Shown here in pieces: positions 1 through 64,000 of a stretch of DNA of 64,000 bases (position 1 is its first letter; the number at the start of each line of letters is the position of its first letter). The stretch covers positions 26,784,001 to 26,848,000 of the forward strand of contig NC_135900.1 in assembly GCF_964194155.1 (NCBI RefSeq), given 5' to 3'. Source of the stretch: Cetorhinus maximus. Taxonomy: Eukaryota. The position numbers and the translations under genes are program-made. A model generated the notes under the pieces. The model was not told where the DNA came from. It saw nothing but the letters and a program-made list of their open reading frames with translations, and ran no database searches.

Positions 1-314
1 CTAGGTAGTGAATGTTAACATCTTCTGTTTTTATTCCAGATTTCCAGCATCCGAACTATTTTGTGTTTGTTTTAGTGAATGTTAGCAACCTTTTTGAAAA
101 TTGAGGGCACCACAACTACCTACATGCATGCACTTTCCAGCAGAGGTCACAAGAAAGCTATCTAAAGCAAAAATTCTTGGTTGATTTGGTTTTTTTCCCT
201 TTCCTAGCTGATGGTTGCTGAAGCCAGTAGCAACCAACCCTAGCTGTTGCGCCTGTTGAGGTTAGTTAATTCAGCACAGACTAGGATTTAATTTAGAACT
301 GTATAGTCTGTATG

Positions 315-932
315 GAACATAATCACAAGTGGGGTGACAGTCTGTAAAGTGTTACAGGATACAATGGGAAAGAGAAAATTAATATCAAAAATGCACATGC
401 CACTTGGATGAGAATCAGCAAAAGTGTTGGACAGTTTTTGAACCATACATCAGGAAGAATCAGTGCCTTTGAGAGGAGGGGAGAATTTGAGGGGTGTTGT
501 TAGGGATAATTATGGTCAGAAGCACTAGACAGTGCATTTTAAGCAATGTAGAGAACGGAAGCCCCATCTCCTCCTTTTAAAGTGGATGCATTAAGACATC
601 ATTCTGCAGGGTACAGAGAGCACACCCTTTTTAATTGCCTGTCGAAAATAACAAATTATGTGGTGTTTTATAACAGGTTGCTATTTTCTGTTTGAAGTTA
701 TTGCATCCAATGTGAGTCCAATATAAATGCACATCACTAAGCTGTTATCACAGGAAGAACAGGCCAATTTATCAACCCAAAGAGCATTATATCAATAACT
801 TCTATTCTAAATTGGAAATTTCACATTCTAAATTTCTAGGTTCGTAGAACATAATCACAAATGGGGTGACAGTCCGTGAAGTGTCACAGGATACAAAGGG
901 AAAGAGAAAATTAATATCAAAAATGCATATGC
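315..932 (+). repeat. 86-bp imperfect direct repeat pair (315-400 and 847-932)
   Basis: GAACATAATCACAA.TGGGGTGACAGTC.GT.AAGTGT.ACAGGATACAA.GGGAAAGAGAAAATTAATATCAAAAATGCA.ATGC occurs twice, 532 bp apart. Confidence 0.9.
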
Positions 933-1779
933 AAACTGAAGTTTTTTTTTAACAGCTTCGGCCTTTGGGGATTTTGTGATACAGAGCAAACCCTTGCAAC
1001 AGAACAGGGTATCAATCTGCATGTTCATTTAACAAAAGGACTGGAAGCAATATACTAGCTGGGTACTCCTGCAACAAATATTCAACAGATGCTTATTAGA
1101 AAGGTATAAAAAACATTGACATGAACAACGAATGTTAACAAACAGTACATAACAGAATGTGAAAACATAAAACATACAATTATCAAATGAACTAACAAAT
1201 TACTTCAACCGTTACTAAAGTTAATACTAAAAGAAAATGTACAGCAGGGCATCATCCTTGACAACTGTCCTTACGTGAATATCTAAAACTTGCAGAACTT
1301 TTATTCCACCTATTTATAAATAGATCTCCACATTGCTACTTGTCATATTAAATCATGCAATTCAATGAGCAAACCGGCACGGCCAGTAAGATACAATTTG
1401 CAAATGCTATAAGTCGTCACTACATTCTCATACTGCACTGACCACCACCAGTTTGATTGACTAGCAACCACTCAAAATTGCATGACGATGTTTTTCTTTG
1501 GGGAGGTCTCCATCAAGTCTAAATAAAATGAAACCTGAGTTGATCGGGGCGGGCGGGGACGGGAGCCGAAGATCAAATTACAGCAAATGTTAAGAGAAAA
1601 TTAGGTTACAAAACTTGTCAAGCAGCATGAACTGGATGAGGTGAATTGCCCTCCATCCTGGTTACCGCAGCTGTCAACAGGCATCTCAGTGAAGCATTAA
1701 AGAGAAACTTTCCGACAAAGACTTTACAAAACTTCCGAAGATTCGGCAGTTCCCTGCCCTTCAGGTGAAAAACTGACAT

Positions 1780-2140
1780 CCTTCCCCTTCGCGACCCCCG
1801 ACTCGGCGTTTCTTTACCAGCGGCTCGACCTCACAAAAGGCCAACATTTTACTCACTCCCAACACCGCCGTCTCCCGTCACCTCAGCGCCGCCCGTTCTC
1901 CTCGGGCTCCCCTAGTGCGCATGCCCGGCCGGACATGCCGCGGTGCGCGCGCCGGCAGAGCCGTTCCCGCCGAGCTCGCGCACGTGGCTCCTGGGCCAGG
2001 GAGAAGCGAGGGCGAGGGACCAGAACGCGCGCTGCTCCCCTCCTGCCAGCGACTGCTGTAGAGAACATGACCATCACCAGCCATTGAGCAATGCACAAGA
2101 TCAGGAGCGAGTGGGGAAAACCACTGCGGGCGTTTTTTGT
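1780..2140. promoter_or_regulatory. CpG-island-like promoter, probably of a leftward (minus-strand) gene extending out of the window
   Basis: Sharp local CpG/GC enrichment in AT-rich background; NRF1-like TGCGCATGC near 1916-1924; minus-strand donor-like sites GAG|GTGAC (~1880) and GTGAGT (~1851-1856). Confidence 0.5.
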
Positions 2141-4869
2141 TGTTGGCTCCACTGCTCAATCAGGATGCAATGAGAAAAGCTTTAGTGGCAGCATTCCTGC
2201 TACTAACACAGAAGATGGAGTGTTCAAATCCCCACTCATGGACTGAAGAGCCAGCTCTGAATGGCAGGATTGATAAGTTATGCAGTGGGATGACTTACGT
2301 CCTGAAGATGCAATTGTAGGCCCACCCAATATATTGATTTTTTTTTACCTTTTTTTGATCTTTTTTACATCATTTTGGAGTTTAATGCAATTATGCCAAA
2401 ACCTTTTCCTGCAAGGATTAGTGTGAAATTAAAATATTGATAGACTTCAGTACAAGCTTACAGATTCAGCCTGCACTGTTAGCCTAGATACATCCTGTTA
2501 ATTAGTGAATTGAAAACTCTTACCTGCACCACAATAACCCAACTGGCAGCTCTACATTGGCAGAACAAAACTGGCTCATTTATCATAATTGCCCCTGGCA
2601 GCACCATGGTAGGCAGAAGTGACCTAGAATAAATCTATTCCAATTTGACTGGTTTAATTTTTTTATAATTAAGCAGCTTCAAGGCAGACAAGGGGATGAG
2701 TCAATATCACAAACAAAACTTCTAGCCGATTGCTGACAAAGGGTGACACCGAAACTCAAGCTTTTTTGGCCTTAAAATTCCACGTGGTTTTCCAGGTCTG
2801 GTAGCCATTTACATTGGTTTCCCAGTGTTGTGTCTTCCAATGAAGTTATGGCAATAAAAAAGGGGAACCCCACCTCCCACCCAAAGTAGAAATGCTAACA
2901 TGTCAACTTATAAAGTTGCCCATTCCCATGCGTACTCATTCAATAGCCATAAATTAGATAGCACAACAAAATCATGGATTTAACTTGGGATCTCTCGAAA
3001 CTGCATGGCTCAATTCCACATCACACAGCATATTTACCCACTTAGGAGCCAAACACTCATTTGTTTTATACTGTATATAACGTTGATCTCTTGTGATGTT
3101 GTTCTTAGGCAGGTTCAGCTCAATTAGGATATTTAGTTCCTAGGTTGGCTTCTGCCTTAATAGCCACTGCTGTAAATAGATAAACGCAAGTAATTGAAAT
3201 TACTTCTGAAACACTAAGGTCAATCAAAGGGTGCTTTGTGAATTCTGGGCTTCAGGCCAGTACTGCAAGCAGACATAAGATTTCTATAGTACATGATAAA
3301 TTGATAATCTAAGTAGAATAAAACTTTGTATGATCTTTGTATTTAATTTAATGTATATAGAGTATTTTGTATGTAGTTAAATAAAGAAAATGTGAATCTG
3401 TTTATGTTGCAGTCTAACATTGGTTATGTCATGAGGCAGGAAGAGGGAGCATAGGGGCAGGTTTTGTGGTTTGGCACCACCATCACCAACAGGAGCACTA
3501 ATCAAAATAGGTGTAAAGATTAGTGCATTTGCTTCATCTCTCCCCCAAAAACTGGGTGAACAATCGGATATTCCATTCAATGATCCTGTTGCTTGAAGCT
3601 AAATCATAAAATCAGCCTCAGAGTATTTAAATGGAATGGAATGGAAATTAAATATGTGTAAAATTTAAGGTGAGACAAATGTAGTGGGGAGGTTGGGGAA
3701 ATTGGATTGAGTGGCAGGACAGGATAAAACATTGGAGGAGGAAGAATCAGAAAGAATCTGTACATAGAGATATTGATGATGAATGATAGTGAAGACATTG
3801 GTGAATACACAGGAGATCTGGGTAAAAATCACTGTGCCCTCGTTGCTCTCATTTATCTACCCAACCACCAGTATCACCATGCAGCCTGCAGCTGACAGAT
3901 GCCTGATGACTTTCACTCTGTCAGATATACCCATCCGCCTTCTCTCCCCTATGACCTACCTCTTGCACCACCTATGCTGTTCATTGATGCACCTGGCACC
4001 AGGGTAGGGAAGGAGGATAATGATGATGGAAGAAGTATTAGTTCAGAGACGATATATGAGAAGTGAGGGGGAGACCATGGGAGTGGGAGGACTTTGGAAG
4101 TTTTTCTTTGTAGGACAATGTGCAGGAGAATTATGTCTTATAGGCATCATCCTGCTTGAGCACCATTGCCTTCATCTCATCCCCTTCTCTCAGCATGTTT
4201 TTCTTCTTTCCCTCCTCCTCATTCTTCCCTAATTTTTGCTCCCACTACCCTCCACTTTCCTTTACGTCTATCTTTTGCCCTCCTTTTTTCTCCTAAGCTA
4301 AGCCTTTTTTCTCATAAGCTAAGCCGCGATGGGTGAGGCTCAGCAGGGAAAGGCCCAGTTGCAGGGTTGGGAGGCTGCTGAATGGCAGTGTCACAGAAAC
4401 CAGCAGAGTGCAAAGGCAAAAACTGGTTATAAAATGTGATTGTAACACCCTGAAGTTGCTTCCCACAGTATAACCTAGGCTGGAGATAAAAGGAATGCAG
4501 AGTTAGTAAATATGACAACCGACCTCAGAAACTAAGTATAGAGAATGCAATTAAAGGCAAGTAAAATCAATCAAAAACATTACTGTGACAAATGTAGCAT
4601 CACAGTGTAAAATGTGATATGTACAAGATGCAAAACTTTTAAAACATTACTAGCTAATAGCCTGTGGCATTGCTTGTAGTAAGTCAGCAATTTTTATAAG
4701 GGTGGCATAATACCAAATATTATCATCCTTAGCATTCATTTATACTGATAAAACAGCTATGCTCCACTAAAGATGCAATAGCTAACATAAAACTGAAGGA
4801 AAAAACATATAGTGTATTTCCAGGAGAATACAACAGAAAAGCACAGGAAGACAAAAATATTAGTAACAG

Positions 4870-5240
4870 CTGCAAATAAAGGAATACCAAAAGAATCTTG
4901 CAAGGAATAGCAAGATTAACTAAATGTTTTTTGTTATATTATAAGTGGCAGTCGAAGGTAATGTAGACCCTTCAAAAACAGTTGTGGGTAATACGGGAAA
5001 TGAAAATAAGGAAATGGCAGACTTGTTCAGACTTTGTGTCGATCTTGACAGTAGAGGAAGGGAATAATATAAGTGGATTCCAGGGAAGTTAATAATGAAT
5101 CAAGGAATGGAAGGTACTAAAGTTAATATAAGCAAGAAAACAATATTATAAAAAAATGACACTGAGGACTGACAAATCCCCAGGATCTGACCATTTCCAA
5201 CCTAAAACTTTAAAGGAAATAGGTAAGGAAATTTAGAAAT
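4870..5240 (+). mobile_element. Degenerate CR1 LINE ORF2 fragment
   Basis: Resembles the CR1 ORF2 linker in the other copies here (AAGGAAATGGCAGA...GACAAATCCCCAGGATCTGA, i.e. 'KSPGPD'). Confidence 0.6.
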
Positions 5241-8053
5241 TGTTGCTTTAGACTGACAAAATATTTTTAAATTTTCTAATTGAATGGCCAATTGCAATTG
5301 CTATGTGTATCAGCATCAGGGTAGCTTTGAAATTGGGATGGGAATACAGATTTTTTGCATCTGACAGCCTAGCAATGTCTTCAAGGAGTCTGAAAGCAGA
5401 GGAGGGAATACGCAAACTGGGCTTAACTGCCTTTGGCTGCTTTTGGACCAATGAGAGCCCCATCTATCATCACCTCCTGTGACCTACTATGGCCCTTTGA
5501 GCTGTCACCCATTTTTTCCATGTTAAGCCAGTTCCTTTCTTAGTGCACAAAGTGCTTTATCAATGTGTTTGTTAACTCATAAGTCATTAACTTCTGTGAC
5601 TGCAAGATATGAGAAAGGAGAAAAGTTAATGGTTGTAGAGTTTGGTGGCAGTGAACATGGGAAGATTGGTGGAATGAAGTAAGGATGGGAAGGAGTTAAG
5701 GTAGTTATGATTTTGAAAATGGTGATTGAACAGGTAGAGAGGTAAGTTCAAAAACAAAATCCCAAATTAGGAAGGAAATTCTTGGGTTTGGAGATTTTGA
5801 GATGGGGAAAAAACAAACTCCAGGAGCAGGACTAATAAAAAAGCAAAGTTTTATTTAAAAAAAAACAAATACTGGAAGAGGGAGGTTAAAAGAAAAACAC
5901 TATGGCAGAGTGGGATGAAAAGAAATAAATACTGGGAGCAGGATTAAAGGAAATATAAAGACAAGGAGTCAAACTAAAAGAAACAAAAACACCAGGAGTG
6001 GGACATAATAAAAACAGTACAAATCTATTTAAAAAAGCACACTGTGAGAGGGAATGAAAAGTGCACAAAGGAAGTTAAGGCTGAAAGAAACAGAAGTACC
6101 ACTAAAAGAAATACAAGCACAAGGAGCCAAGAGAACCAAAATAGGCAGCAAAAACATCACAGAGGCAGGCAATAAAAAGCAATCACAGGCAATGAAAATA
6201 AAAATAAACTCTGGGTCTAAAAATATAAACTTATGGAACAAAAATTTCAGAACACCAGGAAGAATTTAAAAACAATAGCTGGGGCAGGACTAAATCAAGG
6301 GTCAGCGGGATAAGATTTTGATAAAACGAAATATCAAAATCAAGCAGTTTCAGCAAAAACTTGCAGCCCACAGCCTAACAATACAAATAGACTTTCACTC
6401 ATCCCTGCCTCCAAACTCCCTTCAACCTTGTATCTATGATTGACCCTAACCCAATTCCCATCACTCCTGCATTCAGAACAATCAAAGGGGAAGCAGAGAG
6501 TAGAATAGACAGGATAACACCCCAAGCATTAGCAGCAATGGGTAAGAAGGGGAGAGGGGAATTCAACAAGCACTAGGAATGGCCACAACACACCTGGATA
6601 TTGCAGCTGATGTGTGTCAAAAACCAGGAATCAACCAATATGAGTTAGAAACTCCACTGCCAGACTGAATCAGCATTGAGACATGGCTCCATTTTATCAA
6701 TAAGAAAACACATGCATGTCTGAAATGGCATGGCATAGGGAATCCACAATGGAGTTTGTTTTGTATGTTTTGTACTCAGCTATCACACACACTTCAGAGT
6801 TCATTAACAAAATTGGTGACACAATCTCAAGACCCTAAAGCCATTTCATGTCTGAGCATTCATTCTATTTGGCAGTTCCACTCATTGTTAAATGTTTCAG
6901 ATGGCAGAAATTACATGACTACGTTCTATAATTTTGCAATGAGTTTATTGCTGGCTTTTATTTTTGCAAACAGTAGCTTGGAAAGAATTTCACAATGGAA
7001 TTTAAACCCACAAATGTTCGTGGCAAGTTTGTATTTTTAGGCACATTGCTAAGTACTATATATTTGTTATTCAAAAAAATGCTGTGTTGAGGAGACATAC
7101 AAATAACATTAGTGAGGGAACCTCACCATCAGTCATAGAATTAAAAGTCACAGCTTTGTGGTACCTAAACTGTAGATTAAATTTAACACTATAATACTAA
7201 CAAATTGAAAATAGAAATATAAACAGCTTTTTCAAAGCTACCTGGATTTCTGTAAATGAAGTTTAGATATTTCATTGCTTGATCGTCTCAGGATATTTCC
7301 CCCACCTACATAAGCAGTTATATCAATCCCTTGTGTCTTCTAATAAGATGTAAACAAAATAGATCTTCGTTAATGGAAAAATTAAAAATACTCAAGGAAC
7401 TGTTTCTAGCTACATCTCAATTTTGCACGCTTTGAAGTAAAATTCGAATGACTCAGAATCCAGCCTATCTTTTGAGCAATGTTTCCTAATTTCCAGAAAA
7501 TATATGTAGTTTTCATGCATGCATTCCAGGATTTAACTTGTTGCTGAAACCCTAATAGTAGCCTGCAGTAGAGCAAGATCTGAAATTTCAGACCAAATGT
7601 AAGGCAATCAACTTTTTGTTTTCATACAGGCTGAATTATTAAAAGGAATCTTTAGATTATCTGACAGCAACAAACTTCAATTAAATTAATTGATTAAATT
7701 ACTTGGCAGAATCCTACTTATGTTCAGTGTAACGTTTTGTGCTGTATTTACATTACAATTGAAGCATCAGCTGATGCTAAACTTGCTGTGTAAACTATGT
7801 CATTTTAATGCTGACGGTAACCTCTTATTCTAAACAGGTTGCAGCTCAAGAGTCTTCACAAAGATACAGCATATCATACTAGAAGTGTTGTAGTATACAT
7901 TTCTAAAAGCATTGTACTGTAATACTCCCTCGGTCAGCATGCCTAAAATATTTGGAGTATCCACTATTTTTCCAAATTTGATTTTTTTTTTCCAGAGACT
8001 CTTAATAAACATATCTGTGATTGAGTCCTTGTATATTATCTTTTATTACAAGT

Positions 8054-8217
8054 CTACCAAGCTAGCCCCTTTGGAGGTTTTGATTTCCCCTTCATTTTCA
8101 GTTTCCGCTTGAGCTTCTTTCTTTGCCTAGGATGCATCCATAGTGGATACTGTCCATGTTCATCCAAAAGAGTCTTGTTGTTTCTTTTCTTATCTATATC
8201 CATAGTAGATGCACCAC
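8054..8217 (-). CDS. LLPH: LLPH last coding exon (protein LLP homolog)
   Basis: Acceptor ccttcacag|; encodes [54 protein letters not shown], matching the LLPH C-terminus (TLLD.HGQYP.WM, KGLAW); phase 1 fits the upstream exon; total CDS 366 nt = 121 aa. Confidence 0.95.
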
Positions 8218-8888
8218 CTGTGAAGGATAAGTTTTGTTTACATAGTTAGAAAACATTCAAATTAATTCTCAAATTACCAACATTCAAGTCCTGACAAGTA
8301 GTACCTTATTAAAAATATAATACAACAATGCCAATGAATCAAGTGCAAGTATCTACTCTGTACAAACTAGGCGGAATCCAGAATTAATCCATGTTAGCCA
8401 ATCTCAGATAGGACGATGCTATAACATTACAATTGAACTCAGCACCCTTAGGTACAAAGTAAAAGGTTTCCACAGTGAACCATTGACCCCTGCAGCAAAT
8501 GTGTGGGTATAGGCATAAGCAGAGGACAGCAGTGGGTTTGGTTGTAATGCCATCAAGGTATAACAGCCAACAATGGCTATTCAGGTGAGACATAAAGGAT
8601 TAAACAGTGCTAGTGACAAATTTTCAGAAAAAGGAAACTAAGTTAACTTGCAGATTCAAAACTCTCAATTTATAAATTTACATTTATATTCCTATTCTAA
8701 CTCATTAACTCATGTAATCTCAAACTCCTACCTCAGTCTTTTCTCGCCTCCTAAAATGTTCAGACCTTTAATACCCAGTGTGGGCACTGTTTTAATCAAA
8801 CTTCTTTGATGCATCTTATCTTTGAACTTGGGTGCATCTTATATTATGGGCATTGCCTAATAGTTTCTCAATAATGAAAAATAATTAC

Positions 8889-9090
8889 CATTATCTCCTG
8901 TGGCTGGGTTCTGTTTGAGTTTTTCACATGAGACCACAGTTGCAACTTCTTTAACATCGTTCATACTAATGTCACCACTGCCATCTGCTCCTAGTATACT
9001 TTTCAGCCGCGCAAGCTCCTTTGGTGCATTTTTTTTCCTCTTTTCTGCCCGCATCTTCCGCTTCCACTTACTTCTTAAGCTTTTTGCCAT
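8889..9090 (-). CDS. LLPH: LLPH first coding exon
   Basis: [33 protein letters not shown] is the conserved LLPH/LAPS18 N-terminus; acceptor AG at 9100-9099 just upstream of the ATG; donor G|gtaatt at 8888. Confidence 0.96.
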
Positions 9091-9340
9091 TCTTCTTTCT
9101 ACATTTTAGAAAAAAATCAAATTGTGTGAACCCTGATTTAAATATAAAGCTTGTAGGTCAATTGTAAAGAGAAACAGTTTGTTCCCCTCAATGGCATAAT
9201 AGGTAAATGTAACACAACATTGATTATTGAGCTATACCAAGTTCCAGATTTGATCCTTGGGCAAGGAGAGAGAAAAGAGAAACCAAATTCGGGTTCCTGT
9301 GCCTGATTGTTATCCAGTGACAGTCGTTTCCCCCACAACT

Positions 9341-9790
9341 AACCCACCCCGCCCACCCCACCAACTCCCCCCCCCCCCACCCCACCACCCCCCCCACCAA
9401 CCCACCCCCCCCACCCCACCAACCCACCACCCCCCCACCAACCCACCCCACCCCACCAACACACCCCACCCCGCCAACACCAACCCACCCCCTCCACGCC
9501 CCCCAACCCACCCCACCCCCCACCAACCCACCCCCTCCACCCCACCGACACACACCCCCCACCCACCCCCACCAACACACACCCCCCACCCACCCCCACC
9601 AACCCACCCACCCCCCCCACCAACCCAACCAACCCCCCCACCCCCCCCACCAACACACCCACCCCCCCCACCAACACACCCACCCCCCCACCCCCACCCC
9701 CACCAACACACATCCCCCACCCACACCCACCACCCCACCACCCCCCCAACGCCCACACCCCCACCACCCCCCCAACCCCCACACCCCCCA
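9341..9790. repeat. C/A-rich low-complexity tract (G-rich on the LLPH sense strand) in LLPH intron 1
   Basis: About 450 bp composed almost only of CCCA/CCCCA/CCAA units. Confidence 0.9.
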
Positions 9791-11303
9791 GGTTTGGGTT
9801 CACTGTCTCCAAGTTCAATGCAAACTCTCTTGGTTAAGAACAGCCATTTGACAGAGTCTCTTGAAAGGTGGTTTGGAATCATATGCAACGTTAGCACAAG
9901 TCCACCTCTTCAAGAAAGGAAAGAAGAACATTAAAAGCATTTTAATATTCTACAATTTTTGTCTGATTACATTTTTGTGAAGACTTTTGGAACATTTCTC
10001 AATATTAATGCAAGCTGGTATTGATATTACTCATTTTGATTAATTACATCATACCAGTGGTTTAATAAAACCAAATAAAATTTAATCAAGTAACAAGCTT
10101 TTCATTTTTCAATTTTCTCTGCTCCAATCCTTTCTTAAAGTTCTTGACTTGGAGCATAGCTACATGGACTTCAGTATTTTGCCAATCTTCAGTATCTTGC
10201 CAAATTACCCTTATTAATGTATGAGCTTTGATGGTGACTACCAGCACGCAACACAGTCAAGCCAATCCTGCTTCACCCAATGTTCATACAGGTGTTTCTC
10301 CAGCAAAGACATCTGAAGCCTTAGCCAATTCCCTGTCTACTAAAAAAATAGCACACTGAGAACAATTGTAATAATGCTCCAGCTATCATAGTTAAATCCA
10401 CCACAGATCATGAAAGATCCTTGTCGGAGCACACTAGATAAACACATTCAGAGTGCTGCCTAGCCAACAATTCTAGGATTTAACAAAACTACTGTGCACA
10501 ATCCAATTTGTGAAAGTTTTTTAAAAATCTAATATCTTTACTTCAAAATACGAGTTCCATATTCTTGGCTATTAATTTTAATTTCTAATATTGGATAGGC
10601 AGAAACTACATGGAAAACAGCAGAAAGCAACTTTAATATTAAAAAAAGACACTCGCACAAAAAGTAACTGTGATGCCGCATCACACGATTAAAGTTCCTT
10701 AATCTTGCACTTTATTTTTATTATTCCTTTCACTTTAAATGTTATTTCGAATGGCTTTGCTATGGGTGTATTATTTCACAAGCTAAGCTCATCAAGTGAC
10801 TGAGTTCCTTGGATGACTTACAAGGGTCTACTTAATATTGTAGTGTTGCTGTACCAGAACTTTGACAATAGATGCCCTTGAGGAACTAAGTAGCACTTTC
10901 TCTGGCAGGAAAAAATGCAACGTTAGCTATCAATTTACCAGTCAGGCAATGTGTACACTCGGCATTTTATACAGGCACAAGGGAAAAAAAACAAGACCCT
11001 AGGCGCAAGTACAAATGATGTCCAACCACACACTGTCTTCTTTCCTGACATTGTCTTTTGCCCATTTACTGCTCAGTTCACATTGCCGTATCTGTTTCTC
11101 CTTGATATTTTGCTTGTCTCAGTTTTGTGATTTTCTAGTCAATTTCTTTGTTGAAATTGTCTTATTTCACTCAAATTTCTGTTTCCTTTGTGGATGATCC
11201 AGCAAAGTGATCTAATGAACAGTTGATCACTTCTGAATAAGATGATCCCAGACTAGATTCACTGCCTGGTCTAGTTGCTGGTCTTAGTTAAGATCACATT
11301 GAT

Positions 11304-11405
11304 GTATTGGAATACTCTCCACTTGTCTGGATGAATGCAGCTCCAACAACATTATATGAAGCTTGACACCATTCAGCACAAAGCAGGCCGCTTGAGTGAC
11401 ACCCC
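11304..11405 (+). mobile_element. Short LINE (L2/CR1-group) ORF2 3' fragment, inverted relative to 15220-15316
   Basis: Encodes degenerate LEYSPLVWMNAAPT..KLDTIQHKA; near reverse complement of 15220-15316. Confidence 0.7.
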
Positions 11406-11573
11406 ACCAATTGCAATCGATCACACTGTTCCTAAGTTAGGTAAGTTTTTTAAAAAACTTATTCTTTCACAGGATGTGGGCATCACTGGCTAGGCCAGCA
11501 TTTATTGCCCATAACAAAAACAGAATTACCTGGAAAAACTCAGCAGGTCTGGCAGCATCGGTGGAGAAGAAAT

Positions 11574-11614
11574 CAGTTAACGTTTCGAGTCCTCATGACC
11601 CTTCGGCAGAACTG
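11574..11614 (-). ncRNA. Minimal hammerhead-ribozyme-like motif in the Penelope pLTR (variant core)
   Basis: Minus strand CAGTT-CTGCCGA-A-GGGTC-ATGAG-GACTC-GAAA-CG-TT-AACTG: stem I CAGTT/AACTG, stem II GGGTC/GACTC, palindromic AACGTT in place of stem III. Confidence 0.6.
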
Positions 11615-11987
11615 AGTATAGTTAGGAGAAAGGTGAAATATAAGCTGGTCTAAGGTGGGGGGGCGGGGGGAGAGAGAAGTTGAGGGTGGGGTGATTGTGG
11701 GGATAAGCAAGCAGTGATAGGAGAAGATAATCAAAAGATGTCACAGACAAAAGGATCAAAGAGGTGTTGAAGGTGGTGATATTATCTAAGAAAAGTGCTA
11801 ATTAAGAATGGATGGCAGGATACTCAAGGTACAGCTCTAGTGGGGGTGGGGTGGAAAGACTAACAAGGTATTAGTTGTAGATTTAAAAATAATGGAAATA
11901 GGTGGGGAAAGAAGAATCTATATAAATTATTGAAAAAAAACAAAATGGAGGGGGAAGAAATGGGGTGGGGATGGGGGGAGGGGGAGT

Positions 11988-13595
11988 TTAAGATCTAAAG
12001 TTGTTGAATTCAATATTCAGCCTGGAAGGCTGTAAAGTGCCTAGTCGGAAGATGAGGTGCTGTTCCTCCAGTTTGCGTTGGGCTTCACTGGAACAATGCA
12101 GCAAGCCAAGGACAGACATGTGGGCAAGAGAACAGGGTGGAGTGTTAAAATGGCAAGCGACAGGGAGGTTTGGGTCTTTCTTGCGGACAGACCGCAGATG
12201 TTCTGCAAAGCGGTCGCCCAGTTTGCGTTTGGTCTCTCCAATGTAGAGGAGACCGCATTGGGAGCAACGAATGCAGTAGACTAAGTTAGGGGAAATGCAA
12301 GTGAAATGCTGCTTCACTTGAAAGGAGTGTTTGGGCCCTTGGACGGTGAGGAGAGAGGAAGTGAAGGGGCAGGTGTTGCATCTTCTGCGTGGGCATGGGG
12401 AGGTGCCATAGGTGGGGGTTGAGGAGTAGGGGGTGATGGAGGAGTGGACCAGGGTGTCCCGGAGGGAACGATCCCTACGGAATGCCACCAGGGGTGGTGA
12501 AGGGAAGATGTGTTTGGTGGTGGCATCATGCTGGAGTTGGCGGAAATGGCGGAGGATGATCCTTTGAATGCAGAGGCTGGTGGGGTGATAAGTGAGGACA
12601 AGGGGGACCCTATCATGTTTCTGGGAAGGAGGAGAAGGCGTGAGGGCGGATGCGCGGGATATGGGCCGGACACGGTTGAGGGCCCTGTCAACAACCGTGG
12701 GTGGAAAACCTCGGTTAAGGAAGAAGGAGGACATGTCAGAGGAGCTGTTTTTGAAGGTAGCGTCATCAGAACAGATGCGACGGAGGCGAAGGAACTGAGA
12801 GAATGGGATGGAGTCCTTACAGGAAGCGGGGTGTGAGGAACTGTAGTCGAGGTAGCTGTGGGAGTCGGTAGGCTTGTAATGGATATTGGTGGACAGTCTA
12901 TCGTCAGAAATTGAGACAGAGAGGTCAAGGAAGGGAAGAGAAGTGTCAGAGATGGACCATGTGAAAATGATGGAGGGGTGGAGATTGGAAGCAAAATTAA
13001 TAAATTTTTCCAGGTCCCGACGAGACCATGAAGCAGCACCGAAGTAATCATCGATGTACCGGAGAAAGAGTTGTGGGAGGGGGTTGGAGTAGGACTGGAA
13101 CAAGGAATGTTCCACATACCCCATAAAGAGACAGGCATAGCTGGGGCCCATGCGGGTACCCATAGCCACACCTTTTATTTGGAGGAAGTGAGAGGAGTTA
13201 AAGGAGAAATTGTTCAGTGTGAGAACAAGTTCAGCCAGACGGAGGAGAGTAGTGGTGGATGGGGATTGTTCGGGCCTCTGTTCAAGGAAGAAGCTAAGGG
13301 CCCTCACACCATCCTGGTGGGGGATGGAGCTGTAGAGGGATTGGACATCCATGGTGAAGAGGAAGCGGTTGGGGCCAGGGAACTGGAAATTGTTAATGTG
13401 ACGTAAGGTATCAGAGGAATCACGGATGTAGGTGGGAAGGGACTGGACAAGGGGAGAGAGAAGGGAGTCAAGATAACGAGAAATGAGTTCCGTGGGGCAG
13501 GAACAGGCTGACACGATCGGTCTGCCAGGACAGTTCTGTTTGTGGATTTTGGGTAGGAGGTAGAAGCGGGCCGTCCGAGGTTGGGCGACTATCAA
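11988..13595 (-). CDS. Penelope-like reverse transcriptase + GIY-YIG endonuclease (open 535-aa C-terminal part of a frameshifted ORF)
   Basis: FYLLPKIHK...GRPIVS, MDVQSLYSSI, GVAMGTRMGPSYA, RYIDD (RT); VYCIRCSQCGLLYIGETKR..DRFAEH (GIY-YIG). Confidence 0.9.
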   Translation of the reverse strand: MIVAQPRTARFYLLPKIHKQNCPGRPIVSACSCPTELISRYLDSLLSPLVQSLPTYIRDSSDTLRHINNFQFPGPNRFLFTMDVQSLYSSIPHQDGVRALSFFLEQRPEQSPSTTTLLRLAELVLTLNNFSFNSSHFLQIKGVAMGTRMGPSYACLFMGYVEHSLFQSYSNPLPQLFLRYIDDYFGAASWSRRDLEKFINFASNLHPSIIFTWSISDTSLPFLDLSVSISDDRLSTNIHYKPTDSHSYLDYSSSHPASCKDSIPFSQFLRLRRICSDDATFKNSSSDMSSFFLNRGFPPTVVDRALNRVRPISRASALTPSPPSQKHDRVPLVLTYHPTSLCIQRIILRHFRQLQHDATTKHIFPSPPLVAFRRDRSLRDTLVHSSITPYSSTPTYGTSPCPRRRCNTCPFTSSLLTVQGPKHSFQVKQHFTCISPNLVYCIRCSQCGLLYIGETKRKLGDRFAEHLRSVRKKDPNLPVACHFNTPPCSLAHMSVLGLLHCSSEAQRKLEEQHLIFRLGTLQPSRLNIEFNNFRS

Positions 13596-15460
13596 GTTGG
13601 AAGCTGTGGGAGGAAGATCTCCAGAGGAGATGAGGTCAGTGACAGTCCTGGAAACAATGGCTTGATGTTCTGTGGTGGGGTCATGGTCCAGGGAGAGGTA
13701 GGAGGAAGTGTCTGCGAGTTGACGCTCAGCCTCCGCGAGGTAGAGGTCAATGCGCCAGACAACAACAGTACCACCCTTGTCAGCGGGTTTGATGACAATG
13801 TTGGGGTTGGACCTGAGAGAACGGAGTGCAGTAAGTTCAGAGAGAGACAGATTAGAATGGGTGAGAGGAGCAGAGAAATTGAGACGGCTAATGTCACGCC
13901 GACAGTTCTCAATGAAAAGATCAAGAGAAGGTAAGAATCCAGAGGGAGGGGTCTAGCTGGAGGAAGAATATTGGAGGTGGGTAAAAGGATCCGTTGAACG
14001 GGGAGAGGACTCCTGCCCAAAGAAGTGAGCACGGAGACGAAGACGGCGGAAGAAGAGTTCAGCATCATGCCGAGCCCGAAATTCATTGAGATGAAGGCCT
14101 AAGGGTATGAAGCTAAGTCCTTTGCTGAGCACTGAACGTTCAGCATCGGAGAGGGGAAGGTCAGGGGGTATAGTGAATACACGGCTGAGGCTGGGATTGG
14201 AAGATGGGGTGGGGACGGAGGGACAAGCAGGGGTGGAGGGTCCCAGATGGGTGTTGGTGTCAATGAGTTGTTGGAGCTTGCGTTCCTTAGCACTTGAAAG
14301 AGAAAAAGTTTCTTGTTGAGGCGACGGATGAGGCGAAGAATAAAATGAAACTGGGGGCACGCGCAGCTTTGAAAAAGGGTGCGGCGGTGCTGCTGGAGGG
14401 AGAGGTCGAGTGTGTTCATATGGCGGCGCATGACACTGAGTGTGGATCTCAGAATGCGATGGGAACAGCAGTCCGAGAAACGTTTTATGTCCCGGAGATA
14501 CCTGTAATCATGGGTGGGTTCGAAACAAGAGGGATGGAATTTCAGTTGAAATCCACGTGGGATGAGTCGGAGACAGAGACAGTCACTGAGAAAGGAGATA
14601 TGGCTGTGAAAGCGGGTTTTAGTAAACACCTTGTCAAACACCAGGAGAGAAATGGAAAGCAATGAAGGTGAGCAGGGCACAAGAGACAGGCGGAAATCCT
14701 GTCGGAGAACAGAACAATACTTCTTCAGAGAGGGCATTTCTTGAAGAGAGGTGGCAGTCAATTAAACACAGAGATAAAAACAAAAAGCTAAAAGCTACTG
14801 CGGATGCTCGAAACGTTAACTGATTTCTTCTCCACCGATGCTGCCAGACCTGCTGAGTTTTTCCAGGTAATTCTGTTTTTGTTTTGGATTTATTGCCCAT
14901 CCCTAATTGCTCTTGAGAAGCTGGTGGTGAGCCATCTTCTTGAACCACTGCAGTCCATGCACTGTAAGCACACCCACAGTGCTGTTAGGAACAGAGTTCC
15001 AGGATTTTGAGCCAGTGACGGTGATATAGTTTCTAGTCAGGATGGTGTGGGGCTTGCAGAGGAACCTGAAGGTGCCGGTGTTCCCATGCATCTGCTGCCC
15101 TTGCCCCTCTAGGTGGTATGGAAGGTGCTGTCAAGGGGCTGCAGTGCATCTTGTAGATGGTATTCACTGCTGCCACTGTGCATCAGTGATGGAATGAATG
15201 AACGTTTAAGATGTGGATGGGGTGCCAATCAAGCAGCCTTTGTGCTGAATGGTGTCAAGCTTCATGAGGGTTGTTAGAGCTGCATTCATCCAGACAAGTG
15301 GAGAGTATTCCAATACACTCCTGACTAGTACCTTGAAGATGGTGGACAGGCTTTGGGGAGTCAGGAGGCAAGTTCCTCACCTCAGAATTCCCTGACCTGC
15401 TCTTGTAGCCACAGTATTTGTATGGCTGGTCCAGTTCAGTTACTGGTCAATGGTAACTCC

Positions 15461-17510
15461 CAGTGTGTGGGTCAGTGTCTGGGAGTATGGACTGGCCTTG
15501 TGTGTAAGGCAGTGTCCAGGAATATGGACTGGCCCAAGGTGTGGTGCAGTGTCTGGAATGGACTTGCCTTTTGTGTGAGGAGGCATTGCCTCAGAGTATG
15601 GATTGCACCAGTGAGTGGGGCACTGTCTGGAGGTTTAGACCAGCAGTGTGTGAGAGACAGTGCCCAGGAGTATGGACCACAGGTGTCTGGGGCAGTGTGT
15701 GGGAATATGGACCAGCCTAATGTGTGGGGCGCGCAGTGCTATTGGGAGTATGGACCAGCCTAATGTGTGGGGCGCGCAGTGCTATTGGGAGTATGGACCA
15801 GCCTAATGTGTGGGGCGGACAGTGCGTATGGGGGTATGGACCGGCAGGGTGTGTGCAGGGCAGGGTGTGTGCGGGGCAGGGTGTGTGCGGGGCAGGGTGT
15901 GTGCGGGGCAGGGTGTGTGCGGGGCAGGGTGTGTGGGAATATGGACCAGCCCAGTGCGTGGGGCAGGGTGTGTGGGAATATGGACCAGCCCAGTGCGTGG
16001 GGCAGGATGTGTGTGGGGCAGGGTGTGTGGGAGTATGGGCCGGCCCAGTGTGTGAGAGTATGGACTGGCCCAGTGTGTGGGGCAGGGTGTGTGGGAATAT
16101 GGACCAGCCCAGTGTGTGGGGCAGGGTGAGTGGGAGTATGGGCTGGCCCGGTGTGTGAGAGTATGGACCGGCCCAGTGTGTGGGGCAGGGTGTGTGGGAA
16201 CATGCACCAGCCCAGTGTGTGGGGCAGGGTGTGTGCGAGTATGGGCTGGCCCGGTGTGTGAGAGTATGGACCGGCCTGGTGTGTGGGGCAGGGTGTGTGG
16301 GAACATGGACCAGCCCAGTGTGTGGGGCAGGGTGTGTGGGAGTATGGGCTGGCCCGGTGTGTGAGAGTATGGACCGGCCCAGTGTATGGGGCAGGGTGTG
16401 TGGGAACATGGACCAGCCCAGTGTGTGGGGCAGGGTGTGTGGGAGTATGGACCGGCCCAGTGTGTGGGGCAGGGTGTGTGGGAGTATGGGCCGGCCCGGT
16501 GTGTGGGAGTATGGACCGGCCCAGTGCGTGGGGCAGGGTGTGCGGGAGTATGGACCGGCCCAGCTTGTGGGGCAGGGTGTGTGGGAATATGAACCAGCCC
16601 AGTGTGTGGGGCAGGGTGTGTGGGAATATGGACCGGCCCAGTGCGTGGGGCAGGGTGTGCGGGAGTATGGACCGGCCCAGTGTGTGGGGAAGAGTGTGTG
16701 GGGCAGGGTGTGTGGGAGTATGGACCGGCCCAGCTTGTGGGGCAGGGTGTGGGAATATGAACCAGCCCAGTGTGTGGGGCAGGGTGTGCGGGAGTATGGA
16801 TCGGCCCAGTGTGTGGGGAAGAGTGTGTGGGGCAGGGTGTGTGGGAGTATGGACCGGCCCAGTGTGTGGGGCAGGGTGTGTGGGAGTATGGACCGGCCCA
16901 GTGTGTGGGGCAGGGTGTGTGGGAGTATGGACCGGCCCAGTGTGTGGGGCAGGGTGTGTGGGAGTACGGACCGGCCCAGTGTGTGGGGCAGGGTGTGTGG
17001 GAGTATGGACCGGCCCAGTGTGTGGGGCAGGGTGTGTGGGAATATGGACCGGCCCAGTGTGTGTGGGAATATGGACCGGCCCAGTGCGTGGGGCAGGGTG
17101 TGTGGGAGTATGGACCGGCCCAGTGTGTGGGAATATGGACCGGCCCAGTGCGTGGGGCAGGGTGTGTGGGAGTATGGACCGGCGCAGTGTGTGGGGCAGG
17201 GTGTACGGGAGTATGGACGGGCCCAGTGTGTGGGGCAGGGTGTGTGGGAGTATGGACTGGCCCAGTGTGTGGGAATATGGACCAGCCCAGTGCGTGGGGC
17301 AGGGTGTGTGGGAGTATGGACCGGCGCAGTGTGTGGGGCAGGGTGTGTGGGAGTATGGACCGGCCCAGTGTGTGTGGGAATATGGACCGGCCCGGTGTGT
17401 GGGGCAGGGTGTGTGGGAGTATGGACCGGCCCAGTGTGTGTGGGAGTATGGACCAGCCCAGTGTGTGGGGCAGGAGGTACGGGAGTATGGACCGGCCCAG
17501 TGTGTGGGGA
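15461..17510. repeat. 39-bp G-rich minisatellite (GTGTGTGGGGCAGGGTGTGTGGGAGTATGGACCGGCCCA)n
   Basis: 13-codon periodicity (CVGQGVWEYGPAQ) in the ORF track; homogeneous from ~15930 to 17510, diverged units at 15461-15900. Confidence 0.95.
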
Positions 17511-17767
17511 AGAGATTTACCATCAAGGTCAACACGTAGAGTTCTCTTTACTTTTCAGGGTGACAATGAGAACAGACCCGGTTGGAAATCACATTGATTA
17601 TATTTGGCCGGGTGCGAGCAGAGTTCTCGGGCGCGGGGCCTGTGCGGTGCGGACATTTCTCTGACGGCAGGAATTAATCAAACCGGGCTTCAATACTTTC
17701 ACGATTCACTTGCAACCTCACAGCTAATAGCCTCCCTGCTAAAGGTGAAATGAAGGATAAAATATTC

Positions 17768-17880
17768 ACTTACATCAGTCTCACCGAGCACCAGCTCCAC
17801 CAACCCCGATCACAACACGTGAGAACACCAGAGCATTGTGGGATCTCGGAGGACCACAGCAGGCGCAGCAGTCCTCCTCC
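17768..17880 (-). promoter_or_regulatory. LLPH: Probable LLPH promoter and non-coding first exon
   Basis: CpG-enriched; minus-strand donors G|GTGAG (17784) and GTAAGT (17773-17768); E-box CACGTG 17816-17821; ZNF143/Staf-like TCCCACAATGC on minus (~17833-17843); the LLPH ATG exon begins with an acceptor, so an upstream exon is required. Confidence 0.55.
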
Positions 17881-18289
17881 CTTCGCAGGAGTAAGGGCAT
17901 CAGCAACAGCCCATTGACAAAGTCTTGATCACTGCTTGAATTCCATCATCCCAGAAGAAAAATTACTGCCACGTTATATTAAATAATCAATATGCATTAT
18001 ATTGTTATTCTTAGGTATTTCTATGTTTAGGTATTTATTGTAGATAGCAAATATAGCCAGACTAAATCAGCACAGATTCCTTTTTTCTAAATTGCCCAGA
18101 GTTAAAGTAGTGATGATTCCTTTTGAAGTTGTATTCAAATGCTTACAAATATTATAATCACTTTTCTTTTCGAATTGGTGTTGACAAGATGCGGAAATGA
18201 AGTCAAATTAAACACAGTAGCAACAGAAGGTGACAGTCGCACCCCTTAGGTTAGGTTAAGTATTTCATATTAGGTCGGTGGTCAGGTCA

Positions 18290-18700
18290 GGAGGGTGTGA
18301 CTAGGACTGAGGCAGGTATGTGGACCTAGAAGGTAGCACTGGAGGAGACTCAGTCCTTGCTCTTCTCAAGCAGCTACGAGATTCTGGCAACCTATGAGGA
18401 CAAGAGCAGGGACTGCAAGGGAGGATGAACAAATTGATCACAGCACCATAGTGCAGGTTGCCATTCAAGCTGGAGGAGTAAAAATGAATGGTATAGTAGT
18501 AGGGGACAGTATAGTTCAGGAGGATGGTTATAGTTCTCTGCGGCAAAGAGCCTGAGACCCGTAGACCTGCCCAGTGGCAAGGTTAAGGTCATCTTCTTTG
18601 GGGCTGGAAAGGAACTTGAAGTGGGATGGGAAAGAATAAGTTGTCATGGCCCTGTAGGTACCAACAACATAGATAGAACTAAGAGATTCTGCTAGGAATG
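18290..18700 (+). mobile_element. Degenerate CR1 ORF1 (SGNH esterase-like) fragment
   Basis: IVVGDSIV, LP.A.VK and VGTN motifs recognisable across frameshifts. Confidence 0.6.
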
Positions 18701-19454
18701 AATGAGTTAGACATGAAGTTAAAACCTTGATCAGATTGTAATTCAATTGGTAGGCCATAACGAGTGAAAAACTGAGTTAACTTTTCTATTACCACCTTAG
18801 CTGTAATTGCCCTTAAAGGAATAGCTTCTGGAAATCAGGTTGTCATATCCATGATTGTAAGGATATACTGATGTCCTGCATTCATTTTGGGTAATGGTCC
18901 TACACAATCTACTGATACCCGACTAAATGGTTCTTCAAAAACTGGTATGGGTATTAAAGGTGCTGGTTTGATTACATATTGAGGTTTACCTACTACATGA
19001 CATGTATGACACATTTTACAAAATTGCACTATGTCCTTATGAGGTCTTGGCCAAGTAAAATGCCTGTTTATCGATGCTTGGGTTTTCCATATTCCTACAT
19101 GTCCTGCCATAGGAATTTCATGTGCTACTCACAATATCTCCTTATGATACTTGGACAGTACCACTATCTGATGAACAACCATCCATTCCTCATCCCCAGG
19201 TTGGTGAAGGTGTTTCCACTTTTTCATCAGAACTCTGCTTTTAATGTAATATCACTCCGGAACTCCTTCCACCTCAGCTTCAGTTTGAGCTGACTGTGCT
19301 AACTTGTTTAACTCTGGATCTGCTTTCTGAGCCTCAATTAATGAAGATATGCCAAACACTTCCTTTGAATTATCCTCACCCTTAAAAATTTGGCTACACT
19401 AACATCTGCTCGTGGTATTACTTTGACCTCTGGTGATGGACTGTGTTTAGCCAT

Positions 19455-20062
19455 TGTGGAAGAATAAAATACATCTACAGGACAACTAAGGGTTAAACAG
19501 TTAAAATCGTAGTGGAATACTACAGCACAGTTCCCTCTTTTCTTCTAGCAGGTACACCTGCAGTTGCCAGCTAATTGAGCAGGAAAGGAGAAAAGGAGTA
19601 TCATAAACAAGCTTCCTAGAATCCTTGAGACAAGGCTAGGATGTCTGCCCCCAACACAAAGAGACAGGATCAAGCAATGGTCATCTGTTCTCTAGAGTGT
19701 ACACCCCCTAGCACTAAAGATAAGGTCAAGCATGGTTATCTATTCTCTGTCTCACTTTTTATTACTAGATGGGCTTCCCCCAATATCCCCTATAGTCGTA
19801 AATTAGAATAGACTAATTGTGTGTTGCATGCCAAAGACAATGATTCTCAATGTAATTAATTATTGAAGGTTAGACAGTCTTATCACCTTCAAGCTCTTTG
19901 ATATGTATGACTTTTACTATAAATATGTGTGTAATCTGATGCTTCTTCAGAGTGCCGGCTAGCTCCGTTGTATGCTGCTGGGCTCTCCATGATATCATGA
20001 TTCAATAAAGACTTCCAAGACAAACCTCCTGGGTCTGAGTGTTCACTCCATTTTCCGCGACA
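19455..20062 (+). repeat. ERV 5' LTR
   Basis: About 10 substitutions versus 25697-26304 by manual comparison; TATAAA 19918-19923, AATAAA 20004-20009. Confidence 0.95.
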
Positions 20063-20065
20063 AAT

Positions 20066-20083
20066 TGGCGACGAGGATGGGAT
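20066..20083 (+). promoter_or_regulatory. Primer binding site, tRNA-Ser(GCT)
   Basis: TGGCGACGAGGATGGGAT is the reverse complement of the vertebrate tRNA-Ser(GCT) 3' end ATCCCATCCTCGTCGCCA. Confidence 0.85.
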
Positions 20084-20648
20084 CCGACTGAAGTCCAGCA
20101 GCCTCTTAAGTTGGAGAGGTGATTGAAATCCTGGGCCGTCGGATCTCTAAAAAAGAACCCTCGTGGAGAAAGGGAGGAATAACTCTCCTAAGTTAGGGAG
20201 AGTACGAACTGCATCCTAGCTGAGAGGGGGATTGCAGTGAATTAGCATCCCAGCTGAAAGGGGGACTGCCAGTAAAAGGGTAGCTACCGACCAAAGAGAC
20301 TTAAGTGACCCAAAGAATCAGAGGACTTGTTAAGGAACTCTTAAACACCGGTGAGCGCATAGGGTAGGAAACGCGCTGCACTGTTAATTGTGTTTTCTTT
20401 TCAGAAAAATGGGAGGTCACAACAGCAGAACGGGCTCTGCCACACCCCCCGCTTCGCAAAGTACTAAGAACAAACCGAAACCGGCGAAACCAGAGCTTAA
20501 ATCAGGAACTTTGAAGATGGACAAGAAAACGGAATGAAAAATGGATGGAGGTAAAAAAAGTAGTAGTAGTATACCCAGGGGTTCGAGTACCATGGAGGTG
20601 AAAAGTAAGTAATTTCTGTGTTTTCTTTTGTGTATATTATTAAGTAAA

Positions 20649-20837
20649 ATGGGAAATATGACATCAAAGAAACCCCAGGTTCCCCCTTTGAAGGGAACCC
20701 CAAATGCTTATATGTATGTCCATTACGGTCCTGAAATTGTCCAATATGTTTCTGATTGGGTTAAATGGACTCAAAGTAAAGGAGAGATCTTCCCACCAGC
20801 TGGAACTTTTAATCGGGACAGATTTGAGCGCTTATAA
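20649..20837 (+). pseudogene. Retroviral gag matrix-like fragment
   Basis: MGNMTSK (MGxxxS myristoylation motif)...GTPNAYM...WVKWT....FPPAGTF, resembling class I retroviral matrix. Confidence 0.6.
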
Positions 20838-22489
20838 TATGTTTTAAGGGAGGTAGATAGTCCGCTACTGAATTTTCTGTAACTTAAAAAAAAAGAATGA
20901 ATTGATCTAAGTTACAAGAGCTGTTTGTGCTGAAGAGAGAGAGAGAGAGAGAAAGGGTACCCCTAGGGGGTTAATGAGCAATTTGCAAGCAGCAGCAGAG
21001 AAAATGTGAGCTTTCATCAGTTTGAAGGTCCCTATAGGTGGAGCCTTCAAGATCCCTTTATTCCCCCCACTGCTACTCGAAGATTCGTTTAGAGTTAAGT
21101 TCAATATTATAGGAGTATCGATACATACCTTTATCTATGTGTTCGTGTGCAATGAAGCATTTGTATGTGAGCTTTAATGTGTTTTATTCCCTGGATTGTT
21201 TTTTGTGTGTGTAGTTGAGCACGTTAGAGTCGAAAGCCCCATATTAGATTAAAGGAAAAGTTTATTCAAATATTCCAAAGTCTTGAGTATAAGGTTTGAG
21301 TTGAGATTTCTGGCAAAAATCATAATTTGAAGGGAGTGTAAAGATAAAACAGGGCTTGCCTTTATCTCATCCTTGAGATGAACCAACCCTTGTACCACCC
21401 CCTCGCAGACTAGTAGGGAATAACCCTCATCATCAGCCTCCAAGCTGATTGGGATTAATACATACGAGTTCGTATTCTAAAATTCTGAGAAAAAGAAATT
21501 ACTTGAAATTCAGAAGGATTCTAGGAAAACCAAAAGACATAAACACAAGGTCTAGATAGTTCCAATGGATAAAAAGGGGTTTCTTATGAAAGAGATGAAT
21601 TAAATATGAAAGGAAATCTGCTTTCCAAAAGCACTGGAATTTGAATTTGGGACAATCTTGAGATGTAAAGTGCAGTGTAATTTAACAGGTTACTTTTGAA
21701 TCACTAGGATGCTATCTAAGATAAAGAATGTGTCGATAAACATACTTAAATTATAACTTGGATACAAATCATTACACATGAAAAAGAGGTTGTTTTAATT
21801 TTGATAGTGTAAATTACAGTGCTTACAAAGTTTAAAAATTTGAGGTTTGGTTCTTGATAAAGTTCTCAAAAGGCAATTTTCATTTTAAAAGGCCTGAAAA
21901 CAATTGGCACTAATTCAAATGCTGCAAGCTTTTGTGTTTATAAGTCTGTTCCCAAAATATGAAGCTAAGCTCAAGATCTTGGCAAAGTTTGGCAGAAATC
22001 CAATTTTTGGCCGAGTTAATGAATCTGGGATAATTCTAAAAGAAAAGGGTCAGACACAATTTATTGGGTTACTTTTAAGACAATAAAATCTTTGAGAAGA
22101 AGAAAAGGAAGCAAAACATGTCAATACCTGATTTCTGTTTGAAAACTTATGAGAATACTTTATTGGATTGTAAAGTCTCTCCAGACAACCTGAACAAGAT
22201 AAGATGGTAGCAGTTGCAAGTGTAATATGGTATGAGGCAAGTAGGAGAATGAGTCAGGGAAAGAGGACATAATGTACAAACTGTTTTAATGGAAATTAAT
22301 TTGATAATCTGGCCATCAACTGAGGCATTGGAAACGCATAGGGGGAGATAAGCAAAGATCTAGAGACAGAGATCCCTGTTGAAATGGAACAGTTAATATG
22401 GCCTAAAGAGTAAGGAAACATTTTAAACAATCAAAACAATAGAGAAACTGAACTCCAGAGAACCTTAGGATGATCATGGTCAGGAAAGA

Positions 22490-23180
22490 AAACTTAGAGG
22501 TAAAGGGAAAGCTGGAAAAAGGCTAAATAGATGTATTACTGACTATATTAATGTGCCTGCAAGCTACAAAAAGTAAAACCACAGGATTAACACCTTGATG
22601 ACAGGCAGAGTTGAGCGGTTCCCAGAGAGAACCATCAATGGAAGTGAAAATACTGAGCCATTGAAAGATAGGATAAGAAGGTGCATTGTTGAGTTGTTTA
22701 AGGAATTGAGGCCTGACATGAGACAGCAGCAGGAAAGAGTAAACTGGAAGGAGTTTACCCAAATGGATTCAGATCAGGGAACTCATTTCACGGGGAGAGA
22801 CATTAAAGAAGTGTGTAATCTTATGGAGATTAAACAGAAATTCCATATTCCTTACCACCCCCAGAGTCCAGGGATGGTGGAAAGGATGAACTGAACTTTA
22901 AAAAAAAAACATCAATCAAGAGACAGGGAACAGCCCAATATTCTAATGCGCCGTGGGCTACCCCAAGCAGTACCGACAGGTTCACCCCATTTGAAATGAT
23001 AACAGGAAGGGCCATGCAATTACCTGAAGGTATTATAGTAGGAGATGTAGGGCCACTGAAAGGAAAAATACAGGACAATGTAAGAGAATTAAGTAGGCAA
23101 TTGCATGAGTTAAGGAAGGAAGTCAGAGACCGACAGGTGATTAAGGATATGGAAACAGGCAAATCCAAAGAGAAAGATAC
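22490..23180 (+). pseudogene. Retroviral integrase fragment A
   Basis: DSDQGTHFTG...HIPYHPQSPGMVERMN; TPFEMITGRAMQLP. Confidence 0.8.
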
Positions 23181-23254
23181 ATGACAATTGACCAAGCGGT
23201 AACCCAGAGAATGGGAGCCGATGTTAATGTCTCCACAGATCTACGATCCTGGTC

Positions 23255-24170
23255 GTGGGCCTCTCAGTAATGGCAACAAGGTCGGGGATCATCACTGCTC
23301 ATCCTGCACCACAGGAGGAACTTTGGTACAGCACGGACAGTGCCGAATGCGGCACGCAACGGAGAATGATAAATGTAACAGTAGGAGAACAAGTGCTTTC
23401 GAATTGTAGTAAGGGTTTGCTTCAGATCGGGCGTGGGAGGTCTGCCCAAAAGAGCCACTACCCAGCCACCTCCCACCTCTACTTTCACAGTCCGAGTAGA
23501 GATAATTGAAGACCCTCAAACCACACAGACTGATCCATTTTGTCCGACTATGCATCCAGGACCAACAAATGGTTTGGTACTGGTTAATCAGAAGTTTTGT
23601 ATGATAATGTACACCATGAGCTGGTACCCGTAGTCTTGAATATATCCGGAATCGTTCTGCTCAACCCATACCCAAGCACTCTATACGGCTCTGACACGCC
23701 AGTTGATGACTGAAGCAGTTCAGTTCAATGGCGAGATGCAATCAGGCTTGGGAGGGAACCGCATTAAGCCCAGCCTGATAAATGATGCCGCTACGATATT
23801 CAATATAGGGACATCATTGGTTAATCCAAAGCCTGGCTACCGTGCTCGAAAGTCATGCGGGGACTATCAATAAATTAACGGAAATAGGGAAAAATATTTC
23901 AGACGAAGCGAGCAGAAATTATGTATGCAACACCTATGGATCTTGGGCACTGGAACAAGCCCGAGAAAATTTAAGACAGACTAAAGAAGGGGTAGTCCCT
24001 TTATGGGTAACTAGTGAGCATCTATTGAATCTCTCACGACACAGGAATCATGACTTGACCGGTTGCCAGCTCAGGGGTTTAACGGTGTATGTAGAATGAA
24101 TGTTGAATGTATAGTGAATAGTAATATGCTAATAGGCATTGTATTAGTAATACCTGTCATACCTATGTCA
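23255..24170 (+). pseudogene. Envelope-like fragment A
   Basis: Follows integrase A; N-glycosylation sequons (NVT, NIS); degenerate furin site RIK(P)S followed by hydrophobic SLINDAATIFNIGTSLVN and a heptad-like region. Confidence 0.5.
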
Positions 24171-24186
24171 ATGACATAACCCAGGC

Positions 24187-24958
24187 ATGACACCCACAGT
24201 GACTGCTGGTACGGGACCCCAGCCATGGGGCCCATTTGTACACCTACAAATGGACTTTATACAAATGCCTAAATGTATAGAATATAATTATGTTTTAGTT
24301 CAAGTATGTTTGTTCTCGCAATGGGTGGAGGCGTATCCCACCCGACGAAATGATGCTGTTGTTGTTGTAAAATTGTTGTTCATTTTACTGTTAAAGTGAT
24401 AAAGGAACTGTTGAAGGCCTTACAATGCAACCATCACCTTTCCTGCCCATACCACTCCCAGTCTACTGGGGCGGTGGAAAGACAAAATGGTATTCTGAAA
24501 AACAAACTAAATTATGTGAAGAAACTGGTTTGAAATGGCCTGAAGCTCTACCCTTGGCGCTCATGGCTATGCACTCTCACCCTAACTGTATCACCTCCCT
24601 CTCTCCTTATGAAGTTGTAATGGGATGTCCTATGCGCCTCCCAGTGACCCCACCCTTGTCTGCTAGGGAAATGGACATCCACGCTATGGATGAGGGAATG
24701 ATTACATACTGTATAGCGCTCACTAATTCTCTCAAGAGCTTGCATATACAGGTAGTAGAAGCTCAGAAAAAGCCCACCATTGAAGATTGCCATCAATACC
24801 AGGCCGGGGACCTAGTCCTAGTAAAGACCTTCAGGAGAAAGAACTGTTTGGAACCTCGATGGAAAAGGCCTTTCGAAGTCCTGCTCACCACCCATACGGC
24901 CGTGAAGGTTGAAGGACGCCGTTGTGGATCCACGCATCACACATCAAGTGGACGCTGA
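24187..24958 (+). pseudogene. Retroviral integrase fragment B (class I, gamma/epsilon-like)
   Basis: GPFVHLQMDFIQMP..YVLV.VCLFSQWVEAYP; WPEALPLALMAM..LSPYEVVMG; GDLVLVK..LEPRWK.PFEVLLTTHTAVKV. Confidence 0.85.
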
Positions 24959-25005
24959 CCTTGGACAGAAGGGCTTGTGCAAGAACTTTAACTGAGCCGT
25001 CAGAA

Positions 25006-25672
25006 TGCTGACTCTGATTTGGATCCTGTCCTGCGTGGTCCTTGCGGGGGCATGGAATACGAATTCTGCGGTTCAATGAATGCAGGCCATAGCCTCGCAA
25101 GTTAATCGGACTAAATGTTGGATTTGTACTAATTTTCCTCTATGCAAAACAGCAGCTGAATTGCATGAGAGGGTGGAAAAGACCCTACCTTGTGCTGCTA
25201 ACAACTCGAACGGCCCTGAAGGTTAAAGGGAAGGAAGACTGGGTCCACGCCACTCGTTGTAAAAGACATTGTCCGGCAACAATATAACAGCTGTTACCAA
25301 GTGATCTAACTTGTATTATGTATTGAAACGGAAAGTTTGAGTAATTTTCATAAAAAAGATTCTTGGTGGTCTGTAATACTAGGTTGGTTCTCCGGTTGGG
25401 GAAGTTGGTTGCTATACGTTTTAATTGGGTTGGTCGTAGCATGTGTTATAGGGTGTTGTGCATGTATTGCTTTGCGGATTTGCTGTTCCCAGGTTATTAA
25501 CAGTGTCTCTACTGGATTAGGAGGAGCTCCAGTTGTCCCTCAATTGATACGCACTGGCCCCAGCGAAACCCACTGGTGGGGAGAAAAAGTTTACCCTGCC
25601 AGGGATCGGCCTTTTCTTTATGGTTATGAGCCCCCTTATGATGATGAATATACTATTCCTCATTGGTGTTAA
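25006..25672 (+). pseudogene. Class I env leader (CWIC), a third integrase tail and an env TM anchor
   Basis: MLTLIWILSCVVLAG..N.....IASQVNRTKCWIC (25006-25145); PYLVLLTTRTALKVKGKEDWVHATRCK (~25183-25263); WWSVILGWFSGWGSWLLYVLIGLVVACVIGCC (25337-25672). Confidence 0.7.
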
Positions 25673-25696
25673 TCTGAAAGATTAACAAGGAGGGAT

Positions 25697-26304
25697 TGTG
25701 GAAGAATAAAATACATCTACAGGACAACTAAGGGTTAAACAGTTAAAATCGTAGTGGAATACTACAGCACAGTTCCCTCTTTTCTTCTAGCAGGTACACC
25801 TGCAGTTGCCAGCTAATTGAGCAGGAAAGGAGAAAAGGAGTATCATAAACAAGCTTCCTAGAATCTTTGAGACAAGGCTAGGATGTCTGCCCCCAACACA
25901 AAGAGACAGGATCAAGCAATGGTCATCTGTTCTCTAGAGTGTACACCCCCTAGCACTAAAGATAAGGTCAAGCATGGTTATCTATTCTCTGTCTCACTTT
26001 TTATTACTAGATGGGCTTCCCCCAATATCCGCTATAGTCGTAAATTAGAATAGACTAATTGTGTATTGCATGCCAAAGACAATGATTCTCAATGTAATTA
26101 ATTATTGAAGGTTAGACAGTCTTATCACCTTCAAGCTCTTTGATATGTATGACTTTTACTATAAATATGTGTGTACTCTGATGCTTCCTCAGAATGCTGG
26201 CTAGCTCCGTTGTATGCTGCTGGGCTCTCCATGATATCATGATTCAATAAAGACTTCCAAGACAAACCTCCTGGGTCTGAGTGTTCACTCCGTTTTCCAT
26301 GACA
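25697..26304 (+). repeat. ERV 3' LTR
   Basis: Direct repeat of 19455-20062, preceded by a polypurine tract. Confidence 0.95.
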
Positions 26305-29144
26305 GCCATTGCTCTGATCACCACACATGATGGAAAAATACCAGGAACTTGTTCTTATAACTGCTCCATCTCTTTAGCCTCTCTCGGACTTAATTATGGG
26401 CAAAGCTATAAGCTTCACTCCTGCAAAATCATTCCCCAGGAGTAAATCAACTCCATCCACAGGTAATTTCTCCTACAACCACCGATCCAGACAACAAATC
26501 ACACTCCAATTGCACTTTGTACAATGGAACCAGGATGTAATCTCCACTTATCCCGTTTCCCAATACTTCAGCTTTCATTGAACTCTCTGGATGGAAAACT
26601 AGGTCCTTCTCCAGCAAAGGAGTTTGCATAGTTCCTGTGTCCCTTAATATAGTTATGGGTTTGGCTGCATTATTTGATGAAAAAGGGCTTACTGTTCCTT
26701 CAGACAAAAACCCTTTCTATCTCTCATCTACCTTATCCACTTCATCTGTATTCACAGCAGTGGTTTCGTCCAGATCCTTATTTGTAGTTAAAGCTACAAT
26801 TTGATCTGTGGCATTTTCTTTTGAGTTCCCCTTTTTGGACTCACTCTTACAAACTCCAATAAGTCTCATGGGCTTCCCTTGCAACTTCCAGCATTCTGAA
26901 TGAATGTGTCCCACTTTATTACAATGGAAACACTTAGACCTTTGAGTTTCACCTCAACCCTCAGTACCTTCCTTCCTGATCTGGGGAGGAGATCTCAAGG
27001 TATTCCCAGCTATCCATTCTTTACCCTGGCTATTTGCCTTCCTTTCACTCTCCCACTTTCTCTCCTTTTCAAATTTATGGGGGTGATGGAAAAAAGGTTT
27101 AGTTTTATGGATCAACTCATAATCATCTGCCATTACTGCTGCCTGTCTAGCAGTTGCAACCCTTTGTTCTTCAACATGGGTTCTTATTATAGAATGTAGA
27201 GAGTTTTTAAATTCTTCCAAGAGAATGGTCTCTCTGAGAACTTCATAGGTAGTTTTAACTCCAAATGCTCATATCCACCTGTCAAAACTACTTTGCTTAA
27301 CCCTTTCAAATTCAATGTTTCCTTAAATTTTGAAACTTTAGTCTGTATGCTTCAGGGGCCAACTCATAAGCACTCAAAATAGGTCTTTTTTTAAACACAT
27401 CATAATCCCTAGAAACCTCCCATGAAGCATAAATTTCCTGTGGTCTACCTGTCAATTTGATTTACTTGGGCAATATCCAGTTTTCGTTTGGCCAGTTCAT
27501 TTGTTTAGCTATCTTCTCAAATGAAATAAAGAATGCTTCAACATCCCTTTCCTCAAACTTTGGAAGAGCTTGTACAAATTTAAACATCTCCCCACTGAAT
27601 GCTGATCTGGAAATAAGTCCTGCCTCACCTACTGGTGTCTCTTTTTTAACTGCCAGCATTCTAAGCTGGAATTCTCTGTCTCTCTCTTTTTCTCTTTTAT
27701 CCTTTTCTAACTTTGCCATTTCTAATTCCCTTTCTTGTTTTCTTTCTCTCTCCTGCCTTTCTGCCTGTTCCCTTTGAAATGCTCTTCCTTATTCTTCTGC
27801 CTCTAGTTCCAGCTTTTTCATTTCCAATTCTTTTGCCTTTTTCGTTTACCTCCAATTCAAGTTTTCTCAGTTCCTTTGGTTGTTCAAATTCAAGCTGCTT
27901 CATTTCTAACTGAAGCCTCACTACCTCTAGCTGTGACTCACTAGTGTCAGGTATCACTTCCAACTGTAAATGCTGTGCTATACTTTTGATTATCTCTGCC
28001 TTCCTAGCTTTGGCAGGCAATCCTACTCTTAATTTACTTGCCAATTTGATTAACCTGGCTTTTGGGTTCCCTTGTAAAATTGTCAAGGATATCTCTTCCA
28101 CTTGCAGGAAAGCTTTAGCAGTTTCCAGTGCCATCTTATTTTTGATAGTACAAACCTGGTGTTTCCTTTTAGCTTTTATTACTTACTAAATCTACACCCA
28201 AATTGTAGTTGTCTTTTGTTCCAAAATATCCCAGACCCAAGCCCCCAGACTTTGTCATGACTTACTGGGGATAGTGCGCTGCAATATCAAACTATACTGC
28301 TCCCGAGCTGCAACAAATGTGAAAAGTTTGATTAAACCGCCTAACTGTTTAATTTAGGTTAACATAATATGAGCACCAGGTTTGTAAACTTAATAAGTAA
28401 GTGACTGTTTATTGAAAAAATTGTCTTTAACCAGTGACAAAAAAAATGTGAACTGCTAATTTCTAATTCTATAACCTAAACTCTACCGCTTCTTAAATCC
28501 CTATGCACACACATACAAGACACATAAGACACACAAAAAAACATGGATTTTAAAGGTTGGGATGAAACTGTTCAATAGTACCAATTCTGGAGTACAGGAT
28601 TTGACAGGTTGATTTTGATCCATGTCTTACAAATTCCTTTCAGTACTTTGTTGATGACACGAGGAGGTCCTCCCAGCCCTTTCAGTCTTTAGCTCACTGG
28701 TTGAGCACTTGCTTTTCAATGTCTCTAATGGTGATTTTCCCCTTTTCCTTTTGACAGGGGTTTTTCAGAGAAAGCAGGTTACAGAGATATGAGAAAAAAA
28801 CAATTAGCTATCATTGTAGAATTACTGGAATCTTACACACACAGGAGAAAGAGATTTTAGGTCTTTTCTCATTTTAGGCTAGGAACTTCTTCTCTGCTGC
28901 ACTGCTCTCTCACAAACCATGGTCACCCGGTTAGGAGCCAATTAAAATGTTGTTGCTAGGCAGTTCCCAATTAGATCGGACTCCTCCCTGGCACCATCCT
29001 GTCTTTCATGGTGCACACTGTTCCAGGACAGCAACATTGTATATATCCCTCACACTGTTCCAGTTTGTAATTTGTAATTTTAATCCACAGACCAACAGAA
29101 ATAAAAAGATACGTTATTTACAAAGTTCACAATGCTGTAACGAT

Positions 29145-31036
29145 TAGTGGTAGGTCAGAAGCTTGGGTAAAACTTTAAAAACCAGCAAAGGATGATGAGA
29201 AAAAAATAAAGAGTGACAAATTAAAATGAGAATAGACTAGCAAGAAATATAAAAAACAGACAGCAAGATTTTGTAAGTATATAAAACAGAGTAGCTAAAG
29301 TAAACATTGGTCTGTTAGAGGATGAGAGTAGGGAATTAATAATGGAAAAGAAGAAAAGGGCAGAAACTTTGAGCAAGTATTTTGTATCTATCTTCACAGG
29401 AGAAGACAATAAAGGCTTCCCAAGAATAGTGAAAAATCAAGGAGCAAAAGGGAGGGAGGAACTTAAAACGATCGTTATCACTTGAGAAAAAGTACTTGGA
29501 AAACTAACAGGTCTAAAGTTGAACAAATCCCCTGCACCTGATCACCTGTATCATAGGGTCTTAAAAGAAGTAGCTGCAGAGGTAGTGGATGCATTGGTTG
29601 TAATCTTCTAAAATTCACGAGATTTCGGAAAGGTCTCAGCAAATTGGAAAACCATAAGTGTAACACCCCTATTAAAGAAAGGAGAGAGACAGAAAGCAGG
29701 GAGCTACAGGCTAGCTAGCCTAACATCTGTCATTGGGAAAATGCTGAAATCCATTAAGGTAGTAGTAGCAGGGCTGTTAGAAAACCATAGTACATTCTGA
29801 CAGAGTCAACATGGTTTTATGAAATGGGAAATAGTGTTTGACAAATTTAGGGGAGTTCTTTGAGGATGTAACAAATAGTATTTGAATGTAGTGTATTTGG
29901 ATTTCCAAAAGGCATTTAATAAGGTGCCACATGAAAGGTTACAGCACAAGTTAAGAGCCTATTGTGTTGAGGGTAATATATTAGCATGGATCATGAGTTA
30001 GCTAATTAAAAGGAAACAGAGTCAGGATAATGGGTAATTTTCAGGTTGGGAAACTGTAACAAGTGGGGTGTCACAGGGATCAGTGCTGGGCCCTCAATAA
30101 TTTACAATCTATATTAATGACTTGAATGAATGGACAGGGTGTATTTTAGCCAAATTTGCTGACAATACAAAGATAGGTGGGAAAGCAAGATTTGAGGAGA
30201 ACACAAGGAGTCTGCAAATGGATATAGACAGGTTATGAGTGGGCAAGAATTTGGCAGACGGCATACAATGAGGCAAAGTATGAGGTTGTCCACTTAGGCA
30301 GAAAGAATAAAAAAGTAGATTATTTAAATAGAGAGAGACTACAGAAAGCTGTGGTACATGTTGTCTTTTACATGAAACACAAAGTTAGCATGCAGATACA
30401 GCAAGTAATTAAGAGGCAAATGAAATGTTGGCCTTCATTGCAAGGGGGGGATGAGGTATAAAAGTAGTGAAGTCTTGCTACAACTATACAGGGTGTAGGT
30501 GAGATCACTTTTGTTCTCTTTAATTAAAGAGGGATATATTTGCATTGGAGACAGTTCAGAGAAGGTTCATTAGGTTGATTCCTCAAATGAAGGGATTGTC
30601 TTATGAGGGAAGGTTGAGTAGCTTGGGTCTATACTCAAGGGAGTTTAGGAGAGGTGATTTTATTGGAACATAAGATTCTGAGAGGGCTTGACAGGGTAGA
30701 TGATAAGGACGATGTTTCCCCTTGTGGGGGAATCCAGAACTAGGGGGCACAGGGTAAAAATAAGGGCTGTCCCATTTAACATGGAGATGAGGAGGAATTT
30801 CTTCTCCCAAGAGGGTCATTACTCTTTGGAATTCTCTACCCCAGGGAGCCGAGCTGGGTTATTGAATATATTCAAGGCTGAGTTAGACAGATTTGATCTA
30901 CAGGGAGCCAAGGGTACAGGAGGCAGGCAGGAAAGTGAGTTGTGACTACAGTCAGACCAGCCATGATCTTATTAAATTGCAGAGCAGGCTCGAGGGGCCG
31001 AATGGCTGACTCCTACTGTTGCTTATTTCTTAAATG
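29145..31036 (+). mobile_element. CR1 LINE, 5'-truncated, degenerate ORF2 and 3' UTR
   Basis: LDFQKAFNKVPH, SGVSQGSVLGP, KFADNTKIGG, MFPLVGESRTRGH; CR1 3' end GAGCAGGCTCGAGGGGCCGAATGG. Confidence 0.85.
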
Positions 31037-31890
31037 TATTTATTTGGGTTAAAAAGATGGTTGGATAACTACTATAAATCTATTACTTGTTCTTTCTACC
31101 ATTCATTGATGATTATTGTTCATAATCTGTCTCATTGTAAATAGCTTAGGGTACAGTTTGAGTGTTCATTCTTCTGCTTGTATAAAGTCAAAGAAACCAC
31201 ATGGCAGATATATCCAGAAGGCCAAAAGTTTTGTGTTCAGTATAATTCCTAGTTATTGGATAAGTCACACTTCATTAATACAGGATTTGCTTCTGAGAGC
31301 AAGTTATGATGCTGAACTTAAGGAAAATGTTTACCATTAAAAAAAACTTGTTGAATGGTAGTACACAAGCGTAGAACTTTCAGATCCAGAAAATTAACAG
31401 CATAAATCATGTTTTCCCAGACTGGAATCATTTCCATAACCAGCTTTAAATTAGCTAGAAAGCAAGTGTAATGTTAACATTACACTATATTGCAAGTCAT
31501 TTTATATCTTTTTCCTAAGCATTTCCCTATTTAAACATGGCAATATCATTATGGAATAGGACAGTGAGAGCAATTTAACATAAAATCTACTCAATACACA
31601 ATAAAGAAATAGTATCACTGTTACTGTTACAAATACAAAGTTTAAAAGAGTGTTGTGTTTTAGGACTGCGTCTTTAATTTAGGGTAAAATGGAAGAATGA
31701 AGAGGGTGTCATGTGACCTGTTCTGAATTCCACCCAATAACATGCCTAGATGGCTTGGTCTTTCAAAAGGTCTTGGGTTGTTTTACTGGGAAGAAGGTGC
31801 AAGATGTTCACACCTGTAAACAATGACCCAAGCAGCTGCACTAACAGTGGATAGACTGTCAGTCTCCGATTCCCAGGGAGGTCTTACGAA

Positions 31891-33278
31891 GCAAAATAAA
31901 AATACCTGGAAAAACTCAGCAGGTCTGGCAGCATCTGCAGAGAGGAACACAGTTAACGGTTCGAGTCCATATGACTCTTCAACAGAACTAAGTAAAAATA
32001 GAAAAGAGATGAAATATAAGCTGGTTTAAGGGGGGGTAGAGCTGGAAAGAGGGCCAGTGATAGGTGGAGATAGCCAAAAGATGTCATAGACAAAAGGACA
32101 AAGAGGTGTTGAAGGTGGTGATATTACCTAAGGAATGTGCTAATTAAGGGTAGAAAGCAGGACAAGCAAGGTACAGATAGCCCTAGTGGGGGTGGGGTGG
32201 GGTGAAGGGAAGGGATCAAAATAGGCTAAAAGGTAGAGATGAAACAATGGATGGAAATACATTTAAAAATAATGGAAATAGGTGGGGAAAGAAAAATCTA
32301 TATAAATTATTGGAAAAAAAAGGGGGGGATCGGAAAGGGGGTGGGGATGGAGGAGAGAGTTCATGATCTAAAATTGTTGAACTCAATATTCAGTCCGGAA
32401 GGCTGTAAAGTGCCTAGTCGGAAGATGAGGTGCTGTTCCTCCAGTTTGTGTTGAGCTTCACTGGAACAATGCAGCAGGCCAAGGACGGGCATGTGGGCAT
32501 GAGAGCAGGGTGGAGTGTTGAAATGGCAAGCAACAGGGAGGTCTGGGTAATGCTTGCAGACAGACCGAAGGTGTTCTGCAAAGCGGTCACCCAGTCTGCG
32601 TTTGGTCTCTCCAATGTAGAGGAAACCGCACTGGGAGCAACGAATGCAGTAGACTAAATTGAGGGAAGTGCAAGTGAAATGCTGCTTCACTTGAAAGGAG
32701 TGTTTGGGCCCTTGGACAGTGAGGAGGGGAAGTAAAGGGGCAGGTGTTGCACCTTCCGCGGTTGCATGGGAAGGTGCTGTGGGAGGGGGTTGAGGTGTAG
32801 GGGGTGATGGAGGAGTGGACCAGGGTGTCCTGGAGGGAACGATTCCTGCAGAATGCCACCAGGGGGGCTGAAGGGAAGATGTGTGGTGGCATCATGCTGG
32901 AGTTGGCGGAAATGGCGGAGGATGATCCTTTGAATGCGGAGGCTGGTGGGGTGATAAGTGAGGACAAGGGGGACCCTATCATGGTTCTGGGAGGGAGAGG
33001 AAGGTGGATGCGCGGGAGATGGGCTGGACATGGTTGAGGGCCCTGTCAACCACCGTGGGTGAAAAACCTTGGTTAAGGAAGAAGGAAGACATGTCAAAGG
33101 AACTGTTTTTGAAAGTGGCATCCTCGGAACAGATGTGATGGAGGCGGAGGAACTGAGAGAATGGGATGGAGTCCTTACAGGAAGCGGGGTGTGAGGAGCT
33201 GTAGTCGAGGTAGCTGTGGGAGTCGGTAGGCTTGTAATGAATATTGGTGGACAGTCTATCACCAGAAATTGAGACAGA
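31891..33278 (-). mobile_element. 5'-truncated Penelope-like element (RT end, GIY-YIG, pLTR)
   Basis: Highly similar to 11513-12920; VYCIRCSQCGFLYIGETKR; imperfect TSD TCTTAC(G/A)AA at 31882-31890 and 33279-33287; hammerhead-like motif 31951-31989. Confidence 0.9.
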
Positions 33279-33361
33279 TCTTACAAATGTCAGGTTTTGT
33301 AAATGGTCATACTTTAAATTGTATCTTTACTTCCAAGATAGAACTAAGTTGGGGATCTAGA

Positions 33362-33535
33362 GCCAAGGTCAGCAACCTTTCAGAAGCGGTGTGCCAAGCC
33401 TTCATTTATTCACTCTAATTTTAGCTTTTGTATGCCAGTAATATATTTTAATGTTTATAAGGTCTCTATAAAATTAACTATTGTTGTTTGTAAAGTTTTT
33501 TAAATGCTTAAGAAGCTTCATTTAAAATTAGTTTC
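33362..33535 (+). mobile_element. hAT (Charlie-like) DNA transposon terminal fragment
   Basis: CAAGGTCAGCAACCTTT resembles CAGGGGTCGGCAACCT-type hAT TIRs; AT-rich subterminal region; no partner end found. Confidence 0.45.
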
Positions 33536-34273
33536 AGTGAGCACAAACCTGAGTGGTGCAAAAATTAGCAATCTTACTCATAATCCATGAAGATGCTAGA
33601 ATGAGAGTAGAAAGAAGAAATTAGTGCAGAAGTTGGTGATCTTCCTGTAGCTGAGATAGAAGTGCATTGTTCGAGTAATGTGGAGGAAGCTTTAGCCTGC
33701 AGCTTAGCTCTCCTGTTTTGACATTGATAGTGGTGCCAGAACTGGAAAACAAGTTGCAATCCCCAGCATGTTAATATTAGCATAAATATTACCTCAAAAT
33801 AAAAATTAAAGATTAAATAATTAATATTCCTCACCACATGCTCTGTGCTATGTGACACTTCTGATTTTTACCTTGAATCCCTTAAAATGCATTTATGTGA
33901 TTTGCCAGTTCCATATTCTAACTTCTCTGGGTTGAACTAGCATGCATGCTTGACCTACTTGAAAAGTATCTGTAACTCACGTTGCATTGAAAATGGGATA
34001 TCTCAGACTTCAACTAGGCCACATCAGATGACTGCAGTTGGGGAAAAAAAAGATGCCTACTTATACGACCAAGTGTGTCTTTTTATAAATGGAAGGAAAA
34101 AAGCATCAGGAGCACTTCAGGTTTGGGTCCAAATAAATAATTTGTCCAATATTAAAAATAAATTTGAATAAATACAGATATTTAAAAAGCAGAACAAACT
34201 GGGACAGGGACCAATCATGCAACCTCAGTGACAGGAAAAGAGCATGAAAATTACATATTTCTCAACAACAAAT

Positions 34274-37200
34274 GTCACAGAATCTTTACAGTGCAGGAGG
34301 CCATTCGGCCCATTGAATCTGCACTGATTCCCTGAAAGAGCATTCTACCTAGTCCCACTCCCCTGCCTTATCCCCATAACCTTGCACTTCCTTTCTTTTC
34401 AGATAGCAATCCAATTCCCTTTTGAATACTTCAATCAAACCTGCCTCCACCACCCTCTCAGGAGTTCGTTCCAGACTCCAACCATCCTCTAGGTGAAAAC
34501 ATTATTCCTCACATCACTTTTATTCCTTGTGCCAATTATTTTGAATCTGTGCCCTCTAGTTCTTGATGCTCTCTTGAGTGAGGATAGTTTTGCACCATTT
34601 ATCCTGTCCATCCCCCTCAGGATCTTGAATATCTCTATCAAGTGTCCTTTCAACCTTCTTTTCTTCAAAGAAAACAGTCCCAACCTCTCCAATCTATACT
34701 CATAGCTAGTTCTTCATTCCTGAAATCATTCTTGTGAATCTCCTCTGTAATCCCTCCAGCGCCTTCACATCCTTCCTCAAGTATGGTGCCCAGAACTTGA
34801 CACAGCACTCCAGATGAGGCCTAATTAGTGTCTTATGCAAGTTCAATATGGCCTCCTTACTCTTGTATTCAATGCACCTATTAATAAAGCCTAAAATACC
34901 ATATGCTTTATTAACTGCTCTCTCAACCTGCCTTGCCAACGTCAATGACTATACACATATACACCAAGGTCCCTGTTCCTGCACCTCCTTTAGAGTTTCT
35001 CCCTTTATTTTATACTGTCTCTCCATATTCTTCCTGCCAAAAAGAATCACTTCACACTTCTCTGCATTGAACTTCATCTATGACTTGTCTGCCCAATCCA
35101 CAATTCTCCAGTCCTCTGGCACCACCCCTGTGTCTGAGGAAGACTGGAAGATTATCACTAGTACCTCTGCAATTTCCACTCACTTCCCTCAGTAATCTTG
35201 AATGCATCTCATCCATCCCTGGTACCTTATCAATTTTCAGTAAAGATAGCCTTTCTAAACACCACCTCCTTCTCAATTGTAAATTCTTCTAGTGTACCGG
35301 TTACCTCCTCTCTCACCTCAGCTTGGGTAGCATCTTCTTCCTTTGTAAAGACAGATGCAAAGTACTTGTTTAACACCTCCGCTATTTCTCCTGCCTCCAC
35401 ATGCAAGTTCCTTTTTTATCCCTAATCGGCCCCACTCTTTCTTTTACCACCCTTTTATGTTAGCTGTCAGTCTCTTTTCATGCTCTCCCCTTGCTTCTCA
35501 TTAGTTTTCCACTTCCCCTCCGGTCCTTCTGTATTTAGTCTGATTTTCTATAGTATTTTCTACCTGACATTTATTGCTCGCGCACTTCTTTCTTTCCATC
35601 TTCACCACTACCTATCTCGTAATTCAGAACGCTCTGGATTTATTTGTCCCACCTTTCCCACTTCGGGGGAATGTACCTTGACATTGCCTATAATACCTTT
35701 TCTTTGTAGGTGGTCCATTGTTCAGCCACCATCTTTTCTGTCAACATTTGATTTCAACTCGCTTGTCGCTTGACTCAGATGCATTCACATCGAAGTTGGC
35801 TTTCCCCAATTAACTATCCCTGCTCTGGATTGTTCCTTGTCCTTTACCATGGCCAACCAAAGCCTTATGATACAATGGTCACTGTCCCCTAAATGCCCTC
35901 CCACTGATATTTGACTCTCTTGGGTCAACTCATTCCCCAGAACCCGGTCCGAAAGTGCCTGCCCCCTCATTGGACTGAAAACATATTGCTGCAGAAAATT
36001 ATCTTGAATACATTCCAGGAACTCTTGCCCCTCTTGTCCCTTTGCACTATTCCTATCCCTATACGTTTGGATAATTGAAGTCCCCCATTATAATTACTGT
36101 ATAATTTTTGCACCTAATTTCTTTGCAAATTTGTTTCTCTACATCCCTTCCACTGGTTGGTGGTCTATATACTACACCGATCAATGCTATTGCACCTTTT
36201 TCATCCCTGACCTCTAGCTAGAGATTCCATCCTTGACCCCTCTGGAACACTTAGATTGGTGGGGGATGGGAACCTGAGGGGAAATTCAGAGTGGAGAGGA
36301 GAAAAACTGGCAGTGGGAAGATTAAACTGATAAGGAGAATATTCTCTCCAGTACTGTAATGCTATCTTTAATCAATACTGCCATTCCCCCACCCCTCACC
36401 TTGTTCTTTCCTGTCTCTCCTAAACACTTTGTATCCAGGAATATTTAATGCCCAGTCCTGTCCTCCTTTGAGCCAGCTCACTGTTATAGCAATAATATAA
36501 TTCCATTTGTCAACCTGTGCCTGTAGTTCACCAATCTTATTAACCATACTCTGTGCATTCACGTACGTGGACATAACCATGATTTAGGCTTTACTTTCTC
36601 CCTTACTCTGACCCCATCTAATCATATACTATTGCCTTTTTGTAATTCTATCAAACTCACCAAGTATTCTATTAACCTTGATACTACTCTGAAATATCCA
36701 CCTTATCAGTTAATACTTCCCTACTTCCCACTATGTTTTTCTCCTCTCCACTCAATTTCCCCTCAGGTTCCCATCCCCCACCAATCTAGTTTAAACCCTT
36801 CCAAACAGCACTAGCAAACCTCCCCAAAAGGACATTAGCTCCAGTCCTGTTAAGGTGTAACCAGTTCTTCTTGTAGAAGTCCCACCAGCCCCAGAACCGG
36901 ACCCAATGCCTCAGAAATCTAGATCCCTCTCTCCTACTCCATTTCTCCAGCCACAAGTTGAACTGCTCAATCTTCCTTTCTAATGCTCACTAGCATGTGG
37001 CACTGGGGTAATCTGGAGATCACTGCTCGAGCTCCTGCTTTTTAATTCCCTTCCTAACTCCCTAAAATCAAATGTCAGGGCCTCATCCCTTTTCCCTACC
37101 TTTGTCATTGGTCCCAATGTGGACCACGTCTGGCTGTTCACCCTACCCCGAAGGAATCTCATGTAGCCACTCTGTGACATTCTTGACCCTGGTACCAGGG

Positions 37201-37760
37201 AGGCAACATACCATCCTGAAGTCACATCTAAGGCTGCAGAAATGCATGTCTGCTCCCCTAGCTATGGAATCCCCTGCTACTATAGCTCTTCCACTCTTCT
37301 TCCTCCCTTCCTGTGCAGCTGAGCCACCTGTGGTGCTACGACCTTGGCTCTTGTTACAGTCCTCCGAGAAACCATCTCGTTCACCAGTATCCAAAATGGA
37401 AGAGGCCAGGGAGCGAGATAACCTCAGGGAATTTCTGCAATACCTGCCTTTTTCCCTTAGCTACTCTGCTGGTCACCCATTCCCCCTCTGTCTGTGTACA
37501 TCTTAGCTGCGGTGTGACCACCTCTCTACATGTGCTATCCACATAATCCTCACCCTAGCAGATGCATCACAGTGACTCCAGCTGCTGCTCAAGTTCCACA
37601 ACCTGGAGCTCAAGTTTCTGCAGCTGGTGACACTTCCTGCAGATGTAGTCACTGAAGGCACTTTGTGCCTGTGTGACTTCCGACATCCCACAGGATGCAC
37701 ATTCCACATGGCTGAGCTGCACTGATATATGTTAAACTTTATCTAAAGTGTTTACTACAG
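34274..37760 (-). mobile_element. CR1 LINE with ORF1 and internally deleted ORF2
   Basis: ORF1 CRKC zinc-finger-like region and AIVAGDSI/CLPGTRVK esterase; ORF2 endonuclease NAQSMVNKIGEL, HLGDSDH; C-terminal LYKTLIRPHLE-like and RTRGH motifs; CR1 3' end at ~34274. Confidence 0.88.
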
Positions 37761-38519
37761 TATGGTATAACAACTCAACTGTCACTCACCAATCGTCTCT
37801 TCTGCACCAAGTCTGGAAAGGCCTGTACTTACCAACTAATCAACTTACGGGACTCCTGTGATGTAACTTTTGGATTTTATCTGTAAATTTCTGGCTCTCT
37901 CTCTTCGTTCCTTTAAGCTCCCAGACCTCTCCAGTTAATTATCAGTTACTGATTAACCTACTCCTTCTCCTGCACTGAAGTGGAAGTCAAATGCTGGAGG
38001 CTGACAAAGAGTAGGAGCACCTCCTTCACTCCACCCCCCTCCCATTACTGAACTCCCAACTCAGCAAGCTCTACCTCTTGCAATAAACCTTAAAGGACCT
38101 CTTTTCCCCCATGCACCGAATTCCCAAGTACTCACTCTGTCTCCCTTACTGACTATGCCCCTTAATGACCATGCAGTTTAAAAAGCCCTCTCTTAAACAG
38201 AGAGACTCTGATGAGTCACCAGCTGACTTAGCTTTCTGCAACAGTAATTAACATTAATTAAACCAAGTGTTTTCAACTGATTGACAGATAACTGCCAGGC
38301 CAGACTGGCCCCTGTTCAACAAGGCAATTTAACTTATTTGAATGTTAGTTACTCCTACTTTTAGGCCAGGGTCTGACTCGTAATCTAAAATGAAACCTGA
38401 GAAAGACTTATCAGTTGAATTCCCACTTTGAATCAAATTCCCAAGTACTCACTCTGTCTTCGTCTCGCTCAGGCATAGTCTTCCTTACTGACCGCACCAC
38501 TTACTGTCAGTTGAAGTGC

Positions 38520-38700
38520 TTTAAGATTTCAAATTTCTCATCCTGCAATTCAGATCTCTTGCCCCTTCTATCTCTGTAACCTCCTCTACCCCACAAACCT
38601 CCTAGGTCTATATGTTCCTCCAATTCTGGCCTCTTTCACTCATCCGATTTTTATCACTCCAACATTGGCAGCTGTGCCTTTGGCTGCCTAAGCCCCTAAG
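38520..38700 (+). mobile_element. L2-like LINE 3' fragment
   Basis: FKFLIL..P.YLCNLL..SSNSG..IGSCAF pattern typical of L2 ORF2 ends. Confidence 0.5.
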
Positions 38701-39316
38701 AAAAAGTGGTATTTCACAATTGGCTGCCTAGCATAAGAAAAACAAGTTATGATTTAATACCTTTTAAAATAGACAAATATAAATGGTGAACTGCTCAGAT
38801 TTTATTCAAAGGGATGGCTTACATGCAATTGAACAAAAATGTTTTTACAGAATAGGACGTCAACCTATGAACGCTCAAATAATTACAAGAGAGGTATTGT
38901 ATTAGAAAAAAGGATAAGACGACAATCCTTCATTGAATCCATGCCTGATCTAAAATTGCTTTCTCCCAGTTTAGCATCAAATTTCAATTTAAAGCCTAAA
39001 GAGAAGTTTTAAACAATCTAATTTCAAACCAAAAAAGTCAGACAAAAAACGTTGCAGGATTCTGAGTCTGGATTGATGCCCATTCCAATTTATATTTAAA
39101 AACTATTTGCCCAAGAGCGCCCTCAAGTCCCCTCAAAGAAAAACTATACAAATTGACTATAATTACTCAAAATTATCTACATCATACAATGAATATAAAT
39201 ATGATCCATCAAGAACAAAATCAGACAATAAATCAGCAAGTCTATACACAAAGTGCACCCCTTCATTAAATTTCAGTTAGACATATTAACATCCTTTTCT
39301 TCAATAATCCTCATGA

Positions 39317-39523
39317 TTACTTTTTGTTAAGTGATTGCAGGATTTGAAGGATATGCAAGAATAGATTAATGATATCCAAGTACAAATTAATTGAAGCCAG
39401 TACATATTCTTCAGGTGAAAGTTTGTGCATCAGTATGTGTGTGTCATAGATGATAAAGCCACAGAAGAGGAGCGCTCCCGCACATGCAAATACAAGCTCC
39501 ACTGTATCGCTCAAGAAGAACAG
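39317..39523 (-). CDS. TMBIM4: TMBIM4 exon 7 (last coding exon)
   Basis: Acceptor ttgctttag|; [68 protein letters not shown]; total CDS 705 nt = 234 aa; candidate AATAAA on minus at 38806-38801. Confidence 0.96.
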
Positions 39524-40321
39524 CTAAAGCAAATTAAGAGACAAACGCATTAGTAATCTTTTTATGGTTGATATCATATGAAAAGTGTGAAGCATTTGTC
39601 TACAAAATTATGCTATTAGTATTCTTTCCTTGTAAATTGTACATAGTTAAAACCAGGCCTGTCATTACTTACATTTTTTCTACATTAAAGACACTATGTA
39701 AAAGTTCCAAGGTATACAGAAACAGACCCAGCTTTTTTTGAATATCCCCAGTACAGAAACATTGAGGCATATCTCTGACAGGCACCCTGACATCAAGTGA
39801 TGTTCCAGCACCAAGTTATACAAATAGGTCAAAGATTGTTTGAGTCCAATCACTGCAAATCAGGACTAAATATAATCCAACTGGAGAGTGCAGATAATCA
39901 ATCACACTTTATATTGCCCCTTATCAATATTAAAAATCAATCTCCAAGCACCATTGACTATGGTATGTCAATGTATTTTTCCTTCCTTACTTGTCCAGAC
40001 AATGCACTGGGTTATTTTCACCAGAGGAATCCGAACCAGTTATGACTTCTGTCAGTGCTTTAATACTGTTAGATACACCAGAGTATAGCCTTGCAGCAGG
40101 ACCTTGAAGCTGGTCCCAATGAGTGCTAGCAAAGAATATGTAAATCTCATAAAAAGCAAGAAAGGATTTATAAGGCGCTGGTTAAACAATTGAAAACATC
40201 CAACTGATTCGCTTATATGAACTAATGTCTCTAGCCACACATTTGTAATAAAATCCACATTAAAAATTATTACGATTTAGAGCAACTAATTTAGTTACAA
40301 TTTAAACCAACCAATACTTAC

Positions 40322-40367
40322 TCTTAACAACCCAGCCAGGATCAAAATCCACAGACATGCAAAGAGA
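40322..40367 (-). CDS. TMBIM4: TMBIM4 exon 6
   Basis: ag|...(G)LFACLWILILAGLLR|gtaagt; 46 nt, phase-consistent. Confidence 0.93.
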
Positions 40368-41613
40368 CTAAAGACAAGACAAAATAAAAATATTGGCATT
40401 TAGTCTCATAATCCTGTGTCGATTACATGTAGACATGTACTCTAATCATAAATTCTATTTGGCAACTCAGGCTAAGTTTCATCATAGGACTATGGAAAGT
40501 GTTTTTGATATGGCACATAGGTAATGCCCATGTTTTATAGTGAGCGTTTGGTAAAACCCCTATAAGTTATAGGAGTATACAAACCATTTATTAACAGTAC
40601 ATGAAATCATGAAGGTGCAATTTTGCATTTTTGTAAAAGGAAGTGTTACTCTCAGATTAAATGTATCAAATCATTTCAATTTGTAGCAAATTTGGCTTCT
40701 GAATTGAATCTGGAATTACTGTTATAAAATCTCACACTGTGCTACATGACACGTTTCCAATTTGGTAATTACAAAGAGGTATTTACTAGGACTGAAACTG
40801 CTTTTGTCCATTTAACATATTTTAATAGTCTAATGGTAGTGTTCATGAATACTCTAGCACTCCATCCAACAACACCCAATGGCTCTTTAACAATAACCCT
40901 CATCAATGCAAGTAGTTACACAATAGTATAAATCAACATGACTACTATAGTCAAGACCTCCATAATGTTTACCTGTAATGTACTAATAAACAGAAACTTA
41001 TGTTGTAAACATAAATAGGGGCATAAAATTTGGCACTCTTCACTTCTCCTTCTGAAAGTTGTAATTTATGAAACAATTCCTTTGGCACATGAAGCACTTC
41101 AGTACTTTATCCAAGATGCAAGTCTGAGCGAATTTTGGCAGGATGTGCAACTGCAAGGCAGCATAGATGACTCTAAGTCTGTCCTGAACCAACGTCCACT
41201 TTCACAGTACATATACTGTTTCTGCACTTTGTGCAGGGCTGTTAATTAAAATAATTAAAGCTAGTTTATTGTTGTAACCATGATTAGCTGGCACCTAAAA
41301 CCTTAAAGCTCCTATCATTAGAGTCAATCGTGTGAACTGAAGTGCCATAAAGTGAACAGAAGCAAGCCAAATGGAAATTTCTGAACTCAAGCCAAATCAC
41401 AGGAGTAGGTGTAAGAGTAGGCTAGAGAACAAATGTCTTCAGGTCACAATGGAACAGATTACTGTGGTTAATTATTCCCAGTTATATAAAAAGCAAGTTA
41501 TCTGAAAATTTCATCTGGAAAAAGAATGCAGGCTACCATAAGATCCTAAAATAAAAAAGGGCATTATGCCGAACTTCTAAAATATATCCAAGTCTTTTTT
41601 CCAGTGCACATAC

Positions 41614-41731
41614 CCTGCTCCATATTTACTGAAGTCTCTCTTTGACTGAAACGTGTAGACAGTCAATGCAACGAATACAGCTGTTGTAAGAATGAACGCT
41701 TGCAGAACCACTGAATAGTCATAAAAGGTGA
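41614..41731 (-). CDS. TMBIM4: TMBIM4 exon 5
   Basis: [40 protein letters not shown]; 118 nt, ttttag| and |gtatgt. Confidence 0.95.
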
Positions 41732-42854
41732 CTAAAATAAAAAAAAGTATTTAAAATATGGTTATCACAGAACTTCAAGGCAGATACTACACAATATCTC
41801 TGAAGCAACACTTGATTTACTGCAGTATCCTACAGAAGTTATCCCACAGGATTAAGCACAAATTGATTGATTAAGACAAAAAATTCCATACAGGTGAACA
41901 AAAGGTACAGTGGAACTCTCGGATTTCAACTTGTGAAATTAAAAGTTATGCTGCTTTCCTATGAGCTACTATGGAACATAACCAGGTCATGTCGCATAGC
42001 ATTCTCAAATAAAGTAACCTAACAGAGTGTCAACAAGAGCTAATTAAATTTTGCTAAGGAATGTCAGATGACTATTGGTGAATCTGAATATCAATACAAT
42101 CTTAGCTATTTTGGTCAGCCAGAGGTCTAACATATATATAAATCCATTATGATGTGTAACAGTCTCCAATTCAAGTTATTGGAAAAACTACACTCATCCA
42201 CAAGTGTTTGGTTTACCTAAAATACTGTATACACTTTCTCTCCCCCTAATTTCCCTGTATCCATAGAACCAGGTGCAGGTTGGAAGAGGTTAGACTTAGA
42301 AATTCCCAAATGTGCACAGGGTTACATGGAATTTAACAAGCTAAAACTACAATTTAGCAAAGTAGAGCACTGTTAACCATGTTGTTGCTTGTCTGGCTAG
42401 GATTACCTGATCCACTGGGGTTCTCTGGCACTATTGCAGGAAAAATTTAAGTTCCATGCTGACGGATTCTGTTGATCCATTATATCAGAGTATTGTGACT
42501 CTGTTTGATTCAGATTGTTACTAAGATTACCACTGAGGATTAATTTGGTTACCAAATATATTGTCTTGGAATCATACTAATACCAAGGATCACCACAACC
42601 ACCTCCCATCCAAGGAATTATAAACCAGGAAAATTAAAGAAAATTTCACTCAATGATATTTTCATATCAAACTTTCCCTGATCATATTTTAGTAGCAAAA
42701 CAATCAAAGATGTCATATGAATATTCATGTCAACAATGGTGGCAGTTTTACTATTTCAAACAAAGTACCCATTACTTGAAAAAATCCATGTGACTTAAAT
42801 CAAAATGTTACATCTTCCTGCAAGCAAGAGCTAAAATTGAGAAAAAGCCCTTAC

Positions 42855-42888
42855 CAGCAGCAGCCACAGCCGAAGCTTCCAGCAGGGT
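42855..42888 (-). CDS. TMBIM4: TMBIM4 exon 4
   Basis: ctacag|TLLEASAVAAA|gtaagg; 34 nt. Confidence 0.92.
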
Positions 42889-43559
42889 CTGTAGAGAAAA
42901 CATTTACTATACGTTTAAAAACACACATGCAGCTACAGTTTGCAACTCTCCACTTAAAAAACTGAGACAGAAATGTCTGTATAAAAATCAAAACCAGAAT
43001 GTGATAGTTCTGTATATTTATGCAATTTGTAATCATCTTCTTGAATTCTCTGACCGAAGGCAGGTCCGATCTACAGCACCACGACCTCCATCACAGGTAG
43101 GGCAAGGAGGCAGGTCCTAAATTTACCCCAGCCAGAAAGGGGAAGGATGCCTATGCTATTGGCGCCAATCTGATCCACAACAGCAGGCCAGCCAATTGAG
43201 TGAACCAGTCCTCCCAAGGCGTCCAAATTACTGTGGCAACATATACTTTTACATGTTGTATCCTGGAGTTATGGATAGTGATGGTAGAAGCTCCAACTTT
43301 CTTTCCATCTTAAGAGCAGACCAGGAATCTCTCCCGCTCTGTAGTGGGATTTGAACCCGGAGGAACGCTACCCACTGTGCCATAAGATCTCCCACAGTTC
43401 ATAATAGTAAACATTAAAAATGGAACCCATCTTTCCACACCTGACAGTTGTCAGTCCTGGCAGTTGATGAGTACTGCGCAACTGAACTAGGTTCAAGTGC
43501 TGTAGCTGAAATTAGATTTATATCAGCTACAAACAACATCACACTTGGAAAGCCTGGCA

Positions 43560-43662
43560 GTTTCTCTACTTCTTTCTCCACAAATGCTGCCAGATCTGTT
43601 GAGATTTTCCAGCATTTTCTGTTTTAATTTCAGATTTCCAGCATCCATGGTATTTTGCTTTT
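43560..43662 (+). repeat. Solo Penelope-pLTR-derived short repeat
   Basis: CTCCACAAATGCTGCCAGATCTGTTGAG..TTCCAGCATTTTCTGTTTT..CAGATTTCCAGCATC matches the pLTR at 14820-14887; similar pieces at 20-65, 48935-48960 and 61410-61480. Confidence 0.7.
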
Positions 43663-44560
43663 ATATAACTTGGAAAGTCAGTTCATCTCTTACCAGACTT
43701 GGTAATAACTGGTTTAAAATGGCTATTTTAAACTTAAAAGGATGGATTCCAAATGCTATTGTTAAAGTATTATGTTAATTCATTACCTTGCTGTGCCATT
43801 TGGATTATGTAGATCAATTAACTTGTAAATGCATATGACTGTCACTTGTTAAGATATTACATTTATTCAGCAATAGGAGAATGTGGTGAGCTTCCCTTGT
43901 GATCTTCAGTGAATTATACACTTCAATTCAGGGGCAATTTCTAAACCCAGACTGGTAAATCTACAAGGATGCCAGTTTCAGTTCATAGGAGACTCAATCT
44001 GCTTCCAGAAATTACTTTTAGCCTTGAAGAAGAATGTATTGGAGAAATAGTCTGAACAGTCAACAGTACTAAAAAAAAATGCAAAATCATTACATAAATT
44101 CGTCAACATTTGAAGTTTAGTGTAATGCTAACTTGAACATTACCATAAACTCCTATATTGTAATTCAAATCTGAGAAACAACAAAACCTCAACATAATTC
44201 TCATAGTTCACTGATTTTATGAATGGAAGCCAGGACTTGCATGTTTTCAAATATATGTAAATTGCTTAATCTTATTTATAAGAACAAGATTCCAGTTTTC
44301 CATGAGTATTAAAAATATTTACAGAAATTAAACAAGGAGCATCTGCGTATTCAATGATTCTATGGGAGCATGTTTTGCTAGTGTTTTGCCAGGTTTCTAA
44401 ATTAAGCATTACACAATTGAATCTCACAATAAGAGAAATTGGCTAGACAAACTTTACTTTCGTATGGGTCCAGGCATTTGATAACAACAGCTTAACTTGG
44501 CGACATGGAGTTAGAAAGTCAGTATATGATCTCAATTCAATTATTTTGTTGAGTACTTAC

Positions 44561-44666
44561 AAAAGCAAACAGGAGATACAGATTAACGGGATGCTGATGT
44601 CTGTAGATTGCCAGAGCAATTATTAGACCCAGGGATCCTAAACATGCTACCAATAGCAATGCGGGA
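44561..44666 (-). CDS. TMBIM4: TMBIM4 exon 3
   Basis: [36 protein letters not shown]; 106 nt, ttctag| and |gtaagt. Confidence 0.95.
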
Positions 44667-44950
44667 CTAGAATAGGAACAAGCAATAAATTAGAAGTGCA
44701 CATATAACAAAAAAAAGTATGCCTGCTTTTAATAAATTTGAAATCAGTTTATTATACAGTGGCAGTCTGCATTAGAAGAACAATTGCAATCAATTTCAAT
44801 TTTAGAACTGGAATTGAGTTGGCTTAAATTACTGTCTCTGGAACGGTCACATCAGATATCACCTTGGTCAAAACAAAGACAAAATAATTCTGGGAAAATA
44901 TTCCCTAATCCATTAGTATGTAATTTATATTATGTAACTATAGGAGTTAC

Positions 44951-45059
44951 CTTCCATGAACAACATCCTTGACTGTATCACTATACATGAACACTGCAGA
45001 CGTCACAGTAGTAAGAATAATCTGGACAGACAAAATGCTGTACACCTTCCGCAGAAACC
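44951..45059 (-). CDS. TMBIM4: TMBIM4 exon 2
   Basis: [36 protein letters not shown]; 109 nt, gacag| and |gtaact. Confidence 0.95.
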
Positions 45060-45278
45060 CTGTCACAAGGAAAGAACTGACATTAAGCAGATAACATCTA
45101 GAAGCAACACAAGCATTATACATCTGGTGAATACTTGTTAATCTCACCAAACCACAATAGTGTTTTCACCCTTTGTCCTTGTCATTAGGGGTTAACCATT
45201 CTACATCTTCCACACACCTCTTCCACCTGCAGCTGATATTTGAACTATCACTCCCATGCCACCTTCCAGAATGTTTGG

Positions 45279-45419
45279 GGAGGTATCAGCTGTGGCTCAG
45301 TTCATAGCACCCTCGCCTTTGAATCAGAGGGTTGTGGGTTCATGTCCCACTCCCGGAAAACCAAGAACTGTGATTGTACTCGAAAGAAGTTGCAATCTCT
45401 GTTGGTAACTCGAAAGAGT
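45279..45419 (+). mobile_element. tRNA-derived SINE head flanked by a 15-bp direct repeat
   Basis: A-box-like TGGCTCAGT and B-box-like GGTTCATGTCC; TTCCAGAATGTTTGG at 45264-45278 and 45420-45434. Confidence 0.65.
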
Positions 45420-45859
45420 TTCCAGAATGTTTGGTGATTCACAAAGAATTGCCTTGCGATCCACAACCAGTCACAAGACCCATGACATCCGAACACTTAT
45501 AGCTCATAGGTTGTGATTCCTACTTCCTCAACCAGTCTTACCCCACCTAGTCACATATTTCACCGTATAACCTGAAGTTGTGTAGCCCTCATCACACCTT
45601 GGCCTTGTGAAGTGCCATAGGATTTTTAAAAAATATACGCTACAGAAGCAGTTGAAATGTATTTCTAATAGCAAGACTTTAAATATAACCGAGGGTCCCT
45701 GTAATACCCACGTGCAATAGATCTATTCATTACTTGAAAAACTATAGATTCCCACCTTCAGACAGAGAATAAGTGATTGTGCTATGATTTTTAGGGATGT
45801 TCTTTACGATTCTGTAGTACAGGATCTGAAACCTGGAGCAGTCAAGGGTTTCATCAGCC

Positions 45860-48500
45860 CTCCACATCCCCCTTCCTGATCTCTCCCTGCCACTTTCCTG
45901 CTCGCCATCTCCCCCTCCCCAACTTGCACTTTCCCCCTCCCACTACCCCCTTTCTCCTCCCCATATCTCCACCCTATCAGCCCCTGCTCCCTCTCCCCTT
46001 ACGCCACCCTGTCCCCACGCTCCCTCTCCCCTCACACCGCCCGGTCCTCACGCTCCCTCTCCCCTCACACCGGCCTGTCCCCACGATCCCTCTCTACTTA
46101 CACCACCCTGTCCCCACGCTCCCTCTCCCCTCACGCCGCCCTGTCCCCACACTCCCTCTCCCCTCGCGCAGCTTTACACCACCCTGTCTCCCTCTCAATC
46201 TCCCCTTACCTCGCCCTCTCATATCCCCCTGCCTACTTCCCCTCCCTTCCCCCCACTCTCCCCTCACCTTCCCACATCCCCTTGCCCTCCTTTCCCTCCC
46301 CCACACTCTCCCTGTCACCTTCCCTCTTCCCCCCCCATACTTTCCTCCTGTCACCTTCCCTCGTCCCCTCGCCATCTCCCCCTTTTTCCCACCCCGATCC
46401 CCTCCACCCCCTCTTCCCACCCTGATACCCTCCACCCCCCTCTTCCCACCCCCCCCTCTCCCACCCCACCCCCCTTTTCCCACCCCACCCCCTCTCCACC
46501 ACCCTCCTTTCCCCACCCCGCCCTCCTTTCCCCACCCCACACCCCCCTCCCTTTCCACTCCCACTCCCCCTTCCCACCCCACACCCCCCTCCCTTTTCCA
46601 ACCACCCTCCTTTCCCACCCCACACCCCCCTCCCTTTTCCAACCACCCTCCTTTCCCACCCCACACCCCCCTCCCTTTTCCACCCCCCCTCCACCCCACA
46701 CCCCCCTCCCTTTTCCACCCCCCCTCCACCCCACACCCCCCTCCCTTTTCCACCCCCCTTTCCCACCCCACACCCCCCTCCCTTTTCCACCCCCCTTTCC
46801 CACCCCCACACACTCACCCTCCTTTTCCCCCCCCCTCCACCCCCCTTTCCCACCCCACACCCCCCTCCCTTTTCCACCCCCCCTCCACCCCCCTTTCCCA
46901 CCCCACACCCCCCTCCCTTTTCCACCCCCCCCTCCACCCCCCTTTCCCACCCCACACCCCCCCTCCCTTTTCCACCCCACACCCCCCTCCCTTTCCCACC
47001 CCACACCCCCCTCCCTTTTCCACCCCACACCCCCCTCCCTTTCCACCCCACACCCCCCTCCCTTTCCACCCCACACCCCCCTCCCTTTCCACCCCACACC
47101 CCCCTCCCTTTCCACCCCACACCCCCCTCCCTTTCCACCCCACACCCCCCTCCCTTTCCCACCCCACACCCCCCTCCCTTTCCCACCCCACACCCCCCTC
47201 CCTTTCCCACCCCACACCCCCCCCCCTTTCCCACCCCCCCCACCCCCCTCCCACCCCACCCCACCCCCCCCTCCCTTTTCCACCCCCCTCCCCTCCCTTT
47301 TCACACCCCCTTTCCACCCCACACCCCCCTCCACCCCACACCCCCCTCCACCCCACACCCCCTCCCTTTCCACCCCACACGCCCCTCCTTTCCCTTTCCC
47401 ACTCCCCCTCCCACCCCACCCTCCTTTCCCACCCCACCCTCCTTTCCCACCCCACACCCCCCTCCCTTTCCCACCCCACCCTCCTTTCCCACCCCACACC
47501 CCCTCCCTCTTTCCCACCCCACCCCGCCTTTTCCCACCCCACACCCCCGGGGGCTCCCTCCTTCCCACCCCACCCCTTTCCACCCCCCCTCCACCCTCCC
47601 TTTCCCACCCCCCCTCCACCCTCCCTTTCCCACCCCCCCCTCCACCCTCCCTTTCCCACCCCCCCCTCCACCCTTTCCCACCCCCCCTCCACCCTCCCTT
47701 TCCCACCCCCCTCCACCCTCCCTTTCCCACCCCCCCTCTCCACCCCACACCCCCATCCCTTTTCCCACCCCCCCCTCCACCCCCCCTTTTTCCCACCCCC
47801 CCTTTTTCCCACCCCCCCCTCCACCCCCCCTTTTTCCCACCCCCCCCTCCACCCCCCCTTTTTCCCACCCCCCCCTCCACCCCCCCTTTTTCCCACCCCC
47901 CCTTTTTCCCACCTCCCCTCCACCCCCCCTTTTTCCCACCCCCCCTTTTTCCCACCTCCCCTCCACCCTTTTTCCACCCCCCCTTTTTCCCACCCCCCCT
48001 CCACCCCCCTTTTTCCCACCCCCCCTTTTTCCCACACCCCCCCTCCACCCCCCCTTTTTTCCCACCCCACCTTTCCCCACCCCCACCCCCCTTTCCCCAC
48101 CCCCACCCCCCTTTCCCCACCCCCACCCCCCTTTCCCCACCCCCACCCCCCTTTCCCCACCCCCACCCCCCTTTCCCCACCCCCCCCCTTTCCCCACCCC
48201 CACCCCCCTTTCCCCACCCCCTCCACCCCCCTTTCCCCACCCCCTCCACCCCCCTTTCCCCACCCCCTCCACCCCCCTTTCCCCACCCCCTGCACCCCCC
48301 TTTCCCCACCCCCTCCACCCCCCTTTCCCCACCCCCTCCACTTCCCATCTCTTCCTCCCCTGTCCTCAGCCCCTACCCCATCCTCCCCTCCGCCTCCTCC
48401 CCATCTACCCTCCCCCCCTTCGTCTCCCCCTCCCCCCCTTCGTCTCCCCCTCCCCCCCTTCGTCTCCCCCTCCCCCCCTTCGTCTCCCCACCCCGAGATC
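45860..48500. repeat. ~2.6-kb compound pyrimidine-rich (C-rich) tandem array in TMBIM4 intron 1
   Basis: Successive sub-arrays: ~33-bp CCCTGTCCCCACGCTCCCTCTCCCCTCAC.., ~24-bp TTTCCACCCCACACCCCCCTCCC, TTTCCCCACCCCCACCCCCC, and ~20-bp CTTCGTCTCCCCCTCCCCCC x4. Confidence 0.95.
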
Positions 48501-48663
48501 TCTCGCTCCACTCCCCCCCCGCACCCGGTCTCTCCCACCCCCCTGGCCGCTCCCCTAGCAGCTGGGGCCTGGGAGCGCCTGACGTCATCTCTCAGTCTGT
48601 GAAACGTCCCCATGTTTTGTTTCTATTTCCGACCCCCTCAGCTTTTTGTTTTTACCCTCTCAC

Positions 48664-48748
48664 CCATGCGGATATCGAGGCTGGCAGACGCCACACTGCT
48701 GCCATAGTTGAAGTCATCCTCGATGGAGGATCTGGGATACGGATCCAT
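48664..48748 (-). CDS. TMBIM4: TMBIM4 exon 1 (Golgi anti-apoptotic protein / Lifeguard 4)
   Basis: [28 protein letters not shown]|gtgaga matches the TMBIM4 N-terminus [19 protein letters not shown]. Confidence 0.96.
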
Positions 48749-48769
48749 TTCTTCTCCAAACAGCAGATC

Positions 48770-48815
48770 TCTCCGCCTCGATCGCGAGACGACGATCAAC
48801 CACTTCCGAGGTGAT
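48770..48815 (-). promoter_or_regulatory. TMBIM4 proximal promoter / 5' UTR motifs
   Basis: CpG-rich; TCGCGAGA (BANP/ZBTB33-type) 48782-48789; ETS site CGGAAGTG on minus 48808-48801; perfect CRE TGACGTCA at 48580-48587 in intron 1. Confidence 0.5.
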
Positions 48816-49276
48816 CCTTGTGACCTTTGCTGTTGACACTGGCTAATCCCAGAACAGCTGGAGCTTTGTAAAGGTTCCCAAAAGTGAAACTCTCATCCAC
48901 CTTATCCTTTTCTAAACCCGGATTAATTACAACACAAAATACTGCAGCTGCTGGACAGGTTCCATTTTGTTTTTTTTAAATGTTTGTTTTGATTCGTTTC
49001 TTTCTTCTGCCTTCACGTTGGGGTTGGGCGTTGGGGGAGGGGCATTCGGACGGTTGCTACGCAGCCATTGTCACCCGATTTACTCACGTCTATTGCTTCT
49101 TTACTGGAGCCATTACCACTCCCTTTGGCTTTTCCACTGCATCTCTGCCCTCCATCCTTTCTACCCCTCCTCCTGCTGCTCTTCCACTTGCTCAACACCT
49201 ATTGTATTTCTACCTTTCCTCAGTTCTGAGGAAGGGTCGTCCAACTGAAACCTGAACTCCATTTCCCTGATCAGAT

Positions 49277-49967
49277 CAGGGTGACCAACCGTCACATAGT
49301 TTGCGGGACCATCCTGTGTCCCGGGTTGTATGTTGTCAGTTCACTGTTTTTGATGTCATTGAGGGTTTTTGATGTCATTGAGGCCTTTGACTGGTGCGCA
49401 TATACACAATATGCATCTGTGCATTCGCAATCCTCCCATTATCGGAGGATTTCAGCAGCAACACCCCACCCCTGGGTTCTGCAGCTCCCCAAACCTACCT
49501 CTGCACCCACCCCCCACACCCCACCATCCTCCCACCACCCCTACACCTCACCCCACGCTCCCTAACCACGACCCCCTACCCACTTCCTCCACGATCCCCT
49601 ACCCACTTCCCCCACCCCCTCCCCTACCGCCTTCCTCACCCCCTCCCCTACCCCCCACCACCCACTCACTACCTCCCACCAACCCTGGTTTTTTTAAGAA
49701 TGACATAAAGGCACCAATCACTCATAAGGGGTTGTGCAAAAAAGTTGTGTTCATTTATTTAAACTAGGCACATGAGAACATACATACATAGACAGAAAGC
49801 TTGACGACATCGGCAGCAGAGCTGTAGGCTGTGTGCTCAGCTCACAGGCCAAAGCAAAACTGATCACATAACACACTTCCCTTCTAGTGATGGCATGCTG
49901 CTATCCCTTAAAGGCACACGACAACAAAAACGTCCCTTAATTTTCCCCCTGAGAGTTAGTCACCCTG
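49277..49967. mobile_element. Non-autonomous hAT element (691 bp) inserted in a Penelope-pLTR remnant
   Basis: 13-bp TIRs CAGGGTGACCAAC / GTTAGTCACCCTG; 8-bp TSD GATCAGAT / AATCAGAT; flanks rejoin to pLTR sequence ..CAGATGCTGCCTGACCTGC. Confidence 0.85.
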
Positions 49968-50810
49968 AATCAGATGCTGCCTGACCTGCATTTTTGATTT
50001 TTAATCCACGCTATTCTAAATCTGACCAGATTAGTCTAACCATTCTGTTCCAGACTGGTTCAATCAGTCTAACCCAGTGCAATAAAAAACTGACAGTTTA
50101 TTTCTCTCACTCAATGCAGGTCAATTCAAAAGAAAGACTTGCACTTCCATAATGTCTTTCACAACCTCCAGTCAAAAAGAACAAATACATTTACCGAAGC
50201 CTCCAGCTGAGAAATGTTGACTTGGATTTTGTGATCAGCAGTGAATGAGCAGTGCTCATCATCACTACATTTGCCCACAGTTCTCTGGGCTTTTACTCTA
50301 CAATTTCCTGTAATTAAATAGTCAAAACAGCACACCATCCTCTACAGGGGATCTGGGATTTATATGAACAGTGTGCTTTCTTAACCAATAAAATCAAAAA
50401 ATCCTTAGAAAAACATGTGGAGTCGAAAACAGGAAGTACAAGTTGGAATATTTACTTCAATGTAAAATCACAGATAGAACTCAAATTAGAGACAAAGAAA
50501 TGGGATTAAGACTCGCATAAGAGATTATTAGCAAAATAAACACAAGAAATTAGAGGTAACCTGATGACATGGGTTGGTAATCGGTTGGGAGGTAAGAGAC
50601 AGAGCAGCAATAAAGGGAATGTTGTCTGATTGTTAGGTAATGAAAATTGGTCTTCAAGAGAGATCTGTAGTGACAGCTTTTCACCATATGCATGAACGAC
50701 TTGGATGAAGGTATAATAAATTGTATATCCAAGTTTTCAGAGCAGGAAGTTACAAAGGGACATAGGGAAATTAATTGAGTGGGAAAATCTATGGCAGATG
50801 GAGTACAATG

Positions 50811-53800
50811 TCATAGAGTCATAGAGGTCTAGAGCACAGAAAAAGGCCCTTCAGCCCATCAAGTCTGCACCAGTGAAACAAGTACCTAACTATTCTAATC
50901 CCATTTTCCAGCACTAGGCCCATGTCCTTGTATGCCATGGCATCGCAAGTGCACATCCAAACGCTTCTTAAATGTTATGAGGGTTTCTGCCTCAACCACC
51001 CTTTCAGGCAGTAAGTTCTAGATTCCCACCACCCCCGGGTGAAAAAATTCTTCCTCACATCCCCTACTAAGCCTCCTGGCCCTTACCTTAAATCTATGCC
51101 CCCTGGTTATTGATCCCTCCACCGAGGGGAAAAGTTCCTTCCTGTCTACCCTATCTATGCCCTTCATAATTTTATACACCTCAATCATGTCCCCCCTCAA
51201 TCTCCTCTGCTCCAAGGAAAATAACCCCAGTCTATCCAATCTCTCCTCATAATTAAAACTCTCCAGCCTAGGCAACATCCTGGTAAATCTCCTCTGCACG
51301 GTCTCTAGTGCAATCACATTCTTCCTGTAATGTGGATTCCAGAACTGCACGTTATACTCTAGCTGTGGCCTAACTAGCGTTTTACACAGTTCCAGCATAA
51401 CCTCCCTGCTCTTAGATTCTATGCCTCAGCTAATAAAGGCAAGTATCCCATATTAATCACCTTATCTATCTGTCCCGCTACCTTAAGGGACCGGTGGACA
51501 TGTATACCAAGGTCCCTCTGATCCTCGGTACTTCCCAGGGTTCTACCATTCATTGTGTATTCCCGTGCCATGTTTGTCCTGCCCAAGTGCATCACCTCAC
51601 ACTTATCCGGATTAAATTCCATTTGCCAATCATCAGCCCATTTGACCAGCCCGTCTATATCCTCCTGTAATCTAGGCTATCCTCCTCACTATTTACCACC
51701 CCACCAATTTTCATGCAATCCGTGAACTTACTGATTAACTCTCCTACATTCAAGTCTAAATCATTTATATATATCACAAACAGAAAGGGACCCAACACCG
51801 ATCCCTGTGGGACCCCACTGGACACAGGCATCCAGTCACAAAAACACCCCTTGACCATCACGTCCTGCTTCCTGCCACTCAGCCAATTCCGGATCCAAAT
51901 GGCCAAATTGCCTTGGATCCCATGGGCTTTTACCTTCGTTATCAGTCTCCCATGCAGGACCTTATCAAAAGTCTTGCTGAAGTCCAAGCAGACTATGTCA
52001 AATGCATTGCCCTCATCTACACACCTGGTCACTTCTTTGAAAAATTCAATGAAATTGGTCAGACATGACCTCCCCTTGGCAAAACCATGCTGACTGTCCT
52101 TGATTAATCCCTGCCTCTCCAAGTGTAGATTCATTCTGTCCCTCAGAATTGCTTCCAATAGTTTCCCACCACTGAGGTTAGACTGACTGGCCCTTCCTCC
52201 CTTCTTGAATAATGGTACCACATTGGCTGTCCTCCAGTCCTCTGGCACCTCTCCTGTGGCCAGAGAGATGTTGAAAATTATCGCCAGCACCCCTGCTGTC
52301 TCCTCCTTTACCTCACTCAACAGCCTGGGATACATTTCATCCGGGCCTGGAGATTTATCTACTTTTAAGCCTGCCAGACCACTTAGGACCTCCTCCCTTT
52401 CTATGCTAATTTCTTTAATTATATCACAGTCCTTCTGCTTGATTTCCATACCTATGTCGTCCCTCTCACTTGTGAACACCGAAACAAAGTATTCATTTAG
52501 AACCCTACCTACGTCCTCCAGCTCCACACACAAATTACCACTATGGTCCTTAATGGGCCCTAATCTTTCCCTAGTTATGCTCTTACTCTTAATGTACTTG
52601 TAAAATAACTTCGGATTTTCCTTTATTTTACCTGCCATTGTTATTTCATACCCCTTTTTTGCTCTCCTAATTTCCTTTTTAAGTTCCCCCCTATACATTC
52701 AGCTTCTGCTGTTTTAAGCCCTTGGTATCTGCCGTAAGCCTCCCTTTTTCTCTTTATCCAATCCTGTATATCCCTCGACATCCAGGGTTCCCTGGATTTG
52801 TTGGTCCCACCCTTTGTCTTTACTGGAATATATTGGCCCTGTACTCTCCCTATTTCCTTCTTGAATGAGTCCCACTGCTCTGACGCAGATTTACCTAAAA
52901 GTAGCTGTTCCCAGTCCACTCTGGCCAAATCATATCTGATCTCATTAAATTCAGCCTTCCCCCAATTTAGAACTCAGACTTCTGGGCCATCCTTGTCCTT
53001 TTCCATAACAACCTTGAATCTAACGGAGTTATGATCATTATCTGCAAAATGCTCCCCCACTGATACCTCTACCACTTGCCCGGCTTCAATCCCTAAAATT
53101 AAGTCCAGGACTGCCACCTTCTATGTACTAGTTTAAAAAGCTTTCCTGGATGCATTTTAAGTATTCCGCTCCCTCTAAATCTATCACACTATGACTAACC
53201 CAGTTAATGTTGGGGAAGTTGAAATGCCCCACTATTACTACCCCATTATTTTTACATTTCTCTGAAATTTGCCTACATATCTGCTCTTCTATTTCTCTCT
53301 GTTTGGGAGCCTATAGTACACTCCCAGCAATGTAATTGCTCTTTTCTTGTTTTTAAGTTCTACCTGTATCATTTGAGGATCCATCTAAGATGTCATCCCT
53401 CCTTACTGCTGTAATTGATTCCTTGATCAATATTGCGATACACCCTCCTCTTTTACCTCCTTCCCTGTCTCACCTGAAGTCCCTATATCCTGGAATATTG
53501 AGCTGCCAATCCTGCCCCTCTCTCAACCATGTCCCTGTGAAAGCAATGATACCATACTGCATGTATTAATTTGTGCCCTCAACTCATCTGTCTTATTCAT
53601 CAGACTCCTTGCATTAAAATAAATACCAACCAACCTTGCCAATCTCCCTTGTGCCTTAACTGGCCTATAATTTCTATGCCTCCCAGACTCACTTGCTCTC
53701 TCTTTTAATTTTGGCTGTGCATCTCCCCCTGCTGAACCTCCTCTTAGGATCCCATCCCCCTGACAAGTTAGTTTAAACCCTCCCCAACAGCACTAGCAAA

Positions 53801-54720
53801 CCTCCCTGCAAGGATATTGGTCCCATTCCGGTTCAGGTGCAACCCATCTGCCTTGTACAGGTCCCACCGCCCCCAGAAACAGTCCCAATGTCCCAGAAAT
53901 CTAAAGCCCTCCCTCCTGCATCATCTCTCCAGCCATGCATTTATTTGGGCTAACCTCCTATTTCTATACTCATTAGCGTGTGGCACCGGAAGTAATCCAG
54001 GGATTACTACGTCTGATGTCCTGTTTTTTAATCTGCTTCCTAGCTCCCTAAATTCTGCTTGCAGGACCTCATCCCTCTTTCTACCGATGTTGTTGGTACC
54101 AATATGTACCATGATCCCTGTCTGTTTGCCCTTCCCCTTTAGAATGTCCTGCAGCCATTCAATGACATCCTTGACCCTGACACCAGGGAGGCAACATACC
54201 ATCCTGGAGTCACGTCAACAGCCGCAGAAACGCTTGTCTGTTCCCCATACTATCGAATCTCCTACCACTATTGCTCTGCCCCTCTTTTTTCTCCCTCCCT
54301 GTGCAGCTGAACCACTCACAGTGCCACGAGTGTGGCTGCACTCCCCAGGGGAACCGTCACTCTCACTGTTTTCCAACACAGAAAAACGGTTCCTGAGCAA
54401 GATGCACCCTGGGGATTTCCTGACTACCTGCCTGACACCTTTCTTCTGACTGATGGTCACCCATTCCCTCTCTGTCTGCACTTCCATAAGCTGTGAGGTG
54501 ACCATGTCTAAAAACGTGCTAGCCACAAAACTCTCAGCTTCACAGATGCACCTCAGTGCCTCCAGCTGCAGCTTAAGCTCCAACACTCGGAGCTCAAGTA
54601 GCTGCAGCTGGTGGCACTTCCTGCACATGTGGTCGGTCAGAGCGCAAGGAGCATCTAGGATTTCCCATATGTTGCAGGTGGTACATAACACGGGACTGAG
54701 TTGCCCTGCCAAGCCTCTAG
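50811..54720 (-). mobile_element. Near-full-length CR1 LINE (ORF1 + ORF2, frameshifted)
   Basis: ORF1 54712-53780 (CTTCNIW..CRKCHQL; AIVVGDSIV; HIGTNNI); ORF2 endonuclease-RT incl. 52698-51655 (LDFSKTFDKV, SGVPQGSVLGP); CATAGAGT 3' microsatellite at 50811; nested in an older plus-strand CR1 piece (50500-50810). Confidence 0.92.
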
Positions 54721-55309
54721 TTGAAAAAAAACCCCTTTAAGTTAAATACAGTAAAAAAAGTTAAATTATTTATGTACTTTAAATAATAACTAGAACGCTT
54801 ACCTTTCCTTAGCTTAATCTATTTTAAACTGGAGAAAAATTGGAGAAAAAAACTGGACAAAAACACTTACCCACTACTCACTAATCAGCTCTCATCTTTG
54901 TACCGACGTCACTTTTTGAAGTCTTTTTGAATGTTAGGAAGTAGATCAGAGAAAGACAAATAGGAATATTTTCTTTTTGCTGAAAGCATGAGAAGGAAAG
55001 AGATTTTATACCATATACACAAATCACTAAAAGCCGGTGCACCAGTACAATTAGTAATCAAAAAAGCTTTTGGAATGTTGGCCTGTATCTCAAGATGCTG
55101 GAACACAGATGGGGGAAGGTAATGCTTCAGTTTTACTGTACAGAGCCTGGTCAGAGCTCATCTGGATTCAGCTTTGTGCACTAAACTTTGGGAAAAGAAA
55201 AGACAGATTGGTATTTATATAGCACTTTTCACGACCACTGGATGTCTCATAGTTTATAGCCAATGAAGTACTTTTGAAGTGTAATCGCTGTTGTAATGCA
55301 GGAAACTGA

Positions 55310-57013
55310 TGTGTGTTCAACAACTTCAGATCATGAACTCTCTCCTCCATTCCCACCCCCTTTCCGATCCCCCTTTTTCTAATAATTTATAATTTTTAAA
55401 ATGTATTTTTCTTTTCCCACCTATTTTTAAATTTATTTTGATCTATCATTTTATCTCCACCTTTTAGCCCATTTTGATCCCTTCCCCCCACCCCACCCCC
55501 ACTAGGGCCATCTGTCACTTGCTTGTCCTGCTTTCTATCCTTAATGTCACCATTAGCACATTCCTTAGATATCACCACCGTCAACACCCATTTGTCCTTT
55601 TGACAAGAAATGAGTTCCATGGGGCAGGAACAGGCTGACACGATTGGTCTGCCGGGACAGTCCTGTTTGTGGATTTTGGGTAGGAGGTAGAAGCGGGCCG
55701 TCCGAGGTTTGGAGACTATGGGATTGGAAGCTGTGGAGGGAAGATCTCCAGAGGAGATGAGGTCAGTGACAGTCCTGGAAACAATGGCTTGATGTTCAGT
55801 GGTGGGGTCATGGTCCAGGGGGAGGTAGGAGGAAGTGTTTGTGAGTTGACGCTCAGCCTCTGTGAGGTAGAGGTCAGTGCGCCAGACAACAACAGCACCA
55901 CCCTTGTCAGCAGGTTTGATGACAAAGTCAGGGTTGGACCTGAGAGTGCAGCAAGTTCAGAAAGAGACAGGTTAGAGTGGGTGAGAGGCGCAGAGAAATT
56001 GAGACGACTGATGTTACGCCGACAGTTCTCAATGAAAAGGTCAAGAGCAGGTAAGAATCCAGAGGGAGGGGTCCAGGTGGAGGGAGAATATTGGAGGCGG
56101 GTAAAAGGATCCATTGAAGGGGGAGAGGACCCCTGCCCAAAGAAGTGAGCACGGAGACGAAGGCGGTGAAAGAAGAGTTCAGCGTCGTGCCAAGCCCAAA
56201 ATTCATCGAGGTGAGGGCGTAAGGGTATGAAACTGAGTCCTTTGCTGAGCACTGAACGTTCAGCATCAGAGAAGGGAAGGTCAGAAGGTATGGTGAATAC
56301 ACGGCCGTGGCTGGGATAGGAAGACGGGATGGGGTCAGAGGGATGGGCAGGGGTGGAGGGTCCTGGATGGGCGTTGGTGTCGATGAGTTGTTGGAGCTTG
56401 CGTTCCTTTGCACCTGAAAGAAAGATACAAAGTTTCTTGTTGAGGCGTCGGATGAGACGAAGAATAAAATGAAACTGGGGGCAAGGACAGCTTAGAGATA
56501 GGGTGAGTCAGTGCTGCTGAAGGGAGAGGTCGAGTGTGTTCATATGGCGGCGCATGGCACTGAGTGTGGATCTCAGGATGCGACGAGAACAGCAATCCGA
56601 GGAGCGTTGTATGTCCTGGAGATACCTGTAATCCTGGGTGGGTTCGAAACATGAGGGATGGAATTTCAGTTGGAATCCACGTTGGGTAAGTCGGAGACGG
56701 AGGCAGTCACTGAGGAAGGAAACATGGCTGTGAAAGCGAGTTTTAGTAAACACCTGGTCAAACACCAGGAGAGAAATGGAAAGTAATGAAGGTGAACAGG
56801 GCAAAAGAGACAAGTGGAAATCCTATCGGAGAGAAGAGCAGAACTTCTTCAAGGTAGGCATTCCTGGAAGAGAAGTGCCAGTCAATTAAACACTAAGATA
56901 AAAGCAAAATACTGTGGACCCTGGAAATCTGAAACAAAAACAAAAATAGCTGGAAAAACTCAGCAGATCTGACAGCATCTGCGGAGAAGAACACAGTTAA
57001 CGTTTCAAGTCCG
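55310..57013 (-). mobile_element. Rearranged Penelope-like element: N-terminal half + 5' pLTR (minus, 55604-57013) joined to an inverted 3' UTR piece (plus, 55310-55603)
   Basis: 55604-56900 is collinear with 13475-14780; 55310-55603 is the reverse complement of 32090-32385; RT core and GIY-YIG absent. Confidence 0.88.
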
Positions 57014-57300
57014 TTTATATTTACAGACCTGGTCATAATGCCACATGATTAAAAAAACTTCCCCCTCCCAATTCTTGCAACCAGAGTTGGCAGCCCTATT
57101 CTTTACATTTATTGAATTTTAAAAGCATCCCAAAAATGTTTGCATGGTGAGGGCCCGGTCGATTAAAGAAAATGAGCTTGCTGGGGTGTTCAGTCAAAGC
57201 AGCAAATGTAGCAGCGTCATGAATGTTAAGGTGGGAGTTGAGAGTTGCTGAGGATTGGATTATTCAGGTGGGCGCGAGCGGGAATGGGCGGGTTGCAATT

Positions 57301-59258
57301 TGCCTGGGCTGGGCGGAGCTGAGCTGAGTCGGGCTGAGCTGTGCTGGGCTGAGCTGGGCGGAGCTGAGCTGAGCTGGCATGAGTCGAGCTGGGCTGAGCG
57401 GAGCTGAGCTGGGTGGAGCTGAGCTGGGTGGAGCTGTGCTGGGCTGAGCTGGGCGGAGCTGTGCTGGGCTGAGCTGGGCGGAGCTGAGTCGGGTGGAGCT
57501 GAGCTGAGTCGGGCTGAGCTGTGTTGGGCTGAGCTGAGCTGAACTGAGTCGGGCTGAGCTGGGCGGAGCTGAGTCGGGCTGAGCTGAGCTGGGCGGAGCT
57601 GAGTCGGGCTGAGCTGAGCTGAGTCGAGCTGAGCTGGGCGGAGCTGAGTCGGGCTGAGCTGAGCTGGGCGGAGCTGAGTTGGGCTGAGCTGTGCTGGGCT
57701 GAGTCGGGCTGAGCTGGGCGGAGCTGAGTCGGGCTGAGCTGAGCTGGGCGGAGCTGAGTCGGGCTGAGCTGTGCTGGGCTGAGCTGAGCTGAGTCGGGCT
57801 GAGCTGGGCGGAGCTGAGTCGGGTTGAGCTGTGGTGGGCTGAGCTGAGCTGAGTCGGGCTGAGCTGGGCGGAGCTGAGTCGGGCTGAGCTGAGCTGGGCG
57901 GAGCTGAGCTGAGCTGAGTCGGGCTGAGCTGTGCTGGGCTGAGCTGAGCTGAGTCGGGCTGAGCTGGGCGGAGCTGAGTCGGGTTGAGCTGTGCTGGGCT
58001 GAGCTGGGCTGGGCGGGGCTGAGCTGAGCTGGGCGGAGCTGAGTCGGGCTGAGCTGAGCTGGGCGGAGCTGAGTCGGGTTGAGCTGTGCTGGGCTGAGCT
58101 GAGCTGAGTCGGGCTGAGCTGTGCTGGGCTGAGCTGGGCTGGGCGTGGCTGAGCTGAGCTGGGTGGAGCTGAGTCGGGCTGAGCTGAGCTGGGCGGAGCT
58201 GAGTTGGGTTGAGCTGTGCTGGGCGGAGCTGAGTCGGCTTGAGCTGTGCTGGGCTGAGCTGAGCTGGGCGGAGCTGAGTCGGGTTGAGCTGTACTGGGCG
58301 GAGCTGAGTCGGGTTGAGCTGTGCTGGGCTGAGCTGAGCTGGGCGGAGCTGAGTCGGGCTGAGCTGTGCTGGGCAGAGCTGAGTCGGGTTGAGCTGTGCT
58401 GGGCGGAGCTGAGTCGGATTGAGCTGTGCTGGGCTGAGCTGGGCTGGGCGGGGCTGAGTAGGGCTGAGCTGAGCTGAGCTGAGTCGGGCTGAGCTGGGCG
58501 GAGCTGAGTCGGGCTGAGCTGGGCGGAGCTGAGTCGGGTTGAGCTGGACGGAGCTGAGTCAGGTTGAGCTGACGGAGCTGAGTCGGGCTGAGCTGGGCGG
58601 AGCTGTCGGGCTGGGCGGGGCTGAGCTGAGTCGGGCTGAGCTGGGCGGAGCTGAGTCGGGCTGGGCGGGGCTGAGCTGAGTCGGGCGGGGCTGAGCTGAG
58701 TCGGGCTGAGCTGGGCGGAGCTGAGTCGGGCTGGGTGGGGCTGAGCTGAGTCGGGCTGAGCTGGGCGGAGCAGAGTTGGGCTGGGCGGGGCTGAGTCGGG
58801 TTGAGCTGAGTCGGGCTGAGCTGAGTGGAGCTGAGTCGGGCTGAGCTGGGCGGGGCTGGGCTGGGCTGAGTCGGGTTGAGCTGAGTCGGGTTGAGCTGGG
58901 CGGGGCTGAGTCGGGCTGAGCTGGGCGGAGCTGAGTCGGGTTGAGCTGGGCGGAGCTGAGTCGGGCTGGGCGGGGCTGAGCTGAGTCGGGTTGAGCTGAG
59001 TCGGGTTGAGCTGGGCGGGGCTGAGTCGGGCTGGGTGGGGCTGAGCTGAGTCGGGCTGAGCTGGGCGGAGCTGAGTCGGGCTGGGCGGGGCTGAGCTGAG
59101 TCGGGTTGAACTGGGCGGGGCTGAGCTGAGTCGGGCTGAGCTGGGCGGAGCTGAGTCGGGCTGGGCGGGGCTGAGCTGAGTCGGTTTGAGCTGAGTCGGG
59201 TTGAACTGGGCGGGGCTGAGTCGGGCTGGGCGGGGCTGAGCTGAGTCGGGCTGAGCTG
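57301..59258 (+). repeat. ~1.96-kb pentamer array (GAGCT, GGGCT, GAGTC, GGGCG, GTGCT, GGGTT), switch-region-like, directly upstream of HELB
   Basis: Near-continuous 5-bp periodicity; dense AGCT palindromes and GGGCGG boxes; ends 40 bp before the HELB ATG. Confidence 0.95.
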
Positions 59259-59297
59259 GCCCAGCCTGTTCCCTCTCTCTTTACCGGGATTCCCGCC

Positions 59298-59499
59298 ATG
59301 TCCGGGCGGCGCGCGGTCCTGGGGATTCCCATTGTTGTGAAAGGATATATTTTATCGTCAGCCAAGGACAACATGCAGGAAAGTTCGGACACAGAGGAGG
59401 AGGAAGAGGAGGAGCCGCAGTTCCTGGATCTCAAAGACATGATGTGTGTCTCCGGCGGCGCAAGTTCCATCAAAGCCTCGTCCGTGGCGCGGCGGTTAG
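59298..59499 (+). CDS. HELB: HELB exon 1 (DNA helicase B)
   Basis: Kozak GCCATG; acidic DTEEEEEEEPQFLD..CVSGG..IKASS resembles the HELB N-terminus; donor G|gtaaaa at 59500; synteny with LLPH/TMBIM4. Confidence 0.85.
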
Positions 59500-59692
59500 G
59501 TAAAAAAAAACAAATTCATCTTGCAATCTGTTCGATGAAGTTTATTATTTTTTTTTTGCCCAGCTCGACCATTGCTGGTAAAAATCCTTTCAAACTTCCC
59601 TACCGGCCGAAGGGATCCACAGTTGCTGTGGCGTGGGCCTTGTGTGTCCACATGCACAAGCAAAGGGAAAGCTGCAATCGGAACAGGAGAGG

Positions 59693-59830
59693 TTGGGAAC
59701 ACTCAGCAGGTCTGGCAACACCTGTGAAGAGGGGAAACTCAAGTTCATGTTTCAGGTCCCCGACACAGATCCAAAACGTTAACTTATTTCTCCCTCCACA
59801 GATGTTGTCAGATCTATTGAGTATTTCCAG
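59693..59830. repeat. Imperfect palindrome made of two opposed Penelope-pLTR halves
   Basis: TGGGAACACTCAGCAGGTCTGGCAACACCTGTG...CCACAGATGTTGTCAGATCTATTGAGTATTTCCAG, with AAACGTTAAC near the centre. Confidence 0.7.
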
Positions 59831-59859
59831 TGGAGTGATGCCCCTTGCCATTAACCTCG

Positions 59860-60440
59860 AAGAAATTGGCATTTATTACTAAAGGAATAGAGTATAAAAA
59901 TAGGGAAGTGTTGTTGCAACTGTACAAGGCATAGACGAGACTGCACCTGGAGGTACTGTGCACAGTTTTGGTCCCCTTACTTGAGATGCAGGGCTTGTTT
60001 TATGAGGAGAGATTGTGCAGTTTAGGCCGATGTTCGCTGGAGATTAGAAGGATGAGAGGAGATCTAATTGAGGAATATAAGGTGCGAAAGGGGATAGGCA
60101 AAGTAGAGGTGGAGCAGATGTTTCCCCTTGTGGGGCATTCTAGAACGAGAGGCCATAGTTTTAGGCTAAGGGGTGGTAGATTTAAATCAGAGATGAGGAG
60201 GAATTACTTTTCACAAAGGGTCGTGAATATGTGGAATTCACTACCTCAGAGTGCAATGGATGCCGAATAAATTTAAGGAGGAGATAGACAGATTTTTAAT
60301 TAGTAACGGGTTGAAAGGTTATGGGGAGAGGGCAGGAAATTGGAGTTGAGGCAGAAATGAGATCAGCCATGATCGTATCGAATGGCGGGGCAGGCTCAAG
60401 GGGCTGAATTGCCTACTCCTGATCCTAGCTCTTATGTTCT
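59860..60440 (+). mobile_element. CR1 LINE 3' fragment
   Basis: YEERL..RRMRGDLIE..MFPLVGHSRTRGH..RVVNMWNSLP; CR1 3' UTR. Confidence 0.85.
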
Positions 60441-60529
60441 AAAGCTGCCGGCAAAGATCTTGCAAGTCCGGGGGATATTCGGTTTGAATCTAGTGCCAAG
60501 TCCGGGGATATTTGGGTGCCTAGCGATAG

Positions 60530-61350
60530 TGAAGTCATAAAGTTAGTATGCAGGTACAACAGGTAATTAGGAAGGCAAATGGAATGTAGGTGTTTATTGC
60601 AAGGGGAATGGAATATAAAAGAGGGAAGATTTACTGCAGCTGTACAGGACATTGGTGAGACCACACCTGGAATACTGTGTATAGTTGTGGTCTCATTTGA
60701 AAAAAGGTATAATTGCGTTAGAAGCAGGACAGAGAAAGTTCACTCGACTCACTCCTGGGACGAAGGGCTTAACCCATGAAGAAAGGTTGAATAGTTTGTG
60801 CTTATATCCATTGGAGTTTAGAAGGATGAGAGGAGATCTTTTAGAAACATATAGGGTGGAATTTTATGGCCCCTCCCGTTGGTGGGGTTTTCTGGTCCCG
60901 CCCAAGTCAATGGACTTTTGAATAGCTCGCTGCATTTTCCAGTCCTGTCCCCGCCGCGACAGGACTGTAAAATTACACCTACAGGATCCTGAGGGAACTT
61001 GATAGGTGGATACAGGAAGGATATTTTCACTTGTGGGGGAGACAAGAACTAGGGGATACAGTTTAAGAATAAGAGATCTCCATTTTAAGACTGAGATGAG
61101 CAGAAATTTCTTCTGTGTGTCATTAGTACGTGGAATTCTCTTCCCCAGAAAGCAATGGAGGCTGGGTCATTGAATTTATTCAAGGCAGAGTTAGACAGAT
61201 TCTTGATAGATAAGGGAGTCAAGGGTTATGGGGGGGCAGACAGGGAAGTGGAGTTAAGATCACAGTCCGATCAGCCATGACATTATCGAATGGTGAAGTG
61301 GGCTCAAAGGGCCGAATGGCCTACTCCTGTTCCTAAGCCCTATGTTCCTA
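60530..61350 (+). mobile_element. CR1 LINE 3' fragment containing a MITE
   Basis: LVRPHLEYC..RRMRGDLLETY..RTRG; 3' end GGCTCAAAGGGCCGAATGGCCTACTCCTG. Confidence 0.85.
60854..60980. mobile_element. PIF/Harbinger-like MITE (127 bp)
   Basis: Imperfect TIRs GGGTGGAATTTTA / TAAAATTACACCT; 3-bp flanks ATA/ACA; interrupts the CR1 reading 'ETY|RIL'. Confidence 0.6.
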
Positions 61351-62934
61351 AAATCTGGGCCATTGTATTGGGACGAACTACTTGAAACTACAGTTATGTC
61401 ACTATACCAAAAGCACAATGGTGTAAATGCTGGAAATCTGAAATGAAAACAGAAAATGCTGGAAACACTCAGCATCTGTGGTTGATGACTTGATGATAAG
61501 TAATTGCAAAACTGAGAAGTGATGAACAAGATCACAAGTTCAATACAGAACAAGACAGATGCAACTGGGGTCGTGCTAGATATCAGGGATAGTTGGAACA
61601 GAGAAAAAAATGAAAACATAATGGGAGCATTAAAACTTGGGGGAAGGGATGCTTTCTGCTCATTTCACCATAGTGCCTATGGGTGAAGAAGATCTATTAA
61701 TTTCTCTTACTTCATCCATCCAGAAAATGCAGTTTTCTTAATCACATCAACATTTAAGACATTAGGAAAGGAATCTTGGGTATTGTTTAAAATTTGCAAT
61801 TTTAGACATTGGATGATGATGGAAACAGATGGTTTTCATTGTAAATATCCTGCTAACTCTGCTAGGGTGTCATGTGAAGGATTTTTTGGAAAGATATGGG
61901 ACAGCTGCCAGTGTCCTTAGAACTATACCTTAGCGTGAGTTAACGGGCTGGAATTACCTCCGTGGGCACAACCAGGAAGTTAGGCCTGAAAATGCATCCG
62001 TTCCTGTGCCCATTCTGCAGATATCAAGTTATACTCAAAATTCCTGTGAATCTCATAAGAATAAGCCTGCATGGAAAATGGACAGAAATCAGCATAAATA
62101 ATCAGGGCCCAAGGAAAATATCAAACTTACATCTTAAATATCCAAAGTATGACAATTGAAAATTTTAACCCATTTAAGCACCATTCATGCATATGAGGCA
62201 CAGTGTGCTTCACAACCTGCAATTTTGAACGTAACTTATATGTGTACCATAAAAATGGATTTAAAGAAACTGAGAATGCCAGTCTCAGTGAGGATATGTT
62301 TAAAAAACAACAATCAGAAACTTTCAATAAAAAAAACAGAAAAATAATACTCCTGCTGCATCTGAAATCCTGATTGTAATTTGAAGAGAACCTCTGACCA
62401 AGCAGAATTGCAAGAAATGTGTATAAGGCCCTGAAACTTGGAGGTAGACCCATTACTATGAATGGAGATATCAATAGACAATTGTAAAAGTTTAAGTATT
62501 GGGCATTTATTAACCTGCTCATGTACCTCAAGCTCAAAATTCTATATTCTTTTGGATCTTGAATAATTCCCAGATTCCACATGTCTCTGGGCGCATATAC
62601 GCAGGAAATTCCACACCAACATTTCCAGGAAAAGAGTGAAAGAGGGAAAAACTTCTTATTTAAAAAAAGCCTTATTTGGACCAACAGGAAACAAGTGATT
62701 GAATATGCAACATGATGAATCCTCTCAAAGCAATCATTTCAGAATTTTAAAATGCTTCTCATTTCCTCAATGTATTCTGTTGAGAAGGTGAACTGTGTGT
62801 TGAAATGTGCGAGAGCGTCATTAGTCGGAAGAGCTGTAAGCGGATTTAAGAGCCGTATTCCTACTTCTTACTGTAAAACCGTTGAAAGTTAGCAGTCAGA
62901 CTTCTCATCCCTGTATTTATCTATCTTTCTCTAG

Positions 62935-63294
62935 TTATGATCAAAGACCTTGATTCCGATTTAACTTACAAGGTGTATGGACGGTTTCATTTTACTGCTC
63001 CGTGGTGGGAAGTGACTGCAAAGATCAAGTATGTCAGGGGGAAATGGTATTTACAGTGTTATCCATCTTACGGTCTGAGGAGTCACCTGGGCCATCAACT
63101 AATTGAAATTTTCAGCCTGTTCCTGACAAAATGTAATGTCCACAATCAACATAAAGAATCCTTCATTAATAATTTGTCTAAGAAGAGTAACCTTGAGTTT
63201 TCAAACTTATTGATGACTTTACAATTGATTGCGGATAAGAAGGGTGGAAAAAAAAGTTTTGCAAAAGACATTATTGCAGCCATAAATAGTTCAG
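62935..63294 (+). CDS. HELB: HELB exon 2
   Basis: Acceptor ctttctctag|; KVYGRFHFTAPWWEV..YPSYGL..SLFLTKCNV..NLEFSNL matches HELB (KVFGRFPITGAWWRV..FPSYFL..ALFLKEC..NLNFENL); donor G|gtaagc; phase fits exon 1; gene continues beyond the window. Confidence 0.9.
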
Positions 63295-64000
63295 GTAAGC
63301 ATGGGTGTCTCTTTTTGGACAATAGATTTTGCTGTTTTGTTGAAAATTGTACATAATCATTAGAGTTCAGTAGCAGAGGATACCTTTGATCACCTGCTGC
63401 CAAGAGTAAAATAAAGGGAAATTAAAGATGCTGTTACTTGCCCTGCTACAGGAGTAAAGCCTTCACTACATCAGATGTGAATATTGATAGAAATATTGAT
63501 CTTTGGGCTCTTTTAGAAAAGTTGTCCAGAAACGTAATACAAGAAGTTGATGAATGATGAACATTTGTGTACAGTTACAGACTATTCTGTCAATCACAGG
63601 ACCTTGAGAAGCATTGTGAAGGCAAAATGGTTGCTTGGAAAATGAAGCATTTTGAATATTTCAAATTCACTAAACAGTTTGTCAAATTACTACTAGTTGA
63701 TTTTCAGAAGCACTCAGATTGTCTAATAAATCAGTTCCAGTGGCAACAATTATAATTTCCTATTGATTTTTTTTTACCAAAGTAAGGATGTTATTACTCA
63801 AATACAAACCAGTCTCTCTGTTTTGTGTGGATTGAGTGACTTTTAGCGTAACAATTTCATCCACAAATTGAAGGTTGACTGAGTGATATATAGTGTACAA
63901 CATCTGCCTGCAGTGTTCAAAAATCAACTTATGGGAGGCTTGCAGTCCTAACTAATCGGTTCATGACTATTTACTAATATGAACTACTATTGGGACTTGA

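Follow-up and report, generated by a model that had tools for sequence, protein, structure and literature searches.

The endogenous retrovirus (ERV) at 19455..26304, on the forward strand of a 64,000-nt window of the Cetorhinus maximus genome (the whole stretch analysed, to which all coordinates refer), belongs to a family of several hundred copies in that genome and is nested in structure. Painting against 36 donor-type proviruses gives clean blocks in the order C[B[core + A]B]C, where A, B and C are three retroviruses (Table 1). Genomic searches gave 334 matches for one internal junction and none for the control, and 580 for a motif of the core. The lineage very probably goes back to an RNA that was packaged together with three helper retroviruses in turn and, through template switches in reverse transcription, acquired both ends from every one of them. 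With each replacement the element would gain LTR, PBS and leader with gag head on one side and pol tail, env, PPT and U3 on the other, which would place it under the primer, packaging and integrase of the helper concerned. Later deletions would trim the older ends, and ongoing co-packaging would keep refreshing the outermost 3' module.

Table 1. Features of the element and its target site duplication (TSD), in coordinates of the window.
Feature	Position	Strand	Remarks
Left TSD	19450..19454		5 bp, GCCAT
5' LTR, virus C type	19455..20062	+	88-91% to virus C LTRs; 10 differences from 3' LTR
PBS	20066..20083	+	18 nt, after 3-nt spacer; same as in virus C
Virus C leader and gag head	20084..20555	+	ATG at 20409; match to virus C
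Virus B leader remnant and gag head	20556..20857	+	ATG at 20649; 85-88% to virus B
AT-rich non-coding core	20860..22490	+	common to all stages; 20860-22240 seldom deleted
Integrase fragment 0, A-lineage type	22518..22732	+	41-62% aa to A-lineage integrases
Integrase fragment A, A-lineage type	22742..23154	+	mostly 45-69% aa; about 70% nt over 140 nt
Virus A env, 5' two thirds	23228..24171	+	72-93% nt to virus A; deletions and frameshifts
Virus B integrase and env leader (CWIC)	24163..25139	+	84-87% nt, 72-91% aa to virus B
Virus C integrase tail and env start	25140..25323	+	104-nt GT-AG segment of virus C absent between 25171/25172
Virus C env tail (TM anchor)	25330..25672	+	86-87% nt to virus C; follows env deletion of about 1 kb
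Polypurine tract (PPT)	25684..25696	+	precedes 3' LTR
3' LTR, virus C type	25697..26304	+	match to virus C; pairs with 5' LTR
Right TSD	26305..26309		5 bp, GCCAT

The LTR pair differs by 10 substitutions in 608 positions (1.6% divergence) and no indels, and together with the TSD on both sides and the purine tract before the 3' LTR this bears out the intact ends described in an earlier note on this DNA. The PBS is one that we take to be of tRNA-Ser type. That note also called the element young, which the LTR divergence supports in a relative sense only; related sequence is present in runs under three organism labels. None of the runs is recorded as RNA, and those that may be RNA consist of contigs, which carry no information on expression or strand. 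A tblastn comparison with six ORFs from the three donor viruses gave no credible match to protease, RT or RNase H in the element (three matches, E 0.06-0.7, 8-29 aa), in agreement with its description as a non-autonomous element without protease or RT. The ORFs at 22577 and 24175 have a Pfam rve domain, and those at 24395 and 25093 have MLVIN_C. The three integrases listed earlier are confirmed, but the list was incomplete, with the fragment at 22518-22732 overlooked. The integrase pieces trace to different donors and are dissimilar in DNA, as expected of pieces from different retroviruses and not of internal duplications, and the two gag heads are likewise from two different viruses, C and B.

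The donors A, B and C and the intermediates, here called A-wrapped, B-wrapped and C-wrapped (with or without env), are all found in the same genome, and among these donors are viruses of autonomous type that share the element's LTR and PBS, as the earlier note proposed to look for. The mosaic predates integration, as had been supposed, since all 40 scored genomic matches are colinear through the A/B and B/C junctions. The same joints recur at many loci that differ in flanks and TSD, and the B/C joint and the env deletion are bridged by contigs from independent runs. A-wrapped copies were found at L021-L027, L043, L044, L140 and L150. B-wrapped copies constitute 19 of 40 loci in one sample and 24 of 40 in the core-motif sample, and C-wrapped copies 20 of 40 and 12 of 40, respectively; no fourth wrapper type was seen in the 40 core-motif loci, one of which is unclassified. 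In two B-wrapped copies, L146 and L158, B gag is separated from the core by about 115 nt of A gag, and B therefore wrapped an element that was already A-wrapped.

TSD length changes with the wrapper; in B-wrapped and C-wrapped copies it agrees with that of the outer donor, as do LTR and PBS. B-wrapped copies have an exact 4-bp TSD in 21 of the 29 with ends found, with one mismatch in seven more, and virus B itself has 4 bp (four exact and four with one mismatch, n=8). C-wrapped copies have an exact 5-bp TSD in 29 of 33, and virus C has 5 bp (four insertions exact, two with one mismatch, three without TSD). The A stage is mixed, with two exact 5-bp, one exact 4-bp, two ambiguous and one absent TSD, next to two exact 4-bp TSDs for virus A. 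The earlier reading of mobilisation in trans combined with recombination probably holds; that TSD length follows the outer donor is an indirect sign of co-packaging and mobilisation by helper proteins. The TSD length can be seen as a direct footprint of the integrase that moved each stage.

Median LTR divergence is 0.038 for B-wrapped copies (16 pairs), 0.025 for C-wrapped copies with more env (8 pairs) and 0.012 for the type in the window (6 pairs). A-wrapped copies range from 0.023 to 0.059, with 0.034 and 0.048 in the core-motif sample; they are not older than B-wrapped copies by this measure, so the stages overlapped in time. Within the A-wrapped copies, those wrapped by B or C group as a single clade (support 0.998), and in a tree of the non-coding core the C-wrapped copies nest within the B-wrapped (0.80). 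The midpoint-rooted tree of the A-derived part instead places the B-wrapped clade inside the C-wrapped (0.85-0.92), contrary to the simple order.

The part that persists through all stages is a non-coding core of 1.4 kb, which suggests a role in cis. No donor was found for 20860-22490 (1.6 kb) among the 36 donor-type proviruses by blastn, with tblastn and tblastx in subsets, nor were donors found for integrase fragments 0 and A, the latter not deriving from the A copies fetched. Five distinct 5' joints, one to A gag and four to B gag, have their ends within about -10 to +19 nt of the 5' edge of the core. Among 15 deletion classes (at least 60 nt, in 30 two-LTR copies) one lies within 20860-22240, which makes up 32% of the stretch; a hand binomial gives about 0.03-0.05 with a boundary set post hoc. 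We put somewhat less than even odds on the core giving some advantage in cis, and it may be a passenger. A bolder proposal, which we hold tentatively, is that the 1.4-kb core is a helper-independent cis element, a retroviral satellite RNA favouring export or packaging, that jumped from a clade III- or loki-like virus to two class I viruses while shedding env splice acceptors.

As has been argued for recKoRV, an invading virus could instead simply have been disabled at each stage by recombining with abundant older ERV RNA, the core being neutral stuffer that survives by its central position, and to this we give nearly even chances. It is favoured by the lack of recognizable structure: none conserved was seen in the core, folding z-scores are never below -1.7 in 22 windows, and Rfam gave no family at gathering score, with two matches below threshold. 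The higher conservation of the core (0.81-0.95, against 0.80-0.87 for integrase A) is uncorrected for CpG content. The scarcity of deletions in 20860-22240 and the clustering of the five 5' joints at the core edge speak against it. It shares its mechanism with the history preferred here, and the core is the sole point of difference. A hairpin at the 5' edge was tried as a candidate and rejected; its 9-bp stem is broken in 27 and compensated in one of 675 pair cells, and folding scores do not support it.

The earlier note had the element collecting pol-env junctions serially and perhaps keeping the integrase-end/env-start pieces for a splice acceptor, export or packaging signal. Each placeable 3' capture does have its start within pol, ahead of env (integrase 0, A, B and C, and RNase H in L067), and full-length env is often kept in A- and C-wrapped copies. 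However, the mosaic is nested. Both virus B and virus C contributed one piece on the 5' side and one on the 3' side, so the pol-env pieces are what the replacement of ends left behind. It is also in or adjoining the integrase and env pieces that 14 of the 15 deletion classes fall, and B env is deleted in every B-wrapped copy with the env region listed. Of 32 C-wrapped copies, 31 have lost the 104-nt GT-AG segment of virus C and, with it, what is likely the env splice acceptor of that virus. We therefore regard serial collection for such a signal as unlikely.

Shared variants are poor in amino-acid changes, by a dN/dS-like ratio, in the outermost 3' module alone. The ratio is 0.21-0.49 for A env in A-wrapped copies, 0.40 for B integrase in B-wrapped and 0.20 for C env in C-wrapped copies. 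When buried, the pieces are near 1 (A env in B-wrapped copies 0.89-0.93, B integrase in C-wrapped 1.12), as under neutrality, with one exception in the buried A env remnant of C-wrapped copies (0.52, p 0.03). A low ratio was rejected as proof of a working env. The truncated, dead B integrase is as low as the envs, so the low ratios reflect refreshing from the helper and not function, which also counts against retention for a cis signal.

Recombination or gene conversion at the DNA level between integrated proviruses, followed by amplification, is still less probable. Similar joints are expected from RNA- or DNA-level exchange, and some joints have microhomology, such as the 6 nt where the virus B piece overlaps the virus A env piece. 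This microhomology was dropped as the primary crossover because an older A/B joint with 130 nt more sequence is present in 15 of 80 copies; the A/B joint in the window is probably a later deletion. The donors lack long homology at the joints, overlapping by 2 nt at the older A/B joint and meeting bluntly at B/C, and the two ends are replaced as a pair, which a retroviral replicon requires. The 29 recurrent deletions listed represent about 21 distinct events, three of them readable as GT-AG and only the 104-nt one in canonical context; this spliced-type loss points to an RNA step in the founder lineage. Finally, an assembly artefact, later insertions in one provirus or duplication of a single integrase are refuted at the family level by the junction matches, the independently bridged joints, the absence of internal LTRs in the element and the unlike integrase pieces of different donors.

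Like other recombinant ERVs, the element has LTRs, PBS and PPT from one virus (C), an interior of other, older ERVs, and amplification after recombination. The closest known systems are recKoRV and Harlequin. In the available parts of PMC6112702, recKoRV1 of the koala is described with newer retrovirus ends (LTR and gag leader; env tail and LTR) around an older degraded ERV interior, in many copies with TSDs, microhomology at some joints and LTRs drawn from several helper variants, all as here. It went through one round with one helper, whereas the present family went through three or more nested rounds, its donors and intermediates survive, its TSD changes in length and a non-coding core persists. 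Human Harlequin is an amplified multi-family mosaic with the ends of one family (LTR2-HERVE ... HERVE-LTR2), attributed to co-packaging and polymerase jumps (PMC4724089, PMC5753468). Its named parts are all class I, whereas the inner shell here is not, and the available parts of these sources mention neither an ordered series nor a TSD switch. A class III ERV with a class I env has been reported in frogs (PMC8278194). Mouse ETn/MusD and VL30, the latter variable in LTR and PBS (PMC4859993), are also non-coding, non-autonomous and moved by helpers in trans, but with one helper lineage each and no nested remains of older helpers in the available parts of PMC6466679 and PMC4859993. No earlier account of this family, or of an ERV with three shells and its intermediates, was found in the literature covered, which takes in few subscription papers and Repbase entries.

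The histories of mosaic ERVs are usually unreadable, and here donors, intermediates and order are recoverable within one genome. They suggest that a non-autonomous ERV lineage can persist beyond its helper when its ends are replaced again and again, even across very distant retroviruses, and that the same cells of the germ line must have expressed these viruses. They also single out 1.4 kb of sequence as a target for tests of a function in cis.

Donors B and C are, by sequence, class I (gamma/epsilon-like). Their RT scores 490-497 bits to MLV/XMRV against 170-184 to foamy RT and groups with fish, amphibian and gamma-type sequences, and Pfam finds the MLVIN_C integrase tail and TLV_coat env. 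Donor A appears clade III-like, its Env having a predicted F fold. The best score of its RT is to foamy RT (69 bits against 53 for MLV, on a 131-aa piece), but its Gag has CCHC-type motifs, which to our knowledge foamy Gag lacks. It falls outside the class I clade in a tree that has no named loki or foamy references. Lokiretroviruses and foamy-like clade III ERVs, as far as the available text of PMC7947760 describes them, resemble donor A in gag-pol-env organization with tether and RNase H (common to all retroviruses and not diagnostic) and in an Env with signal peptide, basic cleavage site, coiled coil, TM and F-type fold. The integrase looks unlike two lokiretrovirus integrase passages in an incomplete text of the supplement of that paper, from which two of three motif terms are absent. 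An assignment of donor A to the lokiretroviruses was withdrawn on these missing terms and the foamy-leaning RT and Env profile scores.

The Env of donor A is predicted to have a paramyxovirus-F fold, related to Mononegavirales fusion proteins. Nothing clear was found for it by sequence in PDB, Pfam (PF00523 not matched) or a set of 5.8 billion. The alignment-based model (pLDDT 71.6, against 35 for the single-sequence fold) matches RSV F (Foldseek E 2.5e-11) and NDV F (VIA Z 12.1, 363 aligned, rmsd 21.6). Foamy Env has the same fold (Z 8.2 and 7.6), and the donor A Env profile gives a weak match to it (E 0.012).

The mosaic provirus in the window is real and belongs to an amplified family. The earlier note described an intact two-LTR provirus without protease or RT, and this was borne out: its two LTRs are identical but for 10 sites and are flanked by an intact 5-bp TSD, the PBS and PPT are both in position, and queries with donor protease, RT and RNase H ORFs gave no credible match in the provirus. 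Pfam places the integrase core and the MLV-type integrase tail twice each among its ORFs. The LTR has 1240 genomic candidates, with 96-100% identity in the 40 scored. For the 3' interior there are 1674, and all 40 scored (window included) align in one piece over the A/B and B/C joints. With at most two mismatches, 334 genomic matches were counted for a 30-mer spanning the A/B joint and 580 for a 28-mer taken from the core, compared with 0 for the controls. The same mosaic junctions thus recur in many copies, and the joints are family-wide. Related sequence is present in runs carrying three organism labels, and contigs assembled from runs read through both the B/C joint and the site of the env deletion.

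A search of the genome with pol proteins, followed by fetching of the matched loci, gave three groups of gag-pol-env proviruses, here called viruses A, B and C. The autonomous-type element with the LTR and PBS of the window provirus is present as virus C. Two sets of virus C proviruses (L047, L161-L163 and L166; L056, L172 and L178) each recur at several places with identical flanks and are thus segmental duplicates; the two LTRs of these proviruses differ by 8-12%.

Features of the window and the loci of matching donor proviruses
Feature	Window positions	Donor loci	Remarks
Provirus	19455-26304		two 608-bp LTRs, TSD, PBS, PPT
Virus C match	19455-20555, 25140-26304	L047, L050, L051, L056	same LTR and PBS as provirus
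Virus B match	20556-20857, 24163-25139	nine loci	different LTR and PBS
Virus A match	env piece up to 24171	L041, L061 and others	third LTR type
Virus B leader unit	20556-20607		single 45-nt unit left
Core	20860-22490
Gypsy-like frame	27697-28182 (-)		161 aa, resembles gypsy-type gag start; no Pfam match
Penelope-like element	11988-13952 (-)		654-aa open frame; RT and GIY-YIG matches
Penelope-like fragments	near 32361-33280, 55396-56507
LINE-type RT fragment	51655-52698 (-)		347 aa
Minisatellite and low-complexity arrays	9342-9789, 15463-17510, 45986-48489		39/103-nt minisatellite; long C-rich arrays
Tandem array	57318-59259		1.9 kb; its 15-25-nt units, in which AGCT and runs of G are frequent, resemble immunoglobulin switch-region repeats

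The donor segments are nested around the core, and all four stages of the series are present in the genome: copies with A ends and core (stage 1), with B ends (stage 2), with C ends and more env (stage 3), and of the window type (stage 4). Forty loci taken in list order from exact junction matches, passing over loci fetched earlier and a few more, comprised 19 stage-2, 14 stage-3 and 6 stage-4 copies and one unclassified. A further 40, picked by core motif for having no listed junction match, comprised 3 stage-1, 24 stage-2 and 12 C-wrapped copies, again with one unclassified. Two stage-2 copies retain A gag between B gag and core, and 15 of the 80 copies keep an older, longer A/B joint. Because of the nesting, the order is A, then B, then C. 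Trees of 66 and 64 rows (two low-cover loci dropped) support A before B and C; B before C is supported by the tree of the non-coding core (0.80) but not by that of the A-derived part. Median LTR divergence is 0.038 in stage 2 (16 pairs), 0.025 in stage 3 (8) and 0.012 in stage 4 (6). By this measure stage 1 does not predate stage 2, so the stages overlapped in time. In L029, L040 and other stage-2 leaders the 45-nt unit of the virus B leader is tandemly repeated, up to about 35 times. In L067 (G000:C5:23657900-23667899), which has A-type ends, the core is followed by RNase H, integrase and env of virus A; here the same core has independently acquired a different, longer 3' piece of A.

Template switching recombines two co-packaged retroviral RNAs. 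Serial helper switching very probably explains the family: in at least three rounds the element would have taken both of its ends from a new helper, the captured ends being trimmed later and the core possibly contributing in cis. Every 3' capture that can be placed begins inside pol, and the elements are near 6.4-7.1 kb in total length, compared with 8.6-9.1 kb for the donors.

Integrase determines TSD length, and TSD length switches between the B-wrapped and C-wrapped stages. Among copies with both ends found (they were not in 15 stage-2 and 14 stage 3-4 copies), an exact 4-bp TSD is present in 21 of 29 at stage 2 and an exact 5-bp TSD in 29 of 33 at stages 3-4. Virus B has 4-bp TSDs (n=8; four exact, four with one mismatch). 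Scoring of 17 C-type proviruses gave two exact 5-bp TSDs, and two more appear after a 1-nt end offset visible in the flanks; two independent insertions (one as four duplicates) have one mismatch, three (one present twice) have no TSD, and the ends were not found in four. A-stage TSDs are of mixed length and uninformative. Integrase recognises the LTR ends of its own virus, as PMC6112702 also states.

Among variants found in at least two copies, amino-acid changes are depleted at every stage in the outermost 3' module, whereas buried modules mostly lack this depletion (one exception, ratio 0.52). Env function might be read from this pattern, but a truncated B integrase that is untranslatable as pol shows it too, and the best reading of the depletion is therefore that copies recombined with the helper again and again. 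Stage-3 env comes from at least two C-related strains, with 73-74% and 84-85% identity to references.

Viruses B and C are class I. Virus A falls outside the class I clade in an RT tree (41 rows, gypsy-rooted, one named row dropped), and its Env has a predicted fold like that of paramyxovirus and pneumovirus F. Such a fold is reported for lokiretroviruses (PMC7947760), but it is also common to foamy Env and hence not exclusive to them. The RT scores best with foamy RT, and the integrase looks unlike the lokiretrovirus integrase passages seen in the supplement of that paper; virus A is for these reasons labelled only clade III-like and left unplaced. The protein nearest to donor A by identity is from a shark (63% over 44% of the query), and the genome is probably that of a shark. 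Integrases 0 and A of the window provirus are of A-lineage type, yet share only about 41-69% protein identity with the fetched A copies, so their direct donors are not among these; nor was a donor of the core found among the fetched proviruses. An RNase H search of the genome gave 122 matches, part of them class I. L041, L042, L054 and L061-L080 are diverse non-class-I retroviruses, and the Env of at least one group among them has the F fold; they merit classification because cartilaginous fish are absent from the hosts listed in PMC7947760.

Deletion classes of at least 60 nt number 15 across 30 two-LTR copies; 14 of them fall within 22245-25139 and the other in the preceding 1.4 kb. The joint with A gag and four joints with B gag all end within about 30 nt of the 5' edge of the core. 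Folding and covariation scoring and Rfam gave no RNA structure signal in the core. A cis function of the core is slightly less likely than not, and its boldest form, a helper-independent cis element, is less likely still.

Between 25171 and 25172, 104 nt are absent; in virus C this segment begins with a site resembling a GT donor and closes with a pyrimidine tract and AG. All but one of 32 C-wrapped copies lack it. In three of four runs guessed to be RNA, leader or gag-head sequence is joined to this point, which is consistent with an env acceptor of virus C here but, as these are contigs, no more than a hint. The loss suggests that a spliced RNA founded the C-wrapped lineage. It argues against the proposal that the integrase-end/env-start pieces were kept as a splice acceptor. 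Seven stage-2 copies (e.g. L128, L146 and L158) have a 270-273-nt deletion in B integrase, also readable as GT-AG, which removes a candidate B env acceptor; its splice context is weaker than that of C.

Env recombinants of class I and class III are already known (PMC5753468), and another is reportedly described in PMC8278194. Harlequin is a multi-family mosaic for which co-packaging is the explanation, and ETn and VL30 are non-coding elements mobilised in trans. RecKoRV represents one round of the same process (PMC6112702). New here are a series of three shells whose order can be read and whose donors and intermediates are present, a TSD footprint and a persistent core; the open-access literature searched contained no report of the family, which does not prove that none exists.

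The window provirus may have inserted into an older gypsy-like element, as judged from the frame downstream of it.
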